A DNA stretch of 61,552 nucleotides from a virus (taxonomy: Duplodnaviria > Caudoviricetes), in the IMG/VR virus record IMGVR_UViG_3300027706_000010, positions 1 through 61,552 of that record; one strand, written 5' to 3'. The notes below the pieces were generated by a model. That model saw nothing but the letters and a program-made list of their open reading frames with translations, had not been told where the DNA came from and did no database searches. How positions within the stretch are numbered: position 1 is the stretch's first letter; each line of letters begins with the position of its first letter. This document shows positions 1-61,552 of the stretch, piece by piece. Position numbers and translations under genes: made by a program.

Positions 1-127
1 TGCGGCTGCAACTGGTTTGACCTACTACCAGGTGCAAAAGATTACCTCCAAACGGGCTGCGAATCAGTGATTGATTGATTGGCCTGATTGATTTCCCAGC
101 GAAAATTTTTTGCGCTCAACGTGTGTG
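1..127. repeat. Exact 127-bp direct repeat, copy 1 (copy 2 at 59826-59952)
   Basis: tgcggctgcaac...ctcaacgtgtgtg is identical at both positions; the copies diverge at the next base (a vs g). Confidence 0.95.
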
Positions 128-195
128 ATTGATTGGCGATTGATCGGCCAATCACGCGTATTCGCGTATACCGCGTAAGCGGGGGAGTGAGAGAG

Positions 196-1113
196 ATGTC
201 AAGTTGGAGAGATAGCGCCATTGAAAAATCTCAGGCCATCAGTGATGCCTGGGACGTGGTAAAAGCCTATGCAGGTCGCGCCGCCGAGTGGCTGCTTTTT
301 GCCTGCATGATTGTGGATATTGCTGAAATGCTGCCTGGGAGTATCGTCCCGGTGGCCGTGGCAAACGGCGTGCTTGCCGTGCAGGCGATCACGCTCGATG
401 TAGCCGGGTTTGGCCTGCAATCGCTGGCTGACCATGCTGAACGTCTGGGGGATGAGCGGGCAGCGAGGAAAGCGCGGAGCACTGGCGCTGTGCTTATCAG
501 TATCATGATCGCCACGCTGGTAAGCGTGACCTTGCCGCTTTTGTGGCCTGCGCTCTCAGTCTATACTGGCCCGGCTGATAAGGTGCTTATCCTCGTGCGT
601 GTGGTGATGACCGTTATCTACGGCCATGTGATGCATAGTCTTCGGCAGTATGCCGAAGTACGCGCGCAGCGTGAGCTTGAAGAGGTGCGCGCGGAGGTGC
701 AGGGCCTTCGAGAAGAACTGGTGCAGGTGCGTGAAGCTGCTGGTCAGCAGGCAGCGGACATGGTACAAGAGGTGCGCGCAAAAGTTGATGATCTGGCGCA
801 ACAATTGGAGGAACAAAGAGCGTACAAAAACGACACTCCTGACGAAACAGAAACCGCACTCGAATCAACACTCGAAGAGCCATGTTGTGTGCCTGGAAAC
901 GAAACTCGAAACATCACGTTGTTGCGCACAGAGAGGCGCACAAAAACCGAAACTCGAAGGCGCACTCGTACACCTGCTGACAAGGCTTCCCAGGCGGCGC
1001 GATACATCAAGAAAAATCCAGAAATGACGGCGTCAGAACTGGCGAAAAAGGCGGGGATCAGCGAGACATATGCGCGCACGTTGTTGCGTGAGTATCGCGC
1101 GGCGAATGCATAA
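196..1113 (+). CDS. Membrane protein with coiled coil and C-terminal HTH (plasmid spread-like architecture)
   Basis: About 4 hydrophobic segments, E/Q-rich coiled coil, terminal MTASELAKKAGISETYAR HTH; ATG 196 follows GGAG. Confidence 0.6.
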   Translation: MSSWRDSAIEKSQAISDAWDVVKAYAGRAAEWLLFACMIVDIAEMLPGSIVPVAVANGVLAVQAITLDVAGFGLQSLADHAERLGDERAARKARSTGAVLISIMIATLVSVTLPLLWPALSVYTGPADKVLILVRVVMTVIYGHVMHSLRQYAEVRAQRELEEVRAEVQGLREELVQVREAAGQQAADMVQEVRAKVDDLAQQLEEQRAYKNDTPDETETALESTLEEPCCVPGNETRNITLLRTERRTKTETRRRTRTPADKASQAARYIKKNPEMTASELAKKAGISETYARTLLREYRAANA

Positions 1114-1480
1114 AAAAAGGCTATTCAGTGAGCAGCCTGACCGATTCAAGCTGGTAGCCGGGCAGCTTGCCCCAGTACTCATTCCAGTAGTCGGCCACCT
1201 CTTGCCGTGTAAAGTGACGCTGTGCCATTTTTCGTTCTCCTCTCTTTTTAATTGACGTGTTTGAGCCAGCGAAGAGCGACGAAGGCGTATTCTTTGTGGT
1301 GTGCGCGCATGTCCTCTTTGAATGCGGCCTTTGCTTCTTCGCGTGATGTGGCGTGTTTGGTGACTTTGTAGTCATGGCCGTAGATCGAATAGGTGATTTC
1401 GTAGCATCGTAGTTTTCTCTGCATGGTGTTCTCTTTCTTGCTCGGAGGTGCGTTTATGTGCACCTCCGAACGTCTTGACT

Positions 1481-1870
1481 TCAGATCTTGAGAATGCTAA
1501 AAGGACGGTTGCCGTTGAGCGGTGCCAGTTCGTGGCGTTGCGCGTCTTTGGCCGCCTCGTCGGCGCGTCGCCAGGCTTCGATCTCTGCCAGGCGTGCTTC
1601 ATGCGCGGCGGCCTGGGTGCGTACTTTGTTGGCTTGCTCTGTAGCGCGGGCTTTGCTGCGCTCAGCTTCGCGCTGCTCCAGTTGGCGCATGTGGTAGCAG
1701 GGTTTGGTGGCAGGACAGGAGCACCCGGTAGCCCTGCCGTTCACAAGTGTGGTGTGATATTCGTCTTTGCCGTTTGATGAACGCACGAGGTATACAACGT
1801 GGCTGTTGCGTTTGATCTCGTAGCGAGCAATGACCTGGACCTGTTTGGTGTTGAGCGGTGTGGTTGTCAT
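1481..1870 (-). CDS. SWIM zinc-finger protein
   Basis: CSCPATKPCYH (CxC...CxH) preceded by YLVRSS..YHT; RBS AAAGGAG. Confidence 0.65.
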   Translation of the reverse strand: MTTTPLNTKQVQVIARYEIKRNSHVVYLVRSSNGKDEYHTTLVNGRATGCSCPATKPCYHMRQLEQREAERSKARATEQANKVRTQAAAHEARLAEIEAWRRADEAAKDAQRHELAPLNGNRPFSILKI

Positions 1871-1905
1871 TTGGATGTCTCCTTTGTGTTTCTCTTGATG
1901 TTCTT

Positions 1906-1997
1906 AGTATAGCAGATGTCTCTATGTTTGTCAAGCTTTTTCTATGTTTTATTTGGTGATATGAAGGATTGACATTTTGAGACAAGGATAGTATAAT
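1906..1997. promoter_or_regulatory. Divergent sigma70-type promoters
   Basis: Plus strand TTGACA(1969)-17-TATAAT(1992), perfect consensus; minus strand TTGACA(1934)-17-TATACT(1911). Confidence 0.85.
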
Positions 1998-2033
1998 CTT
2001 TATGGTAGCATAATCTTAAAGGAGGACATTTGA

Positions 2034-2288
2034 ATGTCAGAGGAACAGTATATCTCGTTTGAAGAAGCTGAAGATAAGCTTGGAGTCACCAGGGCGACGC
2101 TTCACTACTATATGCGAGAATTAAAGATTGAGCGTTATAAGTTTCCGCTTGATAAGAGGGCGTATATGAAGCTGTCTGATTTTGAGCGGATACAGGCGGC
2201 GAAAGGTGCGGCAAGTCGAAGAAGTGGGCCGACAAACGGCGATCAAGCAGCAAAGGAGGAGTCGCATGCGAAAACAGCAGCAAGTTGA
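2034..2288 (+). CDS. Small HTH DNA-binding protein (excisionase/MerR-like)
   Basis: ISFEEAEDKLGVTRATLHYY HTH; strong RBS AAAGGAGG. Confidence 0.7.
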   Translation: MSEEQYISFEEAEDKLGVTRATLHYYMRELKIERYKFPLDKRAYMKLSDFERIQAAKGAASRRSGPTNGDQAAKEESHAKTAAS

Positions 2289-3288
2289 ATCCATCGAGGA
2301 GATGACCGGTGAGGCACTGATTGCGCAATTGCGGCTGTCGAAAGACCTGCAATTGGCCGCGAGGTTGCTTTCCCGTGAGCAAATTCGATTCCTGGTGGAT
2401 CTCTATTATATCCTCCAGGAGAATCGCATCCGTGCGCAAGCCCAGGTGCGCACGGCAGGGGAGGAGCCAAACCTGCTCATTTCCTGGACATACGATCTCT
2501 ACCGGCAACTTGAGACGGATGTAAGGCAGGCGCTCTTGCACTTTGCTGAGGGGCATATTCCGGGCCAATGGGCGCTTAGCGTTAAGGGGATCGGCCCGGT
2601 GCTTGCGGCGGGCCTCATCGCCCGCATTGACATCACCAAGACCCCAACGGTAGGCGCCCTCTGGCGCCGGGCGGGCTACGATCCGACCTCACACTGGTTG
2701 GGGAAGGGAGATGCGCAGAGGATCATGAAAAAGTACCCCGGTCCCCTCTCTGATGAGGTGTTGGTCGAGATCGCCCGTGAAACCGGGCGCAACGCCTCCC
2801 GGCTGTACCAGGCATGCGTTGATCCTGACACCGGCGAAGTTTCCCGGGCTGCTTTGACCGCGTTGCTGGCGAAACGTCCCTGGGATGCGGCCCTCAAGCG
2901 ATTGTGCTGGCTTGCCGGGCAATCCTTTGTCAAATCGAGTGGCCGGGAAGGATCCTTTTACGGGCCGCTCTACAGGCAGAGGAAATTATACGAAATGCAA
3001 AAAAATGAGGAGGGAGCCTATGCGGATGAGGCCGCGCGGGTGCTCAAAGAGAAGTTCTATGGAAAGGACACAGAAGCGTATAAATGGTATGCGCAGGGGA
3101 AGTTGCCCCCGGCCCACATCCAGGCCCGGGTGGAGAGATGGGTAGTCAAGCTTTTCTTGAGCCACCTTCATGCGGTCATGTATGAGGACTATTTTGGGAA
3201 GCCTGCGCCCAGGCCCTACATCATCGCTATCGGAGGACACCAGGATTATATCGAGATCCCGAACTGGCCCATATTATCCAACAAATAG
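2266..3288 (+). CDS. IS110/Nop-domain RNA-binding protein without nuclease domain (TasA-like)
   Basis: Coiled coil LVDLYY..Q..RIR, IS110-type SVKGIGPVLAAGLIA and LWRRAGYDP motifs, C-terminal HIQARVERWVVKLFL; no N-terminal DEDD RuvC and no catalytic SG serine motif; RBS AAAGGAGG before ATG 2266. Confidence 0.75.
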   Translation: MRKQQQVESIEEMTGEALIAQLRLSKDLQLAARLLSREQIRFLVDLYYILQENRIRAQAQVRTAGEEPNLLISWTYDLYRQLETDVRQALLHFAEGHIPGQWALSVKGIGPVLAAGLIARIDITKTPTVGALWRRAGYDPTSHWLGKGDAQRIMKKYPGPLSDEVLVEIARETGRNASRLYQACVDPDTGEVSRAALTALLAKRPWDAALKRLCWLAGQSFVKSSGREGSFYGPLYRQRKLYEMQKNEEGAYADEAARVLKEKFYGKDTEAYKWYAQGKLPPAHIQARVERWVVKLFLSHLHAVMYEDYFGKPAPRPYIIAIGGHQDYIEIPNWPILSNK

Positions 3289-3310
3289 ACCTCATAGGTC
3301 TCAAAAACGC

Positions 3311-3571
3311 GAAGTGAACCAATAGCTGCATGAGTACCAAGTTACGTGAGTGAGCCATTGACTGAATGCACGCCTCTCCTGGGGCGCACATTCAGTCAGA
3401 ATGGGCGTGCGAGCCACAGCAGCAATATGTACCATCGAGAGGGGGCGATCCAATCAAGAGAGCGAACCAATGAGTTCGAGCAGCATCCAACGGCAAAGCG
3501 TGAGCCATTTTACTAGTGTGTACCATCTGCTCAGAGCGAACCAGGCTTTAGGCGAGTAACCAATGGAGCAG
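3311..3571 (+). ncRNA. TIGR-like tandem dual-repeat guide array
   Basis: CCA at 3319, 3337, 3355, 3414, 3432, 3450, 3467, 3487, 3505, 3523, 3541, 3560 (mostly 18-nt spacing); repeats alternate between (a/c)g(t/c)ga(a/g)CCA and t(g/a)(a/t)gtaCCA around unique 9-nt spacers. Confidence 0.75.
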
Positions 3572-3606
3572 AGAATCAGGGGATCCTGATTCTCTGCTCC
3601 ATTGGT
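3559..3606. repeat. Perfect 22-bp inverted repeat ending the array
   Basis: accaatggagcagagaatcagg-ggat-cctgattctctgctccattggt. Confidence 0.95.
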
Positions 3607-3611
3607 ATACT
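3603..3611 (+). promoter_or_regulatory. Extended -10 promoter candidate for csf operon
   Basis: TGgTATACT 24 nt upstream of GTG 3635, with GGAGG RBS between. Confidence 0.5.
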
Positions 3612-3634
3612 AGAGCCAAAAATCGGAGGCCCTG

Positions 3635-4513
3635 GTGTCTTTTCCTCTTTCCTGGCTCTATCATCAATATGGCGGCTCCTTCCCGGTGGGAAGTGAGCGC
3701 TGCTACCTCTGTGGAGCATCCTGTGCCGCGACATATACCGTTGCGGCAGGCATTGCCGATACCTTCAATTCTCATTTTCTGGCAGTGTGCCCTCATTCGC
3801 CCTATCTTTGTGCTGCCTGCGCCTGGTACCTCGATGGCAAAGCGGACCATCCCGAATTTCGCAAGATGAGCCTGGTCGTTACCCGGCAAGCGTGGCGCAA
3901 TTGGGAGCGGGCAACTATGAAGCAGGATATTGCACGCTGGCTTGCCGGTGGTTTGCCGGAGGATGCCTACCTTGTGGTATCGCTGAGCAAGAAAAAGCAT
4001 ATCCTTCTGCAAGCGCCACTCAATGTAAGCAGCAGCTCCACGCTTGCGGTGCAGATCGAGGAACAGGTCGCCTATTTGACTGCGAGCGTGTGGGGAGAGA
4101 TGGATGCTGCATTTATGGCTCTGCTCGAATTAGGACACGGGAAAGGCGAAATTTTGAGTGGCGCATTGCATCCATCCGTGCTGCGCAAGCATGGCAGGAT
4201 TGCCGAGGCCCTCGCGCTCTCACGACAATTAGAGCGGTGGCGTGCCTCATCCTCTCTTGAGTTGCTGAGTTATGTTACAATCACGGAAAACAAGGAGGAG
4301 GCACCCCATGATGGACATAGAGGAAGAGGTGATCCCCCCGTATCGGCAGGAACTCGAACGGCATCAGATCGCGGCGGCGTTTCTGCGCGCCGTCTACAAC
4401 GGGATCGAGTGGGACGAGTGGGGGAAATATCGGATGACGATCTGGACGATTCTAGAGACGACGGTAGCCAATGCGGCCCGTATGTCTGCCAGTCTGCTCT
4501 CTTTCCAGAGTAA
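3635..4513 (+). CDS. csf1: Type IV CRISPR large subunit Csf1 (Cas8-like)
   Basis: N-terminal zinc finger CYLCG...CAAC, KKHI motif, first gene of a csf2/csf3/cysH operon. Confidence 0.75.
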   Translation: MSFPLSWLYHQYGGSFPVGSERCYLCGASCAATYTVAAGIADTFNSHFLAVCPHSPYLCAACAWYLDGKADHPEFRKMSLVVTRQAWRNWERATMKQDIARWLAGGLPEDAYLVVSLSKKKHILLQAPLNVSSSSTLAVQIEEQVAYLTASVWGEMDAAFMALLELGHGKGEILSGALHPSVLRKHGRIAEALALSRQLERWRASSSLELLSYVTITENKEEAPHDGHRGRGDPPVSAGTRTASDRGGVSARRLQRDRVGRVGEISDDDLDDSRDDGSQCGPYVCQSALFPE

Positions 4514-4715
4514 GATCGCGCAGATGATGCACGTGGCCGAGATTGGCCGCGATGATGCTGAGCGCCGTTATGTTGCCGATGTGCTCGCGGGCCGCTACGG
4601 CGATCCTGATGCTATTCTTGCGGCGCTGCGGCGTGATCCGCAGGTCTGCGTCATGCTCATGCGCCTCCAGAAAGATGAGGAGAAAGCCTATGCCAACCAG
4701 CAGCTATCGTTTTGA
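4308..4715 (+). CDS. cas11: Type IV-B small subunit (Cas11-like)
   Basis: About 135-aa helical protein between csf1 and csf2; RBS AAGGAGGAGG. Confidence 0.65.
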   Translation: MMDIEEEVIPPYRQELERHQIAAAFLRAVYNGIEWDEWGKYRMTIWTILETTVANAARMSASLLSFQSKIAQMMHVAEIGRDDAERRYVADVLAGRYGDPDAILAALRRDPQVCVMLMRLQKDEEKAYANQQLSF

Positions 4716-5643
4716 GGGAATCGCACGCGCGCTCAGCGCTGTGTCGCATGTAGGGGACAGCGCCGGGGGCACAACTGCCATCTTTCGCCGGGAGAAGGTT
4801 CTGGCTGATGGGCGGGTGATCGAGGTCCCGATTCTCAGTGGGAATGCCTTTCGCGGGCAACTCCGGGATACTGGCATGCGTTTTATGCTGCGCGAGCTGG
4901 GCAATCCGCAATTATCCCCGTCGGCCTTCCATTTCTTGACCAGCGGTGGAGCGCTGACAAAGGATGCGGGGCGCGGTCTTGATATCGGCCAGGCGCGGCG
5001 CCTGCGACAGCTTATCCCCCTTGTGGGCGTCTTTGGGGGTGCCTGTGGACGGCAAATCCTCGAAGGGAAACTTCGGGTCGGCAAGTGGTATCCGATCTGC
5101 CGCGAGTTGCGCTCGTTCCTGCCGCCGCACTATCGCGACATGCCCGAGGCTGACGTCAGCATCTACGAGATGACGGACCTGCACAGCTTCACGCGTATCG
5201 ACGATGCCAGATCTGAGCGCTGGCAACAATTCTTGCCGGAGGCGGAGCGCGCGCATTTGGAAGCGCCAAAGGTGAGGCAGGCAAAGGATGGCACCGAGAT
5301 CGCTGAGAAGGCGGGCACGGCGCAGCAGATGCGTTACTCGCAGGAGGTGCTGGTCGCTGGTACGCGCTTCTACTGCTGGCTACAACTTTGCGATGTGACC
5401 GATCTCGAATATGAAGCCTTTGCCTCAGCGCTCGTAGAGTGGAGCCGTGCGCCTTTTGTTGGTGGGCAATCGCGGCATGGCTGCGGCGAGGTGGAGCTGC
5501 GCTTTGATAAGTGGCTCTCGGTCTCGCCGCTCTCGCGTGCGGCTTCTGAGATGGCGGTAGGGCTGCCTGCCGGGCAGGCATACGTTGAGCATCTGCATAA
5601 AGAGCGTGATGCCATTCTGCATGCCCTCAAGGAGATCGTGTGA
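4690..5643 (+). CDS. csf2: Type IV Cas7-family backbone Csf2
   Basis: RAMP motifs ALSAVSH, VPILSGNAFRGQLRD, PLVGVFGG, G-rich loop VGGQSRHGCG. Confidence 0.85.
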   Translation: MPTSSYRFEGIARALSAVSHVGDSAGGTTAIFRREKVLADGRVIEVPILSGNAFRGQLRDTGMRFMLRELGNPQLSPSAFHFLTSGGALTKDAGRGLDIGQARRLRQLIPLVGVFGGACGRQILEGKLRVGKWYPICRELRSFLPPHYRDMPEADVSIYEMTDLHSFTRIDDARSERWQQFLPEAERAHLEAPKVRQAKDGTEIAEKAGTAQQMRYSQEVLVAGTRFYCWLQLCDVTDLEYEAFASALVEWSRAPFVGGQSRHGCGEVELRFDKWLSVSPLSRAASEMAVGLPAGQAYVEHLHKERDAILHALKEIV

Positions 5644-6401
5644 TGCGTCCTCTGCGAGTCGTCGCGCGCCTGGCTGGTTCCATCGCTCTTGCGCGCGCGG
5701 AAGATATCGCGCTTGATGGCCTGCTGGCCTATCAGATGCTGCGGCGCCATTTTGGCGAGGAATTTTATCATCTCCCGGATGCGAAAGAGCATCTGGTCTT
5801 CGCGGATCTTCCGCTGGAACGGCGCGGCGCGCCGTCGGCGCGTATTGCCACGCTCCAGACCGGGGATACCTGGATGCAGCCGGGGCGAGGGATTGTCGAT
5901 GAAAGTTTCTGGTACTGGGCCTGCTCCTCAGCACAGATCGAGGTCCAGGGATACGCAACGCAGTACTGGAACAAACGGTTTGATACTCAGGCCGCGCTCT
6001 CCGATCATATCGACTTTGGCGGCAAAGTCGAGAAGGTTCTGATTGAGCAGGGCCGCTATAAGAGCTACCATATGCCGCTGCCAACGCTCGTTACAGATCG
6101 CGTCGTCTGGTATGCCTATGGCGATCTGGAGAGGGTCAAAGACCTCTTGCAGGATGTAATGAGTCTGGGGAAAAAGCGCAATTACGGTAATGGCATGGTG
6201 ATCGCCTGGAGTATTGATCCGATGGATGAAGACTGGTCTACCTGGCGCGGTGATCGCCTGATGCGGCCCGTTCCCGGACCGCTGCTTGCTGATATAGAGT
6301 GGAATGGACCGTTCAATATGCAGTATATTGCCTATCGCGCGCCGCAGTGGCACCCGGCCAATCAGGCGTTGTGTGTTGTGATAGGAAAACGGTATGCATG
6401 A
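5640..6401 (+). CDS. csf3: Type IV Cas5-family Csf3
   Basis: LDGLLAY, LPL, G.YKSY..P, WYAYGD and LGKKRNYGNG G-loop. Confidence 0.8.
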   Translation: MMRPLRVVARLAGSIALARAEDIALDGLLAYQMLRRHFGEEFYHLPDAKEHLVFADLPLERRGAPSARIATLQTGDTWMQPGRGIVDESFWYWACSSAQIEVQGYATQYWNKRFDTQAALSDHIDFGGKVEKVLIEQGRYKSYHMPLPTLVTDRVVWYAYGDLERVKDLLQDVMSLGKKRNYGNGMVIAWSIDPMDEDWSTWRGDRLMRPVPGPLLADIEWNGPFNMQYIAYRAPQWHPANQALCVVIGKRYA

Positions 6402-7182
6402 GGCAGAACGACTCTCGCACCAGTTGCATGCTCGTTTGCCCACATTTGCCCGTAAAGTGGAGCAGGCGCAAACGAGTATTGAGGAGGCACTGGGCTGCAT
6501 GCATGCGCCCTATGTCGCTTTTAGCGGCGGGATTGATAGCACGGTCCTGCTCGATCTGCTCTTTCAGGCAGGATATCATCTCCCTGTGCTGTGGGGAGAT
6601 GACGGCTACGACTATCCTGAATCTCTGACATTTCTTCGAGAGAGCGAGCAGCGGTATGGCTTTCACCTTCAGCGTATTCGCTGCATGCAGCCCTGGCGCG
6701 ATTGGTGCCTGGAGATGGCCCGACCAGATCTTGCCGAGGATCCTGCGGCGCGTGCCTCCTGGGGGAATCCTCCTCTGTGGGATGCTACGTGGAACTCGCT
6801 CAAAGATGCCTCTTTGCATGCATATGACGGTGTATTTCTGGGCTTGCTCGCTTGTGAGAGTCGAGGGCGCAGATATGCGCTCAAAGGCGGTAGACGCGTA
6901 GTCTATCAGGTACAAGGCGAGGGGGGCATGTGGCATTGCAGTCCGCTCGCGCAGTGGAGCAAACGTGACATCTGGGCATATGCCATAGCACGCAATCTTC
7001 CTTATAATCCCGTCTATGATCGCCTGGCTGCCTACGGTATCCCCTGCGAGCAGCGCCGTGTTGCCCCGCTCACCTGCTTTCGCGTCGTGCAGTACGGGAG
7101 TCATGTATGGCTCAAATCTGGCTGGCCCGATCTCTACAATTCTCTTGCTGGTACGTTCCCCCGTGTGCGCTCCTCCGTCTAG
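6394..7182 (+). CDS. cysH: CysH-like PAPS-reductase-family protein (type IV-B associated)
   Basis: PP-loop YVAFSGGIDS, ES..R, PLAQWSKRDIWAY, LPYNPVYD. Confidence 0.85.
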   Translation: MHEAERLSHQLHARLPTFARKVEQAQTSIEEALGCMHAPYVAFSGGIDSTVLLDLLFQAGYHLPVLWGDDGYDYPESLTFLRESEQRYGFHLQRIRCMQPWRDWCLEMARPDLAEDPAARASWGNPPLWDATWNSLKDASLHAYDGVFLGLLACESRGRRYALKGGRRVVYQVQGEGGMWHCSPLAQWSKRDIWAYAIARNLPYNPVYDRLAAYGIPCEQRRVAPLTCFRVVQYGSHVWLKSGWPDLYNSLAGTFPRVRSSV

Positions 7183-7257
7183 AAGCTCATTTTGCGATCC
7201 TTCGGCCCACCCACTGATGAATTTTTGCGAGTGCACGGAAACTCGTGGCAAAAGGGC

Positions 7258-7287
7258 TTGACAAAGCATATATCTCTGATATATACT
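7258..7287 (+). promoter_or_regulatory. Sigma70-type promoter
   Basis: TTGACA(7258)-18-TATACT(7282). Confidence 0.7.
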
Positions 7288-7335
7288 AAAGATATCAAAG
7301 ATATACGCTTTCTGAGAGAAAAGGAGGACACAGAA

Positions 7336-7566
7336 ATGGCACAGATGACATGGAATGAGACCGCGTATCAGTATGAGTTTGCATTGCCCAATGGGGATCT
7401 GCTCACGGTATCGGGCGACGAGTTCGCCGAGGCTGTGTACGAGGCCGAGCAGGGAAATCCTGAAGCATTTGAAGAGATGCTTGAGCCGATGCAGTGGATG
7501 GCGCTCGTGGGGGATAATCCCAACGTCGAGATTATCCCCGCCCATGAGCGGGGGGTGTGCCTGTGA
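7336..7566 (+). CDS. Small acidic hypothetical protein
   Basis: RBS AAGGAGG before ATG 7336. Confidence 0.6.
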   Translation: MAQMTWNETAYQYEFALPNGDLLTVSGDEFAEAVYEAEQGNPEAFEEMLEPMQWMALVGDNPNVEIIPAHERGVCL

Positions 7567-7922
7567 CAGATATTCTTATCCGGGATATCTCGGAAGAGGT
7601 AGCCGCCCGGCTGTCTGAGAAGGCAGCCGGGGAGGGTATGGATCGGATGTCATGGCTGCGTGCGCAACTGGTCCGACTGGCGGAAACGCCAGTTATCCGC
7701 AAAAAGTATACCCTCCGTGCATTTGGCCCAGGTGGGGCCTATGCGCAAATTACGCGGCGTTGGGCTGATGGCACCATCCAACGTGGTGCCAGAAACTGCT
7801 CACAGGAGCAGTTCGAAGCATATCAGAAAGCTGCGCTCTATTGTGAGCGCAATGAGATCGGCGACTATGAGCAAGCATATAAGCTATTGGCCGATCACTT
7901 TGAGGAAGTGATCGCGCTTTGA
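7563..7922 (+). CDS. Ribbon-helix-helix (Arc/FitA-like) DNA-binding protein
   Basis: DILIRDISEEVAARLSEKAA..G N-terminus. Confidence 0.6.
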   Translation: MTDILIRDISEEVAARLSEKAAGEGMDRMSWLRAQLVRLAETPVIRKKYTLRAFGPGGAYAQITRRWADGTIQRGARNCSQEQFEAYQKAALYCERNEIGDYEQAYKLLADHFEEVIAL

Positions 7923-7936
7923 GAAAGGAACAAACA

Positions 7937-8461
7937 ATGAATGTATTTACTGTTTTGAGCATGAGGGCGAAACATGCAGAAGAAGCTGCGTTGCTGTATG
8001 AAGCAGCGAGGGAGACTTTTAGCAGTCTTCCGCCAGTAGAGATACTGGCAACATACAAAGAGTCGTACCGAAAGTGGTACGACGAGCATTTCACCGACAA
8101 AGACGAATGGAGCATGGGGCCAGATCTCTTCATGTACCCATTTTACGGAGAAGGGAAACCTCTGGATTTCCTCCTTCAAACCCCAACGAGCGGGAGGCTT
8201 GTGAGGGTGGGGATGAGGGATGGAAAGGTGATTGCCTGTGAGGTCATGTTTCCACGAGGCAGCCGCAAAGCGGCTGTCCAACTCATCAATGCGTATCGAC
8301 GTAATACTATGCCCGGTGACGGGCATCGGAACCTCGTCATTTACTTTATTGGAGATGACGGAAAAACTCACTTCAGTGGTGAGAACCAGATCACTGCAAC
8401 CAAAATCGAAGACAGGGACTTCGATTTTGGCTACGACTATGAGATTGAGGTCTCATTCTGA
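7937..8461 (+). CDS. Hypothetical protein
   Basis: ORF with AAAGGA RBS, followed by terminator. Confidence 0.6.
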   Translation: MNVFTVLSMRAKHAEEAALLYEAARETFSSLPPVEILATYKESYRKWYDEHFTDKDEWSMGPDLFMYPFYGEGKPLDFLLQTPTSGRLVRVGMRDGKVIACEVMFPRGSRKAAVQLINAYRRNTMPGDGHRNLVIYFIGDDGKTHFSGENQITATKIEDRDFDFGYDYEIEVSF

Positions 8462-8526
8462 CAACGCGGAGTGTTTACATTCCCCGTGCCAGAACCAGAA
8501 AAAGAGATTTGATGCCGCGCAGAGGC

Positions 8527-8562
8527 AAAGCGTCCGGGCATTCTTGCCCGGACGCTTCTTTT
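8527..8562 (+). terminator. Intrinsic terminator
   Basis: aagcgtccgggca-ttct-tgcccggacgctt followed by ctttt. Confidence 0.75.
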
Positions 8563-8723
8563 GTTGCTTTCTGCCACGTTGTTCTACTTGTTTGTATTCT
8601 CTGATATTTTCATATAGTACTATGAAGTTGTGAAGAGTCTAGGTAAATTGATGAGACTATGATATACTGTACAGGCATCCACACGGATGCCTATTTCTTT
8701 TGTCTCTGGATGGTTGTTTTCGT

Positions 8724-10175
8724 ATGCGAACGTTTAAGTATCGGCTCTATCCGACAAGGCGACAACAGGATGCCCTGCGATGGATTCTTGCCCGGTGTTG
8801 CGAATTATATAATGCTGCGCTCCAGGAGCGTCGTGATGCCTATGAGATGTGTGTCAGGCGGCATCCTGGCTATTATGATAAAGAGACGCGCCGAAAACAG
8901 ACGAGAGCGTATGCAATTACCAAATATGCTCAATCCAGAGAACTGACTGAAATTAAACATGAGATTCGCCCGGAGTATCAAGAAATTGGCGATCATGTTC
9001 TGCGCAATGTTTTGCAGCGTATTGATCTTGCATTTCAAGCGTTCTTTCGACGGGTGGCAGAGCGAGAGAAACACGGGGGTACAGGCAAAGTTGGGTATCC
9101 TCGTTTCAAAAGCTCCAGGCGGTATGATTCCTTTGCCACGGATAGCGCCTGTAAAATCCGCGATGGCCGTCTTGAGGTCAAGGGTGTGGGATGGGTTAAA
9201 GTCAAGCTCCATCGCCCGCTGTCAGGTGAGATTAAAACCTGGACGGTCAAACGGGAAGGGGAGCACTGGTATGTCTGTATCGTGTGCGATCAGGCGGCGC
9301 AAGAGACACCGCTCCCCTTCAATGGTGAGGCGGTTGGTATTGATCTTGGACTCCTGCATTTTGCCACGCTTTCGACCGGGGAAACGATTGAGAATCCGCG
9401 TTACTTTCGGCAGGCTGAGAAGAAGCTGGCCTTGCACCAGCAGGCGCTTGCGCGTAAGAAACGCAAAGATAAACGAACCGGATGTAAAGGGCATCGGCGG
9501 GAACGCGCGGTGAAACTGGTTGTCGCAGCGCATCGCAAGATCCGGAATCAGCGCCGCGATTTCCAGCACAAGGCATCGCGCCAGCTAGTGAATCGGTATG
9601 GCGCAATCGTATTCGAGGAGCTACAGCCTGCGAATCTCAGCAGGCGCCCAAAGGCGAAACAGGCTGAGGATGGGCATTACTTGCCCAATGGGGCCTCGGC
9701 AAAATCAGGACTCAATAAATCTATCTTAGATGCTGGTTGGGGCACGTTTGTACAGATGTGTGCGTACAAGGCGGAAGGGGCTGGTCGTGCGCTTGTGCAA
9801 GTCGATCCCAGAAATACCAGTCAGATCTGCTCAGGATGTGGAGAAATAGCCCATAAGAAGGATCTCAGCGAGCGCTGGCACGCATGTGCATGCGGGTGCT
9901 CGCTGGACCGCGACCATAATGCGGCGATCAACATTGTGCGGCGTGGGTTGGCATCTCTGAACCATGCAGATCTGAATTATCCAGCATTCCGCGAGGCAGA
10001 AAGCGGTGCTTTTCTCAAGCAGGATGCCTCGCAGCACACCGATGGGGGCGGGCCGCCCCTGCGCACCCGCAAGGGTGCGTGCACCCGCGAGGGTGCGTGC
10101 GCCCGCAAGGGCGCACTCAAGTCCTCTTCTTCTTCTCATGCTGCCTCGCAATTGGCGCTGTGGCCTGGCCTGTAA
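8724..10175 (+). CDS. tnpB: TnpB/Cas12f-like RNA-guided nuclease adjacent to CRISPR array
   Basis: MRTFKYRLYPT start, GYPRFK, RuvC-I GIDLG, RuvC-II VFEEL, zinc finger CSGC..CACG, RuvC-III DRDHNAA; about 65-aa low-complexity tail; no tnpA nearby. Confidence 0.9.
   Translation: MRTFKYRLYPTRRQQDALRWILARCCELYNAALQERRDAYEMCVRRHPGYYDKETRRKQTRAYAITKYAQSRELTEIKHEIRPEYQEIGDHVLRNVLQRIDLAFQAFFRRVAEREKHGGTGKVGYPRFKSSRRYDSFATDSACKIRDGRLEVKGVGWVKVKLHRPLSGEIKTWTVKREGEHWYVCIVCDQAAQETPLPFNGEAVGIDLGLLHFATLSTGETIENPRYFRQAEKKLALHQQALARKKRKDKRTGCKGHRRERAVKLVVAAHRKIRNQRRDFQHKASRQLVNRYGAIVFEELQPANLSRRPKAKQAEDGHYLPNGASAKSGLNKSILDAGWGTFVQMCAYKAEGAGRALVQVDPRNTSQICSGCGEIAHKKDLSERWHACACGCSLDRDHNAAINIVRRGLASLNHADLNYPAFREAESGAFLKQDASQHTDGGGPPLRTRKGACTREGACARKGALKSSSSSHAASQLALWPGL
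9990..10170 (+). ncRNA. Structured RNA overlapping tnpB 3' end (omegaRNA/tracrRNA-like)
   Basis: Three tandem GNRA hairpins (10061-80 GCAA, 10081-96 GCGA, 10097-116 GCAA), closing stem gcgaggcag/ctgcctcgc, partial anti-repeat at 10128-10166. Confidence 0.6.
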
Positions 10176-10196
10176 AGCGGCCTCTCATCACCGGCC

Positions 10197-10750
10197 CTTG
10201 CAAGGCATGATAAGGAAGATGGGGATAGGCCACTCGACAAAACTTAGGCAGCTAAAAGTACCGGTAATACCTTGCAAGGCATGATAAGGAAGATGGGGAT
10301 AGGCCACAGGAAGATTTTCAAAGATCCCGAACGGATGCCGCAGACCTTGCAAGGCATGATAAGGAAGATGGGGATAGGCCACACAGATTAAGAGCGGTGT
10401 CACACTGCCACTTCTTAACTTGCAAGGCATGATAAGGAAGATGGGGATAGGCCACGATTTAGACCATTGCGTTGACGAAGATGGGAACATCTTGCAAGGC
10501 ATGATAAGGAAGATGGGGATAGGCCACGCTCCGGTGGTATTCGCGCCCTGCACGGATATGCCGAACTTGCAAGGCATGATAAGGAAGATGGGGATAGGCC
10601 ACCCGTTCAATCCCCGTACCGGCGCTGGCGCTAGAGGACCTTGCAAGGCATGATAAGGAAGATGGGGATAGGCCACCCGTTCAATCCCCGTACCGGCGCT
10701 GGCGCTAGAGGACCTTGCAAGGCATGATAAGGAAGATGGGGATAGGCTAC
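10197..10750 (+). CRISPR. CRISPR array, 8 repeats and 7 spacers
   Basis: 37-bp repeat CTTGCAAGGCATGATAAGGAAGATGGGGATAGGCCAC at 10197, 10271, 10346, 10419, 10491, 10566, 10640, 10714 (last ends CTAC); spacers 35-38 bp; spacers 6 and 7 identical; strand inferred. Confidence 0.97.
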
Positions 10751-10755
10751 CACCT

Positions 10756-10974
10756 ATGAGAAGGAGATGGCTTGTGCGCCAGGAGAACCGGATGAGACAA
10801 ACCTTATATCAGCAATTGGCTGATTTTAAGCGACAGAATCCTAAAGTAGTGGAGGCAATGGAGCTTTTTGGCATAACGCTAATTCAGTACCAGCGAGCTT
10901 TAGAGGCTTTATATAATCCGCGTATTTACCAGAGTACTTCTACTGTGAGTGAGGAGAAGCCCTATTACTCATAA
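10756..10974 (+). CDS. Small hypothetical protein (start uncertain)
   Basis: ORF with AGGAG before ATG 10792. Confidence 0.45.
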   Translation: MRRRWLVRQENRMRQTLYQQLADFKRQNPKVVEAMELFGITLIQYQRALEALYNPRIYQSTSTVSEEKPYYS

Positions 10975-11425
10975 ACATTCGTGGCGCGGCCTTAATTAAT
11001 TTTCACAGAACAACAGACGCGCTTTTCTTGCAATACTCCGAGCTATCGTGATACAATGGTAGTGGCCGATCGAATGGTTGTTGCGAATATGTATGTTCTC
11101 CTTGCGAGACGCGGATCTCTGTATGGTCGGGATAGCAGAGGTCCGCGTTTCGTTTTCGTGTAGCGTTGTATAGGTACGTGCGAGTGAGAGTGATCTTTAC
11201 AAATCTCAGTGTGGTATGGTATGCTTTGCGCATGGATCCTTCAGGTTGTAATGTTTTTTAGGTTCCTTTTTGACCGGCGACATGAGAAGAGCCAGGTCCG
11301 TTCTCGCGCTGCTTGTGAAGACGGCCTGGTTTCTTCTTATGTGGCTCGTGTATCTCCTCTCGGCGCGTATCCAAGTGCGCTATGGGCCATTGTACGGTCA
11401 AGATGTTGACATTGAAAGTGGCTGA

Positions 11426-11845
11426 ATGGCAAAAGAGGTTATCACGCGTGATGTGAACGCGGCGCAGCGTGCGATGCAGGCCATCGAACTGCGCAAGCAG
11501 AAGCTTTCTTATGATGAGATTGCTGCCAGGTGTGGCTATTCGGGCCGTAGCGCGGCGCGTAAGGCCATCATGCGTGAGCTTCAGAGAGTCGCCGTGCGTA
11601 ATATTGAGGAGTTGCGCACGGAAGAGCTTGCCATTCTCGATGCCATGCATGCTGAATGCTGGCAACTGGCGATGGATCGCAAGAATCGGGGTCGGCTTTT
11701 TGCGATGGACCGATTGCTCCAGATCAGTAAAGCGCGTAGGGAACTAATGGGTCTCGATATGGGGCCGGAGGATCACATCGCGCAGCAGAACTATACCAAA
11801 CGGGTCATCCTCACCCACGAGGAGGTGGGTAGTGCAGGCCATTGA
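11426..11845 (+). CDS. terS: Terminase small subunit (HTH)
   Basis: LRKQKLSYDEIAARCGY HTH; overlaps terL start. Confidence 0.7.
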   Translation: MAKEVITRDVNAAQRAMQAIELRKQKLSYDEIAARCGYSGRSAARKAIMRELQRVAVRNIEELRTEELAILDAMHAECWQLAMDRKNRGRLFAMDRLLQISKARRELMGLDMGPEDHIAQQNYTKRVILTHEEVGSAGH

Positions 11846-13142
11846 AGAAACCTATACGGCCTATGGGGCCTGCTCTCGCCTTTTCACCTGCACTGCGCCG
11901 GAGGTAATGCTAGATGGTCCAGCCGGGACCGGCAAATCACGCGCGAACCTCGAATATTTGAACTACTGGGCAACCGAATATCCTGGCTGCCGCCTGTTGA
12001 TGGTGCGCAAGACGCGCCGCTCGCTCACTGAATCGGGCATGGTGACACTTGAGCAAAAAGTGCTGCACCCGGCGCAAGGGGTGTATTTTTCCTCTACAAA
12101 GCAGCAATATCAGTATCCCAATGGCTCGATCATTGCCGTTGGCGGTCTCGATAAACCCTCAAAGATCATGTCCTCGGAATGGGACATCATCTATGTGCAG
12201 GAAGCTACGGAACTCTCGCTCGATGACTGGGAGTCGTGCAGTATCCGGTTGCGCAATGGGAAATTGCCGGTGCAGCAGATGATTGGAGACTGTAATCCAG
12301 GTGCGCCCACGCACTGGATCAGGCAGCGTGCCAGCGAGGGCACGTTATTGATGCTGGAAACCCGGCATGAGGATAATCCGCTACTCTTTCATCGGGATGG
12401 CACGATGACGGCGGAGGGCGAGCGTTATCTTGAGAAGCTGGATCGGCTGACTGGTGTGCGGTATGCTCGCTACCGGCGTGGGTTATGGATTGCGGCGGAA
12501 AACATGGTATATGAAGATGCCTGGGACCCGGCGCGCAATGTCGTAGATCGGCAGCCGATTCCGAAGGAGTGGCCGCGCTATCTTGCTATCGACTTCGGGT
12601 ATACTCATCCGTTTGTATGCCTGTGGGCTGCGCTTGATTCTGATGGCCGCTTGTGGGTATACCGGCAGCTGTACAAAACAAAGCAGTTGGTAGAGGATCA
12701 CGCGCGCGAAATTCGGAAATTGTCGAACTGGGGCGCGCCGGGGGGTGATCCTCTGCCCCGGGCTATCATCTGCGATCACGATGCCGAGGATCGCGCGACC
12801 TTAGAGCGGCACCTGGGACTTACGACGATACCGGCCTATAAAAATGTGAGTGCGGGCATTCAGGCCGTAGCCTCACGGTTTCGTGTGGCCGGTGATGGGA
12901 AGCCGCGTATCTTGATTGTGCGTGACTCGCTGGTCCAGCGTGACCCAGATCTGGCGGAAGGAAAGCAGCCAACGTGTCTGGAAGAGGAGCCAGAGTCGTA
13001 TGTGTGGGATATACGGCAGGGGATGAAACATGGTGAGCAGCCGGTGAAGGAGTCGGATCACGCGCTTGACGCGCTCCGGTATCTGGTCGCACACCTGGAC
13101 TTGAGACCAACGGATGTCCGTTACTCCAGTAGAGTGTATTGA
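11832..13142 (+). CDS. terL: Terminase large subunit
   Basis: Walker A DGPAGTGKS, Walker B IIYVQEA, CNPG, nuclease LAIDFG and DHALDALRY. Confidence 0.92.
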   Translation: MQAIEETYTAYGACSRLFTCTAPEVMLDGPAGTGKSRANLEYLNYWATEYPGCRLLMVRKTRRSLTESGMVTLEQKVLHPAQGVYFSSTKQQYQYPNGSIIAVGGLDKPSKIMSSEWDIIYVQEATELSLDDWESCSIRLRNGKLPVQQMIGDCNPGAPTHWIRQRASEGTLLMLETRHEDNPLLFHRDGTMTAEGERYLEKLDRLTGVRYARYRRGLWIAAENMVYEDAWDPARNVVDRQPIPKEWPRYLAIDFGYTHPFVCLWAALDSDGRLWVYRQLYKTKQLVEDHAREIRKLSNWGAPGGDPLPRAIICDHDAEDRATLERHLGLTTIPAYKNVSAGIQAVASRFRVAGDGKPRILIVRDSLVQRDPDLAEGKQPTCLEEEPESYVWDIRQGMKHGEQPVKESDHALDALRYLVAHLDLRPTDVRYSSRVY

Positions 13143-13152
13143 GGGGATACAG

Positions 13153-14688
13153 ATGATGCAAACTGTCATGCCAGCCGCACAACAGCAACCTCCTGCCCGG
13201 TCTCAATTACAGCAGCCGCGTTATCAGATGACCGACGCGGACCGCAAACGGGTCAAGCGTATTGCCGACGCCTGGCAGGCGTATTGTGGTGATCTGGACA
13301 AGCCGCTACAGACGCTGCCCGGCCAGCCAGATGACAACGTGCTTACAAATCGTATGCAGGCGGTAGTAGATCGCGGCGTCGATTTCCTCTTTGGCAAAGA
13401 GATCGAGATCAGCGTGGAGGAGGGCGCGCCGCAAGAGGCACAGAACTTTTTAAATCAGACCTGGGGTCGTAAAGAGCAGCGCATCCCCCTTTTGCAAAAA
13501 CTGGCGATGAATGGCGCGGTGTGCGGGCAGGCGTTCTTGCGTATTGTGCCTGAACCCAATGGGACGTTTCGCCTCGTTGTGGTTGATCCCTCCACGGTTT
13601 TCGTGAAGACGGCTCCGCAGGACTGTGAAACGGTTCTCCTGTACTGCATCCAGTACGAGAGCGACGAACCGGACAGCACGGGCCGGGCCGTGCGTATCCA
13701 GTATCGAGAAGAGATCAGTCGCATCGACCCCGATCACGATGGGGATGACGGCAACCCGTTTGCCGATGTGGATGCCACGTGGCAGATTCAGCACTGGTCG
13801 CGTATCGGTGAGCGCGGCCCCTGGACGCCAGCGGGCGAGCCAATCATGTGGCCGTACCCATTCCCCCCATTATTTTCCTGCCAGAACTTACCAAACCCGA
13901 ATGATTTTTGGGGCAGGCCCGATATCACACCCGACCTTATCGGGGTCAATACGGCGCTTAATCTGGTGCAATCAAACATTAATCGCTCGGAGAAGCTCTA
14001 CGGCAATCCATTAATTTACGCTACTGGTACGGGTGAGCAGATCATTGATATCAAGCCGGGCAAGATCATCGGCCTGCCTTTGAGCGAGAGCAAAATTGTG
14101 GCCGTTCAACTGCATACCGATGTCGCCAACGCGCTCACCTTTGCCAACAATTTGCGTTCCGATATCGATGAGCAATCCGCCGTGCCAGGCGTTGCGACTG
14201 GTCGCCTCGCGGAGTTGCCACGTGGCAATCTGTCAGGGATTGCCATTGAATTATTGTTCATGCCGCTCCTGAAAAAGACGGATAAGAAGCGCTGCCTGTA
14301 TGGGGAATTAATCATTAATGTCTCGAAGGCGCTGCTTGTGCTCAATCGGATGAGCGGAGATATTGAAATAATGCTCGCGTGGCAGAGTCCGCTGCCATCC
14401 GACGATTTGCCGTCGGTGCAATCTGCGATAGCGAAAAAAGAGATTGGAATTAGCAATACGACGCTCATGCGGGAGCTTGGCTACGACCCGGATGAGGAAC
14501 TGGAACTGAATCAGGTGGAAGATGAGCAAAAGCTGATCGCCTTTTCTCGTGGGCAGGGGCTGCCGCCTGGTGTGCCTGGTGCGCCGAAATTGCCAGGACA
14601 GTTATATCCGCCCCCGGCACCGGGGCAGGGGACACCCGGCCAGTCAGCGCCAGCACAACCGTCAGCGCAGGGAGGCGCGCCCGCATGA
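13153..14688 (+). CDS. Portal protein (SPP1 gp6-like)
   Basis: Follows terL; VVD..VDFLFG, SGIAI motifs; about 510 aa. Confidence 0.85.
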   Translation: MMQTVMPAAQQQPPARSQLQQPRYQMTDADRKRVKRIADAWQAYCGDLDKPLQTLPGQPDDNVLTNRMQAVVDRGVDFLFGKEIEISVEEGAPQEAQNFLNQTWGRKEQRIPLLQKLAMNGAVCGQAFLRIVPEPNGTFRLVVVDPSTVFVKTAPQDCETVLLYCIQYESDEPDSTGRAVRIQYREEISRIDPDHDGDDGNPFADVDATWQIQHWSRIGERGPWTPAGEPIMWPYPFPPLFSCQNLPNPNDFWGRPDITPDLIGVNTALNLVQSNINRSEKLYGNPLIYATGTGEQIIDIKPGKIIGLPLSESKIVAVQLHTDVANALTFANNLRSDIDEQSAVPGVATGRLAELPRGNLSGIAIELLFMPLLKKTDKKRCLYGELIINVSKALLVLNRMSGDIEIMLAWQSPLPSDDLPSVQSAIAKKEIGISNTTLMRELGYDPDEELELNQVEDEQKLIAFSRGQGLPPGVPGAPKLPGQLYPPPAPGQGTPGQSAPAQPSAQGGAPA

Positions 14689-15107
14689 AAAGCTATCATG
14701 ATCCTGTGACGGGCGATGAACTTTCGGCAGGCGAGCATGTATCATGGATGATTCAGTCGGTCATTCGGCGCTGGTCCTTCTTGATTACATTCTCGTTATT
14801 GACCCTTCTTGCCTGGGCATTGTCGCTTTTCCTGCCGGGCGGCGGCGCGATCCTGGTCTGGTGGAATCTCATCGCGTCCTACATGGCGATTGTGATTGAG
14901 TCAATCGTCGGCCTTGCCATGTTCAACCAGACCAGGCGAGATGCCGTGATTATTCGAGAGGTGCGCACGCTTGCTCGACAGCATGAGCAGGCGCTTGCGA
15001 GAATGATTGATCTTGAAGAGAAAACAGAGAAGCAGACTGAGATGTTATATGAACTTTTGAAAGAGCAGGCAGAGATCAAACGGAGAACAGGATGGTTGCG
15101 TTCATGA
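14685..15107 (+). CDS. Membrane protein (DUF1003-like)
   Basis: WSFLI TM segment, WNL..S..A, NQTRRD, C-terminal coiled coil. Confidence 0.55.
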   Translation: MKSYHDPVTGDELSAGEHVSWMIQSVIRRWSFLITFSLLTLLAWALSLFLPGGGAILVWWNLIASYMAIVIESIVGLAMFNQTRRDAVIIREVRTLARQHEQALARMIDLEEKTEKQTEMLYELLKEQAEIKRRTGWLRS

Positions 15108-15233
15108 TGAGACGCTTTTTGTGTTTGCTTGGATTGCATGCCTACCGGCCTGTGGGCTGGTCGCCCTCGTCGCGTTGGGTTACCTGCTGGCATTGTTGCA
15201 AGGTCAAGAAAGTAAGATTGCGGGGATAATGGT

Positions 15234-15476
15234 ATGGTATCGGAGAAATTTCAGGAAATCGAGGATAAGATGGGGGCGGCGCTGCTGCTGTACGCGGACG
15301 TTGTTGGAGAGATTGCCGGCGAACTTAAACGAGAACGAGCCGATATTGAGCATGCTTTGCTCATGGCTTGCGTGGCGACGGGAACGCGCCCACTTGATAC
15401 TGCTTTTTGTATTAATGAGTTCCTTGTAGCGTTACACGAGAGTATACCGTTGCAGCATGAGGATAGCGCCGTATGA
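15234..15476 (+). CDS. Hypothetical protein
   Basis: ORF coupled to next gene by ATGA overlap. Confidence 0.5.
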   Translation: MVSEKFQEIEDKMGAALLLYADVVGEIAGELKRERADIEHALLMACVATGTRPLDTAFCINEFLVALHESIPLQHEDSAV

Positions 15477-16465
15477 TGCAGGGCCGTTTGCAGCAGGTCA
15501 CAGCGCATTACAAACAGCAACTTCTGCATCACGAAGTGCAGGCAGAGCACGCGCTTGTAGAAGCGCACCAGCACACGCTAGCCCAGGTGCAGGCACATCT
15601 TGTCGGGCTGTATCACCAGATCGCTACTGCCGGGCAATCTGGTGGTCATGTGCCGGTTTCGCGCCTCTTTGATGTCAGCCGGTTGCAATCGGCAAAGCAT
15701 TTTATTATTACCCAACTCGATCATTATGGCGTTCTGGCGCAGCAGGCAACACAGCATTTGCAGCAGCAAGGAGTGTTGCTTGGGCAGCAAGCCGCGCAGG
15801 CGCAGTTGCACGCTGTTTCTGGCGTCTGGACGTTCACCCCTCCCTCTCCCGGTGTTATTCACAGCCTGGTTGGTGCGACGCGTGCGGGTTCCCCGCTTTC
15901 GGACCTCTTCAATGGTTTTGGGAGTGAAGCTGCGAAGGGGGCAAGCGAGGCGCTGATCCGGGGTGTCACGCTTGGCAGCAGCGTACAGCAGATTGCCAGA
16001 GAGGTGCAGCAGGCGCTTGACGTGTCGCGTTATCGGGCGCTCACCATTGCGCGAACGGAAACGCTGAGAGCGTTCCGCACGGCCAATCTCGATACCTACC
16101 AGGCAAGCGGGCTGGTGCAAGCCTGGCAGTGGACTGCTTCTTTATCGGCGCGCACCTGCGCGGCCTGCATTGCGATGGATGGCAGCATCCACGATCTGTC
16201 AGAGCCGATGGATAGCCATGTGAACTGTCGGTGCACTATGACACCTGTATTGATTGGCGCTACAGTCACCAACACGACACGCGGCGCTGACTGGTTTGAT
16301 AACCAGGATGAATCGGTGCAGCAAGCTATTCTGGGGAGTGCTGGCTACGATCTCTATCGTTCGGGGCAGGCCAGCCTGCACGATTTTGTCGGGGTACGTC
16401 ATGATGCGCAGTGGGGCAGTTCTATTTACGTGAAATCGGTCAGGCAACTCAAGAAAGGAGCGTAA
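15473..16465 (+). CDS. Minor head protein (SPP1 gp7/MuF-like)
   Basis: RALTIARTE, W..RTC..C..DG, HVNCRC. Confidence 0.85.
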   Translation: MMQGRLQQVTAHYKQQLLHHEVQAEHALVEAHQHTLAQVQAHLVGLYHQIATAGQSGGHVPVSRLFDVSRLQSAKHFIITQLDHYGVLAQQATQHLQQQGVLLGQQAAQAQLHAVSGVWTFTPPSPGVIHSLVGATRAGSPLSDLFNGFGSEAAKGASEALIRGVTLGSSVQQIAREVQQALDVSRYRALTIARTETLRAFRTANLDTYQASGLVQAWQWTASLSARTCAACIAMDGSIHDLSEPMDSHVNCRCTMTPVLIGATVTNTTRGADWFDNQDESVQQAILGSAGYDLYRSGQASLHDFVGVRHDAQWGSSIYVKSVRQLKKGA

Positions 16466-16466
16466 A

Positions 16467-16616
16467 ATGGGAGGCAAACCGAAAACGAGTACGCCGAGGG
16501 ATATGCGTTTGAAGCGCAACAATCCGAACGCTGGCAGGCCAGCGCAGAAACCAGCGCAGCCACAGCCAGCACAACAGCTAACAAAGAAAGGAGCAATGCA
16601 AAATGGCCGTAGTTGA
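16467..16616 (+). CDS. 49-aa basic peptide absent from the ORF track
   Basis: AAAGGAG RBS; MGGKPKTSTPRDMRLKRN...; fills the gap between head genes. Confidence 0.5.
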   Translation: MGGKPKTSTPRDMRLKRNNPNAGRPAQKPAQPQPAQQLTKKGAMQNGRS

Positions 16617-16926
16617 TAAACCCTGGGACGGCTCAGCATCACGCTGGCCTGACACCGACGCATATTGTGCATCGTGTCTCATCGACACCAACCCGCCTGG
16701 TAAGCCAAAAATACAGGCCAATTGCAAATTGCCGATTAAAGAGCCGGGTGGGGACATCAATAAGAATGCGCTTGGGGCGGCTGCCGCTGCTCTTGCCGGG
16801 GCGCGCGGTGGGATCAAAGGCGTTTCACCGGCTGACAAAGCAAAAGCGGCTCGTGCGCTCATTCGAGCCTATAATGAGGCAAAGATGGATGTCCCGGATA
16901 GTTTGCGGCGGATGGCGGGGTCCTGA
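16603..16926 (+). CDS. Head-module hypothetical protein
   Basis: RBS AAAGGAG; lies in head operon. Confidence 0.6.
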   Translation: MAVVDKPWDGSASRWPDTDAYCASCLIDTNPPGKPKIQANCKLPIKEPGGDINKNALGAAAAALAGARGGIKGVSPADKAKAARALIRAYNEAKMDVPDSLRRMAGS

Positions 16927-17172
16927 ATGGCAAAGAAATCGGATTCGCGTCACCGGCGGCGGACCGAGGATGAGATGCTAAAAGCGCTTTCTGTGATTGA
17001 GGGGAAGCGGGCTGTGCTACATGTCAATGCTGATGACGAGCATGTTGATGTGCTGGCTGATGTTGTCGCGGAGCTTCTTGCCCTGCGAGGGATCACGACA
17101 AAGCTTGTGCAGGTGGTGAGTATCGCGCAGCAGGAAGCCACGACGATGCTGAAGAACCTCTTCTCATCCTGA
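16927..17172 (+). CDS. Hypothetical protein
   Basis: Abuts previous stop codon. Confidence 0.45.
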   Translation: MAKKSDSRHRRRTEDEMLKALSVIEGKRAVLHVNADDEHVDVLADVVAELLALRGITTKLVQVVSIAQQEATTMLKNLFSS

Positions 17173-17207
17173 CACCATGTTGACAGTTTTTGTGAAAGTA
17201 ACGTACA

Positions 17208-17867
17208 ATGGCGGATAATGACGAGATAGCAGGGGAACCCCAGGCGGGCGAACCTGAGCAGAGCACCCCGGCCCCAGGCGGGCCAACGACAACTACATCA
17301 ACACCCCCGGCGGGCGGCGATGGCAACACTACTACCGAAACGATCTCTCTGGAAGAGGCGCGCAAGCTGCGATCTGAGGCTCAGAACCTGCGCAAACGGC
17401 TGAAATCTTATGAGGATGCTGAGCGAGCCGCGCAGGAGGCGCAGATGACGGCGCAGCAGAAGCTTGAGAAGCAGTACGCCGACTTGCAAGCGCAGCATGA
17501 AGCGCACGTGCGCAGCACGCAAGAGCGTATCATTCGCTACGAGGTCGAAGCGCAGGCCCGTAAGCTCAACATCATCGATCCAGATGCCGCCGCGAAGCTT
17601 CTGGACTGGTCCGAGTTGGAGTTTGATGATGAGGGCTTGCCGATCAATGCGGGCAAGCTGCTGGAGAAGCTGATAAAAAACAAACCGTATCTTGTAGCGC
17701 AAGCTACTCAGCAATCGAGCCAGCCAACAGATCAGTCACTCCAATCGGGCAGGCCAGCGACACCGGCCATCCCGGCGATGAATCCGGGGCGCTCACAGAT
17801 CGCGCAGCCGGGGACTACGCCTCCAGGGAAAATTCCGCGCCTCTCCGATGTGTGGTCAAGGCGCTAA
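17208..17867 (+). CDS. Capsid scaffolding protein
   Basis: Disordered N-terminus, LRSEA..R coiled coil, IDPD.A, KPYL; directly before MCP. Confidence 0.8.
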   Translation: MADNDEIAGEPQAGEPEQSTPAPGGPTTTTSTPPAGGDGNTTTETISLEEARKLRSEAQNLRKRLKSYEDAERAAQEAQMTAQQKLEKQYADLQAQHEAHVRSTQERIIRYEVEAQARKLNIIDPDAAAKLLDWSELEFDDEGLPINAGKLLEKLIKNKPYLVAQATQQSSQPTDQSLQSGRPATPAIPAMNPGRSQIAQPGTTPPGKIPRLSDVWSRR

Positions 17868-17954
17868 ACAGATATTCTATCCAATCTCGTGTATCTCGTC
17901 CTGAGCACCATTCTTGCCGGGTGATGTTCGGGAGGGGATGATAGGAGTTTTCTT

Positions 17955-19019
17955 ATGGCAATTGCAGCCGGGACGGTCACACTTGCCGATTACGCTCAGA
18001 TGAGCAATAGTCCGCTTGTGCAGGCCGTTACCTATTCGCTTATCTTGTATAGCAACGTCTTGCAAGATGTTCCTCTGATCGAGAAGAAATCCCTCATCAT
18101 TAATGGTGCGCGCTTCGAGGGCAACCTGCCGACGGTCAACTGGTCGCAGTTGAACGCCGAAGGTGTGACCACCAAAGGCACGCCTACCGCTTATCAGGAA
18201 CAGGCGTACATCATCCGTAACTACATTGATGTGGATAAGTTCCTGGTGGAAGAGGAAAACGCCATTGTTGATCCACGCGCGGTGCAGACTGAAGCCTACT
18301 TGAAGGCGTTGACCTATGACATGAATTACAAATTCTTCAAGAACGATCATGTCACTGGCGACCAGAACGCACCGGTCGGGATACGCTACCGCATCAATAA
18401 CGGCGGGATCTTTGGCGTTCGCCCTGAGAACCTGATTAACGCTGGTGGCCTTGATCTCACGCAGGCGACGCTTACCAACGGTACTGGCGGTCAGTGGAAC
18501 GGCAACAAACTGATCGAGTTTCTGGATCAGTTGCTCTGGTCCGTCGATAGCCCTGAAGGACAGGGTGTGGTGCTGTATATGAACGAAGTTATGCGGCGCC
18601 GCCTGACCTTTGCCGTTCGACAATTGGGCACCTCCGGTGGTTTCAGCGTGATGCAGGATCAGTTTGGGCGCTCGATTGAGATGTACAAAGGTGCGATCAT
18701 TCGTGATCCGGGCTACCGCGCCGATCAGCAGACGCGTATCATTCTTGGTCCACCGGCCGCCTCTATCCCCAACCAGTACGGTGAGGATGCCAATGGCAAT
18801 GACACCACCAACAACACCTCTCCGCTTTACACCTCGATCTATGCTGTGAATTTCGACACGGACCATTTTATGGGCTGGCAGTTCGCGCCGCCGAACGTGC
18901 AGGATCTTGGTCTGATCTATAACGGTGTGATTTACAGAACGCTGATCGATTGGGCCGTAGGCTTCAACAATGCTTCGACGCGTTCGCTTGGGCGTCTGTA
19001 CGGCATCAAGATCGCATAA
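17955..19019 (+). CDS. Major capsid protein
   Basis: TLADYA start, IDVDKFL, TSIYAV, YRTLIDW..G....RL.GI; follows scaffold. Confidence 0.85.
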   Translation: MAIAAGTVTLADYAQMSNSPLVQAVTYSLILYSNVLQDVPLIEKKSLIINGARFEGNLPTVNWSQLNAEGVTTKGTPTAYQEQAYIIRNYIDVDKFLVEEENAIVDPRAVQTEAYLKALTYDMNYKFFKNDHVTGDQNAPVGIRYRINNGGIFGVRPENLINAGGLDLTQATLTNGTGGQWNGNKLIEFLDQLLWSVDSPEGQGVVLYMNEVMRRRLTFAVRQLGTSGGFSVMQDQFGRSIEMYKGAIIRDPGYRADQQTRIILGPPAASIPNQYGEDANGNDTTNNTSPLYTSIYAVNFDTDHFMGWQFAPPNVQDLGLIYNGVIYRTLIDWAVGFNNASTRSLGRLYGIKIA

Positions 19020-19028
19020 GGAGGCACG

Positions 19029-19229
19029 ATGATGAACCAGGATGAACTGACTGCCCTGCGCAGTCAGGCTGATGCCGTTCATAATCAGGACGTGCATTTA
19101 GGCCGCTTCCTGCACAGCTTGATTGACCATCTTGCGCGGCTTTCCTCGCCTGCGATTGTGGCAAAAGAAGATGATACCTCGCCGAAGCTGAAAGCGGTGG
19201 CGAAAGGAGATATTACCAATGCCAACTGA
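19029..19229 (+). CDS. Hypothetical protein
   Basis: AAGGAGG RBS. Confidence 0.5.
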   Translation: MMNQDELTALRSQADAVHNQDVHLGRFLHSLIDHLARLSSPAIVAKEDDTSPKLKAVAKGDITNAN

Positions 19230-19611
19230 TGCCCTGCTTGCTCTTCAGGCAAGCGTTACGAAGACGGCGACCTTTAACGGCGCCGCGCTCATCCTTCCAA
19301 CTGGCACGCCGCGCCGGGGACTTAAGGCGCGTGTGATTTATAGCGCCGCCGCGAATGCCAGTGGGAGCAACACCGTTGTTTTTTCCATTGACGTAAGCTA
19401 CGACGGCGGCTCGACCTGGAATAGCGATTTTCTTGCTCCGCCAATTACGCTTTCGACAACGGCGCAAAGTGGTGAGATTGCGATCCCGTTTGAGATTTCG
19501 CCAACCAGCGTTATCAATGGCACGCAGATTCGGCTGACGGCTACCATTGCTGGATCAGGTACGTCGCCGACGATCACCTACCAGGGCGATATTATGCTTG
19601 GGCGTCCGTAA
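19219..19611 (+). CDS. Beta-rich virion protein (possible capsid decoration)
   Basis: S/T/G-rich, immediately after MCP. Confidence 0.5.
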   Translation: MPTDALLALQASVTKTATFNGAALILPTGTPRRGLKARVIYSAAANASGSNTVVFSIDVSYDGGSTWNSDFLAPPITLSTTAQSGEIAIPFEISPTSVINGTQIRLTATIAGSGTSPTITYQGDIMLGRP

Positions 19612-19660
19612 TCTGGTTGGTATGGTCCGTTGAATTGTTCGTTGAAAGGAAGCGCATACA

Positions 19661-20272
19661 ATGGCAGTCAGATCCAGCATGGCGGCGCTCATTGCCCGTG
19701 TGCGCCTGCTCATCAATGATACGCTGCCACAAGGATCAGGTCAGATCTGGTCGGATCAAACGATCCAGGATGTGATGGATGAGAGCCGTGAGGACCTGAT
19801 GAATGTCGTGCTCACGCCGAAGCCAACATTTACTGGCTCAACGATCCAATTTCTTGATTACTACTACGAGCTTGGTGGATGGGAGGATGATTATGTTATC
19901 AAGCAATACCTGGTCAATCCCGTCACCCCGGCAACATCCGAGCCGATAGCGGCGCACTGGCAATTTGCGCAGACCACGCTTCCTCCACTGTATATCAGTG
20001 GCAAGCTTTACGATGTGTACCGTTCGGCAGCCGATCTTTTAGAGCGGCAGGCAGCGCAATGGGCGCTTTCCTACAACATCAGTGTCGATGGACAAAATTT
20101 GCAGCGCAGTCAGGCCGCCGTTGCTTTGCAAAATCTGGCAAAGACCTATCGCATGAAGCAGCGAGCGCGCACCATAAGCCTGATTCGTACTGACCAGAAC
20201 AGGATGGGGACACTCGCAGCCGCGCTTGGAGCGCAAGAAATCGACTATATGGGTTCAGGTGATGGGAGATGA
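19661..20272 (+). CDS. Head-tail adaptor
   Basis: RVRLLIND, YDVYRSAADLLE; position. Confidence 0.6.
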   Translation: MAVRSSMAALIARVRLLINDTLPQGSGQIWSDQTIQDVMDESREDLMNVVLTPKPTFTGSTIQFLDYYYELGGWEDDYVIKQYLVNPVTPATSEPIAAHWQFAQTTLPPLYISGKLYDVYRSAADLLERQAAQWALSYNISVDGQNLQRSQAAVALQNLAKTYRMKQRARTISLIRTDQNRMGTLAAALGAQEIDYMGSGDGR

Positions 20273-20634
20273 ATTCGATTACAGCCTCAGAACTGGCGCA
20301 AATCCAGGCGGATGCGGCACAGGCCGCGTGCGATCAGCCCTGCATAATCCAGCGTGCCAATCGCACGCCAGAAGGACAGGGCGGCGCGACAACCGTCTGG
20401 AATACGGTCACGACCTGTCTGGCTGGAATGAGCCAGCCAACCGCCAGCCAGTTGCAGAACTTTGATTATCTGATTGGCTCAATGGCAGTCTGGCAGGTGA
20501 AGCTGCCAATTGGCACGCCGGTAGAAGAATTGGATCATCTCATCATTGCCGGGCAAACGCTGGAAGTCGTGAAGGATCTCACGCCGCGTAGTTATCCAGC
20601 GCTCATAACGGTGCTGGCAAGCGAGGTGCTTTGA
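20269..20634 (+). CDS. Head closure protein
   Basis: Size, position, IQR....GQGG...W motif. Confidence 0.6.
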   Translation: MNSITASELAQIQADAAQAACDQPCIIQRANRTPEGQGGATTVWNTVTTCLAGMSQPTASQLQNFDYLIGSMAVWQVKLPIGTPVEELDHLIIAGQTLEVVKDLTPRSYPALITVLASEVL

Positions 20635-21080
20635 TGGCTGATCCGGCGGGTGCGGTCCAGGCATCGGTCATCGCCAGATTGCGCGGGGATGCCACCTTGC
20701 AAGGACTGATGACGGGCGCGTCATCGCCAGAATGGAACATCTACGATCAGGGTGGCAGTGGCGCGAACGTGCCACTGTGGCCGTATGTGTTTATCCACCC
20801 GATCACGACTCAACTCGGTGAAATTTTTGCGATGGGAATGGATTCGATGGATGTGTTCTTGCAGGTGTCGGTCTTTACACAGGGAGAAGGGTTTGCCCAG
20901 GCGCGCGCGATAGCTGCGCGCTGCTATGCTCTTCTGCATGGCCCGCTTGCTGGTGCCTTGAGTGTGACAGGGTTTACCAACGTGCTCACGCTCTTTGCGA
21001 ACAGACAGGAGCTTGAAGAGGTGCATGATCGATTAGTTCAGCATATTGTTGACAGATACAAGGTGGTGATAGCTGGATGA
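20631..21080 (+). CDS. Tail terminator (DUF3168-like)
   Basis: RLRGDATL, IYD, PYV, LQVSVF, ALLH. Confidence 0.65.
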   Translation: MMADPAGAVQASVIARLRGDATLQGLMTGASSPEWNIYDQGGSGANVPLWPYVFIHPITTQLGEIFAMGMDSMDVFLQVSVFTQGEGFAQARAIAARCYALLHGPLAGALSVTGFTNVLTLFANRQELEEVHDRLVQHIVDRYKVVIAG

Positions 21081-21421
21081 GTGTCACGATTTCGGGGCAG
21101 GCTCAGGTTCTTGCGGCAATGAATCTGGCCGTTGCCGGGTTGACCGATGCCACAGATAGAGCTATTCAGAGTGCCGGTCTTGCCTGTGAGGCGGATGCAA
21201 AGGGGCGATGCCCGGTGGATACGGGTCGGCTCAGAGCGAGCATCGAATACCAGAGGACGGGCCTGTGTGAATGTCAGGTCGGGACGAATGTGTCCTATGC
21301 GCCCTACGTCGAACTGGGGCATCATACGCGTTCCGGGTCGTGGGTGCCCGCGCAGCCATTTCTGTTCCCGGCCTATGCGCAGGCCGTGTCTGACTTAAAA
21401 GATACTCTTGTGAAATTGTAA
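21077..21421 (+). CDS. HK97 gp10-like tail component
   Basis: CPVDTGRLRASI, YAPYVELG, AQPFLFPA. Confidence 0.85.
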   Translation: MSVTISGQAQVLAAMNLAVAGLTDATDRAIQSAGLACEADAKGRCPVDTGRLRASIEYQRTGLCECQVGTNVSYAPYVELGHHTRSGSWVPAQPFLFPAYAQAVSDLKDTLVKL

Positions 21422-21490
21422 ATCGTGTATTTCCTCCTGAGTACCTTGCCCGGCAGAATATTCAGGAGGGGATGATAGGAGAAAAAATCT

Positions 21491-21886
21491 ATGGCCGCCG
21501 TTGCTGGCTATCTTGGTACGCTCAAACTTGGGGCAAGCGGGGGCGCCAATACCGTCGCCAACGTGAAAGACTGGGAAATTCCGCTTGCCGCTGATATGTA
21601 CGATGTTTCCGCACTTGGCAACCAGTGGAAAGCCTATATTCCTGGCCTCACGGGCGCCTCCGCGAAGGCTACCGTGTTCTGGGACACCACCGATACCAAT
21701 GGGCAAGTCGCGATTCAGAACGCTTTTCTTGCAGGGACGCAACTGACCGCCAATTTCTGGCTGAATGGCACGCACTATTATTCGTCGGCCTGCTATATCA
21801 AGCAGATTGATATTAAGGTGGCAGTCAATGCTGCTGAGGAAGCATCGCTTGACCTGCAACTGACCGGCCCAATCAGCTACACCTAA
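21491..21886 (+). CDS. Tail tube protein
   Basis: WKAYIPGL motif, acidic beta-rich; precedes chaperone and TMP. Confidence 0.75.
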   Translation: MAAVAGYLGTLKLGASGGANTVANVKDWEIPLAADMYDVSALGNQWKAYIPGLTGASAKATVFWDTTDTNGQVAIQNAFLAGTQLTANFWLNGTHYYSSACYIKQIDIKVAVNAAEEASLDLQLTGPISYT

Positions 21887-21909
21887 ACCTTGCAAGGGAG
21901 GATACGATT

Positions 21910-22569
21910 ATGACCGCTCTTGCCGGGTATGTGGGAAGCGTGCTTATCACGAGCACGCCGAATGTGGCGCTGACCAATGAGGTGCTGACCGATGCGGGGG
22001 ATCATCAGACCTTTAATGAGCCGACAGCGAGCAAGCGTTACTGGGACCGCACGGCCTCATTCACCGTGCAGACGGCGCCCGACGGTGTCACCTGGACCAC
22101 GGCCACGCCCGGCACGTATACCATTCGCTACGTCACCGGGCAGGTAGTTTTCAATACGCCCGTCAGTGGTGCGACGCCCTCCTGCCGCATTAGTAGCGGA
22201 GCGTACCTGCCCTATTCGACGCTTGGGCAGGGCAAGGACTGGGAATGTATCCCGGCAATGGATATGCTTGACAGCACAACCTTGCAGGGATATGGTGGCT
22301 CGCACTGGAAGACCTATGTCCCCTCGCTGCAGGGCGCCAGCATCAAACTGACACGATTCTGGGCTGACTCGACCTTCTGGACTATCCTGCAAAATACACC
22401 TACCAATCTGCTGATTGTTTCGCTGGTGACAGGTCGTACCAGCACCGGGGACCGGTACGAGGGCTATGCGCGTGTGAAGCAGGATGACATCAAATTGTCC
22501 GTTTCTGCTCTGGTAGAGGAAGGCTTGGATATGGATATCGATGGGCAGCTTTACTACTTTGCCAATTAG
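21910..22569 (+). CDS. Second tail-tube paralog with inserted domain
   Basis: Shares AGY.G, KDWE, DM.D and WK.Y.P.L.GAS.K motifs with 21491-21886. Confidence 0.65.
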   Translation: MTALAGYVGSVLITSTPNVALTNEVLTDAGDHQTFNEPTASKRYWDRTASFTVQTAPDGVTWTTATPGTYTIRYVTGQVVFNTPVSGATPSCRISSGAYLPYSTLGQGKDWECIPAMDMLDSTTLQGYGGSHWKTYVPSLQGASIKLTRFWADSTFWTILQNTPTNLLIVSLVTGRTSTGDRYEGYARVKQDDIKLSVSALVEEGLDMDIDGQLYYFAN

Positions 22570-22590
22570 GCAGGATGAAAGGACACACGG

Positions 22591-23117
22591 ATGAATGCTC
22601 AGGATGCGCGAAATTACATTTATAGCCAGCCAGCCAAGCAGCAGGATGTTGCCACGCCATTCTGGCCGAAATTGGATGGCAAACTGGCGCTGCGCGATGT
22701 GCCGTCGGATGTGCTGACGCAGCTTTCGACCAGCATCAAAGATCCGATGTTGGTGAGTGCCGCGATGCTCTGTAAATCTTTGATCCTCAAGGAGACAGGG
22801 GAGCAACTCTTTCCCGATACCGATAGAGAGCAGGTTGCTCAACTTGGGGCCACCATGCTCACACCGATCATCACGCAGATGACGCAATTCTTCGGCTTTT
22901 CCGGCAATGTGGATATGGACACGCTAAAAAAAATCTCAGAAATGAGCCTGAACGGCTCTGGTGGCATGTCCTCTGTGAAAGAAGCCTCCATTGTTCCGTA
23001 GCTGAGGCGCGTAATCGTGTGGGGCGAGCCGAATTTCTGGACTGGATGGCCTATTTCATGATCCAGCAGGAAGAGGAAGAGAAAGCGATTGAGCAGGCAA
23101 AGCGAAAGGCGCGCTAG
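22591..23117 (+). CDS. Tail assembly chaperone gpG (stop 23001) and -1 frameshift product gpGT (stop 23117)
   Basis: Slippery A-AAA-AAA at 22926-22932; -1 frame open to TAG 23115-17, encoding ...EFLDWMAYF... Confidence 0.85.
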
Positions 23118-23120
23118 CGT

Positions 23121-25274
23121 ATGACCGATCTTGGCACCCTGGTTGTCAAATTTCAAGCGGATCTTTCAGGTCTCAAACGTGGGACGGAGGAAGCGCAGAA
23201 TACGGTGCAGAGCGCTGCTGGCAGTATCGCCAAAGTAGCGGGCGCCGGGCTGCTCATCGCGGGCGCAGCGGCGGTAGCGTTCGGTGTCTCCTCGGTGAAG
23301 GCGGCGGCTGATTTTCAATCGGGCATGACCACGCTGGTCACGGGTGCCGGTGAGGCACAGAAAAATATCAAGATGGTGTCAGACGGCATTCTCTCGCTCG
23401 CCCAATCCACTGGTACCAGTACGCAGCAGCTTACGGCTGGTATGTACATGATCGAGAGTGCGGGCTTTCATGGCGCGGATGCCTTGCAGGTCTTACAGGC
23501 CGCCGCGCAGGGCGCGAAAGTTGGCAACGCCGATTTAGGCACTGTTGCCAACGCGACTACGACGATCATGAAAGATTTTGCCTCACAGGGTGTCACAGCG
23601 TCTCAGGCTGTCAATACGCTGGTGGCAACGGTTGCCAGTGGCAAGACGACGATGCAAGATCTGGCCGCTTCGCTTTCTCAAGTACTGCCGACGGCTTCGG
23701 CGGCGCATGTTGGCTTAAATGGTGTGATGGCAGCAATGGCGACCATGACTGGCGAAGGCGTTCCTGCTGCCGATGCCGCGACCTATTTACGCCAGACGTT
23801 GATGTCGCTATCTAATCCCTCTACGGCGGCTCAGACGGCGCTGAAAAGTGTCGGGTTGTCAGCCGATCAAGTTTCCGCTGAACTCCATAAATCCTTGCCG
23901 GGCGCGATCCAGATGATTGCCGATGCCGTCGGCAAGAAATTCCCAGAAGGGTCATCAGCCTGGATGAAGGCTATGACCGATATTGCCGGTGGAGCGAAGC
24001 AGATGCAAGGCATGCTGGACCTTACGGGTTCGCATCTCCAAGATTTTATCGCTAACGCCGGGGGCATTGCTGATGCCGTGAAAAAAGGTGGCTCCTCGAT
24101 TACGGGCTGGTCCAAAGTGCAGGAGGACTTTAATTATCAATTGGATCGAGCCAAAGAAGCGTTTGAAGTGCTGCAAATCAAGGTTGGATCCGCGCTTCTG
24201 CCCGTGCTTGGCAAGCTCATGGCGCAGGTCACGCCATTGATTACGCAATTCGGCGACTGGCTTATCAAAAGTGGCACATTGCAAGGAGCTATTAATGTCC
24301 TTGCCGGGGCTATTGGTGCGCTTGCCTCAATTGTGAGTGGGGTGGTGGGATTTTTCGCCCGCAATCAGGCAGCGTTGACTGCTTTAAAGATCGTGGGTAT
24401 TGCTGTGGCTGGCGCGATTGCGGCCACGATGGTTGTAGCTTTCTACAGTTGGGCGGTAGCTGCTGGTGCGGCGGCTATTGCCACGTTGGCCGCGACATGG
24501 CCGATTCTGGCTATAGGGGCTGTAATCGCGCTGGTTGTCGTAGGGATTGTACTGGCAATCCAGCATTGGGGCGCTATTGGACAATGGCTACAAGGTGTAT
24601 GGCAGGGGATTGGGAATTTTCTGGCAAATATCTGGCATGGCATTCAGACAGCGTTTCAGGCTGCTATCAATTTCCTGGTGAACGCGGCAAAAGTTGGGAT
24701 GGCGGTTATGCTGGTCACGATCACCGGGCCAACGGGCGTGCTGGTGCTGTTCATCATGTCACACTGGCAGCAGGTCAAGGACTGGTTTACCGGTTTCTGG
24801 GCAAGTTTGCAGCATCTCTTTCAGATGGGCATGGCGGTTATAGCCGGGATTATTCAGGGCATGACGGACACGCTCTATAATCTCTTCGTCGCGCCGTTCA
24901 TGCATGCATGGCAGACGATTTCGGGCATTTTCGATCAGATTGGGACACGGGTAAATGATCTGCTGTCCGGGAATTTCGGTGGCGCGCTTGGGGGACTCAG
25001 CATTCCTGGCTTTGCTGCTGGCGTGCAGAACTTTTCTGGTGGCCTTGCTGTTGTAGGGGAGAATGGCCCGGAGCTTGTTTCACTGCCACGTGGCGCGAAT
25101 GTGACGCCGATGACGAGCTTGAATAATCGGAGCGCCACTGTCGCGGCAGCAGGTGCGGGGACTGGTACGACGACGGTTGTCCTGCAATTGGATAGCCAGA
25201 TCGTCGCGCAAGTCGTAGCGCCACATCTGGATAGCATGGTACGCGCGAAATTCGGGCCGAGGTCTCGCGTATGA
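23121..25274 (+). CDS. Tape measure protein (TP901-like core)
   Basis: LGTLVVKFQAD start, Ala/Gly-rich helices, W repeats, terminal VGENGPE. Confidence 0.9.
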   Translation: MTDLGTLVVKFQADLSGLKRGTEEAQNTVQSAAGSIAKVAGAGLLIAGAAAVAFGVSSVKAAADFQSGMTTLVTGAGEAQKNIKMVSDGILSLAQSTGTSTQQLTAGMYMIESAGFHGADALQVLQAAAQGAKVGNADLGTVANATTTIMKDFASQGVTASQAVNTLVATVASGKTTMQDLAASLSQVLPTASAAHVGLNGVMAAMATMTGEGVPAADAATYLRQTLMSLSNPSTAAQTALKSVGLSADQVSAELHKSLPGAIQMIADAVGKKFPEGSSAWMKAMTDIAGGAKQMQGMLDLTGSHLQDFIANAGGIADAVKKGGSSITGWSKVQEDFNYQLDRAKEAFEVLQIKVGSALLPVLGKLMAQVTPLITQFGDWLIKSGTLQGAINVLAGAIGALASIVSGVVGFFARNQAALTALKIVGIAVAGAIAATMVVAFYSWAVAAGAAAIATLAATWPILAIGAVIALVVVGIVLAIQHWGAIGQWLQGVWQGIGNFLANIWHGIQTAFQAAINFLVNAAKVGMAVMLVTITGPTGVLVLFIMSHWQQVKDWFTGFWASLQHLFQMGMAVIAGIIQGMTDTLYNLFVAPFMHAWQTISGIFDQIGTRVNDLLSGNFGGALGGLSIPGFAAGVQNFSGGLAVVGENGPELVSLPRGANVTPMTSLNNRSATVAAAGAGTGTTTVVLQLDSQIVAQVVAPHLDSMVRAKFGPRSRV

Positions 25275-28200
25275 CTACCTCACTTTCAGTCTATGGCCTG
25301 AATGGGGCTTCGGCAACTCTCCCAGGAGCGCATACGCTTGCCACTGCCACCGGCGGTACCGGTGCGAATATCTCGACGAAAGTTGGGACGGCCACCGGGT
25401 GGGGTGAGATTCAGGGCAGCAGTAATCCCTGGGGGGCACTTGGCAGTATTGGGTCTCAAAGTGGGGGAGGCTGGCTCCTCGACAGTACGCTATTAGAGGG
25501 ACAGGAGCTTATCGCGGGGACGTGGGGCGCGTCCATCCGATTATCAACAAGTGCTGGCTCTATCACGGCCACCATTACAATGCGAGCCAGCAAATACAAT
25601 GCTACCAGCGCAACCTATACGACTATTGGCTCGCTCACCAGTACCAGTGTCACGATCAACACGACACTGACCACCTTTACCCTCTCCTCGGCAAATTTAC
25701 CGGCGATGATCTTTGCCACCGGTGATAAGCTCTACATCGATGTGTGGCTTGATGTTACGACGAATAGCACCGGGTCTAGTACCGCGACAATTAACTGTTC
25801 CGTATCCTCGACGACAACCGGTCTTGCCGGGCGTGTGGAGATGGATACAGCAGGCTATCAGCCCTACCGGCAAAAAGATTTTAGTTTGCGGGCACGGATC
25901 GCGCAGGCAAAAAATTTCGCGCTGCGTGCACGGGTTGCACAGACGCGGAACTGGTCTTTACGCGCTCGCGTTCAGAATGCTGCCAATAGCCGTGCCAAAG
26001 ATTTCGCGCTACGCGTCAGAATCGCGCAATCAAAAGATTTTCGGCTGCGTGCCAGATTAGCGCAATCAAAAGATTTTAAGATGCGCGCCAGACTGGCCCG
26101 TGCGAAAGATTTCGCGCTGCGGGCTGCTATCCAGTCACCGGGTGTGCTGGCTACCGACACGTTTATTCGGGTTAATCAGTCAGGATGGGGCATTGCCAGT
26201 GACGGGGAAACGTGGGCCTATATTGACGGCAGTCAGGCATCGAGCATCGTGAGTGATGCCGGGCAAATCACCAGAGGCACCGGCTCAGCGCTGTTTGTGC
26301 TTGGCAGCAAGACGGCTGCCGCTGTCGATCTCAAAATTCGGGCATACATCACCGGCGCCGCCGGGGACCGCATGGGCGTGCTTGCCCGACTGCAAAACAC
26401 CACCACGTATTATCGGATGGCCTGGGAGGGTGGCGGCAATCTCAAGATCGAGAAGAGCCTGGCCGATACCGTGACAACGCTGGCCTCAAGCGCGTACAGC
26501 GTCACCTCACTGCAGTATTACTGGATACGCGCGCAGATTTATGATGTGGCCTCCGGTACACAGATCAACGCGAAAATCTGGCAGGATGGCACAACAGAGC
26601 CGTCCAGTTGGACGGTGACGACCACCGACATCAATCCGCTCACCGGCGCCGGGCAATTTGGCGTCTATCTCTTTACCGGCTCATCGTCCAATGTCGTCTC
26701 CGTCAACAATTTTACCGCGCTCTCGCTCACCAATCCGCGTGACTTTGCCTTGCGAGCACGTATCGGCGGGCGTGGCCTGCAAGATATTGCGCTGCGAGCA
26801 CGAGTGGGCGGCTTCCCACACTGGAAAGATTACGCGCTGCGCGCCCGAATGCGGGGCCTGGGCATCCGTGATTTCGCGCTGCGAGCAAGTCTGGACAATG
26901 CCGTCATCGCGCTGCCTGCCTACACGCCCGGTGCACTTTCTGTGACGATCAGTGGCACGACCTACCCGATTCTGGAAGGCTCGCTCAAGATCAGCGAGGA
27001 TATCACCGGACGCTCAACCTGCTCGTTCACCCTGCTCGACCCCACCGGTAACGTGCATTTTCGTTTTCGGCAGCCAGTTATCGTCACGCACAGTCAGCGC
27101 GGCCAACTTTTCCGAGGCTTTGTCGATACGCCGCAAGAACAAAATTTGCCACCCAATACAGCCAATGAGATTCAGATATCATGCATCGATGAGCACTGGC
27201 TAGCTGACAAACGCGCCTACGAGGGAGATGAATTCGTCAACCAGTATGCCGGTGATATTGCCACGTTCTATGCGCAAGAGCTTGCCCAGGATGGTGTATC
27301 GCAAGGCTACGCCATTGACCATGACACGACTCAGGCTGATTTTAGTGACGGCACGCTTTCAAATGTGGTCGCAGCGGCCAATATTGGCTCGACAAACATT
27401 GGAGATGGTGATCTGGAACTTGCGCCAGCCGGGACGGCACTCACCATCTTAGAAGGGACGCTCGGTGACTTTTTAAGTGGCACGCTGACAAACACGCAGG
27501 CCAATGGCCTCTATGGTCCTGATCTGAATAGTGCAGGCTATCTGAGCTTGCAGGTTCAAAATGGCATCAAATTGACCGGCAGCGCGACGATTGCGGGTGG
27601 GGGCAATCTCTATTCCTATGTCAAGATCTGGCAAGGGAGCTACACGATCCAATCCGGGGACGCGCTTTCGTATCGTGTGTGGATTGCCTCGACATCTCCT
27701 GAAATCAAAAGTGCCGTAGATATCGTCTTCACGGATGGCTCGACCTTGCGCGACTCGTCCTGTATCGATCAGCAGGGTATTGGCGCACACCCCAACAATG
27801 ATCTGTCCTTCTTTGCCTCAGACCAGTGGTATACGCGTAACATTCCCCTTGCATCTCTCGCAGGCAAAACAACGGCGTATGTGACCGTGGCGTTCGAAGG
27901 AGATAGCACCGGGGACTATGCCGCGTATTTTGAAAACATTCAGCTTGGCAGTACGACAATTTTTAACGGCAGCCGCTTAAATGTCTCGCCAGCGCAACAG
28001 ATGCAAAATGCTGGCTATACCAATGTACAGGTCGTGGTACAAGGCTTATTTGAAAAGACAGGATACCGGATCTCACCGGCATACGATCTCTCTGGTGTGG
28101 TGATTGCGCGCTCCTCGCTCATTTCCTGGCAGGATACCACCACGCAAACGGACAATGGCATCTTTGCACTGGCGGCAAAAGGCGTTACCGTTACCGTCGA

Positions 28201-31153
28201 ATCATCACTGGATGGCGGTGTCACGTGGCAATCGTGCACCAGTGGGCAGCCGATCCCCGGCCTTTTGCCAGGAATGAGCCTGGCAGGGAAATCATTGATG
28301 CTGCGAGAAACGATCACCAATGGCTCCGGGGATGCCACGCAAACGGCAGCGTTTTACGCCTTGCAGGCAACCATTGAGCCATCCTTTGCCGGGTCGCAAA
28401 AAGTTGATATTACGCGCATTGTAACCAGCCAGCAGGACTGGCAAAATGCCACATTGACCAATCTTCTCTGGCAAAATGGCGCACTTGGTCTCAATGGCTA
28501 TTATCTCAATTGGGGCAATGCGCAACTCGGCGGCATGACCATCTTTGGCAGCGCGTCACCATCCGCCGGGATATTCGAAACAGAACTGGTGCTGCACAGT
28601 GGCACGGGCGCGGCCTGTGTCGCGCGGCTCGATAACGCTGGCTCATGGCAAAACTTTATCGCGGAATGTGACGTGTACGTCGGAGTCGGCAATGGCAACT
28701 ATGGCTTTGTCTATCGTACCACGGGCTGGCAGAACAACAACGATACCTATGCCTATAGCGCGTTTGTGAATACGTCCCAGATCGCGCTTGGCAAAGGAAC
28801 CAATAGTAGTAGTGGCGCAGGAGCATTTACGCTCATCCAATCCGCCACGCTCGCGTTGTCCAGCGGCAACTGGCACCGGCTGAAAGTCGTGGTGAATGGC
28901 TCAACGCATCAATTGTACCTGGATGATGTTTTATACATTACGGCAACAGACAGTACCTATACCGGGGCCGGGCAATTTGGCCTGCGCTACTACAACAATA
29001 GTGGTGCCACAGCCGCCGGGAATTTCGGTGATTTCGGCGTGGTGCAAGCGCTTTCTGGCACGCGTATCAGTCCAGCATTTGATCTTTCTTCGGCGAAGAG
29101 CGTGCAGGATTCCTATATTGCCTGGACAGCCAGTACGCCAGGCAGTTCCACGGTCAATGTCGAAGTGAGTACCGATGGCGGCAACACCTGGATTGCCGCA
29201 CTGCCGAATGCGTCGATTTACGGCTATACCGGCCTGCTGGTCCCCGGTCAATCCTTGCAAGGTATGAAACTCCAGACACGGGTTACGCTTACCAGCGCGA
29301 CAGCGACCCAACAGCCAACCATTTCAGGATTGTCCTGGTGGGTGATCGGGACCATGACCGCTGCCGGGTATCGACTGAATCCGCCACTCGCACTAGGGCC
29401 AGTAGGCCGGGTTGGTTCATCGTTGGTAAACTGGACTGCAACCTTGCCGAACGATGACACAACGGTGGGCGTTGATGTTTCGCTCGACGGCGTGAACTGG
29501 ACCGATGTCTCCGGTCTCAACGGACAGCCTATTCCCTTATTTACCGCGCAGCAGGACCCGCCGTTTATTGACACGTTCACAAGCGATAACACAGCCAGTT
29601 ACACCTCCGGGAATATCATCGCGCCCGGAAACTTCGCCGCCCCCTGGTCGGTATTCACACCGGGACGCTACATCGTAGGAACCGGCGGGCAAGGTGCCCT
29701 TCTGGTGATGACCACCCTGCAAGGGGATGGTGAAATCTGGATTGATACCGACTGGTGCGACAATGGCGGAGTCGTGTGGGCATTGAGCGCAGATGCCACC
29801 ACCTGTTACCTCCTGCAAATACAGGACGGGAGCGCCAGCCGAACGCCGAACCGGATGCGTCTTTTCAAGGTGGTGAATGGCGCCTACAGCCAGCTTGGGG
29901 AAGGGGCCGCGCTCTCGTTTACGCGCGGCACGCCAACACGCTTTCAGATTGTGCAACTCAACGGGACTATCACCATTACCGTTCATAGTGCCGCTGCCAA
30001 CCCGGATGGCGCGGTCTATGGTGATCTGGCGCAAACGCTTACGTATACCGATCCATCCCCGCTCCTGCCTGGCAGTGTCGCGCTTTATAGCAATGGAGGC
30101 ACCAATCGCTATTACCAGTTGCGCGTCATGGCCTACGGCCAGGATGTAACGCAGGCAACGCTTTACGCCCGGCTCCGACTGACCACCACTGATCCAACCA
30201 GCACGCCGCAAATTCAGGATTTCGTGATAGCGGTGCGCAGTCCAGCCATTGCCACTGGCGTGCTGATCCCGACTACGACGCACAGCAGCAAATCAGGCAG
30301 CACAAACACAATCGCGCAAAATCTGGATGATTGTGCCCGGCAATCATCGATTACCGATACCTACTGGTGGCGCATTCTGAATGGTGTGCTGTACTTTCAA
30401 CCTCAGACAGCCAGCATGGCGCCCTGGATTGCCACGCCACAACTCATGCTCGCCGCCAATATTACCGTTTCCTACGACGCATCGCTCTACCGCAACGAGC
30501 AGATTGTCATTGGCGGCACGGATATACAAAACAACATCGAGACCTACGTGGCCGATGGCTTCAGCCAGGCATTTACTACCGGCGACCCGATAGAGTCGGT
30601 AACGGCCATCCTGGTTAACGGACAACCGCAAAGCTTCGGTGTCGAAAAGGTGGATACGGGCAAGCAGTGGTACTACCAGATCGGCAAATCCGGTATCACT
30701 CAGGATGCGAATGCCCTGCCACTTCCCCAGGGCACACGTATCCAGATCCAGTATCAAGGGCAGGTTAACGTCATCGCCAAAGCACGCAATAACGGACAGA
30801 TCGCGCTTATGGCCTCAATTGACGGCACAAGTGGCATCGTCACGGTGATTGAGCAAGCCCAGGGCTTGAATAGCGCGGCGGCGCAAACGCTGGCGCAAGC
30901 CAGAATTGCCCAGTACGCAAAACTGGCAAAAACGATCTCATTCACAACCAACAGGCCAGGGCTGCATATGGGACAGGTGCTCACCGTCTTCTTGCCACAG
31001 CATGGGATTCAAAATGAATCATTCCTGGTGACACAGGTGGACTATCAGCCGATCACGGCTTTGATCGGTGGGAGTGTCACCCTGCTGGAGCAATACAAAG
31101 TCACCTGTACAAGCGGTCCCGTTGTAGGTGGCTTTCAACATCTGTTTGGCTGA
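25271..31153 (+). CDS. Large tail/baseplate protein (1960 aa) with lectin-like modules and DFALRAR repeats
   Basis: Follows TMP; T/S/G-rich beta composition; internal WHRLKVVVNG module; hub-like segments. Confidence 0.75.
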   Translation: MTTSLSVYGLNGASATLPGAHTLATATGGTGANISTKVGTATGWGEIQGSSNPWGALGSIGSQSGGGWLLDSTLLEGQELIAGTWGASIRLSTSAGSITATITMRASKYNATSATYTTIGSLTSTSVTINTTLTTFTLSSANLPAMIFATGDKLYIDVWLDVTTNSTGSSTATINCSVSSTTTGLAGRVEMDTAGYQPYRQKDFSLRARIAQAKNFALRARVAQTRNWSLRARVQNAANSRAKDFALRVRIAQSKDFRLRARLAQSKDFKMRARLARAKDFALRAAIQSPGVLATDTFIRVNQSGWGIASDGETWAYIDGSQASSIVSDAGQITRGTGSALFVLGSKTAAAVDLKIRAYITGAAGDRMGVLARLQNTTTYYRMAWEGGGNLKIEKSLADTVTTLASSAYSVTSLQYYWIRAQIYDVASGTQINAKIWQDGTTEPSSWTVTTTDINPLTGAGQFGVYLFTGSSSNVVSVNNFTALSLTNPRDFALRARIGGRGLQDIALRARVGGFPHWKDYALRARMRGLGIRDFALRASLDNAVIALPAYTPGALSVTISGTTYPILEGSLKISEDITGRSTCSFTLLDPTGNVHFRFRQPVIVTHSQRGQLFRGFVDTPQEQNLPPNTANEIQISCIDEHWLADKRAYEGDEFVNQYAGDIATFYAQELAQDGVSQGYAIDHDTTQADFSDGTLSNVVAAANIGSTNIGDGDLELAPAGTALTILEGTLGDFLSGTLTNTQANGLYGPDLNSAGYLSLQVQNGIKLTGSATIAGGGNLYSYVKIWQGSYTIQSGDALSYRVWIASTSPEIKSAVDIVFTDGSTLRDSSCIDQQGIGAHPNNDLSFFASDQWYTRNIPLASLAGKTTAYVTVAFEGDSTGDYAAYFENIQLGSTTIFNGSRLNVSPAQQMQNAGYTNVQVVVQGLFEKTGYRISPAYDLSGVVIARSSLISWQDTTTQTDNGIFALAAKGVTVTVESSLDGGVTWQSCTSGQPIPGLLPGMSLAGKSLMLRETITNGSGDATQTAAFYALQATIEPSFAGSQKVDITRIVTSQQDWQNATLTNLLWQNGALGLNGYYLNWGNAQLGGMTIFGSASPSAGIFETELVLHSGTGAACVARLDNAGSWQNFIAECDVYVGVGNGNYGFVYRTTGWQNNNDTYAYSAFVNTSQIALGKGTNSSSGAGAFTLIQSATLALSSGNWHRLKVVVNGSTHQLYLDDVLYITATDSTYTGAGQFGLRYYNNSGATAAGNFGDFGVVQALSGTRISPAFDLSSAKSVQDSYIAWTASTPGSSTVNVEVSTDGGNTWIAALPNASIYGYTGLLVPGQSLQGMKLQTRVTLTSATATQQPTISGLSWWVIGTMTAAGYRLNPPLALGPVGRVGSSLVNWTATLPNDDTTVGVDVSLDGVNWTDVSGLNGQPIPLFTAQQDPPFIDTFTSDNTASYTSGNIIAPGNFAAPWSVFTPGRYIVGTGGQGALLVMTTLQGDGEIWIDTDWCDNGGVVWALSADATTCYLLQIQDGSASRTPNRMRLFKVVNGAYSQLGEGAALSFTRGTPTRFQIVQLNGTITITVHSAAANPDGAVYGDLAQTLTYTDPSPLLPGSVALYSNGGTNRYYQLRVMAYGQDVTQATLYARLRLTTTDPTSTPQIQDFVIAVRSPAIATGVLIPTTTHSSKSGSTNTIAQNLDDCARQSSITDTYWWRILNGVLYFQPQTASMAPWIATPQLMLAANITVSYDASLYRNEQIVIGGTDIQNNIETYVADGFSQAFTTGDPIESVTAILVNGQPQSFGVEKVDTGKQWYYQIGKSGITQDANALPLPQGTRIQIQYQGQVNVIAKARNNGQIALMASIDGTSGIVTVIEQAQGLNSAAAQTLAQARIAQYAKLAKTISFTTNRPGLHMGQVLTVFLPQHGIQNESFLVTQVDYQPITALIGGSVTLLEQYKVTCTSGPVVGGFQHLFG

Positions 31154-31190
31154 TTGTCTTTTTAGTTTTTGTTGAAAGGAGGTCGCCACT

Positions 31191-31928
31191 TTGAGCGACT
31201 TTACGACATTCACGGTCCAGTACAATACCGGAACCGATGCCAGTCCAAACTGGACAGGCACCGCTATCGCACCGGGCGGCTCAAGCGGAGCAAATGAAAT
31301 CAGGTTCGCGCCAACCGGAGGAGGACAGACAGGTAGTACCTCCTCGGCAAGTTGGCCGCTGGCGACCAAGCCCGGCAGCGGAACGTCCGTCTTTCAAGAG
31401 GCATGGGCGTTTACCACGGATACGTCAGGCAGCAAGACCAATTATACCGGCGACAATACCGTTGGTCTTGTCTTTCGGTTTAGTTGGGATAACCTCGGCA
31501 CGTTTGCCAGCGCGCCACAATTCTCCTGTTTTGACAGTTCGGCGCACAACACCCCCTCGCCCGGCACACAGCCGTCAATTGTCAATGGATCAGCAGATAC
31601 CAGCAACACATCCTACATGAAGGCCAATGCCTACGGACGCGGCGCGGCAGCTTCCGGCAGCGTGCAGGACACACCATCTGCCGGGAGCGCTGGCAGTGCG
31701 CCAACGGCCACCACTGGCACAGCAGGCGCCGTCTCACCGCCGACCACACCTGCCTGGCTCACCACCTGGCAGAGCTTGCAAGGCTGGATGCAATACATTC
31801 AGGATGCCGTGACACCCCAGGCGACCTTTGCCGCGTACTGGTACTTTACGCTGATCCTGTTCTACGGGGCGAACATTTCGGCAAGTACCTATACATTCGT
31901 GCTGACGATGCAGTACACGTATTCATAG
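31191..31928 (+). CDS. Putative tail structural protein
   Basis: AAAGGAGG RBS, TTG start, S/T/G-rich. Confidence 0.55.
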   Translation: MSDFTTFTVQYNTGTDASPNWTGTAIAPGGSSGANEIRFAPTGGGQTGSTSSASWPLATKPGSGTSVFQEAWAFTTDTSGSKTNYTGDNTVGLVFRFSWDNLGTFASAPQFSCFDSSAHNTPSPGTQPSIVNGSADTSNTSYMKANAYGRGAAASGSVQDTPSAGSAGSAPTATTGTAGAVSPPTTPAWLTTWQSLQGWMQYIQDAVTPQATFAAYWYFTLILFYGANISASTYTFVLTMQYTYS

Positions 31929-31939
31929 GAGCTACCTGG

Positions 31940-32482
31940 ATGCTGATCTTTTCACAAAGCGGCTTCCCCATTGGCACGATCCCGCGTGCCGGGGAGCCGT
32001 GCTATTGGGCTTTAAAACGCTCGGATGGCGTGTGGCTCTGCGAATACGATACGGTATCCGATGTGCTCTTCGGGGGCAAACGTCAGCTTGACTGGACGCT
32101 CGATATTGCCTCAACCCGGGACTGGCGCCGTATCAAAGAATTGTGGCTCTTTTGCCCGGCCACCCCCACAAGCCCGGCAGGGAACACGGCATGCTTGCCG
32201 ATCACCACGCCGGGCACGGCATTTCAACTCAAAGTTGCAACGATGGATAGCGTCATCTCTGAATCCATGCGTGCCGTACAGGCACACATCATTGGCCGGG
32301 TGATGGATGAATCTGGTGCCTGCGAGTGCTTCATCTTCGATTATGCCTTGCAAGGAATGCTGGCGAAGTGGACATCAAATATCTATCGTTTCGGAAGTTG
32401 GCGCGACGGGATCGCGCCCCTGGGGGCGCTGGCTCTGCCGGTGTTGGGGATCAATCTGCCGGTGATAACAGGAGGGAGATAA
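31940..32482 (+). CDS. Hypothetical tail-region protein
   Basis: AGGAG RBS. Confidence 0.55.
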   Translation: MLIFSQSGFPIGTIPRAGEPCYWALKRSDGVWLCEYDTVSDVLFGGKRQLDWTLDIASTRDWRRIKELWLFCPATPTSPAGNTACLPITTPGTAFQLKVATMDSVISESMRAVQAHIIGRVMDESGACECFIFDYALQGMLAKWTSNIYRFGSWRDGIAPLGALALPVLGINLPVITGGR

Positions 32483-32553
32483 TGAGACAACAAAAAGGGC
32501 TGCCTGTACGAAACAGGCAGCCCTGTAGGGGGGGGGGGGGGGGGGGGGAACGA

Positions 32554-32766
32554 TCAATGGCTGCCATCAGTTGGCAGGTTGCCATTCAGTTGCTTCACGC
32601 GCCGGTAGGCGTTCTGGCGATGCTTATACATCTTCCCGCCATCTGTCAGGCGACTGTTCCCCTGCTCGTCGAGAAACTGGATATACCATCCGTTTCCATG
32701 CGGTCCAAGTCCTTTATATGCCTTGTAGGTTCCCGGAGTGTGATTGACGAAAATTGTCTCTGCCAT
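32554..32766 (-). CDS. Small antisense moron gene
   Basis: Own RBS AAAGGA, promoter TTGACA-17-TATACG (32848-32820), hairpin at 32497-32525. Confidence 0.6.
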   Translation of the reverse strand: MAETIFVNHTPGTYKAYKGLGPHGNGWYIQFLDEQGNSRLTDGGKMYKHRQNAYRRVKQLNGNLPTDGSH

Positions 32767-32902
32767 GATGGTGGTTCCTTTCTTCTTTTCAAATTGTCAT
32801 CTTTATTGGTGACATTTACCGTATACCTGACATCAATAAAGATGTCAAGAGGTTTAGCGATCAATTTTTGTCAGGCGCAAAAATTGATCGGGGAGGGATA
32901 AC

Positions 32903-35900
32903 ATGGGCTTACCAGGCAACAAGCCGCTTGCCGGTGGGAAAGGATGGTCATTCATTTTCGGGAGTAATTTCCCGCCGAACTACACCACCAACACCATTGA
33001 AAATACGCCTGCCATCCAGAATCTTGTCAAGCAGGCAGGGATCACGTTGCTACGCGTGGCTATTGCTGATGGCGCTGCCGACAGCGAGATCAATGCACGC
33101 GCCAATGCCTGCGCGGCGTGTGGATGCGCCATGCTGGTGATTTTGCCACATAATGACCTCACGTTTAATGAGCATCTTGTCACCCTGCTTGGCTCAAAAT
33201 GCAATCTCTATGAGCTATCAAACGAGCCAGACCTGAACTCCATTACGTGGCAGCAATACCTGTCATACTGGAATAATCAGATCCCGGCGCTGCGCAAGAT
33301 TAATCCGAATGCCGCCTTCGGCGGGCCAGCATTGGGAGCCTTTAGCAATGTTTCGTCGTATCTTGTCCCGTGGCTCAACGGCTGCAAGTCCAGTGGAGTC
33401 ATCCCTGATTTTGTAAGTTATCACGACTATCCGTGCTATCAGATTAGCCAGACAGCCTGCCAGCCAAAGGCACCGAACATCGGCAACGACGGCGCATCAC
33501 TCCGACAGACGGTCATCAACACGCTTGGCTACAGCCTGCCTATCGCCTGTACTGAGTGGAATATCGATCCCACGAGCAGCCCGCCGAGCTACACAACACA
33601 ATCATCATTCGTCACCCCGTGGTTCCACACAGCGCTTGATAGCATGGTGAGCAATAATCTCGATATGGCCTGCCAGTTCGATGCCGGGTCTGGCGACTCC
33701 TACCGAGATATGATCTCGACCTCAAGCTACCAGCCACAGGCCGACTATCAGCCGATGGTAGACAAGATCAAGCAATACCTGGGAACCAATTCCATCCTCA
33801 CGGGGCCTGATACCCCCATCGGCCTCACGCAAGGCACAAAAAATAATGCGGCCATCCCGTCTCAGATGATCTCAGATCTCAAGACAATGGGGATCAGATG
33901 GCTCAGATGGCAGCCCTACGCGAACGCTATCGAGCTAAGCCAGGGACAATATACCTGGGGCAATCTCGACGCGAATGTAAAGGCGTGCAATCAAGCTGGT
34001 ATCAATCTGATGCTGACCGTGCTCTTCCCCCCATCCTGGGGACAGTCTGGCGGCTTCCCGACGCCCCAATGGACGTTGCAATTCGCGCAGGCAATGGCAT
34101 CCAGGTACGACGGAACGCACGGCTTTGGACAAATTCAAGGTATTGAGCTTGGCAACGAGGATTATTCAATCAATGGTGATAATCCCACAGCGCTCGCGGC
34201 CACCATGAATTATTGCTACGATAAGCTCAAACAGCAGTATCCAAATCTCATTGTTGGCCCTGGCTGCTGCCTGCACAGAAATACCAGCACCATTACCAGT
34301 TTCTTTCAAACGCTCTGGAAGAATGCGCCCGCGAAATACGATTACATCAATTTTCATTTTTACTGCCAGAATAACAATTCGAGCGATCCAAGCGTTGGCG
34401 GTTCATCCTTTTCCAGCTTTCCGCAACTGTTGCAGCAGCTTCAGACAGCAGCCCAGAATGCCGGGCACCCCAACTTCCCCATCTGGATTACCGAAAGTGG
34501 CTGGCCTGTGAACTCAAATGGGGGGTTTGCCAGCAATTATGTTGTGAGTCCACAAAATCAGGCAAATTATATCAAATATTGCCTTGATACGCTCAAAGGT
34601 CTCAATCAGCCAGCGAAATATTTTATCTATACGCTCGGTTATGCTGACCAGGGCGCGCCTGCTGTGGGAATAGGGCACTCACTTGGCATGAGTCTCTATC
34701 AGGTCAGTTATTCCGGGAATCCACTGCCAGCCTATACAATGGTTCAGAATTACCCCAAGAATTGGGGTGGAGGTTCTTCGACAGGGACCGGCATTCGAGA
34801 TTATGCCTGCCGGGCCGGGGTGCGCGTGGGAAGTGGCACTTCTCTGCATGATTACGCGCTGCGAGCAGGTATCAAACTACCAGGAAACGAGATTCTACGA
34901 GATTGGACAATGCGCGCCAGCGTATCGGGTGGTGCTTCCATCTTTGATTCATTTCTCCGTGCCGAGGCGCCATCCTGGGGCAATGCCAGCGACGGGGAAA
35001 ACTGGGTACAGGCCGGGGGGAGCGCTACACCGTCGATTGTCAGCGTGGCACCTGCAACGGCGCTGGCAAGCGATACCTTCGCGCGAGCCAACCAATCGGG
35101 ATGGGGCACGGCAAGCGATAGCGAAACGTGGAGCATCAAGGTTGGCCCCGGGACGCTCTCTATTGCCAATAACGAGGGGGTATGTATCTCAACAGGCACG
35201 GACACAGATGTGCAACTGGGCACACACACCACATCCGATTTTGATATCCTCTGCCGTATGGCAATCAACAATTATAACGATATCTGCGGCGTGCAGGCTC
35301 GCTTTACCGTGTCCGGGGGCCAGCCAACATGCTACAAACTGCTCTGGTATACTACCGGCCTGCATATCAACAAAGCTGTCGCAGGCGTCAATACGCAGCT
35401 GGCAACGGCCACCTTCGGGATGAATCCAGGCCAGTTTGCCTGGATGCGCTTCCGGGGCGTTGGCAGCACACTCTATGGACGCGCGTGGCAGGATGGCACA
35501 ACGGAACCAACAACGTGGCAAGTCACGGTACAAGATACGAGCGTGACGGGTCCCGGCGGCTTCGCGCTGCTTGCGAATACAGCATCCGGCTCAAGTGGAG
35601 TAGAGTTCGATCATTTTCAAGCCAGTGCCTATGCGTCGGTGGGGCAGATTACCGGGGCGACGGGGACGAATACCCTCAGACTTGGCACGCAAACGCCAAC
35701 TGATGCCGAGGCTCTGGTACGTGTCTCGTTTACTCAGCCCGGGGATATCGTCGGCCTCACGCTCAGAGATCAGGGCCTCTCTCAATTTGTGCGGCTTCGG
35801 CTCACGGCGTCGCAATTACAGATCTGCCAGCAAACCCCATCCGGTGGCTTTGTCATTCTGTCCAATTACGCGTTTACCCCGGCTTCCGCAACCCCCTACT

Positions 35901-36283
35901 GGCTGAAATTCAGAGTACAGGGAACAAATGTATACGGCAAGATCTGGCAGGACGGAACACCGGAACCTGCTGCCTGGCTGGTGACTGCCACCAGTAGCGC
36001 AGTCTCAGGCGGCGGTCAGGTTGGTCTGTCAGTGGCACTCAGCCAACCATCCGATATTGCGCAATTTGACCATTACAGCGTGACGACAGCCAGCCAGAAT
36101 GCTCCACCACCCCAGACACGCAATCTTGATTTCGCGTGCCGGGCCAACGTACAGGCAAAGTCCACCACGCCGCAGCTTGATTTTACGTGCCGGGCCAATG
36201 TGGCTGATCTTATCAGCGATACAGAGGTTCTGGTCTATGCCGCTCGGCAGGGGCCGATCATTCGCGTATTCCCGAAATCTTAG
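32903..36283 (+). CDS. Tail-associated protein with two clan GH-A glycoside hydrolase domains plus lectin-like modules
   Basis: Acid/base and nucleophile pairs ELSNEPD/IACTEWN and IELGNED/IWITESGW; DYALRA-type repeats. Confidence 0.7.
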   Translation: MGLPGNKPLAGGKGWSFIFGSNFPPNYTTNTIENTPAIQNLVKQAGITLLRVAIADGAADSEINARANACAACGCAMLVILPHNDLTFNEHLVTLLGSKCNLYELSNEPDLNSITWQQYLSYWNNQIPALRKINPNAAFGGPALGAFSNVSSYLVPWLNGCKSSGVIPDFVSYHDYPCYQISQTACQPKAPNIGNDGASLRQTVINTLGYSLPIACTEWNIDPTSSPPSYTTQSSFVTPWFHTALDSMVSNNLDMACQFDAGSGDSYRDMISTSSYQPQADYQPMVDKIKQYLGTNSILTGPDTPIGLTQGTKNNAAIPSQMISDLKTMGIRWLRWQPYANAIELSQGQYTWGNLDANVKACNQAGINLMLTVLFPPSWGQSGGFPTPQWTLQFAQAMASRYDGTHGFGQIQGIELGNEDYSINGDNPTALAATMNYCYDKLKQQYPNLIVGPGCCLHRNTSTITSFFQTLWKNAPAKYDYINFHFYCQNNNSSDPSVGGSSFSSFPQLLQQLQTAAQNAGHPNFPIWITESGWPVNSNGGFASNYVVSPQNQANYIKYCLDTLKGLNQPAKYFIYTLGYADQGAPAVGIGHSLGMSLYQVSYSGNPLPAYTMVQNYPKNWGGGSSTGTGIRDYACRAGVRVGSGTSLHDYALRAGIKLPGNEILRDWTMRASVSGGASIFDSFLRAEAPSWGNASDGENWVQAGGSATPSIVSVAPATALASDTFARANQSGWGTASDSETWSIKVGPGTLSIANNEGVCISTGTDTDVQLGTHTTSDFDILCRMAINNYNDICGVQARFTVSGGQPTCYKLLWYTTGLHINKAVAGVNTQLATATFGMNPGQFAWMRFRGVGSTLYGRAWQDGTTEPTTWQVTVQDTSVTGPGGFALLANTASGSSGVEFDHFQASAYASVGQITGATGTNTLRLGTQTPTDAEALVRVSFTQPGDIVGLTLRDQGLSQFVRLRLTASQLQICQQTPSGGFVILSNYAFTPASATPYWLKFRVQGTNVYGKIWQDGTPEPAAWLVTATSSAVSGGGQVGLSVALSQPSDIAQFDHYSVTTASQNAPPPQTRNLDFACRANVQAKSTTPQLDFTCRANVADLISDTEVLVYAARQGPIIRVFPKS

Positions 36284-36325
36284 CGAAGAAAGAAAGAAAG
36301 AAAAAGAGAAAGCGAGGGATGAACA

Positions 36326-36559
36326 GTGAGTCACTGGCTCCAGGTCGCAACGACGATCTTTGATATTCTCTGGCTTTGTGCCGTGCTGACGCTCCTCTGG
36401 TTTATCTGGCGCTCAAGCGTCAGGCATGTACAACGCATTGAGCAAACGTTGATTGATGTGTCAATGAAAAACGCGGAAATCGCGCAGCGCGCAGCACAGG
36501 CCGCGTTGATGATCGCCGAACGGTATCAGACAGAGCGGCAGCCGAAGAAATCGGGGTAG
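36326..36559 (+). CDS. Single-TM lysis-module membrane protein
   Basis: Hydrophobic N-terminus; upstream of endolysin. Confidence 0.5.
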   Translation: MSHWLQVATTIFDILWLCAVLTLLWFIWRSSVRHVQRIEQTLIDVSMKNAEIAQRAAQAALMIAERYQTERQPKKSG

Positions 36560-36564
36560 GAGCC

Positions 36565-36942
36565 ATGAATCTTGTTAATGTCCTGCCCTATCTTTCGACG
36601 CTCATCACCATCTGCATTGCCATTGGCGGCTTCTTCGCGCTGCGCACTGGCTATAGCAAGCAAGCAAACGAAATACAGGATCGGGTGATTGCCGCGCTGA
36701 AATTGCAAAACGAAGTGCAGGCACGCCAGATTGCCGCGCATGAAAAAGAGATTTCTCATCTGAAACAGATCGTCACCACCATCCAGGTTGCCCTCAAGCG
36801 CCGGGGGCTGCGCATCGAAGTAGACAACGACACGATCACGCTGATAGACGATCACGCACGACGGGCACATACCGTCAAGATCCAGATGACGGCAGGCGAT
36901 AAAGACGACGACAACGACACAACGAAAGGAACAGGACCATGA
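36565..36942 (+). CDS. Holin-like or membrane coiled-coil protein
   Basis: N-terminal TM plus coiled coil; overlaps endolysin start. Confidence 0.5.
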   Translation: MNLVNVLPYLSTLITICIAIGGFFALRTGYSKQANEIQDRVIAALKLQNEVQARQIAAHEKEISHLKQIVTTIQVALKRRGLRIEVDNDTITLIDDHARRAHTVKIQMTAGDKDDDNDTTKGTGP

Positions 36943-37904
36943 CTGACGAAACCGGGGCACTGTGGATTCCCAGTCCAAACTATTGGCAGGGCCGCAACGG
37001 CAATACACCCAGGTGGATTATCCTGCATGGCACCGCCGGGGGCACCAGCGCGCAAAATATCGCTGGCTGGTTCGCACAAAGCACTGCCCAGGTATCGGCG
37101 CATTATGTCGTTGGACAGGATGGCACTATCGTGCAATGTGTACTGGAGCAAGATAGCGCGTGGGCCAATGGCATCATAACCGCCGGTCATGATCCCTGGT
37201 GGTCCAATACGCTTAATCCCAATTTGCTCACGATCAGCATTGAGCATGTTAAGCCGTCAAGCGATAATAGCGACGTGCTCACCACAACGCAGCAACAGGC
37301 CAGTTTCGGGCTTATCAAAGCTATCTGCCAACGCTGGCAGATCCCTGCACGACAAGCTGACGTATCGGGAGGCATCACCGGGCACTTCTCGCTCGATCCC
37401 GTTAATAGAGCACGCTGCCCCGGCACCTATCCCTGGTCCGACCTCTGGCAATTTTTGCAAGGAGAGGATGAAATGTTACAGATTACTGATCCGTTCGCCG
37501 CGAAGTATTTCACGCAAACATCAGCTACTTGTTGGCACTGCCCGGCGACTGGCTGTGATATTCATGATGCGATATTGGATTATTGGAGAAGAACACAGGG
37601 CGCGTTTCGGTTGCCACGCACCAACGAAATCTACGGCGCCATTACCGGCGGGGGAAGCATGCAGATCTTTGAGGCAGGGGTGCTCGTCTACGATCCACAG
37701 GGAAAATTTGATAATCCCGGTCTGGGCATCGTCTACGCCATGCACCTCGACGAAAATACGCCAGGATTACAGCAACTCATGAAACTGGCAGGGGTAAGTG
37801 GAACAGCTACATCAGCGCCAACATCAGCCCCGCCAGTGGCAAGCGTTCTGCCCCAGATCGCTCAGCTTGCACAGCAGATTATCAAGCTGAGCGAGCCATC
37901 ATAA
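36939..37904 (+). CDS. Endolysin, N-acetylmuramoyl-L-alanine amidase (Amidase_2)
   Basis: SPNY, IILHGTAG, VSAHYVVG, ISIEH, GH......CPG. Confidence 0.9.
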   Translation: MTDETGALWIPSPNYWQGRNGNTPRWIILHGTAGGTSAQNIAGWFAQSTAQVSAHYVVGQDGTIVQCVLEQDSAWANGIITAGHDPWWSNTLNPNLLTISIEHVKPSSDNSDVLTTTQQQASFGLIKAICQRWQIPARQADVSGGITGHFSLDPVNRARCPGTYPWSDLWQFLQGEDEMLQITDPFAAKYFTQTSATCWHCPATGCDIHDAILDYWRRTQGAFRLPRTNEIYGAITGGGSMQIFEAGVLVYDPQGKFDNPGLGIVYAMHLDENTPGLQQLMKLAGVSGTATSAPTSAPPVASVLPQIAQLAQQIIKLSEPS

Positions 37905-37946
37905 CAAAAAAGCGTCCGGGTATTGTTACCCGGACGCTTTGCTTTT
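37905..37946. terminator. Bidirectional terminator
   Basis: aaaaaagcgtccgggta-ttgt-tacccggacgcttt between convergent genes. Confidence 0.8.
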
Positions 37947-37954
37947 ATGGGTGA

Positions 37955-38479
37955 TTATTTTACCATTTCAACCCACTTGCGTGGGTCTTCTTGCAGGATA
38001 TGATTGTACATATCCTGCAAGTATGGTTGCTTGAAGAGCTGAGGGTCCCCCTCATGCTCTTTCAAGAACTCTTTTGCATAGGGAGAATTCCCTACGATCT
38101 CCCATTTTTCAAAGGGGGACTTCTTTCTCCATATTTTAAAGTCCCCATCTTTCTCGAAAGATGGAAGTTCTCCTTGAAAGACTTGCAATCCCTTTTCGTC
38201 GAGAAGATACTCGACGAAAAGGGAGCCATCTGGCAAACGGAAAAACCGCACCGTTTCCGGGACCGATGGACCCTGTTTATAATAGGGGTCATAGTCCTCC
38301 GGGATAGAGATATCCCGGTAGAATCCATTGTTTCCTTCCTCGGTCCCCTCCGGAAAGGTGACTTCCCAGAACTCCCGCATCGTATGATGGGTTACGCGTA
38401 TACGATACTCGATATGACATTCATGATCGCGCAAAGCGACCATCGCTTCGTCGGTGATACTGGTAAAAGTCTTTTTCAT
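37955..38479 (-). CDS. Hypothetical protein
   Basis: Part of minus-strand four-gene operon 37955-39405. Confidence 0.55.
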   Translation of the reverse strand: MKKTFTSITDEAMVALRDHECHIEYRIRVTHHTMREFWEVTFPEGTEEGNNGFYRDISIPEDYDPYYKQGPSVPETVRFFRLPDGSLFVEYLLDEKGLQVFQGELPSFEKDGDFKIWRKKSPFEKWEIVGNSPYAKEFLKEHEGDPQLFKQPYLQDMYNHILQEDPRKWVEMVK

Positions 38480-38497
38480 TGTTTGTTCCCCTTTCTT

Positions 38498-38899
38498 TCA
38501 CTCAATGTTGAGGGTGTACTCCAGCACACCCTCAACCCGATTGATTTCCGCCCGAAATCGCTCTTGCTCCGAGGCCGTGAGCAATCTCGGCGATTCATAC
38601 GTGAGGATGGTATTCTCACCTTCTGGCAGCACACCTGCCAGTTTCAAACCTGCAAAGTCAGTGTGCGCCTGCGCTTGGAAGCGCTGCGCAGCTTCGTCCG
38701 ACTCGAAGACGATGTAATGATAGATGAAATCTATCGGGCCGTGTTCTCGCTCGAAACGAGACACCCAGGCCCGGCAGGCATCCACAATCTCATCATTCGT
38801 GGAGCGCTGCTTATGTGACTGCTGGCTATGAACGCGCCCGATAGCGTCCAACTGGCGAAAAAGATCGGGTGGGAGCCGCAAGACGAACCGATGGGGCAT
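38498..38899 (-). CDS. Arc-like ribbon-helix-helix protein
   Basis: RFVLRLPPDL...RSTNDEIV. Confidence 0.7.
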   Translation of the reverse strand: MPHRFVLRLPPDLFRQLDAIGRVHSQQSHKQRSTNDEIVDACRAWVSRFEREHGPIDFIYHYIVFESDEAAQRFQAQAHTDFAGLKLAGVLPEGENTILTYESPRLLTASEQERFRAEINRVEGVLEYTLNIE

Positions 38900-39109
38900 T
38901 TAATACTCTTTCATGGCTGCTTTGACAAGCGCCATTACAGCTCCATTCCATTCTGACGCCAGTTGCAAGCCGACCAGCCCTTCCTCGCGTGCAATGCGAT
39001 TGACGGCCCCTACCGCTATCCACATCACATCCTCCTCATCAAGCCCCTCTTCACGAGATTGCTCCAGAGATTTTTGGAGCGTATCGACAACTTTTTTGTT
39101 ATATTGCAT
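38900..39109 (-). CDS. Hypothetical protein
   Basis: GGAG RBS; abuts next gene. Confidence 0.5.
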   Translation of the reverse strand: MQYNKKVVDTLQKSLEQSREEGLDEEDVMWIAVGAVNRIAREEGLVGLQLASEWNGAVMALVKAAMKEY

Positions 39110-39123
39110 TCTCCACCTCCAGA

Positions 39124-39405
39124 TTAGCGCCGAATGTACGTGCCATTCCCCTGCTCATCGCAGAGGCGCAGCGACGCAGGGAACAGAGAATTGGAAAGAG
39201 TAAAGCCCAGCAGCCGGGAAGCGCTCTCCCGGAGAAAACGCAGATCGCCGCATTCCTCGTCGTTGGGATACGCACTATGGACAGCCTGTGCCAACTGCTC
39301 AGCCGTGAACACGGTCCCACTGGACAAAGCCCGAACAGTTTCCCGCATGGTTTCATCGGCGTCCACATCGCGCCCGTTGCGGTAGTACTTCGTGATGATT
39401 TCCAT
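39124..39405 (-). CDS. Hypothetical protein
   Basis: AAGGAG RBS; TTGACA promoter box upstream (39491-39486). Confidence 0.5.
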   Translation of the reverse strand: MEIITKYYRNGRDVDADETMRETVRALSSGTVFTAEQLAQAVHSAYPNDEECGDLRFLRESASRLLGFTLSNSLFPASLRLCDEQGNGTYIRR

Positions 39406-39571
39406 TTTTGTTCTCCTTGCTTTTCCTTTTTTTGAGAACCCTGTGTTCTCTTCACTGAGATAATGATATCATTTTTGATATCAATTGTCAAGAGGGTTGG
39501 GGAGCAATTTTTACCGTTCGCAGAAATCTCAGAAAATTGGTATACTGGACCCGGCAAAGGAGGTCCTTATC

Positions 39572-39934
39572 ATGTCATCAAAAACCCAACAGGCCCTTAT
39601 CCAACTTCTCGAAAGTATGGCGATAACCGCGCTTATTGCCGGGCTGTTCAGTATCGGCACGATCCTTGCCGGGAATGGACCGATAGACTGGCGCCAGGTC
39701 GGCATCGCCTTTGGCCTCGCTGTCGCGTTCAGCCTCGCGCACAGCCTGGCAACCTATTTCAAAGCCAGCAACCAGGTCGAACTTGGCACCGCGATTGAAG
39801 CGGTAATCGACGCCATAGAACAGCGCTTCGGCGCTCTCGCCCAACCGATCACACCAGATCAAGCACCAATGGCCCCGAATCGCACTACGATGCTCAACAC
39901 GCCGTCTGTTGTCCAGGAGCATCCACCAGACTGA
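39572..39934 (+). CDS. Two-TM holin-like protein
   Basis: Two hydrophobic helices with IDW linker; AAAGGAGG RBS; stop codon lies within the IS end. Confidence 0.55.
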   Translation: MSSKTQQALIQLLESMAITALIAGLFSIGTILAGNGPIDWRQVGIAFGLAVAFSLAHSLATYFKASNQVELGTAIEAVIDAIEQRFGALAQPITPDQAPMAPNRTTMLNTPSVVQEHPPD

Positions 39935-39968
39935 CACTCCCCGCCTTAAAAGAGCGGGGGTTCTTCCT

Positions 39969-41174
39969 TCATCCAGCCACCTTGCCCGCTCTGGCCTTGC
40001 CAGAACGAGTAGCGGGTGTCTGTCCAGAAGCGTTTCGCCTCTTCTGAGAGAGGCCCGTTTCCGATTGCCCACCGGTACGGTCTAATGCCTTTGCGAGAAT
40101 GTTGAGAGCGGCATTGTGATCTCGATCAAGCACCAATCCACATCCAGAACAGATGTGTGTCCTGACAGAGAGGCTCTTCTTGACTCGTGTGCCACACGCT
40201 GAGCAATCCTGCGACGTCCAGGCCGGTTCAACGGCTATCACAGGGATGGTATGCACTTGCCCATAATAGGTGAGCCACGAGAGAAAGCGCCCCCAGGCCG
40301 CATCACTGATGCTCTTCGAGAGGTGTCGGTTTCTGACGAGGTTGGCTATCTTCAAGTCTTCGTAGGCAATGAAATCGCTAGATGTCACGAGCGTGCTTGC
40401 CGTTTTACGGGCAAAGTCTTCACGCTGCCTACTGACTTTCAGATACGCCTTTGCCAGTGCTTTCCTGGCTTTCTTCCTATTCTGAGATTGCTTTTGCTTG
40501 CGAGAAAGTCGTCTGTGCAGCTTCTTCAAGCGTTTTTCGGCTTTGCGCAGATGACGAGGGTTAGCTACAGTATTGCCTTCTGAGTCCGTTAAGAACGCCT
40601 TCAAGCCCATATCGATGCCAACCTGTTTGCCGGTAGGGATATGCTCAATCTGTCTCTCTGCATCAACAGCAAACTGAGCATAGTAGCCATCGGCCCGCTT
40701 GACAATCCGTACCCGCTTGATTTGCTTCGTGGGGAACTCTTCAATGCGTTGGTTCTTGTTGCCTACAAGCCGCAAGCGTCCAATGTTGCAACCATCGGTG
40801 AAGGTGATATGCTTGCCATCCGGCTCCAACTTCCAGCCCGTTTGTTTATACTCGACACTCCTGTTATCATGCTGGAAGCGGGGATAGCCCTTCTTGCCGG
40901 GCTTGTGGGTCTTGCAATTGGCATAGAAGCGTGAGATAGCCGCCCACGCTCGTTCAGCAGCCGCTTGCCGCGCTTGAGAATTGAGTTTTGAGGCAAAAAG
41001 AAACTCTTTTGCAAGCTGAGAGCAAGCTGCGTTAAGATCATAGCCATTCGTGCCACGAGTGTCCATCCACAAGCGAAGTGCCTTGTTACGGATGAACTGC
41101 ACAATGCGTATCGCCTCATCAATGGCGGCATATTGTTCTTTGGTGCCACGCAGCTTGTACTCAAAAATCAGCAT
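39969..41174 (-). CDS. tnpB: IS605 TnpB
   Basis: GIDMG, AYEDL, CSAC..CSGC, DRDHNAA. Confidence 0.92.
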   Translation of the reverse strand: MLIFEYKLRGTKEQYAAIDEAIRIVQFIRNKALRLWMDTRGTNGYDLNAACSQLAKEFLFASKLNSQARQAAAERAWAAISRFYANCKTHKPGKKGYPRFQHDNRSVEYKQTGWKLEPDGKHITFTDGCNIGRLRLVGNKNQRIEEFPTKQIKRVRIVKRADGYYAQFAVDAERQIEHIPTGKQVGIDMGLKAFLTDSEGNTVANPRHLRKAEKRLKKLHRRLSRKQKQSQNRKKARKALAKAYLKVSRQREDFARKTASTLVTSSDFIAYEDLKIANLVRNRHLSKSISDAAWGRFLSWLTYYGQVHTIPVIAVEPAWTSQDCSACGTRVKKSLSVRTHICSGCGLVLDRDHNAALNILAKALDRTGGQSETGLSQKRRNASGQTPATRSGKARAGKVAG

Positions 41175-41569
41175 CAGGTTCGACTCTGCCTCTCAATGTA
41201 TTTCTGTATCGTGTCCTGACTGACAAAGCCAGCCGTGCTATAGAAGGTGCTTCGTGTCCACAGCGAGGGCATCCGCTTGAGATGAGGAAATTCTTCCCGC
41301 ATGTGATGCGAGGAACGGCCCTTTATCAAGCGGGGAATGTCCGTAGGCAGCGTGTAGGGATTGGCCTGAATGAACAGATGCACGTGATCTGGCTGAATTG
41401 CCAGTTCGACAATTTTCCACCCGTTTTCTTCTGCCACTTCACGGACGATCTGCTCGAAACGGTCACGTACTGGCCCTACCAGTATCTTGCGCCTTCGTTT
41501 CGGGCAAAAGATGATATGGTAGAGAATGTGATGAACCGTATGTTGTTCGTGAATATACTCGTCACTCAT
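41174..41569 (-). CDS. tnpA: IS200 Y1 transposase
   Basis: YHIIFCPKRRR, HUH motif DHVH, KGRSS, LWTRS, KYIE. Confidence 0.92.
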   Translation of the reverse strand: MSDEYIHEQHTVHHILYHIIFCPKRRRKILVGPVRDRFEQIVREVAEENGWKIVELAIQPDHVHLFIQANPYTLPTDIPRLIKGRSSHHMREEFPHLKRMPSLWTRSTFYSTAGFVSQDTIQKYIERQSRT

Positions 41570-41762
41570 GTATACAAGTATAGCGCAAACAACATACCTT
41601 GTCAACATTCCCCACCCTATCCCCAACTAAGGAACGGCGCTCTCATCCCCCGCTTGAAAGACGGGGGTTTTCCCGCGCCGGTTGTATAACCCCAGGCACC
41701 ACCCCCGTCAGATATGGCTCAGAATGCAAAATTGAAAGCCCCAATGCAGGTACAGGCGCAAT

Positions 41763-41807
41763 AAAAGAAAAGCGACCAGGCAAGGGAAGCCTGGTCGCTT
41801 TTCTTTT
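41763..41807. terminator. Bidirectional terminator
   Basis: aaaagaaaagcgaccaggc...gcctggtcgcttttctttt. Confidence 0.8.
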
Positions 41808-41818
41808 GAGAATGAGCA

Positions 41819-42511
41819 TCATTTCTCTTCATATTCAGCAAGCACCGCAACACGCTCATCCATCCACCGTGAAATTTTTTCAATGATCTCATCCCCCGCC
41901 ATTGCCGCCGACCACTCCGCCGCCCACGCCGACTCCGCCGACCACGCCGACCACGCCGACCACTCCGCCGACCTTGCCGCCCTTGCCGTCGACCACTCCC
42001 CCGCCATTGCCGTCGACCACTCCGCCGCCCACGCCGACTCCGCCGCCATTGCCGCCGACTCCGCCGCCATTGCCGCCGACCTTGCCGACTCCGCGTTTTC
42101 TTCTGTTGGGGCAGCAAGCCATCGTCTTGCAGCATCTATCGCGGCACGCGGGCGCTTGTCATCTGGATACATCTTTTCAAAGTTTTCTAGCACAAGTTCA
42201 GCGGCAAAGATAGACAATGCAACACTATCGTGTTTTTGCCAGCGCCAGACACGCACCAGGCGCATCTTTTGCCAGGCTTCTTTGTCATCATTGACAATAG
42301 AAGCTCCACTCACTTCGACTTGTGCAAGGATTTCCCCTTGCACATAGGTAAACGCCTGGTAGCACGTCCGCGAACAATGGAAGCCATTTTCACAGATGAT
42401 AAGCTCGTTGTCACGAACGGATTGCCATTCGCCGATGTGCCAGATGCAATCGCCTGATTCTGACCTGATTTCGTTATCAATCAGGCACAAAAATTTATAC
42501 CGCCGCTGCAT
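41819..42511 (-). CDS. Phage protein with Ala/Trp/Ser-rich repeats
   Basis: CENGFH N-domain, DKRPRAAIDAARRW, SAAWAAE repeats. Confidence 0.7.
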   Translation of the reverse strand: MQRRYKFLCLIDNEIRSESGDCIWHIGEWQSVRDNELIICENGFHCSRTCYQAFTYVQGEILAQVEVSGASIVNDDKEAWQKMRLVRVWRWQKHDSVALSIFAAELVLENFEKMYPDDKRPRAAIDAARRWLAAPTEENAESARSAAMAAESAAMAAESAWAAEWSTAMAGEWSTARAARSAEWSAWSAWSAESAWAAEWSAAMAGDEIIEKISRWMDERVAVLAEYEEK

Positions 42512-44326
42512 TTATCGTTCCTCCAAGCGGGCCATGATCTTGCCCGGCTTTTCTTTGTCCATCTTGATTTCGACAATCTGATACAATTTCCCTTGCGCCG
42601 TGATGTATCGACTTAGCCACACCGTCTTGTAGGCATCGAGGATCACCCGACTCCCAATCGGCGCAATCTGCAAGAATGCCAGTGGGATCGCGCCGATTTG
42701 AATCATGAGATCAGTCTGTTGCACACTCATTGCACGCGCCTCGCTTCCATCTCTGCATGCAGCAGGAGATTTCGATAACACCCACGATAGCCCCGGCATT
42801 GCCACCAGAACCAGATCCACAGCGCCTTTCCAGGAATCCGACCAGACCAGATAGCCCACGCAAAGCAGAGAGCCAGCGTCAAGAGGCCAATAATAACCTG
42901 CACACTCACGCCTCACCTCTCACCAGCACTTCATATATGCAACCAGTCTCATAATCTATTGGGATGCTTACACCGATAAGGGGCGAATAGGATTTTTGCC
43001 ATACTCCCCATGTCAGATACCGGAATGCCGAAAGCAAAATGACGGCAGGATACTCCCCCTGCAAGGAGATATAGCGCTCGACAAGCGCCTGCACCAGCGC
43101 TTGCGTTTCTTCATACGGATTCAGCGTTTCGCAGTATGGCCTGCCCTTTGCGTCCAGAGGCAAAAGAGGGCGCGTGGTAGCTGGCATACGCACCGGGCGC
43201 TGTACCTGGATAGCTGGCAATTCCTGCGTTGGCTGCTTCGCGAGAGCGAGCAGCCGGGTACGCTGCGCTGCTCGCTGGCGAGCCGAAAGAAGTTGCGTCA
43301 TTGCGTCTTCTCCTCTCCTAGCGTCTTCTCCTCTCCTAAAAGGGTTCTGGCACGCTCCGCAAGCGCATCAGCCCGTTCCGAGAGAGCATGCGCCTCATCC
43401 ATGTCCCGATAGGCGTCATACCAGATGGCATACACCTCCCGGACAAAATCCCGATACTCACGCACCAGCGCTTGCAGGCCATCAGTCTGCTGAGCAAGCG
43501 GCGCGATATAGCGCGTGTGGATACCACCGGCGATCACCTCGTAGACAGTCTGGAATTGCTCATCCAGATCTTCCCAGGTCACGCCATTGTCATCTTCGGG
43601 CGGCCAGCTCGCCCGGTAAGCATCATAGACATCTTTGCCAGTAAGCAAATCCACTGGCTCCCCCGATTGTTTCGCTTCCTCATCCAGCATCCTGATAAGC
43701 GGCGTGAGCATGCCGGTGATACGCGTGATAGTGAGTCGAATGTCAAATGTTGTGATTGATGGCGCTGAGAGAAGATCAACGTCATGATGCATCATTTGCA
43801 AACAATGTAAGAGCACAGACCGATTCATTTACGCTGTTCTCCTTTTTTTGTTTTCGTGGCAAGTGCTCGCCACGTTTCGTACTTGACTGGATGTCCGCGC
43901 TTATCCGTATGACATAAACAATGACACGTCGCATCCAGACATTTCAGCAAACTACAGGACACCTCGTAGCGCGCCGCCATGCAGCGCATCGCATCAGGAT
44001 GCATACAGTGACACATAATGCTACACAAACAGATGAACAACATATCCACACCCCAGAACAACAAGCGGATAGAAAAAGCTCCACGCCAGCGCCACGGTCA
44101 GCGCCTTTGCCGCATCTTCTTTATCTTCTTGCCGGGCTGCTGGTATGGTATACGTGAGAAGTCGCACGATACAATTGATACCAATCGCCAGCACAATGCT
44201 GATCTGGGCAACATGGAACGCTGGAACAATGAACCATCCCCAAAGCACTACCAGAACAAAGCCACCCCAGATGGCCCCAAGAATGAGCGCCATCATGCCG
44301 CCCAGAAAAAGCAAAACGGTTTTCAC
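42512..44326 (-). other. Run of small minus-strand hypothetical genes (42512-42730, 42727-42909, 42906-43301, 43298-43828, 44021-44326)
   Basis: Overlapping start/stop couplings; 44021-44326 is multi-TM. Confidence 0.5.
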
Positions 44327-45133
44327 TTAGCTGTTCTCCTTTATCCTCCCACTAAAACAGAAATCGCGTACCGGGCACTTTTCGGCCCGGTGCTCCTGGC
44401 AGGACTGACATATCCTTGCAGGAATGTGTCCCGTCGTCACGGCACCCTTCACGCTGTAGCACCGGTCCATGTAGGGCCGGGCCAGCAGCGCATCATGCTC
44501 AATGCACCAGACTTTTAGCTCTTGCGTGTCCTTGCACTCAACGAGTATCAGCCCCCGCTCGATGCCAAGCACATGCATGTAGAGATTGCATTGGTGCCAC
44601 GCAGCTTCCGGGGGATCGCCCACCTCATCGAGCCGGGCAAAGTGATCGAGCTTATACCCCTTGATCTCGACCACGTACCGCTGCCCGGCCCAAAAGATCA
44701 CAGCATCCGGCGTGAAATGGAGAAAACGAACCTCGTCGAAGTGCGAACACTCAACTTCGACAATCTGGCCGAACTCGGCAAAGAGGCGCTGGTACTTTTC
44801 GTGCAGGTGCCAGCCATGCAGAAAGACCGCATTCTGGTGCGCGTCCCAGGGCTTCTGTTCGAGGGGACGCGCCTCTTCGGGATACAAAGCAAGTAGGACC
44901 TGGCGCCGCAGGCACCATTCTGAATCAGACTGCAAGATAGCGCTCACATGTGGCGCGCCCGTGCGCAGGGGCTTAGAGAGGCCCCATTGCACGAACATCT
45001 CTTCAACCTCCTGCTTGAAAAGCGCGGCGACGGTGCGCAGGCTAGAACGCTGGTGCGCTATCGTCATCCTCATCCTCTTCTCCTGCATCGCTCTCAATAC
45101 CAGCAGCGCCCCCAAACGCGCCATCGTCGCCAA
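44327..45133 (-). CDS. Cas4-like PD-(D/E)XK exonuclease (start uncertain)
   Basis: WCLR, TPD, VEIKG, QCNLY, C-terminal CQSC..CPVRDFC. Confidence 0.75.
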   Translation of the reverse strand: MATMARLGALLVLRAMQEKRMRMTIAHQRSSLRTVAALFKQEVEEMFVQWGLSKPLRTGAPHVSAILQSDSEWCLRRQVLLALYPEEARPLEQKPWDAHQNAVFLHGWHLHEKYQRLFAEFGQIVEVECSHFDEVRFLHFTPDAVIFWAGQRYVVEIKGYKLDHFARLDEVGDPPEAAWHQCNLYMHVLGIERGLILVECKDTQELKVWCIEHDALLARPYMDRCYSVKGAVTTGHIPARICQSCQEHRAEKCPVRDFCFSGRIKENS

Positions 45134-45767
45134 CGAGCGGCGGGCAGGCTTCCAGGATGCGCTGCTTGACCTGTTCTGGCGTCAGCTTGATTGCCTGCAA
45201 TTTGGCGCTCATCGGCGCAGGCGTTTTCACCATGATGATGAAATCCTTTTTTGGACCAGAACCACTCTGCTCAATCGAGAAATCAGCCACCCGGATGTCA
45301 TGGCCGTTATCCGGGTCCTTGTAGAAGCTCATGAAAAATTTGAGGATGGCAGAGACACGTCCGAATGATGAAAGCTCCAGCAGACGAATACCGGCAATTG
45401 GTTTTTCTTCCTGCGTCTCAGGATCTTTGTAAGTGATATGCTGTCCGGTGTGCGTGTCTACAACGTTGTAGACATACATCGGCAGGTAAAAGAAATTGCT
45501 AGCACGCAATTTCTTATCATCGGCGGCCCGTTCGCAGTAGCCACATGACTTCCCAATTTCTTTGGCACAGATCGCATTGACCCGGTAGTCCGGGTCGTCA
45601 TTCCACTTACTATGCTTGCTCAAAGCCAGCATCTTATCCAGGTTGTACAGTGGACGAACGAGGGCTTTGTAGCCCTCAGAGAGAAACAGAAACACCGGCT
45701 TACGCGATGCACGGGGCGCACTCGCGCGATTTAACTCTTCATCGATCAGGTTAAGAACGTTGGTCAT
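45042..45767 (-). CDS. Putative ssDNA-binding protein (gp32-like)
   Basis: H..C..C..C zinc ligands, acidic tail EEDEDDDSAPAF; next to exonuclease. Confidence 0.6.
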   Translation of the reverse strand: MTNVLNLIDEELNRASAPRASRKPVFLFLSEGYKALVRPLYNLDKMLALSKHSKWNDDPDYRVNAICAKEIGKSCGYCERAADDKKLRASNFFYLPMYVYNVVDTHTGQHITYKDPETQEEKPIAGIRLLELSSFGRVSAILKFFMSFYKDPDNGHDIRVADFSIEQSGSGPKKDFIIMVKTPAPMSAKLQAIKLTPEQVKQRILEACPPLVGDDGAFGGAAGIESDAGEEDEDDDSAPAF

Positions 45768-45979
45768 TTCTTTCTTTTTGCTCCTTTTTGCCCTACTCAA
45801 AAAACTTCAAAAAGTCAGGGGACGCGCCGTCTGAAAGGCCGAGGAGAAAGAACAGCGCATCACCAACTACACACAAGTATAGCATAGTAACATGTACTTG
45901 TCAATACTCTAGACAAGTATCTTTAGGTATGCTATACTAGCTGAAAATATAGACATCTACTCAGTAAAGGAGTAAGGCA

Positions 45980-46174
45980 TTGGAGCAATTTTTTACGGTC
46001 AAGCAACTGGCCGAAATCTTGCAGGTCAACCCAGTTACTATCCTGGACGCTATCCGGGATGGAGAACTTGAAGCGCTCGACATCGGACGCGGCTATCGCA
46101 TCTCGCCCGATGCGTTTGAAACGTTCAAAGAAAAAATCAAGGTGAAGAAGCAGCCAGCCGAAGCAAAAGAATGA
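45980..46174 (+). CDS. Excisionase-family HTH
   Basis: FTVKQLAEILQV...IRDGELEA..IG..YRI. Confidence 0.8.
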   Translation: MEQFFTVKQLAEILQVNPVTILDAIRDGELEALDIGRGYRISPDAFETFKEKIKVKKQPAEAKE

Positions 46175-47829
46175 TGGATATTCTTCTGAGAGATTACCAG
46201 GAAGAATGCATCAAGCTGATTCTCGACGCCTACCGGCGCGATCCGCACGGACAGGAGCTGGTGGTGCTGCCCACCGGTGCAGGCAAAACAGTGATCTTTT
46301 GCCAGGTCATTGCTGCGCTGGCAAAAGAGGGCAAGAATGCCCTGATTATTGCGCACCGGGACGAATTGCTCCAGCAGGCTGCTGAGAAATATCGCCTTGT
46401 GAAACCCGATGCCGTTATTGGCAAGGTCGGTGCAGGGATGCACGAATACGGCGGCGAAGTCACGGTGGCTTCCATAGCCACCATATCCAGGCCGGAGCAT
46501 ATCAAACGGCTGCGCGCCATTGACTATGGCCTCATCATTATTGATGAGACCCATCACGCGATGGCAGAAAGCTATCAGCGTGTGCTTTCGGCCTTGCCGG
46601 ATGCATTCGTATTAGGCGTGACAGCCACGCCAGACCGGCTCGACAAAAAAGCGCTCTTCGGGGGAAAAGAGCCGCTCTACCAGGCAACGATAGAAGATAT
46701 GATTCAGGCCGGGTATCTGTGCGACCTGAAAGCCATTGCCGTGAAAACAGACATTAGCCTGGACGGTATCAAGACTACGGCTGGCGACTATAACGAGCAG
46801 GAGCTTGATCGCGCCGTCAATACTCCGGAAAGAAACCGGCTTATCGTCGAAAAATATCAAGAGCACGCGCAGCGCAAACGCGCCGTCGCGTTTTGCGTCA
46901 CCGTCGCGCACGCGACGGCACTCGCAACAGCGTTCAATAACGCTAGCATCCCGGCAGAGGTCATTACGGGAGAGACACCACTTCCAGAACGCGCGAAAAT
47001 CTATACAGCGTTTCGAGCCGGGACTGTTCGCGTTTTGTGTAATGTGATGGTACTCACAGAAGGGTGGGATGAGCCACTCTGTGAGGTGGCGATCATGGCC
47101 CGTCCGACACAATCGAGAGCGCTCTATACGCAGCAGGTGGGGCGCATCCTCAGATTAGCGCCAGCAAAGCCATACGCGCTTGTGCTGGACATTACCGATA
47201 ATTGTTATCGGCTGCGCTTGACCCCACAACGTATCCAACGCGCGCTGGCGCTCGACATCGAAGACGGCGAAACCGTTACCGAAGCCATCGCAAAGAAAGA
47301 AGAGAAACAGGCCACGGCGCGCCGTGCCCTTATCAGAAAACTCAATGAGAAACGTGATAAGGACCAGGAAATCAATCTTTTCGCACTGCCAGAATGGCAG
47401 GAACGTGACAACGGGATGTTTGTCCTGGAAGTCGGACTCGAAAAGCATCGAATTGCGCTTGTGCCCGTATCGGTTGGAAGTCTGGGGCAGTTGTACGAGG
47501 TCTGGGCACGGCTGGCTCCGCGCTTTGCCGGGCAGAAATGGATGGGCGCGCAGCCGTTAGATTACGCGCTGCAATTCGCCGAAAAGCGCGCCCGGCAACT
47601 GCTCGCTGAGCCAGCAAGCACAAAACTGCTCGACAAAACAGCAAGCTGGCGCGCACTGCCAATTTCAACTGGACAAATCAAGATGCTCAAATGGTATCGG
47701 ATACCGTATCATATGGGCATGACCAGAGGCGAGGCCAGTGACCTGATTGACGCGCACCAGGAAGAGTTAGCTGCCAAAAAAGCGAAGAAAGAAGCGCGCA
47801 AGCAAGCGCGTTTAGAGCAAAAAGCATAA
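46171..47829 (+). CDS. SF2 DExH helicase
   Basis: LRDYQ, LPTGAGKT, IIDETHH, TATP, LTEGWD, QQVGRILR. Confidence 0.92.
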   Translation: MMDILLRDYQEECIKLILDAYRRDPHGQELVVLPTGAGKTVIFCQVIAALAKEGKNALIIAHRDELLQQAAEKYRLVKPDAVIGKVGAGMHEYGGEVTVASIATISRPEHIKRLRAIDYGLIIIDETHHAMAESYQRVLSALPDAFVLGVTATPDRLDKKALFGGKEPLYQATIEDMIQAGYLCDLKAIAVKTDISLDGIKTTAGDYNEQELDRAVNTPERNRLIVEKYQEHAQRKRAVAFCVTVAHATALATAFNNASIPAEVITGETPLPERAKIYTAFRAGTVRVLCNVMVLTEGWDEPLCEVAIMARPTQSRALYTQQVGRILRLAPAKPYALVLDITDNCYRLRLTPQRIQRALALDIEDGETVTEAIAKKEEKQATARRALIRKLNEKRDKDQEINLFALPEWQERDNGMFVLEVGLEKHRIALVPVSVGSLGQLYEVWARLAPRFAGQKWMGAQPLDYALQFAEKRARQLLAEPASTKLLDKTASWRALPISTGQIKMLKWYRIPYHMGMTRGEASDLIDAHQEELAAKKAKKEARKQARLEQKA

Positions 47830-47853
47830 CCACAAAAAGGAGAACGATACAGC

Positions 47854-48114
47854 ATGGGAAAGCGACAAGAGATAGCACTCAACAAGAGCGAAATTCAGGA
47901 ACTCGTCGAATTCGCACAACGTACCGTGAATCAGGATTGGCCTCACCCACACCCGACAATCTCTGTGCAGGTACGCCTGCAACACGCGGCCCATCTCGAT
48001 GATGCCAAAAACGAGCAGGTGGCACAGATATACCTTGCCACGCTCAGAGGAGAAAAGAGCATTCAAAATGCTGTAGATGAACTGGATCAAATGCTCAATG
48101 GCAACCAGGGATGA
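47854..48114 (+). CDS. Hypothetical protein
   Basis: AAGGAG RBS. Confidence 0.5.
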   Translation: MGKRQEIALNKSEIQELVEFAQRTVNQDWPHPHPTISVQVRLQHAAHLDDAKNEQVAQIYLATLRGEKSIQNAVDELDQMLNGNQG

Positions 48115-48220
48115 AGCACGATAAAGTATGAAAAAGCAGAGCTTCCCTATTCAAATAACAAAGCCGCCCTGGTGTTTGGGCGGCTTTCCCCTTCCCTCTT
48201 CTCACAACAAACGATGACGA

Positions 48221-48472
48221 CTAGTCGTCATCCACCTCTTGCACAGCCTCGCGCCTGATCCGGTCCAGATCTTTCCTCAAAACATATTTGGCGTTCGAGT
48301 ACACGAGCTTGTTACGAAACTTTTGCACGCGCTCACGCTCTAAAATCTTGTTGAGCGTGTACGGCGTGCGCACACCTAAGTAGATTTGTGCCTGCTGGAG
48401 ATTGAACGCTTCCTCGTCTTTGCCGTCCACAGGCAAAATAGTCGGCGTCATGTCAATATCAGGTTGTTGCAT
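48221..48472 (-). CDS. Small HTH-like protein
   Basis: FNLQQAQIYLGV motif. Confidence 0.5.
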   Translation of the reverse strand: MQQPDIDMTPTILPVDGKDEEAFNLQQAQIYLGVRTPYTLNKILERERVQKFRNKLVYSNAKYVLRKDLDRIRREAVQEVDDD

Positions 48473-48601
48473 AATGTTCCCTTTCCTTGCCGAGCATTGC
48501 TGATAAAAGCTATCAGTTCATACTGATAGCATAACATATTAGCAAGGTGTGTCAACGTATCGCAAGTATCAAAGAGAACACCACACTGTATCCTATTGCA
48601 T

Positions 48602-49993
48602 TCATCGCCAGTAATTCTTGAGCTTTTCAAACTCTTTTTCACATTCCTGTGCCTGTAATGCTTCCTGCCAGAGCAGCTCTTTGTACTCCTGGTCCGAGTA
48701 GCCAGAAAAGACGCGCACCCCATCAATGATCTCAATACGCTTCTCAGTCTGTGCAGCAGCGACAGGCTGCACAAAAAATGGATCATCCTCGATGGTCCGG
48801 GCGTCATGCGCTGTGTATTGCGCGGCCTCTATCCCGTACTGCACCCACTCTCGCAGCGTACATACCCCGTTCGGCTGTGACTGCAAGAGTTCGTTCGGAT
48901 CTTTCCAGAGCGCCGGGGACCAGCGTGTTACGCAATTCGATAGCGCTCCAGGACGATACAAGACCGGCCCGGTATCTGGTTCCGCATACCAGACACCCAT
49001 CCAATACTCTGATCCAGCATCACCAGCTGCATCATCATCAAACGATTGCAGCACAAAGCTGGCTAGTGAGAGATCCCCAAGCCAGCGTGCCACCCGCGCA
49101 CCACCTGCACCACCCGTCGCCACACAGGCAATGAGATCGCCAGCTTCCTGCATGACCGATAAGCAATCAAACTCACCTTCGACCAGCATGGCCGGGTGAT
49201 CGGGCCGGATCGCATCAACGTTATACAGGCCCTTGCCGCTGCCAGGCACCTGCCCATACGAGAAGTCGGGATCATGGGGGCGTTTGATTGCAATTTTCCA
49301 GAGTCGATCCCCCTCGAACCAGGGAATCACTATGCCGTCCGGGATACGCACGCCCCTCCTGCACTGTTCTTCGGTAAGCTGGTCGGGATCAAGGCCCCAG
49401 TCGGCAAAGCTGAATTGCCACCACGAACCATCCTTTTGCCGGGGGATACAGCCCAGGTGCGCGTATTTGATCGTCTCATCGGATAAGCCCCTGCCTCTCA
49501 GATAGGCCAGCCAGCGCTGCCCCTCCGAGGATTTCGAATGCCACAAATAGCGTTCAGCCCGCTCAACGATGAGCTTGCCGAAATCTTGCCATTTTTTGCA
49601 CGGGGGCGCATCTTTCGCAGTGAGTTCGGCAATATCGGGCGGCGTGACAGTTGCACCAGACAGATCGCCAGGATCAAGGCCCAACTCCTGGCAAGCATCG
49701 ACAAACGAAAGATGACAATACTGGCGCAAAAAGTCAACGCCGTCCCCCTTTGCATCACAGACCCGGCACCAGTAATGTGGACGCCCGGCATGCGGCCAGA
49801 CATGAAATCGGTTATCGCCCGTCCCGCAAAACGGACAAGCTCCCCAATATTCACCCCCGCCCGTTGTCGCACGCCGAACAAGACGAATACCGGAGCGCTG
49901 CTCGATGAGAGAGACAAGATCAATAGTTGGCGCTTGCAGCACAGCGCGCCTCCTCTTCACTGGCAAAGAGATGGATCGATGCTTTACAGTCAA
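48602..49993 (-). CDS. DnaG-type primase (zinc finger plus TOPRIM)
   Basis: CPFCG...CRVC, LVEGEFD, FDDDAAG. Confidence 0.85.
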   Translation of the reverse strand: MTVKHRSISLPVKRRRAVLQAPTIDLVSLIEQRSGIRLVRRATTGGGEYWGACPFCGTGDNRFHVWPHAGRPHYWCRVCDAKGDGVDFLRQYCHLSFVDACQELGLDPGDLSGATVTPPDIAELTAKDAPPCKKWQDFGKLIVERAERYLWHSKSSEGQRWLAYLRGRGLSDETIKYAHLGCIPRQKDGSWWQFSFADWGLDPDQLTEEQCRRGVRIPDGIVIPWFEGDRLWKIAIKRPHDPDFSYGQVPGSGKGLYNVDAIRPDHPAMLVEGEFDCLSVMQEAGDLIACVATGGAGGARVARWLGDLSLASFVLQSFDDDAAGDAGSEYWMGVWYAEPDTGPVLYRPGALSNCVTRWSPALWKDPNELLQSQPNGVCTLREWVQYGIEAAQYTAHDARTIEDDPFFVQPVAAAQTEKRIEIIDGVRVFSGYSDQEYKELLWQEALQAQECEKEFEKLKNYWR

Positions 49994-50266
49994 GCAGGAT
50001 GTTCAGCGCGTACCAACGCGCCGCCGCTTCGCTATAGCTGAGATCATCCAATAAAGCCCGCTGTTTCGGATACCATTTTTTCGTTGCCTGGTCAACGAAT
50101 GCGCCAAACACCTCCTGCTCGCAGCACTCAACATTATAGGCGCGCCCATCGTGGACAAACCACGCGCGCAAGGCTGTATGATAGCTGATCTTCGGCGGAT
50201 GTGGCACGTCGAGCACATCGTTATGCGATTTGTGGAAAACGATTGTTTGCCGTCGGGCCATTACAC

Positions 50267-50542
50267 TCACCATCCTTTCGCATCAGTTACACGCGATGGA
50301 CGCGGCTCAACACGCGCCGGGCGCGATGGCTCCGGGAAAGTCAGACATTCCTGCCCCTGCGCATCTTTCGAGAGGAATCCAAAATCGCGCAACTGCGCGA
50401 CGGCACGCGCCAACGTGCCACACTCTGTAATACCGGAGGTGGCAATGGCGACATCGTAGGTCGCTCCTTCTCGCTGCATGGCAAGAAAGGCCAGCAAAAG
50501 TCGGGCCGATGACGGCCTGAGTTTCGCGATAGTGGGATTCAT
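50267..50542 (-). CDS. Small winged-helix-like protein
   Basis: ATYDVAIATSG..TLARAVAQL..GFL. Confidence 0.45.
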   Translation of the reverse strand: MNPTIAKLRPSSARLLLAFLAMQREGATYDVAIATSGITECGTLARAVAQLRDFGFLSKDAQGQECLTFPEPSRPARVEPRPSRVTDAKGW

Positions 50543-52236
50543 GGTTCAATGTCCTCCTGTGGTTCTTCGATCAGCTTATATTTGGTTGCATGCGAGGTCG
50601 CAAACGATTCGACCTTGCCGTATTTCATCAACTGCGACAACATGCTTTCTAACTGTTTCGTGCTGTAATTCTTCATATAGCTAGTGCGCAGCGCATTCAG
50701 TGTAAGTGGGCCGACGCGTTTCAAATGCCGCAGGATGGCATCCTCAAGTTTCGCGTCCTCAGACTCAACCTCCTGCGGCGCATTGACCTGCATATAGATC
50801 TCGTGCAGGCTTTGCCGCAGCAACTCGGCAAGCTCTTGCGCCCTGGCCCAATGTCTGAGTTCAATGCGATTGTTATTTTCGAGCGAGGCCATCAAAAGCG
50901 CCATACGCAAAGCCGTTTCAGGCAGGCGCGCATATGAAGCGTTGAAATCCTCGTGCTCGAACGCCTGGAATAAGCGTTTGAGCGCCGACCGATAGCGCTT
51001 ATAGGCGTCATAGGCCAGCTGCGACATACGCGCTTCCGTTTCGGGCAGGGCTGTGCAGCGCGACTCGTATTTGCCAGATGGCTCACCTTTCTTATCAAAA
51101 ATTGGCTCCATCTCGCATTCTGGCACGCCTAAGCGCTCGTGCCAGGCCACCAGCGGCGCAATGAGTTCGGACGGAATGGGGAGATCGCCTAAATCGAGCG
51201 TCGCGTCACTGCCAGGGCCCGGAGGTGCCGCGACAAACGAAAAACGCCCCCAGAAGCCATCCGTCCAGAAATCCGCACCGGAGCGCGCATTGTCTTTCAG
51301 ATTGGCCGGAACCATTAAACCAAGCAAGGAAAGGTAGGGCTTCTCGATGGTTTCGGCCCCGCGCGAAATGGTACTGGTGTCGAAATGATCCGGGCAGCCG
51401 TCAAGCTCCAGAAAGATCGACATGTATTCGGCGTTGGTACTATTCTTTCTAAGCATCGATTGTACAAATTTGCCGAACTCATCGAAATACATTCCACGCT
51501 GCCCGGCCATCGCCAATTTCTGCTCCATACGACGCTGCCCGGCAGGTGACGCTTTATCGTAAGCAGCTACGTCAAAATAGCCAGCCATGTCAGACAAGAG
51601 CTTTGACGGCGTGATCCGGCGAGGAGTCAAGAGATACTCCAGACCAGCAGCAGAGAGCACGTCCAGCGCGACTTCCGCCGTCGTCGATTTGGCATAGACT
51701 GATGAGGTGCCATACAAGGCAATCATCAGGTTGGTTGTAATCCGCTTGCGCTGAAGTGGCAGATATACGCGCCGCGCGGCAACCGTTGAGAGCAGCCACA
51801 GGCCACAAAACACATGATACTGCTCGTAGCCCTCCGGCGATGCTTCTTTGCTGAATTGCTCGTACCTATCCAGCCACGCGCACGCCCCCCGACTGGCATC
51901 CGGGGGCAATCGCGCCTCAACTGGTAACTCTGGCATGCCACTATCACGCTCTGGCACAACCAGGCAAGAAGCAGACGAAGAAGAGAGCAGATCAGCCAGC
52001 TGTGGATACTGGCGCTCGTAGACAGCAAAAAGCCGGGCCATCGCCCCGGCATCACCGTGATATTTCTCGAAGCGCTCAACAAGCTCGCACACAATGTTTG
52101 CCCACGAGCCACAATCAGCCGGGCGATGCTCTGGCATTACTCCTTCTCGCAGCGCAAGCAGGTACGCGCGTACCGCACGATCTGTGTCTATTTTTTCAGG
52201 CATCAGTAAAACCATACCGGGATCTTTCTTTAGCAT
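50539..52236 (-). CDS. DUF3987/YfjI-like AAA+ replication protein
   Basis: Degenerate Walker A GTSSVYAKST, Walker B YFDEFG, DGFWGRF, C-terminal wHTH; upstream of primase. Confidence 0.65.
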   Translation of the reverse strand: MLKKDPGMVLLMPEKIDTDRAVRAYLLALREGVMPEHRPADCGSWANIVCELVERFEKYHGDAGAMARLFAVYERQYPQLADLLSSSSASCLVVPERDSGMPELPVEARLPPDASRGACAWLDRYEQFSKEASPEGYEQYHVFCGLWLLSTVAARRVYLPLQRKRITTNLMIALYGTSSVYAKSTTAEVALDVLSAAGLEYLLTPRRITPSKLLSDMAGYFDVAAYDKASPAGQRRMEQKLAMAGQRGMYFDEFGKFVQSMLRKNSTNAEYMSIFLELDGCPDHFDTSTISRGAETIEKPYLSLLGLMVPANLKDNARSGADFWTDGFWGRFSFVAAPPGPGSDATLDLGDLPIPSELIAPLVAWHERLGVPECEMEPIFDKKGEPSGKYESRCTALPETEARMSQLAYDAYKRYRSALKRLFQAFEHEDFNASYARLPETALRMALLMASLENNNRIELRHWARAQELAELLRQSLHEIYMQVNAPQEVESEDAKLEDAILRHLKRVGPLTLNALRTSYMKNYSTKQLESMLSQLMKYGKVESFATSHATKYKLIEEPQEDIEP

Positions 52237-52456
52237 AGATGAGGACAGGCAGGAGCAGAAAACGGGATGGATACAACAGAGAAGATGGGCATAACTGTTC
52301 TCCTACCACGTGGTAACGCGCCAGGGCGCGTACTCAGAAGTATATGGTATTCATTGCTACTTGTCAAGAATACAATATACTCTTGACAAGTAGTATGAAA
52401 TAGTCTATACTACAGTATAGCAAACTTTCCAAATTACACCCATAAAGGAGAACTGC

Positions 52457-52915
52457 ATGGAGATTTTGAAGGACGACAATTATAGCCGCATCGTCGCACT
52501 GGACCGTATCGTCATCGGTGAAATGGTCGAACTGTACGCACGCTTCAACGCTGAGAAAGCACAATTTATCCGACTGGTCGAATATGGCAAAAACAGGCAT
52601 TTCGATCTCTCGTCAGCACAGGCCGACGCATTCTGTGAAGCGTGGCTGGCATACCGCGCCGACCAGAAAGCAAAAAGCGAGAAAGAAGCCGCGCGCAACG
52701 CTGAATTGATCGCCAAAGCCTACCACATCGCGCAGGAATGCCCGGCAATTAAAATCCAGGATGATCGAACAAACAATGGCACGCTGATGTGGTCTGTGTC
52801 CGTGCCAGAACTCGGTTTCTGGTGGGCTGATGATTGGTTTGATTCGCCAGAAATCCTCCTTAAGAGAGTCAAGGACGCACGCGATATCTGGGAACATGCA
52901 CGCCTAGCAGAATAA
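52457..52915 (+). CDS. Hypothetical protein
   Basis: TTGACA-17-TATACT promoter (52384) and AAAGGAG RBS. Confidence 0.6.
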   Translation: MEILKDDNYSRIVALDRIVIGEMVELYARFNAEKAQFIRLVEYGKNRHFDLSSAQADAFCEAWLAYRADQKAKSEKEAARNAELIAKAYHIAQECPAIKIQDDRTNNGTLMWSVSVPELGFWWADDWFDSPEILLKRVKDARDIWEHARLAE

Positions 52916-53304
52916 TACCTTCTTGTCGCCCACTGCCCGGACTACCAGCATCGTAGGCAGCCCTGAAAGGAGAACGCAATGGCTAAAAAGAAAAAGAAAC
53001 TCTTAAGGCGCATCACACACGCTCTGGAAGCTGCGAATACAATCAGCGCCGCAACCTGTGGCGCACTTTCCATTATAGCCCACACGGCAGCAACGGCAGC
53101 AACCGCCGCTGCTGAGCCATCCCGGCAAGAACAGGAGGTGAATGACAGAACAGACAACTGAATAGGTGGCACAATCAGGTACTTGCCCAAAAGCGCCAGG
53201 CAAAGCGAGACGGGAACCCCGCCAGCCTGGCGCTTTCTTCTAGCCCTTGCATAACTATGCTATACTAAAAGTGCCTTTGCCGAAGTAGCACGCAAAATCG
53301 GCGT

Positions 53305-53368
53305 TCGCCTGCAGGCGGTATACGGCGCACATCAAGAGGCGTTGCAGGTTCAACTCCTGCCGGGCGAT
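53305..53368 (+). ncRNA. tRNA-like element (acceptor and T arm intact, D and anticodon arms non-canonical)
   Basis: tcgcctg/cgggcga stem; gcagg-TTCAACT-cctgc T arm; TGcTATACT promoter at 53258. Confidence 0.45.
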
Positions 53369-53443
53369 TTGATACCAGGTGGGACGGCCCACCGCTGAGG
53401 CCAATTTGCCGAAGCTAACTGCCGTGATGAGCTACAAATCATC

Positions 53444-53804
53444 GCACACGAGCCAGCAACGTAGAAAGTTGCTGGCCCCTCTGTTTTTTACGGCTTGCTT
53501 CTTGTTACTCCCATCAGCCCTTTTCATTTTACCGAATATAATTATTGACAAGCCTGGATGAATATGATAGACTCCTGACGAGTAAGGTGCAGGCCAAAGT
53601 ACCTCCTACAAACTACCAGCCGGGCAGGTCCTGAATATCTCCCCGGATGAGTAGCTCCACAGAGGATACAATGGCCTGCTATCTTTTTGATACCAGGTAG
53701 TGGACCGGCCACCACTAAAACGGCACACGGGGCAGCAGCATAGAAAGCTGCTGGCTCCTCTGTTTCTTACGGCTTGCTTCTTGTTACTCCCATCAGCCCT
53801 TTTC
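53444..53804 (+). repeat. Two near-identical ~82-bp hairpin/terminator modules (53444-53525, 53723-53804)
   Basis: gcacacg..cagca.c.tagaaag.tgctggc.cctctgttt.ttacggcttgcttcttgttactcccatcagcccttttc. Confidence 0.9.
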
Positions 53805-53874
53805 GTCGTATCGAATCGAATCTCTTCTTTTTTTTATTGTCGCTCTAACATTACGTCACTACGGGAGAACATCT

Positions 53875-54507
53875 ATGCATAACTACCTGGATTTCTTTTT
53901 CAATCATCTCGCGAAACCATTTATTGCCGTCTGCCTCACCCTCGCCCTCTGCGGATTTGGCTATGTTGGCTATATGCTCATCACCCTGCCACCTGCACAG
54001 CATAGTGGCACCAACGACATAGCCATGATTCCTCCGCCCCGAGGCATCGCAGGCGGAGGCACAGCCAGCACCACAACTCTGACAGCCAGCTTGCCCTCAC
54101 CTACAGCCACCTCAATGCCGATCACCGCCGCACAGCCCACACCATCCCCTATCATTACCATACAGCCCACACAACAAGCACCGGCAACCCAACCAACGCC
54201 CACGCCAAAACCAACCCGAATACCTGCCACCCCAACGCCCACACCCATCCCTCCACAGCCCTCCCCATCTCCACCTATCCAGCCCGGCGTGAATGGCAAC
54301 CCCTGGGGCTATGACTTCAATCCAGGAACGGTGATTACCCATCCACCAGCCCAGTTCTGTCAATACTTCAATTGCATCCCCTCATTCTGGCAAGGAAACG
54401 GTTACGTGGAGGAATGCCAGGACGGCACCTATAGCTTATCAGGTGGCATTCAAGGCTCCTGCTCATTTCATGGAGGAGATTGGCGCACACTCTACCAGCA
54501 CCACTAA
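53875..54507 (+). CDS. Membrane-anchored Pro/Thr-rich surface protein with Cys-rich C-terminus (DUF3761-like)
   Basis: N-terminal TM, PT stalk, CQDGTYS...GSCSFHGG. Confidence 0.65.
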   Translation: MHNYLDFFFNHLAKPFIAVCLTLALCGFGYVGYMLITLPPAQHSGTNDIAMIPPPRGIAGGGTASTTTLTASLPSPTATSMPITAAQPTPSPIITIQPTQQAPATQPTPTPKPTRIPATPTPTPIPPQPSPSPPIQPGVNGNPWGYDFNPGTVITHPPAQFCQYFNCIPSFWQGNGYVEECQDGTYSLSGGIQGSCSFHGGDWRTLYQHH

Positions 54508-55302
54508 CCAGTGTGCTATACTGTCTATGGCGAGACTGTCATGCAGCAAGCTGTCTGGCGCGTTCCCAGACGGTCAAAGCCCTTTCTTTCAATGCTAAGC
54601 ACAACAAAAAGCCACCTCAAACAGCGAGGTGGCTTTCTTCTTGCTTTTGTCTGCGTTCTGGCTGTGCCATTACAAAAGTTTGATAGCGCCAGTATACCAG
54701 AAATTACCGATTCAGACAAACAACAGAAAGTGCAGAACCCCATCTGCACTTTGAAAATAACCATCAATCCAGGCAGGAAGCTGGCCCAATGGTAAAGTAC
54801 AGAAGTGCAGAAACAAAAGACAGGAAACACACATACACAGAGCCGCACACAACAACAGCATTACTTTTCAGTAGACCGTTCGCTTGCATAGATAGAATTA
54901 CCAGCATAGCGTATACTGTGTTACACAGTACGCTCACTAACTAGAGACTAGAAAGGAGCACAAAAAGACGCCGCGCCCACCATACAAGCAGCACGCGGCG
55001 CCAACTCGAACTGTCGTCCCACGTAGCGAAACTACAGATGAGTCCAATGTAGGTAGAAAGAGATTTGTTATGATACCTATTGCCTCACTTGATGCCCTCA
55101 CCTCCGGCGACTATATTTTTACCCAATGGGATGATGGCAGCATCACTATCGAACATGTCAACTATGCCAATGATCCCACGCTCGAACATGTACTACTGCC
55201 AGCCGAGCAGGTCATTGACCTGCTACAATTTCTCACGAAAATAACCGCATAACTTTTCATTATTCTTTCCCTCCTGGCAAACCCATTGCCAGGAGTCTTT
55301 TT

Positions 55303-55515
55303 TTATTTCGAATCATTCGGCACGCTCTCTACCAACTCCCTCACATCCACTCCGAGCGCTTTCGCGATCTTATCCAGGAGTTCTGTCGAAACCGGCCGGT
55401 ACGGATCACGCCAGAGCCGTTTGATCGTCGAAAAACTGACATCCGATCTGCGCGATAATTGCGACATGTTGAGTCCTTTCGCTTGCGCGACTTCCTTGAT
55501 TTTCAAACGGATCAT
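55303..55515 (-). CDS. XRE/Cro-C1 HTH regulator
   Basis: KGLNMSQLSRRSDVSFSTI...LDKIAKALGV. Confidence 0.85.
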   Translation of the reverse strand: MIRLKIKEVAQAKGLNMSQLSRRSDVSFSTIKRLWRDPYRPVSTELLDKIAKALGVDVRELVESVPNDSK

Positions 55516-55718
55516 CGTCCTTTCTTTCTGCACTTTGCTGCGCGCGATTGTAACACAGCCTGCTTGTTGACACCATTCAGCATGATAGGTTAAGCTCTCT
55601 CTATTGAGCACTACTGCTTAATCAGTACAGCACCAATAATCGACAAAAAATTGGACACGGAGAGAGGAACACATTTTCAATGTCTCATTATGAGTGAGTA
55701 GAAAGAGGAGAACACAAC

Positions 55719-56310
55719 ATGCAATCCTGGCATCCATCCCGGCCCATCTCGACACCACCACAGGAGCCGATCACCGATCTCACCATCGACAATGCTCCAG
55801 GTCGCTATTCAGGTGACGCACTCCTCTTCCTCGTCCAGCACGGCGCCCGCGTCGAGGAAGAACGCTTTATTCTGAGAATTACCTTCCCCCCAAACACTAC
55901 CATCCAGGATTTGCCACGCGCTATCGCCCGACGCCGCAGGATTACCTTCCCCGATGGCGCGTGTGTCATCTCCATCGAGGATGACACGCTGCCCATCGGC
56001 AGCCGTCGTGCCCTGCTGATCCCACAACTACACAAGGAGGTGCCGCGTGGCTGAACCAATCATCACCCGCGACCTGGCCGCGCAGCAGATTGGCTGGTTC
56101 TATGTGCTCTACGACAACCAGGGATGCACCATCATCCCCGCATGGCCGTCACCAGAACGTTTTCGCATTACCAGTCCCAGAGCAAGTAATCCCATTCTAT
56201 TTTTTCAGCATTATACCCTGCTTTTCCGCCAACTCCGCGACGGGAAAGCAGGGATGATCCCGCCGGGACTGGAGCCATACCGGCTTGACAAAACAGGCTA
56301 TCTTTCTTAA
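55719..56310 (+). other. Two small hypothetical genes (55719-56054, 56047-56310)
   Basis: GAGGAG and AAGGAGG RBS; overlapping. Confidence 0.5.
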
Positions 56311-57114
56311 CCTGAGCAATGAGATCTATCGCATCGTCTAGCGATCCGCCGCTAAGGACGCCTGCGCGCGCGCTGTTGCTTTAGCAGGTGGGAAAAGGGG
56401 AACGCGGCGGCCCTGCGTGGGATTCCCCACAAGGAACTCCCCTGGATAGATCACCAGATTGCCCGATAGAAGTTGGCCCCTATCGGGCAATCTCCACATA
56501 GAACAGCGCTCAGACATAACTCAGCAAACAAACTACAGAACATCTACAGATTACCTCACACGGCTTTACAGGCCGATCTATGACCAATGTGCAGAAACTA
56601 CAGAGAAAGTGCAGAACAAAAAAAATGTCCATAGATCGGCCTGGCAAGCGGCGCGAGAGGTGCAAACTACAGAACTACAGAAGATTTTCCCGAAAATAAA
56701 AAAATATCTCCCAGGCAAGAGGTGGGCGATTAACTTGTTATCTTGTCTGTACAAGTCATCCCTTTTCTTTAAAAATCCTGGCAAGAAGGAAGAGGCATTT
56801 ATCTTGTCCGAACAACCTGACATACGGACATACGAAAAATGGCCTATACGTAGTATAGGAATATTATAAGTAATAATAATTAATATAAGTAATATAATAT
56901 CTTACAGTAATGGATTGTTCATGATGTACGTACATCATAACATCCTATTCTTGCCTGGATAAACAAGCTTTTTTTCTTGCCTGGCTAATCTGTAGATCTG
57001 AGATAGCTGTACTTGTAGAAAGAATGTTCATTGGCGCTAGGAATCAGACAAAAGACTTGCTATGCTGATTTTACTAGCTCATTCCTATCCATTCTTGCCT
57101 GGAGGTGTATCATT

Positions 57115-57330
57115 ATGGCGCGAAAACGTGATAGTATTTCAGAGATACCGGCACAGTTGCCTGATAATCTTTTGACAATTGAAGATGTGCAGCAGAGACT
57201 CAAAATTGGACGGAAACAAATTCTGTGGCTGATCGCTCATGAAGGGTTGCCCTGCATCCGGTGGGGATACCGGACGCTGCGCTTTCATCCCGACGCGCTT
57301 GCCCGGTGGCTGGCTGAGCAGGCCATGTAG
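57115..57330 (+). CDS. Excisionase-like HTH
   Basis: LLTIEDVQQRLKI...GLP.IR.G...RF; upstream of int. Confidence 0.75.
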   Translation: MARKRDSISEIPAQLPDNLLTIEDVQQRLKIGRKQILWLIAHEGLPCIRWGYRTLRFHPDALARWLAEQAM

Positions 57331-57353
57331 CACAAAAGAAAGGAGGATAAGCC

Positions 57354-57728
57354 ATGTCAGAAATAAGAAAGCCCGATGAGGATCTCAAAGATTACCTGGG
57401 ATACAACAGGGATATCTTCATGCTTGAAGATATCGCTAATATCCATGCAATGGTGCCGGGACATAACGACGATGATAACTGGTACTGGATCATCGAATTA
57501 AAAGACGGGCGTTTCCTGCTGACTTCTGCCCGGTGTGATTATACCGGGTGGGATTGTCAATCCGGTGGCAGTAGCCAGGTTGCAGCAAGCGCGATGGAAG
57601 CCGCTCAACTTGCACCGGAGAAAGAAGAGTATACCTGGCGTGACATCAGGCACAATCTTATTGCCCAGTTGCAAGGCGAACAGCCGTTCGGATTGGAGGT
57701 AACACCGAAAAATCCATCCAGGTATTAG
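57354..57728 (+). CDS. Hypothetical acidic protein
   Basis: AAAGGAGG RBS; CDYTGWDCQ motif. Confidence 0.6.
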   Translation: MSEIRKPDEDLKDYLGYNRDIFMLEDIANIHAMVPGHNDDDNWYWIIELKDGRFLLTSARCDYTGWDCQSGGSSQVAASAMEAAQLAPEKEEYTWRDIRHNLIAQLQGEQPFGLEVTPKNPSRY

Positions 57729-57751
57729 ATCGGCAGAAAGGAGAACATACC

Positions 57752-58867
57752 ATGTCAAAGAAGCGTGCTGATGGTCGCTATGCGCGTAGTTTTCGGCTGG
57801 CTGATGGCACGCGCAAATATGTCTATGGTCGGACGCGTCAGGAAGCGGAGCGCAAGCTGATCGAGGCAAAGCAGCAGGCGGAGCGCGGCCAGCTTGTCAA
57901 AGCGGATCGCCAGCGCACAGGCGACTTCCTGGAGTACTGGCTGTCCGTCAAAAAGCCAGGACTGCGCGCCAGCACCTACGTGCAGTATCAGTCGCGTATT
58001 CGTTCACGCATCATTCCTCTGCTCGGCAAATACCAGCTCCAGAAGCTCACGATGGCGCATATGCAGCGCTTTGTGAGTGACCTGGTGGCTGCCGATCTAG
58101 CGCCAGCGACGGTGCGCAAGATTTACACTATTCTCAAGACGGCGCTTGCTGATGCGGTGGACTGGGGGATGATCGCTGTTTCGCCGTGTAGGCGCGGAGT
58201 GAAGCTGCCATGTGAGGATGAGCGTGAAAAGGCCGTGCTCGATGAAGAGCAGGCGCGTTTGCTGCTCGATGCGGCGCGCGGCACCGATCTTGAAGCGCTT
58301 GTGACGGTGGCGCTGGCGACAGGGATGCGCTACGGCGAACTCTGCGCACTGAAATGGTCCGATATCGACTTCGAGCGCGGTGTGCTGCGCGTACAGCGTT
58401 CACTGACCTTTGTCAATGGCGAAGGGTACAGTGAGACAGCGCCGAAGACACGGAGTAGCCGTCGTTCGATTGTGCTGGCCGGTTTTGCGCTGGATGCTTT
58501 GCGGGTGCATCGTAGTGCGCAGCGCAAAGCGCGTCTGGCGGCGCCAGTCTGGGAGGATCGTGATCTGATCTTCTGTAATGCAAAGGGTGGCTATCTGTCG
58601 CATATGACGTTCTCGCGCCATTTTAAAAAGCTCCTGGCGAGTGCTGAACTTCCAGCCATGCGTTTTCACGATGTGCGCCATTCTTGTGCCACGCTGTTGT
58701 TTCGGATGCGTGTCCCGGCAAAGGTGGTGCAGGAGATCTTAGGGCATAGCACCATCAAGACAACGATGGACGAGTACGGTCATGTGCTTGCCGGGATGCA
58801 GGATGAGGCGATCAATGATCTTGACCGATTATTGTCCTCTGGGGAGCGCAAAAATGCCGCGAATTAA
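57752..58867 (+). CDS. int: Tyrosine integrase
   Basis: TGMRYGE, PKT, FHDVRH, LGHS, catalytic Y in DEYGH. Confidence 0.95.
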   Translation: MSKKRADGRYARSFRLADGTRKYVYGRTRQEAERKLIEAKQQAERGQLVKADRQRTGDFLEYWLSVKKPGLRASTYVQYQSRIRSRIIPLLGKYQLQKLTMAHMQRFVSDLVAADLAPATVRKIYTILKTALADAVDWGMIAVSPCRRGVKLPCEDEREKAVLDEEQARLLLDAARGTDLEALVTVALATGMRYGELCALKWSDIDFERGVLRVQRSLTFVNGEGYSETAPKTRSSRRSIVLAGFALDALRVHRSAQRKARLAAPVWEDRDLIFCNAKGGYLSHMTFSRHFKKLLASAELPAMRFHDVRHSCATLLFRMRVPAKVVQEILGHSTIKTTMDEYGHVLAGMQDEAINDLDRLLSSGERKNAAN

Positions 58868-59424
58868 CCTGATTTTAGCCGGTTGGCGGTCAATCTGGAT
58901 GTCAACAGCCCATAGAACAAAGTGCAGAATGGCTTTGCAGGCTGATCGAGTGGGGGCGCGGGGTAAACTATTTGCGATTATACGCTATCGTTTTCCCGTG
59001 CAGCAAGTTGGGCTGGCTGTCAGAAACAGCAGGATGATTGCCTGCTATTCTTGTCTATTCTTGCGCAATCCGGTGCTGGTTGGTGGGCAGGTTGGCGGTC
59101 AGCTTCTCCTTTTTGCCCCGGTTGTTCTGTTCTTCATTTTCATTTCAGTGAAAATCTTCTGTAGTTCTGCACTTTGTCACGTAGATCGGCCTGACAGGCG
59201 GTCTGAGTGCCATTTTTGACGTTCTGTGGTTTCTCTGCACTTTCTGTACATTGGTACTAGATTGGCCTGTGGAGCGGGCTGAGTAGTTCTGTAGATGTTC
59301 TGTAGTTTGCTTGCTGTAGATGGAAACGCGCCAGTCGCGGTTGTTTCGCGCTGGCGCGGACCTCCTGAGTTATCGGTTCAGGCGTCGTCTGAAGGATACG
59401 ACGGTGCTGGAAGGAGAATCAAGT

Positions 59425-59895
59425 ATGCAGCGCCTTTTTCTCATTGCGATGGCCGCCGTTGTCATCCTGGCAATTGGCTTTGTGACAATCATCGTGGTCA
59501 GCATTCTCCCGTACTTTGACTTGATCGGCAAGGTAGCCACTGGCGTTGTCATCGTCATGCTGGCCTGCCTGGCAGCGTTGATGCTTTCATTTACGTGGAG
59601 TCGTATCGGTATCTGGCAGCATCGCAGGCGTACTATCATTGCTGGGGATATTGTCGTGTATGTGGGCAGGGATGGCGAGCTATCCCACCTCTCTGCCATG
59701 CACGAGCAGGCCAAAGTCCCCGTAACCATCCAGGCAGAGAAAGCCTTGCCTGCGCCGAAAAAGCCGGAGGTGGATGAAGACACGGTGTTAGAGTTGTTCG
59801 ATCATGGTTCGTCCATCCGTTCAATTGCGGCTGCAACTGGTTTGACCTACTACCAGGTGCAAAAGATTACCTCCAAACGGGCTGCGAATCAGTGA
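59425..59895 (+). CDS. Two-TM protein with C-terminal HTH
   Basis: AAGGAG RBS; GSSIRSIAAATGLTYYQV; its 3' end lies in the terminal repeat. Confidence 0.6.
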   Translation: MQRLFLIAMAAVVILAIGFVTIIVVSILPYFDLIGKVATGVVIVMLACLAALMLSFTWSRIGIWQHRRRTIIAGDIVVYVGRDGELSHLSAMHEQAKVPVTIQAEKALPAPKKPEVDEDTVLELFDHGSSIRSIAAATGLTYYQVQKITSKRAANQ

Positions 59896-59952
59896 TTGAT
59901 TGATTGGCCTGATTGATTTCCCAGCGAAAATTTTTTGCGCTCAACGTGTGTG
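59826..59952. repeat. 127-bp direct repeat, copy 2
   Basis: Identical to bases 1-127. Confidence 0.95.
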
Positions 59953-61420
59953 GAGAACGTTTCTAAGAAATGATGTCACCTGTTGACATGTGCGTACAAA
60001 CATGCTACAATCCTTCCATGAAGTTAAGTCAGTACGCCAAACAACAAGGCATCAGCTATCGAACAGCTTTACGCTGGTTTCGGGCGGGTACCATCAAAGG
60101 CTATCAGGCTCCCACTGGCACCATCATCGTGACAGAGGGAGAAAAACCGCCTGTTCATCTTGAGAAGGTTGCCATTTATGCTCGCGTCTCATCTGCTGAA
60201 CACAAAGCCAACTTAGAGAGACAAGCAGAACGGTTGCTACAGTATTGTGAGGCGCGCGGCTATCAGGTGGTACAAGTGGTGAAAGAGATTGCATCGGGCG
60301 TCAATGATAGCCGCCCGAAACTCATTGGACTCTTGAAGGATACGAGCATCACCCTGATTGTGGTAGAGCATCGAGACCGTCTGACTCGTTTCGGGTTTCA
60401 CTATCTGGAAACGCTCTTAGAAGTTCAGGGACGCAAGATCGAAGTGGTGAATGTGGCTGAGGATGACAAAGAGGACTTGATTGCTGATCTGGTAGCCATT
60501 GTTTACTCATTCACCGCCCGATTGTATGGGCAACGACGTGCTAAGCGGAAGACAGAAGCCTTAGTTGAGCAGTTACAAAGTGAGGACAAGTAGATGCAAC
60601 TGGTAGAGCAGCATGTGATTCGTAAAAATGACCCACGCTATGAGGCCATAGATCGTGCTGCTTTCGCGTCCAAGAATCTCTACAATGCTGCAAACTACCT
60701 TGTCCGACAAGCCTTCATCTTTCAGGGCACCTACCTGGGTTATGCTGAAATCTTCCATCTGCTGAAGGGGCATGACGCCTATCAAGCCTTACCACGTAAG
60801 GTGAGCAACGATGTCCTGAGGCTCTTAGATAAGAACTGGAAAAGCTTCTTCAAAGCAATCAAAGCGTGGAAAGCCCATCCTGAGCAGTTTTTAGGGCGGC
60901 CCAAACTGCCTGGTTACAAGGATAAAATCGAGGGGCGAAACATTCTTATCTATGATATTCAAGCACTCAGTAAGACGGCATTGCGAAAGGGGATAATTGC
61001 GCCGTCGCAACTTGGTATCACTGTTCAGACACAGCAGACGAACGTTAAGCAAGTCCGTATCATTCCTAAATCTACTCATTACGTGATTGAAGTGGTCTAT
61101 GAGCAAGAGCCTGAACAGGCAAGCGTGGATGCTTCACTCGTGGCCGGTATTGATTTGGGATTAGACAATCTGGCAACGCTTACCAGTAACAAGCCTGGTT
61201 TTGCGCCACGTCTGATAAGCGGCAAGCTCCTGAAGAGTATCAATCAGGGCTATAACAAGCGACGTGCAGAGCTTCAAAGCCAACTCAAGAACCGTTTTAC
61301 ATCCCGCCAACTTGAGCGGCTTACCGACAAGCGCAATCGACGTATCAAGCACCTTCTCCATAGTGCGTCCAAACAGATTGTTGCTTTGTTGGTAGCGGAA
61401 GGCATTGGCACCCTGGTCAT
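59953..61420 (+). mobile_element. IS607-family element, interrupted
   Basis: Serine transposase plus tnpB, starting at the repeat boundary. Confidence 0.85.
60018..60593 (+). CDS. tnpA: IS607 serine transposase
   Basis: N-terminal HTH, IYARVSS, EIASG, EHRDRLTRFG, FTARLYG. Confidence 0.92.
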   Translation: MKLSQYAKQQGISYRTALRWFRAGTIKGYQAPTGTIIVTEGEKPPVHLEKVAIYARVSSAEHKANLERQAERLLQYCEARGYQVVQVVKEIASGVNDSRPKLIGLLKDTSITLIVVEHRDRLTRFGFHYLETLLEVQGRKIEVVNVAEDDKEDLIADLVAIVYSFTARLYGQRRAKRKTEALVEQLQSEDK

Positions 61421-61427
61421 CCTATAG
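60594..61427 (+). pseudogene. tnpB: IS607 TnpB truncated just before RuvC-II
   Basis: SKNLYN and GIDLG present; ends at GIGTLVI, where foreign sequence begins. Confidence 0.8.
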
Positions 61428-61552
61428 GCGCAGGAGACCCCTGCCTTCAGGCGTGGGGAGGAATGCGCCCTCTCCTTTCTCGTGCTGACAATATCCTGGT
61501 ATATATGATATACTCTCTGTATGGATAGAACAATAATTGTCCAACTGAAGCC
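61421..61552 (+). mobile_element. Left end of a second IS200/IS605/IS1341-like element
   Basis: Hairpin cccctgccttcaggcgtgggg, promoter CTGACA..TATACT, ORF start MDRTIIVQLK at 61521. Confidence 0.65.

Follow-up and report, generated by a model that had tools for sequence, protein, structure and literature searches.

TIGR-Tas systems belong to an already described family, first reported in 2025 (Faure et al. 2025, PMC12045711), for which a curated NCBIfam model exists. TIGR-Tas repeats measure 8-12 nt, start with box D (UG or a covarying variant) and finish with box C (CCA), and the spacers between them are ~9 nt. In dual-repeat TIGR-TasA systems, such as that of Flavonifractor plautii (FpTasA; PMC12045711), a solo nuclease-less Tas protein with a Nop domain is directly followed by a same-strand array, in which 9-nt repeats of two types, each with a terminal CCA, alternate between 9-nt spacers, and a hairpin marks the array end. 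The Tas protein of such systems has a Tyr/His dyad, and 36-nt RNAs have been recovered from FpTasA (PMC12045711). Experiments with a different TasA are reported to have shown that it binds under RNA guidance and represses transcription reversibly (bioRxiv 10.64898/2026.09.09.750476). The Tas nucleases TasR (9mty) and TasH (9w03, 21kl) have a coiled-coil and a Nop fold, and in SpTasH residues Y289 and H296 are described as catalytic for pre-tigRNA processing (PMC13421893). A related RNA-binding domain is found in the IS110-type recombinases IS621 and ISCro4, which are guided by a bridge RNA.

The sequence analysed here (hereafter the window, 61,552 bases) is the complete 61.5-kb genome of a temperate phage from soil. 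One of its loci shares with the dual-repeat TIGR-TasA systems the solo nuclease-less Nop-domain protein, the same-strand array directly downstream, the two alternating CCA-ended repeats with 9-nt spacers, the array-end hairpin and the Tyr/His dyad. It is very probable that this locus is a genuine, albeit short, TIGR-TasA system of a temperate tailed phage. The locus adds another member to a known family, and the novelty implied in an initial annotation of the same sequence was overstated. It represents a well-defined natural TasA in a complete temperate phage, for which a promoter, a coupled HTH gene, a minimal array and a closing hairpin have been mapped.

The phage TasA protein

The tasA gene (2266..3288, + strand) has a ribosome-binding site (AAGGAGG) 6 nt before its ATG and encodes a protein of 340 amino acids. 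TasA matches the NCBIfam model NF052498 (TIGR_Tas_endo) with 165 bits (cut-off 100) over profile positions 1-214 of 215, and the 165-bit match was reproduced in a search of the whole record, which bears out the TIGR-Tas identity proposed in the initial annotation. A profile built from 30 TasA homologues matches TasR (PDB 9mty, E 7e-25) and TasH (E 9e-10). In the AlphaFold2 model of TasA (mean pLDDT 90.9, pTM 0.85), the long helices at residues 37-63 and 70-95 form a coiled-coil pair, which is followed by the Nop domain. The top 10 PDB matches of this model in Foldseek are all TasR (9mty) or TasH (9w03 and others), with probability 1.00, and the fold shared with TasR and TasH aligns at TM 0.44-0.66. 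The structural comparison that the initial annotation had suggested therefore favors a Tas protein. The phage TasA also carries a helical insert of ~58 residues (about residues 145-202), which sets it apart from the dual-repeat TIGR-TasA systems described above and is absent from a relative with 62-68% identity (L248).

Unlike the TasR and TasH nucleases, with which it shares a sequence identity of only 14-20%, the phage protein has neither RuvC nor HNH. No nuclease domain match was found in Pfam, NCBIfam or PADLOC, and the part of the protein ahead of the Tas profile match is only 39 residues long. The protein was classed as TasA because the nuclease domain is absent, and for the same reason binding without cleavage is expected. 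The initial annotation had regarded it as a nuclease-less programmable DNA binder, in agreement with the experiments reported for another TasA (bioRxiv 10.64898/2026.09.09.750476). The C-terminal P-Y...G-H loop of TasR and TasH is conserved, and Y318 and H325 of the phage TasA align with Y289 and H296 of SpTasH. Among the 30 aligned homologues, H325 and P317 are invariant, while at position 318 Y is the consensus and is also unchanged when TasA is aligned pairwise with P0001. By these alignments, TasA retains the Tyr/His dyad that is typical of dual-repeat systems and serves for pre-tigRNA cutting there.

The sole Pfam match of TasA is Transposase_20 (IS116/IS110/IS902), which stays below threshold (20.3 bits, cut-off 21.3) and agrees with the IS110-like RNA-binding motifs noted initially in a protein without a nuclease. 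Several database homologues of TasA are also labelled transposase. These observations could be taken to mean that tasA is what is left of an IS110-family transposase gene and that the sequence behind it looks periodic by chance, but this explanation is practically untenable. The IS110 model of NCBIfam (NF033542) reaches only 25.7 bits (cut-off 140) and covers only C-terminal positions 218-329, compared with 165 bits for the Tas model. TasA lacks the DEDD/RuvC-like N-terminal domain (no match to PF01548) and the C-terminal serine recombinase part of IS110, IS621 and ISCro4, and its predicted guides come from an array rather than a bridge RNA. ISCro4 and IS621 rank far behind TasR and TasH in Foldseek (E 0.2-1.4), the best structural matches being Tas proteins. 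Furthermore, as described below, the CCA lattice is far above chance and the repeats recur beside homologues. An IS110 transposase identity is thus refuted by family scores, fold, lattice statistics and homologue arrays, and the initial annotation was right that the gene does not encode a transposase.

The TIGR array

Twelve nine-base repeats are located at 3313-3562, and all of them (12/12) end in CCA, which corresponds to the box C described for TIGR arrays (PMC12045711). Every CCA trinucleotide of this region (n = 12) falls on the lattice. The CCA ends are at 3321, 3339, 3357, 3416, 3434, 3452, 3469, 3489, 3507, 3525, 3543 and 3562, and the distances between them are 18, 18, 59, 18, 18, 17, 20, 18, 18, 18 and 19, i.e., a lattice step of 17-20 nt with a single break at a 50-nt hairpin insert. 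Among the 6 matches to CCA-N15-CCA-N15-CCA in the window, 4 are inside 3319-3543, and shuffles of the whole window gave an expectation of 0.61 matches and reached 6 in 0 of 100 cases. Tandem Repeats Finder reported no repeat over 3200-3700, and the period-36 autocorrelation at the array is weak (0.367 versus a window mean of 0.27, sd 0.04; ~2.4 sd above). The strongest autocorrelation peaks lie elsewhere, at 25.9 kb and 41.9 kb, and are coding repeats, not arrays.

The array consists of two parts. Sub-array 1 (3313..3357, + strand) is one full unit, in which AGTGAACCA, a 9-nt spacer, TGAGTACCA, a 9-nt spacer and AGTGAGCCA follow each other. Sub-array 2 (3408..3562, + strand) comprises nine CCA-ended repeats, with clean units at 3408-3452 and 3499-3543 and a trailing half unit that ends at 3562. 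The edge-type repeat is AGTGARCCA / TGCGAGCCA, and the loop repeat is of the TGAGTACCA type. Both repeat strings quoted in the initial annotation are exact in the sequence (3311-3357 and 3499-3543). The alternation of two repeat types with 9-nt spacers claimed there is strict in three stretches (3313-3357, 3408-3452 and 3499-3543), but the spacers vary from 8 to 11 nt (mostly 9) and the 50-nt insert splits the array. In the fourth unit (3461-3507) the middle repeat is degenerate. The number of intact 36-nt guide units is 3-4, and the earlier count of 5-6 units was too high. The interruption (3358-3407, 50 nt) contains a hairpin at 3359..3398 on the + strand (-32.6 kcal/mol in a 71-nt context, z -3.1), the sequence of which occurs once in the window. 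Only 4 of the 12 repeats start with TG (box D, UG in RNA), the rest starting with AG, CG, GG, TA, CA or GA, and two repeats, GGCGATCCA and CAGCATCCA, fit poorly to either type. With its 12 repeats, the 50-nt hairpin insert and an irregular box D, the phage array differs from those of the dual-repeat TIGR-TasA systems.

Related Tas loci

Related loci were recovered by alignment-based search, single-protein searches having given none. Among the database matches listed, the best TasA relative is 58% identical. The two closest relatives among those open to inspection are L124 and L248, the TasA proteins of which are 59-68% identical to that of the phage. In L124 (59%), 30 repeats are located directly after tas, with AGTGARCCA alternating with AGAGTACCA, and both types start with AG. 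In L248 (62-68%), a complete phage with a related TerL, there are ~60 repeats, with TGTGARCCA alternating with TGAGTACCA or TGAAACCCA. Both arrays thus share the two repeat types of the phage array and are 5-10 times longer, and homologues do carry the periodic array, the lack of which the initial annotation had named as a refutation. More generally, 58 of 125 loci contain series of four or more CCA that recur every 17-19 nt, nearly all on the tas strand and beside tas.

The shortness of the phage array raises the possibility that the locus is a relic, in which tasA is intact, the array is decaying without working guides and the cassette is a remnant leaving the phage lineage. There are only 12 repeats compared with 30 and ~60 in the nearest relatives, box D is irregular, two repeats are degenerate and the 50-nt insert interrupts the array. 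In addition, Tas is altogether absent from sister phages that share the type IV-B module, which indicates that the cassette comes and goes. We nevertheless consider a relic unlikely. The tasA frame is open with its conserved and catalytic residues intact, the promoter is a perfect consensus, and both repeat types and the 9-nt spacers are kept in three units. Repeats starting with AG need not mean decay, because L124 uses AG rather than UG across 30 repeats, and minimal arrays of 1-3 units are reported to be still processed (PMC12045711). The phage is present in metagenomes from soil and mine. Contigs of 4 DNA runs were compared with the locus. One run, X3, looks independent but could also be the sample from which the sequence derives; a single contig of it covers tasA, the array and csf1 with 0 differences. 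The other runs yielded only short fragments, and no array variants were found.

Organization of the predicted operon

A predicted sigma-70-type promoter (1969..1997, + strand; TTGACA-17-TATAAT) agrees with the consensus at 12/12 positions, which confirms the consensus promoter noted initially at 1969. A divergent promoter with 11/12 consensus positions is located at 1934-1906 on the - strand. The first gene is a small one for an HTH protein of 84 amino acids (2034..2288, + strand), with weak matches to HTH_17 and MerR_1 (Pfam) and mad1 (PADLOC). Its 23-nt overlap with the tasA start represents a translationally coupled arrangement that distinguishes the phage from the dual-repeat TIGR-TasA systems, and no homologue of this protein was found beside tas in 120 related loci. 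The array is closed by a terminal hairpin (3555..3611, + strand) with a perfect ~22-bp stem (-44.7 kcal/mol, z -11). Against Rfam, both hairpins gave only miRNA-like matches far below threshold. From these sequence features, the promoter at 1969, the HTH gene, tasA, the array at 3313-3562 and the strong hairpin form one predicted operon. Read-through into the next gene, csf1, is possible because no T-run follows the terminal hairpin.

Predicted guides and their targets

What has been published on other Tas proteins suggests how the phage system may work. TasA would dimerize and cleave the transcribed array halfway through each edge-type repeat. The products would be 36-nt tigRNAs, each composed of half an edge repeat, spacer A, the loop repeat, spacer B and another half edge repeat, and TasA would grip them via CCA (box C) and the first repeat bases (box D). 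As a nuclease-less protein, it would block transcription or replication of the target by binding rather than cutting it. The array is predicted to supply 3-4 usable guides, which makes the locus a compact case in which to ask how a Tas protein without a nuclease serves a phage.

The most likely targets of these guides are host genes or a mobile element that competes with the phage. The search with spacer pairs proposed in the initial annotation, which covered both half-site orders, was run on the genome of the phage itself with 7 pairs, each in 4 arrangements, and returned no site with at most 2 mismatches; at 3 mismatches there are three sites, close to the ~1.2 expected by chance over the 28 patterns. 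Similarly, when pairs of consecutive spacers (607 in total) were taken from 43 loci, they gave 0 exact 18-mers in 1.87 Mb of phage and genome DNA, where 0.07 would be expected by chance.

Neighboring type IV-B and Cas12f-like loci

The next genes, which the initial annotation had missed, constitute a type IV-B CRISPR effector operon (3635..7182, + strand), recognized by Pfam, NCBIfam and PADLOC matches. It contains, all on the + strand, csf1 (3635-4513; PADLOC type IV Cas8, 66 bits), cas11 (4272-4715; type IV Cas11, 45 bits), csf2 (4690-5643; type IV Cas7, 249 bits), csf3 (5640-6401; type IV Cas5, 159 bits) and a cysH-like gene (6394-7182; Pfam PAPS_reduct, 65.5 bits). When 63 further ORFs were scanned with PADLOC, none matched Cas6 or DinG. 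At 8700-10751 there is a Cas12f-like gene accompanied by a CRISPR array of 8 repeats, the array being 3 kb downstream of the type IV-B operon. Thus, three different RNA-guided modules adjoin in this phage: TIGR-TasA, type IV-B with CysH, and the Cas12f-like gene with its CRISPR array. Like TIGR-TasA, type IV-B (Csf1-Cas11-Csf2-Csf3 with a CysH-like protein) is a nuclease-less RNA-guided complex on mobile elements, but the protein families are unrelated and the usual type IV-B has no array of its own.

We then considered whether TIGR-TasA cooperates with the type IV-B effector, which here lacks an array and Cas6. For example, the two could be co-transcribed from 1969, the Csf complex could load RNAs from the TIGR transcript, or TasA binding could mark sites for Csf or CysH. 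In favor of such coupling, csf1 starts 25 nt beyond the terminal hairpin on the same strand, with no T-run in between and no promoter found in a scan between 3300 and 3800. In a second phage locus (L162), a distant TasA (21% identity) and two TIGR arrays are followed by csf1-cas11-csf2 on the same strand. Of 38 other viral records with type IV-B, 3 contain Tas no more than 8 kb from csf2, and Tas was found at no other place in these records. In a quick Csf2 tree, the type IV-B loci with Tas occupy scattered positions. Type IV-B complexes are also said to assemble on non-CRISPR RNAs, in a statement quoted in 10.1101/2023.08.24.554615.

However, the wider distribution of both systems makes cooperation very unlikely. 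Tas is absent from 35 of the 38 type IV-B loci examined, and the 3/38 is no excess over 26 control phages chosen by terminase similarity (1/26; Fisher p 0.46), so that a functional link between Tas and type IV-B is not shown by these small counts. Tas is missing from the two phages closest in type IV-B (Csf2 75-79% identical) and also from L159, the Csf2 of which hardly differs from that of the Tas-bearing L138. Conversely, type IV-B genes were found within 6 kb in 0 of 120 loci of TasA relatives, and a type IV Cas7 was found anywhere in 0 of 50 TasA-bearing viral records, a search for which a positive control was run. The phage with the nearest TasA relative, which is related in TerL, is likewise without type IV-B. 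Where the two do co-occur, tas and the type IV-B genes can be convergent and 2.4 kb apart (L128) or separated by 6.4 kb (L138).

A broader proposal, that the left 11 kb is an integrated RNA-guided arsenal, in which type IV-B is co-transcribed with the TIGR array and receives RNAs from the array, cut at the Tyr/His site of TasA, or from the Cas12f-type CRISPR array, seems to us improbable. If it were true, type IV-B would gain a natural guide supply. We think it most likely that the type IV-B operon and the type V CRISPR locus share an accessory island with the TIGR-TasA locus, each as an independent module. The three side-by-side modules still provide a useful natural setting for tests of cooperation, which the controls used here do not show.

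For 2 of the 7 CRISPR spacers, 28-nt stretches had no exact match in viral_contigs. The phage Csf2 shares 74% identity with a protein attributed to Reticulibacter mediterranei. A sample of 401 genomes from the phylum to which locus L104 belongs gave no Csf2 match. TnpB-like genes are also present in the phage.

The TIGR-TasA locus

The window holds a real TIGR-TasA locus. The 340-aa tasA ORF (2266-3288), which has an AAGGAGG site 6 nt before its ATG, scores 165 bits on the NCBIfam model of the TIGR-Tas system RNA-guided endonuclease (NF052498; cut-off 100), covering profile positions 1-214 of 215. An identity as an IS110 transposase was rejected, with 25.7 bits on the NCBIfam model against a cut-off of 140; in Pfam the protein has only a sub-threshold match, to Transposase_20. 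A profile of 30 homologues matched 9mty in the PDB with E 7e-25, TasH chains with 9e-10 and IS621 with 0.0017. The AlphaFold2 model (pLDDT 90.9, pTM 0.85) has two long helices (residues 37-63 and 70-95) ahead of a helical domain. The fold comparison proposed in the initial annotation returned TIGR-TasR or TasH as the top ten PDB Foldseek matches, all with probability 1.00; ISCro4 and IS621 came behind the Tas structures at E 0.2-1.4. The Tas profile match begins after only 39 residues, and Pfam, NCBIfam and PADLOC gave no match to a nuclease family, so that the protein is assigned to TasA, the nuclease-less form of Tas. The family score, the fold matches and the lack of a nuclease family match all agree with the nuclease-less Nop-type protein described initially, and the locus had been recognized correctly from the sequence alone. 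Since the family was published in 2025 and already has a curated model, the locus adds a member rather than a new kind of system, and it may already be in the supplementary locus lists of TIGR papers.

The consensus promoter reported at 1969 is present (1969-1997, 12/12 sigma-70 positions), and a divergent promoter (11/12) points in the opposite direction. The first gene of the operon (2034-2288) encodes an HTH protein of 84 aa, whose matches to HTH_17/MerR and PADLOC mad1 are weak; the 3′ end of the gene overlaps the tasA start, and no homologue was found among 120 related loci. The array is closed by a hairpin with a perfect 22-bp stem (3555-3611; -44.7 kcal/mol, z -11). Because no T-run follows this hairpin and the promoter scan found no promoter in 3300-3800, transcription of the array may continue past the hairpin into the next gene.

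The TIGR array and its relatives

Both array strings quoted in the initial annotation occur exactly as written, at 3311-3357 and 3499-3543. Twelve CCA trinucleotides are found in 3313-3562, all on one lattice, with end-to-end spacings of 18, 18, 59, 18, 18, 17, 20, 18, 18, 18 and 19 nt. The pattern CCA-N15-CCA-N15-CCA has six matches in the 61,552-base window, four of them inside 3319-3543, and none of 100 dinucleotide-preserving shuffles of the whole window reached six (mean 0.61). We took each CCA together with the six bases before it as a 9-nt repeat and distinguished type 1 (AGTGAACCA, AGTGAGCCA, TGCGAGCCA, AGCGAACCA and CGTGAGCCA), type 2 (TGAGTACCA, TATGTACCA, TGTGTACCA and GAGTAACCA) and two degenerate repeats (GGCGATCCA and CAGCATCCA). 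Three clean units (type 1, spacer, type 2, spacer, type 1) lie at 3313-3357, 3408-3452 and 3499-3543, the middle repeat of a fourth (3461-3507) is degenerate, and the array is divided by an insert of 50 nt (3358-3407) that contains a hairpin. The array therefore has three to four units, fewer than the five to six first counted. Tandem Repeats Finder detected no array, and plain autocorrelation at period 36 rises only about 2.4 sd over background. This blindness of generic repeat tools is consistent with a preprint (bioRxiv 10.64898/2026.09.09.750476), in which TIGR arrays are said to evade CRISPR-type detectors.

Among 8000 candidates scored, 1318 proteins matched TasA at E ≤ 0.001, the best being 58% identical. 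In L124, a 1.8-kb metagenome contig whose TasA is 59% identical, 30 CCA-ended repeats directly follow tas, with AGTGARCCA alternating with AGAGTACCA in exact 18-nt steps. About 60 repeats, TGTGARCCA alternating with TGAGTACCA or TGAAACCCA, follow tas in L248, a locus of a complete 59-kb phage found by terminase similarity; the two aligned segments of its TasA have 62-68% identity. Chains of at least four CCA at 17-19-nt steps are present in 58 of 125 loci; nearly all such chains are on the tas strand and beside tas, and the few four-long chains distant from tas or on the opposite strand are probably due to chance. The layout in the window and its relatives is exactly that given by Faure et al. 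2025 (PMC12045711), who describe two alternating repeats of 8-12 nt with 9-nt spacers, repeats opening with UG (box D) and closing with CCA (box C), and a terminator-like hairpin that closes the array. Box C is kept in all 12 window repeats, but TG (UG in RNA) opens only four of them. As the L124 repeats start with AG throughout, box D is evidently variable in this TasA clade. The window array looks eroded relative to those of its relatives, and this minimal, partly eroded array is a point of interest. The window TasA carries some 58 residues of helical insert (residues about 145-202; window 2700-2870), which recur in P0001, a relative 58% identical, but are absent from the L248 TasA.

By analogy with published work on other Tas proteins, TasA would dimerize via a coiled coil, and Y318 and H325 would cleave the array transcript inside the edge-type repeats. 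The C-terminal PRPYIIAIGGH aligns to the SpTasH segment holding Y289 and H296, named as the catalytic residues of pre-tigRNA processing in PMC13421893, and H325 and P317 are invariant across the 30-sequence alignment. Such a Tyr/His pair is typical of dual-repeat systems, in agreement with the array type of the window. The resulting 36-nt tigRNAs, or processed guides, would be retained by TasA and held at box C and box D; being nuclease-less, TasA would then block transcription or replication. The spacer pairs of the TIGR array have no self-targets with two or fewer mismatches in the phage's own genome, 607 spacer pairs from related arrays gave no matches in 1.87 Mb of DNA, and no Rfam family match was found.

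Proximity to type IV-B CRISPR genes

The type IV-B effector operon (3635-7182, plus strand) begins 25 nt past the hairpin and comprises csf1, cas11, csf2 and csf3 (66, 45, 249 and 159 PADLOC bits, respectively) and a CysH-like PAPS reductase gene; a long antisense ORF across cysH (6313-7545) is probably spurious. Since three RNA-guided systems are stacked in the window, a functional link between TIGR-TasA and type IV-B is testable, and it is at present unsupported. In favour of such a link, three of 38 other type IV-B viral records contain a Tas over the family cut-off (188, 176 and 168 bits), each less than 8 kb from csf2. These Tas loci are L162 (3094-6920), L128 (12803-13973) and L166, which is in the record of L138. 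L162 shares the geometry of the window, with tasA, two arrays, one ORF and csf1-cas11-csf2 on a single strand. The three TasA come from another clade, with 21-26% identity to the window TasA. They have textbook TIGR arrays, e.g., TGCGAGCCA alternating with TGAAACCCA.

Also in its favour, in a quick Csf2 tree of 36 rows, with L161-L163 left out as partial, the Tas-bearing rows (window, L128 and L138) are scattered and form no cluster. Against the link, Tas was found neither in the two type IV-B phages nearest to this one (75-79% identity in Csf2), one of which has a 27-bit sub-threshold Tas match elsewhere in its record, nor in L159, whose Csf2 is nearly identical to that of L138. Across 120 TasA-relative loci, not one of the five type IV-B genes occurs at a distance of up to 6 kb, and type IV Cas7 was found nowhere in 50 TasA-bearing viral records (50 of 80, mostly the longer ones; with a positive control). 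Among 26 control phages (26 of 80 records by terminase similarity, contigs of at least 20 kb), one has Tas and none has type IV Cas7. Given 3/38 versus 1/26 (P = 0.46, one-sided Fisher's exact test; P = 0.33 with the window added, 4/39), an excess of the co-occurrence over the Tas base rate in such phages is not demonstrated. We treat TIGR-TasA and type IV-B as independent accessory modules on one island. Our literature search found no published link between TIGR-Tas and type IV-B loci, and Faure et al. (PMC12045711) give TasA as without clear protein associations, ParB-like genes excepted.

Phage context and other modules

The window spans an entire virus record, 100% complete according to CheckV, whose terminase, portal, tape measure, endolysin, primase, helicase and integrase genes identify it as a temperate tailed phage. 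This complete phage context and the unusual stack of three RNA-guided systems are further points of interest. Immediately 3′ of the gene for a 491-aa Cas12f/Cas12u-like protein (8700-10172, plus strand; PADLOC 233 bits; PHROG "transposase") lies a CRISPR array (10197-10751) of eight repeats, all 37 nt long, and seven spacers of 35-38 nt, the final two identical. The region 8700-10751 looks like a miniature type V CRISPR locus carried by the phage; a search of viral_contigs with 28-nt stretches from two of the seven spacers gave no exact match.

Two TnpB-like genes match PADLOC Cas12f models and PHROG 506, one (39972-41174, minus strand) adjoining an IS200-type transposase gene (41177-41626) and the other (60594-61424, plus strand) adjoining a serine recombinase gene (59970-60590) and reaching the end of the record. 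The phage locus L122 contains a site with 94.5% identity to the 55 nt at 41629-41683. The replication module includes a Cas4-domain/RecE-like exonuclease gene (44330-45133, minus strand; PHROG 1706 and 1990). Two further repeats were rejected as guide arrays, both being coding tandem repeats: a 36-nt (12-aa) repeat in the gene of a 1960-aa tail protein (25874-26140) and a 9/12-nt, proline/threonine-rich-looking repeat (41892-42105) in the ORF 41822-42511. DNA of the region 1900-3700 is present in soil and mine metagenome runs from several studies. In one run, a single contig carries tasA, the array and csf1 with no differences, and this run may be the source sample.

What the first reader, a model, noticed from the sequence alone, without database searches (positions are those of the whole stretch)
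2266..7182. TIGR-like array directly fused to a type IV-B (csf1-cas11-csf2-csf3-cysH) operon
Seen: the array ends about 60 bp before csf1 on the same strand, and no cas6, cas1 or cas2 is evident in the window. Known: type IV-B loci usually lack CRISPR arrays and their guide source is unresolved. Inference: Tas could target DNA for Csf/CysH, the Csf2 filament could load array-derived RNA, or the two are independent neighbours in a conflict island. I do not know of this pairing being described.
Basis: partly seen in the sequence, partly recalled or inferred. Interest (0 to 1): 0.88.

Follow-up and report, generated by a model that had tools for sequence, protein, structure and literature searches.

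The report
Phage TIGR-TasA module abutting type IV-B
A soil phage carries a small TIGR-TasA guide-RNA system directly against a complete type IV-B CRISPR-like operon, but comparison with related phages suggests two separate modules that happen to sit together, not one combined machine.

Summary
The window is a complete 61.5-kb phage record. It encodes a nuclease-less Tas protein (2266-3288), a short dual-repeat TIGR array (3313-3561), a 22-bp hairpin, and then csf1-cas11-csf2-csf3-cysH-like (3635-7182). No cas1, cas2, cas6 or CRISPR array was found. An independent assembly contig spans the junction.

The pairing is rare elsewhere:
- 2 of 80 type IV-B phage records carry Tas.
- 1 of 80 viral Tas loci and 1 of 80 metagenomic Tas loci carry Csf genes.
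- 0 of 119 loci around same-type arrays and 0 of 25 genomic IV-B loci show the pairing.

Three pairs of close relatives differ by presence or absence of one module. One sister locus (L167) keeps tas-TIGR and IV-B as neighbours, separated by an opposite-strand gene and its own promoter. In the window, a phage-typical extended -10 (TGGTATACT, 3603-3611) lies just upstream of csf1.

Best reading (about 0.72): two autonomous modules for conflict between mobile elements, in an accessory island that also holds a TnpB-like gene. Functional coupling stays possible (about 0.1). Co-location is well above a naive expectation, and I found no paper describing it. Interest is moderate.

The parts
1969..1997 (+). 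Promoter-like site TTGACA-17-TATAAT in front of the HTH-tasA-array unit
   Evidence: 12 of 12 consensus matches. A divergent site lies at 1934-1906 on the - strand.
2034..2288 (+). Small HTH protein (excisionase/MerR-like), overlapping the tasA start by 23 nt
   Evidence: phrog_66 at 2.2e-7. Pfam HTH_17 at 0.0016, below its cut-off.
2266..3288 (+). tasA: Nop-domain TIGR-associated protein without a nuclease domain, 340 aa
   Evidence: NF052498 at 165 bits, cut-off 100. PDB sequence hits: 9mty_A at 1.1e-12 (deposited as a transposase IS116/IS110/IS902 C-terminal domain protein) and 21kl_A TasH at 5e-5. No HNH or RuvC in Pfam. 1318 homologues at E<=0.001 among 8000 scored candidates.
3313..3561 (+). 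Dual-repeat TIGR array: 12 alternating edge and loop repeats with about 9-nt spacers (about 4 clean 36-nt units)
   Evidence: CCA chain of 9 against a maximum of 6 in 300 shuffles. Same repeat family as the sister array in L167.
3358..3407 (+). 50-nt interruption of the array carrying a hairpin (arms 3359-3374 and 3383-3398)
   Evidence: pair I3. Fold of 3345-3420: -34.8 kcal/mol, z -3.5.
3559..3606 (+). Terminal hairpin: 22-nt perfectly complementary arms, 4-nt loop, no U tract after it
   Evidence: pair I1. Fold of 3535-3640: -59.6 kcal/mol, z -8.5, 0 of 200 shuffles fold as well. Not listed as a terminator.
3603..3611 (+). Extended -10 promoter-like element TGGTATACT, partly inside the 3' arm of the hairpin, 24 nt before the csf1 start
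   Evidence: TGNTATACT occurs 12 times in the window against 0.62 expected; 0 of 100 shuffles reach 12. The same motif type lies upstream of csf1 in L167 (read).
3635..4513 (+). csf1 (type IV large subunit), GTG start after GGAGG, four invariant Cys
   Evidence: PADLOC typeIV_Cas8 at 9.7e-19. TIGR03114 at 1.2e-5, below its cut-off. Invariant C23, C26, C59, C62 in alignment A4.
4308..4715 (+). cas11-like small subunit. Likely start is the ATG at 4308 after AGGAGGAGG; overlaps the csf1 tail by about 206 nt in another frame.
   Evidence: PADLOC typeIV_Cas11 at 2.9e-12. Sequence read.
4690..5643 (+). csf2 (Cas7 of type IV)
   Evidence: PADLOC at 1.8e-74. Best PDB match is Csf2 of the type IV-B complex 7jhy at 3.5e-27, against 1.5e-5 for the Csf2 chain of 7xfz. 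Homologues start at about residue 50 of the long ORF. ATG at 4690 read.
5640..6401 (+). csf3 (Cas5 of type IV)
   Evidence: PADLOC at 5.4e-47. TIGR03116 at 1.8e-13, below its cut-off.
6394..7182 (+). cysH-like (PAPS-reductase fold) accessory gene
   Evidence: PF01507 at 7.9e-18. SGGIDS PP-loop present and no C-terminal ECGLH-type cysteine motif in the translation.
7258..7287 (+). Next promoter-like site; marks the downstream boundary of the csf unit
   Evidence: TTGACA-18-TATACT, 11 of 12 matches.

Best explanation
These are two self-contained RNA-based conflict modules lying end to end in the accessory region of a phage genome, not one fused system.

Module 1 runs from the promoter at 1969-1997 through HTH and tasA to the TIGR array. 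It makes a pre-tigRNA that TasA trims into 36-nt dual-spacer guides. The nuclease-less TasA dimer then binds 18-bp DNA targets, probably on rival mobile elements or the host, and blocks transcription or replication.

The array ends in a 22-bp hairpin. The 3' arm of that hairpin carries the extended -10 of module 2.

Module 2 is csf1-cas11-csf2-csf3-cysH-like, an ordinary array-less type IV-B cassette. Its Csf ribonucleoprotein and CysH-like enzyme act on their own; their biochemical role is still unknown in the field.

Shown here: the identity of every part, the junction, the rarity and variability of the pairing, and the independent presence or absence of each module in close relatives. Inferred: the transcription units, tigRNA processing, a repressor-type action of TasA, and the lack of crosstalk.
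For: 1. Each module is a complete member of its own family.

2. The pairing is rare from both sides.
- Csf2-anchored: a genuine Tas (over the family cut-off) in 2 of 80 whole viral records (these are the best 80 of 143 hits), and in 0 of 25 prokaryote genome loci.
- Tas-anchored: Csf genes in 1 of 80 viral loci (best 80 of 520), in 1 of 50 whole records (only L002-L051 were given), and in 1 of 80 metagenome loci, of which 32 are at least 8 kb.
- Array-anchored: 0 of 119 loci around GCGAGCCA-type arrays have Csf1, Csf2 or Csf3.
- Relatives of the L096-type Tas: 0 of 23 other loci.

3. Close relatives differ by one module.
- L158 has an IV-B operon 95% identical in DNA to that of L096 but no Tas in its record.
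- L016 is syntenic with L042, and its Tas is 84% identical, but its record has no Csf2.
- L082 and L083 have Csf2 75-79% identical to the window's and no tas or array upstream. In L083, csf1 follows a coding gene directly. L083 groups with the window and L167 in the Csf2 tree.

4. The architecture varies among the five co-occurrences:
- window: abutting;
- L167: 1.4 kb apart, with an opposite-strand ORF and promoter region between;
- L085: convergent, about 2.4 kb apart, with the array on the far side;
- L042: 5.7 kb apart;
- L096: about 6.4 kb apart, with the array upstream of tas.

5. The label 'linked' needs at least 3 changes on the Tas tree and 4 on the Csf2 tree.

6. csf1 has its own phage-type extended -10 and RBS. 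A TnpB/Cas12f-like gene lies 1.5 kb further on, which fits an island that collects such modules.
Against: - Co-location is far above a naive expectation. The tools counted 520 Tas stretches and 143 Csf2 stretches among about 2.9 million viral contigs. Independent assortment would then give about 0.03 contigs with both. At least 3 were found besides the window, and in all of them the modules lie within 7 kb. This null ignores phage lineage, contig length and the clustering of accessory genes.
- The sister locus L167 has kept tas-TIGR next to the IV-B operon. Its Tas is 51% identical to the window's by tblastn (62% over aligned columns). Meanwhile the 10 kb upstream of tas in L167 shows no similarity to the window. 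The two modules may therefore travel together.
- The hairpin has no U tract, so read-through from the array into csf1 cannot be excluded.
- Nothing here measures RNA loading or protein contacts.
Confidence: 0.72

Rival explanations
1. The TIGR array supplies the missing guide for type IV-B. Array transcripts, processed or not, are loaded onto the Csf2/Cas11 filament, giving the array-less IV-B complex sequence specificity.
For: - The array ends 74 nt before csf1 on the same strand, and no U-tract terminator lies between.
- The RNA source of IV-B is an acknowledged open question (passages of PMC8175902, and PMC7937560).
- The sister locus L167 keeps the neighbourhood.
- Five contigs hold both modules within 7 kb.
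Against: - 78 of 80 IV-B phage records and 25 of 25 genomic IV-B loci have no Tas. A CCA-chain scan found a TIGR-type array in only 1 of those 80 loci and 0 of the 25, though that scan is insensitive: it found arrays in only 13 of 80 Tas loci.
- The nearest IV-B relatives, L082 and L083, lack array and tas.
- In L085 the array lies on the far side of a convergent tas. In L096 it lies 7 kb from csf1.
- RNA bound by Csf in the solved IV-B complex ran at about 55-60 nt, against 36-nt tigRNAs (passages).
Confidence: 0.06
2. TasA-tigRNA is the DNA-targeting arm and recruits the Csf complex or the CysH-like enzyme as its effector. This would compensate for TasA's lack of a nuclease.
For: - TasA has no nuclease domain.
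- Faure et al. wrote that TasA lacks clear associations with other proteins and that its function is less apparent (passages).
- All five co-occurring Tas proteins are short forms, with frames of 283-345 aa.
Against: - The rarity and variable architecture are the same as set out above.
- TasA alone acts as an RNA-guided repressor in a 2026 preprint (passages of 10.64898/2026.09.09.750476), so no added effector is required.
- Tas relatives without IV-B are the rule.
Confidence: 0.05
3. Coupling exists at the level of expression only. The two modules work separately, but array transcription, Tas processing and the terminal hairpin set the level or the 5' end of the csf mRNA. Read-through from the 1969 promoter, with a hairpin-stabilised csf transcript, would be one way.
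For: - The hairpin overlaps the csf1 extended -10.
- No U tract follows it.
- Only 29 nt separate the hairpin from the csf1 start.
Against: - In L167 an opposite-strand gene and a separate promoter region lie between the array and csf1.
- In L083, csf1 is embedded behind unrelated genes.
- Such coupling therefore cannot be a conserved requirement.
Confidence: 0.12
4. The junction is a chimeric assembly of two different elements.
For: The window is a metagenome-derived record.
Against: - A 4686-nt Logan contig of run X3 spans 1900-4632 without a difference.
- Six runs from three studies hold at least 98% of the sampled words of 1900-7300.
- L167 has the same gene order.
Confidence: 0.01

Closest known systems
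Dual-repeat TIGR-TasA systems (Faure et al. 2025, PMC12045711; passages read)
   Same: - A Nop-domain Tas protein without a nuclease.
- An adjacent array of two alternating short repeats carrying CCA (box C) with 9-nt spacers, giving 36-nt units.
- The array ends in a truncated repeat plus a hairpin.
- Phage-borne.
   Different: - The array is short (12 repeats) and irregular: one 8-nt and one 11-nt spacer, two off-consensus repeats, and a 50-nt hairpin insertion.
- The terminal hairpin lacks a U tract.
- The Tas has an insertion of about 55 aa relative to its sister in L167.
- It directly abuts a type IV-B operon. The paper's main text does not mention such a neighbour; it reports only a ParB-like partner for some TasA.
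Type IV-B CRISPR-Cas (csf1-cas11-csf2-csf3 plus cysH-like; Mycobacterium sp. JS623 complex, PDB 7jhy)
   Same: - Same gene set and order.
- Csf2 matches the 7jhy Csf2 best (3.5e-27).
- No CRISPR array, cas6, cas1 or cas2.
- The CysH-like protein has a PP-loop but no C-terminal catalytic cysteine motif, as the review PMC8175902 describes for CasCysH.
   Different: - Phage-encoded, not plasmid-encoded. Phage IV-B is itself not new: one search found 143 viral contigs, and passages of 10.1101/2023.08.24.554615 mention prophages, lytic phages and archaeal viruses.
- Scores fall below the NCBIfam cut-offs, so this is a divergent branch.
- Here it lies next to a TIGR array.
Fuxivirus type IV-B with a CRISPR mini-array (10.1101/2023.08.24.554615; passages read)
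   Same: A virus-borne IV-B locus that, unusually, has a guide-type array beside it. This prompted the idea that a virus-encoded RNA programmes the complex.
   Different: There the neighbour is a two-repeat CRISPR mini-array in an archaeal virus. Here it is a TIGR array with its own Tas protein in a bacterial phage.
Defence or conflict islands that gather unrelated systems
   Same: TasA-TIGR, type IV-B and a TnpB/Cas12f-like gene lie within 8 kb. Each has its own promoter-like element, and their presence varies among relatives.
   Different: The island is in a phage and is made only of RNA-guided or RNA-binding modules. Whether that is more than chance was not tested.

Membership tests
TIGR-Tas | Tas protein with the Nop-type RNA-binding domain | tested here: met
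   NF052498 at 165 bits, cut-off 100. PDB sequence hits to 9mty_A and to TasH 21kl_A.
TIGR-Tas | Adjacent array of two alternating 8-12-nt repeats separated by about 9-nt spacers (36-nt unit) | tested here: met
   12 repeats at 3313-3561. Spacing is 18 nt in most steps, with single steps of 17, 19 and 20 nt and one 50-nt interruption. CCA chain of 9 against a maximum of 6 in 300 shuffles.
TIGR-Tas | Box C (CCA) at the 3' end of each repeat, with a UG (box D) in the repeat | tested here: met
   CCA ends 11 of 12 repeats, and the twelfth is shifted by one base. A TG lies within the first four bases of 8 of the 12 listed 9-mers (read by eye).
TIGR-Tas | [quoted passage not shown] | tested here: inconclusive
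   A strong hairpin (-59.6 kcal/mol, z -8.5) starts inside the last repeat. No U tract follows it, and the terminator scan does not list it.
TIGR-Tas | Array RNA processed to 36-nt tigRNAs bound by Tas | not testable with these tools
   No RNA run holds the locus.
TasA subtype | No HNH or RuvC nuclease domain | tested here: met
   Pfam finds only a weak Transposase_20 match, and the NF052498 match covers residues 40-305 of 340. A 54%-identical homologue, P0004, does carry HNH Pfam domains.
Type IV-B CRISPR-Cas | Core genes csf1, csf2 and csf3 | tested here: met
   PADLOC at 9.7e-19, 1.8e-74 and 5.4e-47. The NCBIfam E-values are significant but the scores fall below the curated cut-offs.
Type IV-B CRISPR-Cas | cas11-like small subunit between csf1 and csf2 | tested here: met
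   PADLOC typeIV_Cas11 at 2.9e-12. No PDB sequence hit.
Type IV-B CRISPR-Cas | Adjacent cysH-like gene lacking the catalytic cysteine | tested here: met
   PF01507 at 7.9e-18. The translation has SGGIDS and no ECGLH-type C-terminal motif. The motif name is recalled; the absence of the cysteine in CasCysH is stated in PMC8175902.
Type IV-B CRISPR-Cas | No CRISPR array, no cas6, no adaptation genes, no DinG | tested here: met
   No match to PF01867, PF09827 or PF01881 in the record. No CRISPR-like tandem repeat. All ORFs of 3635-7182 are accounted for. DinG and Csf5 models were not searched separately.
Type IV-B CRISPR-Cas | Csf2 closer to IV-B than to other type IV Csf2 | tested here: met
   7jhy (IV-B) at 3.5e-27, against 1e-12 for 11fs 'Cas7c' and 1.5e-5 for the 7xfz Csf2. 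That 7xfz is a type IV-A complex is recalled, not shown by the call.
   2 of 80, 1 of 80, 1 of 80, 0 of 119, 0 of 25 and 0 of 23 in the six samplings. Close relatives carry one module only.

The most novel reading that the evidence does not exclude
In a small lineage of soil phages (the window and L167), a nuclease-less TasA-TIGR module and an array-less type IV-B cassette have become a working pair. Either tigRNA or pre-tigRNA is the natural RNA cargo of the Csf filament, or TasA-guided DNA binding brings the Csf/CysH-like machinery to its target. That would give type IV-B a guide source and TasA an effector. The sporadic extra co-occurrences (L042, L085, L096) would then be independent recruitments of the same partnership.
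Probability: 0.1. Interest if true: 0.85.

Novelty: new member of a known kind. Interest (0 to 1): 0.4.

Why it matters
Type IV-B is the CRISPR-Cas subtype whose RNA cargo and function are still unknown. TasA is the TIGR effector whose natural role is least clear. A locus where the two touch is a cheap and well-defined test bed. Expressing about 5.4 kb and sequencing the RNAs bound by TasA and by Csf2 would show whether the systems exchange RNA.

If they do not, as I expect, the locus still documents three things:
- phages stack several RNA-guided modules (TIGR-TasA, IV-B, TnpB-like) in one accessory island;
- IV-B cassettes and tas-TIGR modules move in and out of related phages independently;
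- phage-borne IV-B is common (143 viral contigs found by one pattern search).

Tried and rejected
- Phage GenBank collection: neither the DNA of 2000-7300 nor the Tas protein found a match. A single-protein scan of viral contigs also found nothing.
- Self-targeting: composite 18-bp targets, in both possible spacer arrangements and with gaps of 0-2, gave no site with 2 or fewer mismatches in the window. There were two 3-mismatch sites, about what chance gives.
- Targets in other loci: 29 spacer pairs from the window, L167 and L096 were searched against 3.4 Mb of fetched loci. One 1-mismatch site turned up, again at chance level. Targets remain unknown. I did not scan the public collections for 18-mers because about one chance hit per pattern is expected.
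- The simple CCA-chain detector found arrays in only 13 of 80 Tas loci. It is too insensitive to prove that IV-B loci lack TIGR arrays.
- Expression: no RNA holder was listed for the locus, so nothing can be said about transcription. The contigs laid from X7, X8 and X9 were short, low-depth pieces of the same sequence and added nothing.
- Complex prediction with Csf1 (A4), CysH-like (A5) and Tas (A1, the partner): verdict 'no answer', score 0.00 against a mark of 0.32, controls not folded. This is neither for nor against binding.
- Host-phylum genomes: Tas over the family cut-off in 1 of 401 genomes of the phylum of a Chloroflexi MAG that holds an IV-B relative, and in 0 of 3 IV-B-bearing MAGs. 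That is too few for a co-occurrence test.
- The weak Tas-model hit in L083's record (27 bits) is a 395-aa ORF that reads like an IS110-type transposase. I judged this by eye and ran no family search on it.
- The weak tblastn Tas hit in L121 was not confirmed by the family search (G040, 0 matches).
- First Tas tree: the L096 row was a wrong ORF. The tree was rebuilt. L085 and L096 are long branches whose pairing may be an artefact.
- Supplementary files of papers were closed. The neighbour-gene tables of Faure et al. 2025 and of the TIGRFinder preprint might list Csf or CysH neighbours that I could not see.

Full report
WHAT THE WINDOW IS. The window is one whole IMG/VR virus record of 61,552 bases, rated 100% complete by CheckV. 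A large terminase gene lies at 11832-13142, so the finding sits in the left-hand accessory region of a tailed-phage genome. Runs that hold the stretch come from soil and mine metagenomes.

CHECK OF THE OBSERVATION.
- The ORF at 2266-3288 scores 165 bits against NCBIfam NF052498 'TIGR-Tas system RNA-guided endonuclease' (cut-off 100).
- It matches two solved chains, 9mty_A and the TasH chain 21kl_A.
- It has no HNH or RuvC domain in Pfam, so it is a TasA-type protein.
- Downstream, 9-nt repeats ending in CCA recur every 18 nt from 3313 to 3561. They alternate between an edge type (AGCGAACCA, TGCGAGCCA, AGTGAGCCA) and a loop type (TGAGTACCA, TGTGTACCA), mostly with 9-nt spacers.
- This is the dual-repeat, 36-nt-unit architecture with a CCA 'box C' that Faure et al. 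describe (passages of PMC12045711).
- A chain of nine CCA motifs at 17-20 nt spacing compares with a maximum of six in 300 shuffles of the window.
- The array is short and imperfect: one 8-nt and one 11-nt spacer, two off-consensus repeats, and a 50-nt insertion with its own hairpin at 3358-3407.
- It ends in a hairpin with perfect 22-nt arms at 3559-3606. The fold of 3535-3640 gives -59.6 kcal/mol and z -8.5. No U tract follows the hairpin.

After the array come csf1 (3635-4513), cas11 (4308-4715), csf2 (4690-5643), csf3 (5640-6401) and a cysH-like gene (6394-7182).
- PADLOC type IV models match the first four at 9.7e-19, 2.9e-12, 1.8e-74 and 5.4e-47.
- The best solved relative of Csf2 is the Csf2 of the type IV-B complex 7jhy, at 3.5e-27.
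- The last gene has a PAPS-reductase domain (7.9e-18). It has a PP-loop but no C-terminal catalytic cysteine motif, as the review PMC8175902 describes for CasCysH.
- No Cas1, Cas2 or Cas6 family match, no CRISPR-like repeat and no Rfam family occurs anywhere in the record.
- A 4686-nt contig assembled independently from run X3 spans 1900-4632 without a single difference. The junction is therefore real, although that run is flagged as a possible source.

IS THE PAIRING REPEATED ELSEWHERE? I sampled from both sides.
- From the Tas side, viral: an alignment of 27 homologues found 520 Tas-encoding stretches in viral contigs. Among the best 80, taken with up to 10 kb on each side, only L042 also has Csf2, Csf3 and CysH-like genes, 5.7 kb downstream. 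As whole records, 1 of the 50 that I gave (L002-L051) has a Csf2 match.
- From the Tas side, metagenomic: among the best 80 of 376 metagenome hits (32 of them at least 8 kb), only L167 has Csf genes.
- From the array side: 119 viral loci around arrays with the same GCGAGCCA edge repeat were examined. Of these, 90 have a detectable Tas, and none has Csf1, Csf2 or Csf3.
- From the IV-B side, viral: a Csf2 alignment found 143 viral contigs. Among the best 80, as whole records, a Tas over the family cut-off occurs in 2, L085 and L096.
- From the IV-B side, genomic: none of 25 loci in prokaryote genomes, the closest being Chloroflexota MAGs, has a Tas.
- Relatives of the divergent L096-type Tas: 0 of 23 further viral loci have IV-B genes.

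So four other contigs hold both modules, at roughly 1-3% of either family.

MODULES COME AND GO SEPARATELY.
- L158 carries an IV-B operon 95% identical in DNA to that of L096, but no Tas in its 30-kb record.
- L016 is syntenic with L042 at 70-80% DNA identity, and its Tas is 84% identical, but its record has no Csf2.
- The window's nearest viral IV-B relatives are L082 and L083 (Csf2 75-79% identical). Neither has tas or an array upstream. In L083, csf1 starts directly after an unrelated coding gene.
- In a Csf2 tree, L083 groups with the window and L167 (support 97), within a four-member clade that also holds L082 (support 100).
- The label 'linked' needs at least 3 changes on the Tas tree and 4 on the Csf2 tree.
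- The arrangement also differs among loci. In L085, tas is convergent with the operon and its array lies on the far side. In L096, the array lies upstream of tas, about 7 kb from csf1.

THE SISTER LOCUS. L167 is the one case that resembles the window.
- Its Tas is the closest relative found: 51% identical by tblastn, 62% over aligned columns, and sister with support 99.
- Its Csf1, Csf2 and Csf3 are 61%, 82% and 61% identical.
- It has a clean array of about 20 units of the same repeat family.
- There, a hairpin, an opposite-strand ORF and a palindromic divergent promoter region separate the array from csf1.
- Apart from tas and the csf genes, L167 shows no similarity to the window. Its 10 kb upstream of tas are unrelated.
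- This is the best argument that the two modules can travel as a block. It is a single lineage.

TRANSCRIPTION UNITS (INFERRED).
- A perfect TTGACA-17-TATAAT lies at 1969-1997, before the HTH gene and tasA. The next two-hexamer site on this strand is at 7258-7287, after cysH.
- The two-hexamer scan finds nothing between the array and csf1. However, TGGTATACT at 3603-3611 is an extended -10.
- That motif (TGNTATACT) occurs 12 times in the window against 0.62 expected, and 0 of 100 shuffles reach 12. Copies include the divergent promoter at 1906-1914 and a site before the TnpB-like gene at 8660-8668.
- The same motif type precedes csf1 in L167 (read).
- So csf1 most likely has its own promoter, embedded in the 3' arm of the array's terminal hairpin.
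- Read-through cannot be excluded, because the hairpin lacks a U tract.

HOW IT MOST LIKELY WORKS. The locus holds two autonomous modules.
- The first should produce 36-nt tigRNAs bound by a TasA dimer that recognises 18-bp DNA sites through two 9-nt spacers (passages). A 2026 preprint reports that TasA acts as an RNA-guided transcriptional repressor (passages). I found no target for the four clean units in the phage itself or in 3.4 Mb of related loci, so the targets are probably other elements or the host.
- The second is a standard array-less IV-B cassette. Its function is unknown in the field. The published ideas are scavenging or sponging of small guide RNAs, and nucleic-acid modification by CasCysH (passages).
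- A TnpB/Cas12f-like gene lies at 8700-10175 (1.6e-69). The region therefore looks like an island that collects RNA-guided modules.

WHAT SPEAKS FOR MORE THAN COINCIDENCE.
- With 520 and 143 hits among about 2.9 million viral contigs, independent assortment predicts about 0.03 contigs with both. I saw at least three besides the window, always within 7 kb.
- This null is naive. It ignores phage lineage, contig length, the incomplete pattern-based counts, and the known clustering of accessory genes.
- Tas is also rare in cellular genomes of the likely host phylum: 1 of 401 over the cut-off.
- I therefore keep about 0.1 for a true functional partnership and 0.12 for coupling at the level of expression only.

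LITERATURE.
- 'TIGR-Tas' occurs in 47 papers of the library (mostly seen as a listing only).
- The main text of Faure et al. 2025 contains no 'Csf', 'CysH', 'PAPS' or 'Cas7'. It cites type IV only as an analogy and says that TasA lacks clear associations apart from a ParB-like gene.
- The TIGRFinder preprint contains none of those words either.
- 'tigRNA' together with 'type IV' occurs in two papers. I read passages of one and saw the other only in the listing.
- Virus-borne IV-B is already described, including one with a CRISPR mini-array (passages).
- I could not see supplements.

VERDICT. Both modules are new members of known kinds. Their direct abutment is undescribed as far as I could search, but probably incidental. 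The locus is a convenient test bed for whether type IV-B can use foreign guide-type RNA, which justifies a moderate interest score.

Noticed in passing
window 8700-10175 (+), with 10063-10111 and 10566-10751: A 491-aa TnpB/Cas12f-like protein (PADLOC Cas12u4 at 1.6e-69; PHROG 'transposase' at 1.3e-103) lies 1.5 kb after cysH, preceded by TGATATACT at 8660-8668. An 18-nt palindromic unit repeats 2.7 times inside its 3' end. A 74-nt unit repeats 2.5 times (99% matches) at 10566-10751. This is a third RNA-guided-type module in the same 8-kb stretch.
   Followed up: partly
window, 12 sites (for example 1906-1914 -, 3603-3611 +, 8660-8668 +, 35345-35353 +, 61506-61514 +): TGNTATACT occurs 12 times against 0.62 expected. 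It is probably the phage's own extended -10 promoter motif, and it marks likely transcription-unit starts across the genome.
   Followed up: partly
window 4308-4513; L082 9562-9797; L083 9592-9815; L167 12654-13213: The csf1 frame runs about 200 nt or more past the end of its conserved domain and overlaps the start of cas11 in another frame. Long overlaps of the two frames also appear in the ORF lists of the three nearest relatives.
   Followed up: no
window 2697-2872 compared with L167 10426-10439: The window's TasA has an insertion of about 55 residues relative to its sister protein. The NF052498 match likewise spans 266 residues for 214 model positions.
   Followed up: no
protein P0004: A homologue 54% identical over 96% of the window's TasA carries HNH Pfam domains (PF01844, PF14279). 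Nuclease-bearing and nuclease-less Tas forms are therefore close relatives here.
   Followed up: no
L167 10937-10999 and 11117-11179; 11353-11370, 11425-11442 and 11479-11496: The long sister array contains internally duplicated spacer-repeat blocks: the same three consecutive spacers appear twice, and one spacer recurs twice exactly and once as a near-copy. This suggests growth of the array by segmental duplication.
   Followed up: no
This edge sequence is therefore widely shared among dual-repeat TIGR arrays and is not specific to this phage.
   Followed up: partly
window 7557-7922 (+): An ORF with an N-terminal VapB/ribbon-helix-helix antitoxin-like match (NF050181 at 4.1e-9, below its cut-off), followed by a 180-aa ORF with no family match. 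Possibly a toxin-antitoxin pair just after the csf unit.
   Followed up: no
L082 8655-8675 compared with window 3609-3626: A short similar stretch (CTAGAGCCAA.AATC.G) lies upstream of csf1 in both. In L082 it is about 250 nt upstream. It may be chance.
   Followed up: no
window 41892-42094 and 25997-26092: Imperfect GC-rich repeats with periods of 21-30 nt, and a 36-nt period repeat of 2.7 copies. They are probably within coding regions and are not TIGR-like on inspection.
   Followed up: partly

Follow-up and report, generated by a model that had tools for sequence, protein, structure and literature searches.

A tnpB-like gene in the genome of a soil phage is followed on the same strand by a CRISPR-like array, and the 3' end of the gene coincides with a structured RNA region whose 5' part is similar to the omegaRNA region of the closest TnpB relative in a virus, L087. 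We interpret the locus as a phage-borne, TnpB-derived CRISPR-like system, an intermediate between transposon and CRISPR of the kind called TranC or type V-U*, and we place the probability of this reading at roughly three in four. The trait of TranC and type V-U* systems, an array adjacent to the effector, downstream of it and on the same strand, is present at the locus. The features are collected in Table 1, where positions refer to the window, the whole stretch of 61,552 nucleotides that was analyzed. The coordinates given in an earlier note on this DNA, made from the letters alone, were all exact on direct reading.

Table 1. Positions of the gene, RNA and array features of the tnpB locus within the window.
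Feature	Position	Strand	Basis or content
tnpB-like gene, 483 aa	8724..10175	+	Pfam, NCBIfam, alignment, AlphaFold2
Scaffold hairpin A, basal stem GCGAGGCA / UGCCUCGC	9991..10032	+	Fold; omegaRNA region of L087 has the same stem letters
Scaffold hairpin H1, G-rich/C-rich, GGGCC core	10044..10060	+	Fold; model R2 aligns it to H1 of L087
Three tandem GNRA-loop hairpins, 18-nt unit triplicated	10061..10116	+	Fold energy, z = -6.4
GNRA hairpin 1 (GCAA loop)	10061..10080	+	
GNRA hairpin 2 (GCGA loop)	10081..10096	+	
GNRA hairpin 3 (GCAA loop)	10097..10116	+	
Anti-repeat, pyrimidine-rich 5' strand of the terminal stem	10121..10151	+	Pairs with repeat bases 2-30; moderate significance
Apical/linker segment, anti-repeat to first repeat	10152..10196	+	Holds GTGGCCT (10160-10166) and the tnpB stop codon (10173-10175)
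CRISPR-like array, eight 37-nt repeats	10197..10750	+	0 repeats expected
Spacer 2	10308..10345	+	Exact 38/38 protospacers on another mobile element

Judged from its sequence, the product of the tnpB-like gene is an ISDra2-type TnpB, a nuclease in which the catalytic residues are intact. It contains the Pfam domains HTH_OrfB_IS605, OrfB_IS605 and Cas12f1-like_TNB and scored 284 bits with the NCBIfam guided_TnpB model (cut-off of 100), and its scores with the C2c8 model (191.3 vs. a cut-off of 350) and the Cas12f2 model (68.8 vs. 450) were below the respective cut-offs. The RuvC residues D207/E298/D397 and the zinc-finger residues C369/C372/C388/C390 were invariant columns in an alignment of 25 sequences. 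The catalytic triad, the zinc-finger/TNB domain and the above-cut-off model score place the protein in the TnpB family. Among solved structures, the best match was ISDra2 TnpB (E = 6e-43, residues 27-416). The protein consists of a core of about residues 1-415 and a tail of about residues 416-483, which is encoded by the RNA scaffold. AlphaFold2 gave a high pLDDT in the core and values below 35 at residues 428-483, and the last ~56 residues are thus predicted to be disordered. The tail was missing in 23 of the 24 homologs of the alignment, and a search of 5.8 billion proteins with the tail alone returned only the query itself. A weak likeness to the tail of P0012, one of the relatives at 54-63%, seen in the alignment, was not borne out by this search.

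No tnpA was found in the flanks of the tnpB-like gene. The phage encodes one further full TnpB, 38% identical to the product of this gene, and there is no second copy of the gene; the locus has neither the nearby tnpA nor the several copies with defined ends that mark a mobile insertion sequence (IS). The upstream region of L087 bore no obvious likeness to that of the phage copy, and no left end or target motif was recognized from this comparison. Neither Cas1/2/4 or another adaptation module nor any other cas gene was found in the phage.

The structured RNA region (about 9990-10196) comprises the 3' end of tnpB and 22 nt beyond it, and it starts where the omegaRNAs of relatives begin. The tandem GNRA hairpins with GCAA, GCGA and GCAA loops that the earlier note described are present. 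Copies of the 18-nt tandem family were 100, 94 and 78% identical, and the three hairpins jointly folded at -45.7 kcal/mol, which none of 200 shuffles equaled. Translation of the hairpin region yields the RKGAC-like repeat of the protein tail, in agreement with the suggestion that the hairpin repeats are the source of the protein repeats. As to the suggestion that the loops point to a plus-strand RNA, the minus strand of the region is almost as stable (-42.8 kcal/mol, z = -5.4), but its loops are not GNRA. No RNA sequencing run was found to contain the region. The fold of the scaffold together with the first repeat (z = -3.4) includes the anti-repeat:repeat stem. Rfam at gathering thresholds gave no matches in the whole window, and a scan of the apical/linker segment for sigma-70-like promoters and terminator-like sites found none.

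The omegaRNAs of relatives are arranged in the order H1, H2, GAGAAG linker, CCCC-stem-GGGG and a tail ending in TCAC, with covariation support from compensated changes in 16 of 19 pairs. They end in GGGG...TCAC immediately before the guide. The repeats of the phage array end in GGGG-N6-CAC immediately before every spacer. For one relative IS, the sequence shared by two copies stops exactly at ...TTCAC, and the scaffold-guide border of the relatives therefore corresponds to the repeat-spacer border of the phage array. The relatives have one H2 preceding the GAGAAG linker, and the three GNRA hairpins are probably its positional equivalent.

A covariance model made from the omegaRNA region of L087 alone (R2) found its top match in the whole 61.5-kb window, both strands included, at 9990-10107 of the plus strand (25.1 bits, rough E = 4e-5); the second-best match scored 12.1 bits. 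The basis of the match was hairpin A, whose stem R2 aligned to that of L087, and H1 only; the terminal stem was mis-assigned to the GNRA hairpins. A canonical omegaRNA model (R1), which found held-out relatives at 33.7-87 bits, gave no match at 9990-10233. Nothing significant was obtained when the scaffold was compared with the loci of relatives, or the L087 region with the window, by blastn and nhmmer, and in a sliding Smith-Waterman comparison of the window with the L087 region the scaffold did not stand out. The terminal stem of L087 is also a long pyrimidine/purine stem, with 26 + 3 pairs vs. 25 + 3 in the phage. The repeat was rejected as a recognizable sequence homolog of the L087 3' strand, with agreement at 20 of 36 positions in a hand alignment being within chance. 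The 15 best ungapped matches of the repeat in 1.02 Mb of TnpB loci reached 22-24 of 37 positions, and the right end of L087 was not among them. When both terminal stems were aligned with MAFFT, the repeat was aligned to the apical segment of L087 instead. Stem-to-stem mapping between the phage and L087 is ambiguous.

In the fold of 9980-10234, the anti-repeat is paired with the first repeat. Cofolding with the repeat, the check named in the earlier note, gave 25 pairs (repeat bases 2-30) and three outer pairs with the anti-repeat segment. The anti-repeat proposed at 10128-10151 has the letters quoted for it and pairs with the repeat, but the significance of the pairing is moderate: among 2000 mononucleotide shuffles of the anti-repeat segment (38 nt), 21 bound the repeat equally well. 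Elsewhere in the window, 14 plus-strand and 11 minus-strand loci bound the repeat equally well or better, which puts the chance of a right-strand site within the 100 nt before the array at ~0.02. One stretch, 32316-32360, is a better complement of the repeat than the anti-repeat is (-41 kcal/mol). Taken alone, the anti-repeat is above chance only modestly. GTGGCCT is the exact complement of the last seven repeat bases, as had been noticed, and this putative pairing would form a pseudoknot with the main duplex. The repeat also lacks a strong hairpin of its own, as had been observed: it folded at -2.4 kcal/mol, a value that 170 of 200 shuffles equaled.

The array starts 22 nt past the tnpB stop codon. 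Seven of its eight repeats are identical over 37 nt and the last, distal repeat is degenerate, with one mismatch. The seven spacers are 35-38 nt long. Spacers 6 and 7 are identical (a plain tandem duplication); otherwise the spacers are unrelated to each other or to the phage, and no self-target of the spacers was found in the window. Spacer 2 matched four metagenome contigs (L083-L086) at 38 of 38 positions, and equally matched contigs of two sequencing runs from different studies, at depths unlike that of the phage. The target site in L085 is within a gene for a 69-aa Cro/CI-type HTH protein adjoining an integrase gene, whose product is 55% identical to the phage's own integrase, and the target element is most likely a temperate phage. 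One of the six distinct spacers has a known target. The 5' flank of the protospacer ends in ...CGGTG; it is not T-rich and differs from the TTGAA motif that flanks a relative IS. One weak match only (E = 7) was obtained with the array in GenBank phages, and parts of spacers 1, 2 and 6 had no matches in the viral collection. The parts of the array that were seen were the same in runs of three studies, and no turnover was observed.

The nearest protein to the phage TnpB (63% identity) is encoded without an array. Arrays were detected downstream of tnpB at none of 80 genome loci, none of 30 Ktedonobacteria loci and one of 80 viral loci, L094. This second viral TnpB, 41% identical and from a different lineage, has a canonical H1 and H2 (22.3 bits with R1), a GCAA loop in H2, and four repeats, the first of which closes the terminal stem; L094 thus shows the same layout as the phage locus, independently. 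L202, a syntenic relative phage, is in the plain TnpB/omegaRNA state. The repeat, with up to three mismatches allowed, was absent from all 169 Ktedonobacteria genomes searched, a search of these genomes with the array gave no matches, and the L087 omegaRNA region gave a single short, weak match in them. Neither close relatives of the TnpB nor the repeat core was found in the viral collection. Over 8600-10225, tnpB and scaffold had no differences in runs of two different studies; no variants of the scaffold sequence were found among the contigs, and identical copies give no covariation signal.

Phages can carry orphan mini-arrays, and the gene and the array could be chance neighbors: an ordinary TnpB transposon would have landed by a captured host array that is used by a host effector, and the anti-repeat would be a coincidence. 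The anti-repeat being merely moderately above chance and the likeness of the repeat to omegaRNA 3' strands not being significant are in keeping with such an accident. Chance landing is one of two routes to TnpB-array linkage given in the accessible text of Altae-Tran et al. (2023; PMC10691335). However, the repeat is missing from the 169 Ktedonobacteria genomes searched and its core from the viral collection, no other cas gene was found in the phage, the array is on the tnpB strand so close to the stop codon, the GGGG...CAC end of the repeat directly abuts the spacers as at the omegaRNA scaffold-guide border, and L094 has the same layout independently, which together make a chance encounter quite improbable. 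It is unlikely, too, that the array is a relic, in which the right end of the transposon and its flank were duplicated in tandem to give functionless repeats and TnpB at most uses the first guide as a normal omegaRNA. The absent adaptation module, the plain duplication of spacers 6 and 7, the unchanged array parts across three studies and a cis hairpin that should out-compete trans pairing would all suit a relic, but seven of the eight repeats are identical over their whole length while the spacers resemble neither one another nor the phage, spacer 2 agrees over all 38 nt with a gene of an element that co-occurs with the phage, and the active-site residues of the nuclease are intact.

The 18-nt repeats could instead act as protein, in the form of a basic nucleic-acid-binding tail with RKGAC three times over, or as a transcription signal that terminates or attenuates between tnpB and the array. 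The frame through the RNA region is open over 75 codons, but at ~60% GC such a frame has a chance of ~9% by our own estimate, and the tail it encodes is predicted to be disordered and is without relatives among 5.8 billion proteins. A terminator scan flagged 10108-10125 with the T/C-rich run that follows, and the near-equal stability of the minus strand could be taken the same way; the flagged stem has five pairs, however, and is followed by a mixed C/T run instead of a U-tract. The tracrRNA of Cas12n is likewise reported, in the accessible part of a preprint, to lie in a dispensable, unstructured tail. We regard a protein or terminator function of these repeats as very unlikely.

The reading we prefer, a TnpB-derived transposon-CRISPR intermediate, suggests how the parts may work. 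The CRISPR repeat would be the former 3' strand of the omegaRNA terminal stem plus the GGGG...CAC tail, and the scaffold, repeat 1 and spacer 1 would still form one omegaRNA-like guide in cis. The three GNRA hairpins may be a triplicated scaffold hairpin H2, and the RKGAC tail a by-product of reading through the RNA gene. Further repeat-spacer units may have arisen by tandem duplication of the right-end/guide unit, with which the identical spacers 6 and 7 are consistent. These units would act in trans, where the anti-repeat of a scaffold molecule would pair with the repeat and set the spacer at the omegaRNA guide position, and TnpB would cut matching DNA beside a 5' motif. The cis hairpin with repeat 1 should compete against trans use of the scaffold. 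A 25-bp anti-repeat:repeat duplex, predicted in silico and of moderate significance, suggests that the guide may be split into tracrRNA and crRNA, and the 38/38 match of spacer 2 on an integrase-bearing element points to putative crRNA-guided targeting of foreign DNA. The system may benefit the phage against other phages, e.g., by superinfection exclusion or by attack on resident prophages.

The earlier note had inferred an omegaRNA converted into a tracrRNA-like scaffold. The identity of the TnpB, the R2 match at 9990-10107, the GGGG...CAC border and the target of spacer 2 support this, but the word converted is only half right because the scaffold still runs without a break into the first repeat; the region can be read as an intact omegaRNA with extra repeat-spacer units. 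A bolder proposal, which we offer tentatively, is that a CRISPR array is being born here on a phage without Cas1-Cas2. The omegaRNA would be continuous with the first repeat, and the array would have grown by duplication of a unit of right-end strand plus guide. Spacers might be captured by a transposon or recombination route, e.g., from sequences that bordered past insertions in rival phages, and what began as a homing guide would thereby become a multi-target weapon directed at the immunity region of a competitor; one RNA might have two modes, as omegaRNA in cis and as tracrRNA:crRNA in trans.

The locus resembles several known systems. TranC are transposon-CRISPR intermediates (Jin et al., Cell 2025;188:6283) and, as far as their accessible description goes, share with the phage locus a TnpB-lineage effector of about TnpB size adjoining a CRISPR array and the lack of adaptation genes; the right-end or omega RNA, which in TranC is recast as scaffold (tracrRNA) plus repeat-derived crRNA, may have been reorganized in the same way in the phage. 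On the same comparison of descriptions, the phage locus differs from TranC in that its scaffold is contiguous with the first repeat and inside the ORF tail. The LaTranC structures matched the phage TnpB remotely in sequence and in the C-terminal part only (E = 3e-6). CauTranC9, which belongs to TranC clade 9 and comes from a Caudoviricetes genome (bioRxiv 10.64898/2026.03.27.714800), is a nuclease likened to it by description as phage-borne, TnpB-sized and ISDra2-like; it has a small array with five repeats of 38 bp (vs. eight of 37 nt here), and its native spacers target phage. None of the TranC subtypes in the accessible text of that preprint has an unstructured tail bearing a tracrRNA, unlike the phage TnpB, whose tail is predicted to be unstructured and coincides with the putative tracrRNA-like scaffold. 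Cas12n (type V-N), for which a tracrRNA inside the dispensable, unstructured C-terminal ORF tail is reported in the accessible preprint text, resembles the phage TnpB in the placing of its guide-scaffold RNA. It differs, according to the same text, in its expanded REC/WED domains, and its structure (9j09) matched the phage TnpB at E = 3e-24, much more weakly than the TnpB structures did.

Type V-U* and Cas12f-like systems arose from TnpB (Altae-Tran et al., PNAS 2023, PMC10691335). By the accessible text of that paper, V-U* systems and the phage locus have in common an array downstream of the effector that mimics the omegaRNA position, and the array is short and without cas1/2/4; the array origin proposed there is "serial duplication of omegaRNA segments". 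The V-U* classification in that text required at least two array-linked TnpB clusters, and the phage lineage, in which the effector-array association is that of a singleton, is below this number. In ISDra2 TnpB (PDB 8bf8/8h1j/8exa) the gene and the scaffold overlap at the 3' end of the former, and the scaffold is followed at its own 3' end by the guide, an arrangement that the phage locus probably shares. The phage locus differs from IS200/IS605 TnpB loci in having no adjacent tnpA, a seven-spacer array in place of one guide, a terminal hairpin that has apparently grown to ~25 bp and one scaffold hairpin in triplicate.

It is now accepted that type V CRISPR systems arose independently, more than once, from TnpB transposons. 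The soil-phage locus, set beside TranC by descriptions, adds a further member to the transposon-to-CRISPR intermediates described of late, and few loci display the intermediate anatomy so plainly: the scaffold can still be read as a single omegaRNA as far as the first spacer, and additional repeat-spacer units come after it. It is framed by a plain TnpB/omegaRNA state in L202, an independent instance of the same layout in L094 and a natural target for spacer 2, which ties the locus to phage-against-phage conflict. With its core of ~415 aa, the TnpB is a compact candidate editor. The locus allows one to ask which PAM the effector uses, whether a single scaffold serves both in cis and in trans, and how arrays gain spacers without Cas1-Cas2.

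The window, a complete virus record of 61,552 bp, carries terminase, portal, tape-measure, amidase and integrase genes of a phage together with a gene for a TnpB-like protein, P0001, which is followed 22 bases past its stop codon by a CRISPR-like array. By sequence, P0001 is an intact TnpB with predicted nuclease activity. It contained three TnpB Pfam domains and scored 284 bits against NCBIfam guided_TnpB, and the RuvC D-E-D and zinc-finger cysteine columns were invariant in a 25-sequence alignment that included it. Scores were under the NCBIfam cut-offs for C2c8 (191 vs. 350) and Cas12f2 (69 vs. 450). The closest solved structures were those of ISDra2 TnpB (E 6e-43), with much weaker matches to Cas12n (3e-24) and LaTranC (3e-6). 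Homologs at 54-63% identity, the majority of them Ktedonobacteria proteins, were ordinary TnpBs with a length near 400 aa that stop about 75 residues short of the P0001 C-terminus. The P0001 tail had no relatives in the protein search and was predicted to be disordered (pLDDT <35 for residues 428-483). Genes for Cas1, Cas2 or Cas4 were absent from the window. Upstream of the tnpB start are a strong terminator-like hairpin (8528-8557) and a second hairpin (8673-8692); the latter may be a vestigial transposon left end.

Features of the tnpB-array locus and of other transposon-related loci in the window
Feature	Coordinates	Strand	Remarks
P0001 ORF	8724-10175	+	483-aa translation
CRISPR-like array, eight 37-nt repeats	10197-10750	+	repeat search; 0 expected by chance
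Second TnpB	39969-41174	-	38% identical to P0001
Y1 transposase	41174-41626	-	
Serine resolvase	59970-60593		
TnpB-like ORF, 277 aa	60594-61427		OrfB_IS605 domain only; directly after serine resolvase
Hairpin resembling omegaRNA/IS-end hairpin	61438-61458		16.1 bits

A structured plus-strand region overlaps the 3' end of tnpB, and its 5' part resembles the omegaRNA of a relative. The earlier note had described three tandem GNRA hairpins and an anti-repeat in this region, and every coordinate and string that it gave was correct on direct reading. The hairpins, a tandem 18-nt family at 10061-10116, folded at -45.7 kcal/mol (z -6.4), which none of 200 shuffles equaled. Their loops are GNRA on the plus strand only, and they encode the repeated RKGAC-like motif, which explains the odd repeats in the protein. 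A fold of 9980-10234 paired 10121-10151 with the first repeat, and cofolding with the repeat gave 25 pairs to repeat bases 2-30. The repeat of the adjacent array can thus pair with 10121-10151 in predicted structures and, as had been noted, forms no hairpin of its own. Shuffles of the segment bound the repeat as well in 21 of 2000 cases, and 14 other plus-strand and 11 minus-strand phage loci matched or exceeded it; the anti-repeat is less exceptional than its appearance, and its weight lies in its location. When the CRISPR repeat was left out of the fold, 9991-9999 paired with 10142-10150 and enclosed all hairpins; when it was included, hairpin A (9991-10032) formed locally. This modeled alternative pairing of hairpin A and the anti-repeat may constitute a switch. 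The top of the anti-repeat resembles the 3' strand of hairpin A, as a direct repeat matching at 12 of 14 positions (10020-10033 and 10137-10150).

The origin of the scaffold was evaluated with covariance models. Model R1, built from 18 relatives, represents the canonical omegaRNA 3' module of the clade, in which hairpins H1 and H2 are joined through an invariant GAGAAG linker to a CCCC-stem-GGGG hairpin, followed by a tail that terminates in TCAC; compensated changes occurred at 16 of 19 pairs. R1 recovered four held-out relatives (L089, 69.5 bits; L088, 36.9; L169, 33.7; L202, 87.1). The window scaffold region was not detected by R1, and sequence searches between it and the omegaRNAs of relatives were negative. 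The nearest viral relative fetched, L087, has a TnpB 57% identical to P0001 and a longer omegaRNA-like region, in which H1 and H2 are preceded by an additional 5' hairpin and followed by a long terminal stem of pyrimidine and purine strands; R1 matched its H1/H2/GAGAA part weakly (11.7 bits, E 0.1). Model R2, built from this region alone, found its best match on either strand of the entire window at 9990-10107 (+) with 25.1 bits (rough E 4e-5; runner-up 12.1 bits), independently recovering the start that the earlier note had placed at 9990. The match aligned hairpin A and H1 and did not align the terminal stem correctly; it supports homology of the 5' scaffold to the omegaRNA of a relative.

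Two copies of one relative IS part company exactly after ...TTCAC, which fixes the scaffold-guide border there. The window repeat ends in GGGG-N6-CAC right before each spacer, and therefore the repeat-spacer border matches the scaffold-guide border in position. This correspondence and the R2 match support the interpretation of the earlier note that an omegaRNA was converted into a tracrRNA-like scaffold. From position and architecture we infer, and do no more than infer, that the repeat is the former 3' strand of the omegaRNA stem, because R2 misaligned the terminal stem, likeness of the repeat to the L087 3' strand was at chance level and MAFFT gave a different register. A hand alignment of these two agreed at 20/36 positions, compared with 23-24/37 at the best random sites across 1.02 Mb of TnpB loci.

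The array has seven spacers of 35-38 nt, and its eighth and last repeat is degenerate. Spacers 6 and 7 are identical (10603-10639 and 10677-10713), a tandem duplication of a 74-nt repeat-spacer unit. tnpB and the scaffold were identical (0 differences over 8600-10225) in contigs of sequencing runs from two different studies, and array pieces were the same across runs of three studies. The CRISPR repeat was absent from all 169 Ktedonobacteria genomes. An exact foreign protospacer exists for spacer 2: all 38 of its bases were matched in four metagenome contigs (L083-L086), and in two of the sequencing runs the exact copy lay between unrelated flanks on separate contigs at different depth. On L085, a Cro/CI-type HTH gene of 69 aa contains the protospacer in its sense strand. 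Adjoining this gene are one that is HTH/excisionase-like and one for a tyrosine integrase, which shares 55% identity with the integrase of the phage. The target thus seems to belong to a different temperate element, a distant relative that is most probably a phage. The 5' flank of the protospacer ends in ...CGGTG and is unlike TTGAA, the motif that adjoins a relative IS; one target is too few for a PAM. The spacers had no self-target within the window, parts of spacers 1 and 6 had no targets in the viral collection, and the whole array gave nothing significant against GenBank phages and the 169 genomes.

A 10-bp palindrome, CCTTGCAAGG, opens five of the eight repeats if the preceding base is counted and occurs four times outside the array (20695, 21888, 29253 and 32346; 0.07 expected in the whole window). 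Only the site at 32346 shows wider similarity to the repeat. The plus strand of 32316-32360 complements the repeat better than the anti-repeat does (-41 kcal/mol, 15-bp run), and its minus strand resembles a solitary, diverged copy of the repeat (CTTGCAAGGCAT.AT..GAAGATG...GGCAC). The site is within a tail-module ORF (31940-32482) without a family match. Contigs of three sequencing runs carried a relative of 10795-10975 (ORF 10756-10974) with 22 differences and diverged from the window on both sides. A related phage co-occurs, and the sequence upstream of its counterpart of this ORF is below the 80% likeness threshold. The window also contains a complete IS200/IS605-type pair (39969-41626, minus strand), with a weak R1 match just downstream of the second TnpB (39931-40005, 11.5 bits, E 0.12). 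The genes and hairpin at 59970-61458 look like an IS607-type element, possibly truncated, close to the record end.

No array was found downstream of tnpB at any of 80 genome loci or 30 Ktedonobacteria loci. Among 80 viral loci a single one had an array, and three more that were flagged proved to be unrelated tandem repeats. The single locus, L094, on a 172-kb virus contig, encodes a TnpB 41% identical to P0001 and keeps canonical H1 and H2 (R1 22.3 bits, E 4e-6), with a GCAA loop in H2 and a terminal stem closed by the first of four 32-nt repeats (z -4.7). It has the same layout as the window locus and arose separately. The second spacer of this array shares 91% identity with the 3' end of the locus's own tnpB (L094 3631-3665 and 3902-3936), namely the stretch coding for NAAINILRLG and the omegaRNA start. 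This spacer could target TnpB elements of related type, or it could be left over from array building. L202, a phage with 68% terminase identity to the window, encodes in positions 1-300 a TnpB (65% identical over its C-terminal 96 aa) in the syntenic location, which is upstream of the terminase genes. This TnpB comes with a short omegaRNA of textbook form (87 bits), and no array is present.

We propose that transcription from upstream of tnpB would read through the scaffold and array, between which no promoter-like or clear terminator-like site was found. The scaffold, repeat 1 and spacer 1 would act as an omegaRNA in cis, and scaffold molecules freed of repeat 1 would serve as tracrRNA for the downstream repeat-spacer units. 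TnpB would then cut DNA that matches a spacer and lies next to a 5' motif, and the array would have grown by tandem duplication. Guide RNAs of TnpB and Cas12f have a short helix or pseudoknot beside the guide; here, GTGGCCT:AGGCCAC pairing would form a pseudoknot across the main duplex.

TranC intermediates have been described as TnpB lineages whose right-end RNA has been divided between a tracrRNA and a crRNA (Jin et al., 2025). Altae-Tran et al. (2023; PMC10691335) reported 40 V-U* branches and proposed that arrays are born by serial duplication of omegaRNA segments. A 2026 preprint (bioRxiv 10.64898/2026.03.27.714800) describes a TranC of TnpB size that is encoded by a Caudoviricetes genome and has an array that targets phages, and places the Cas12n tracrRNA within a dispensable, unstructured tail. 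The TranC subtypes of that preprint are reported to lack such a tracrRNA-carrying tail, whereas the window locus has its scaffold inside the ORF tail. Because TranC, V-U* and a phage-borne, TnpB-sized TranC are already described in these sources, the window locus belongs to a known kind, that of TnpB-to-CRISPR intermediates. It is distinguished as a singleton lineage carried by a phage, in which the scaffold within the ORF tail still runs on into repeat 1, one scaffold hairpin is triplicated and a natural target has been documented.
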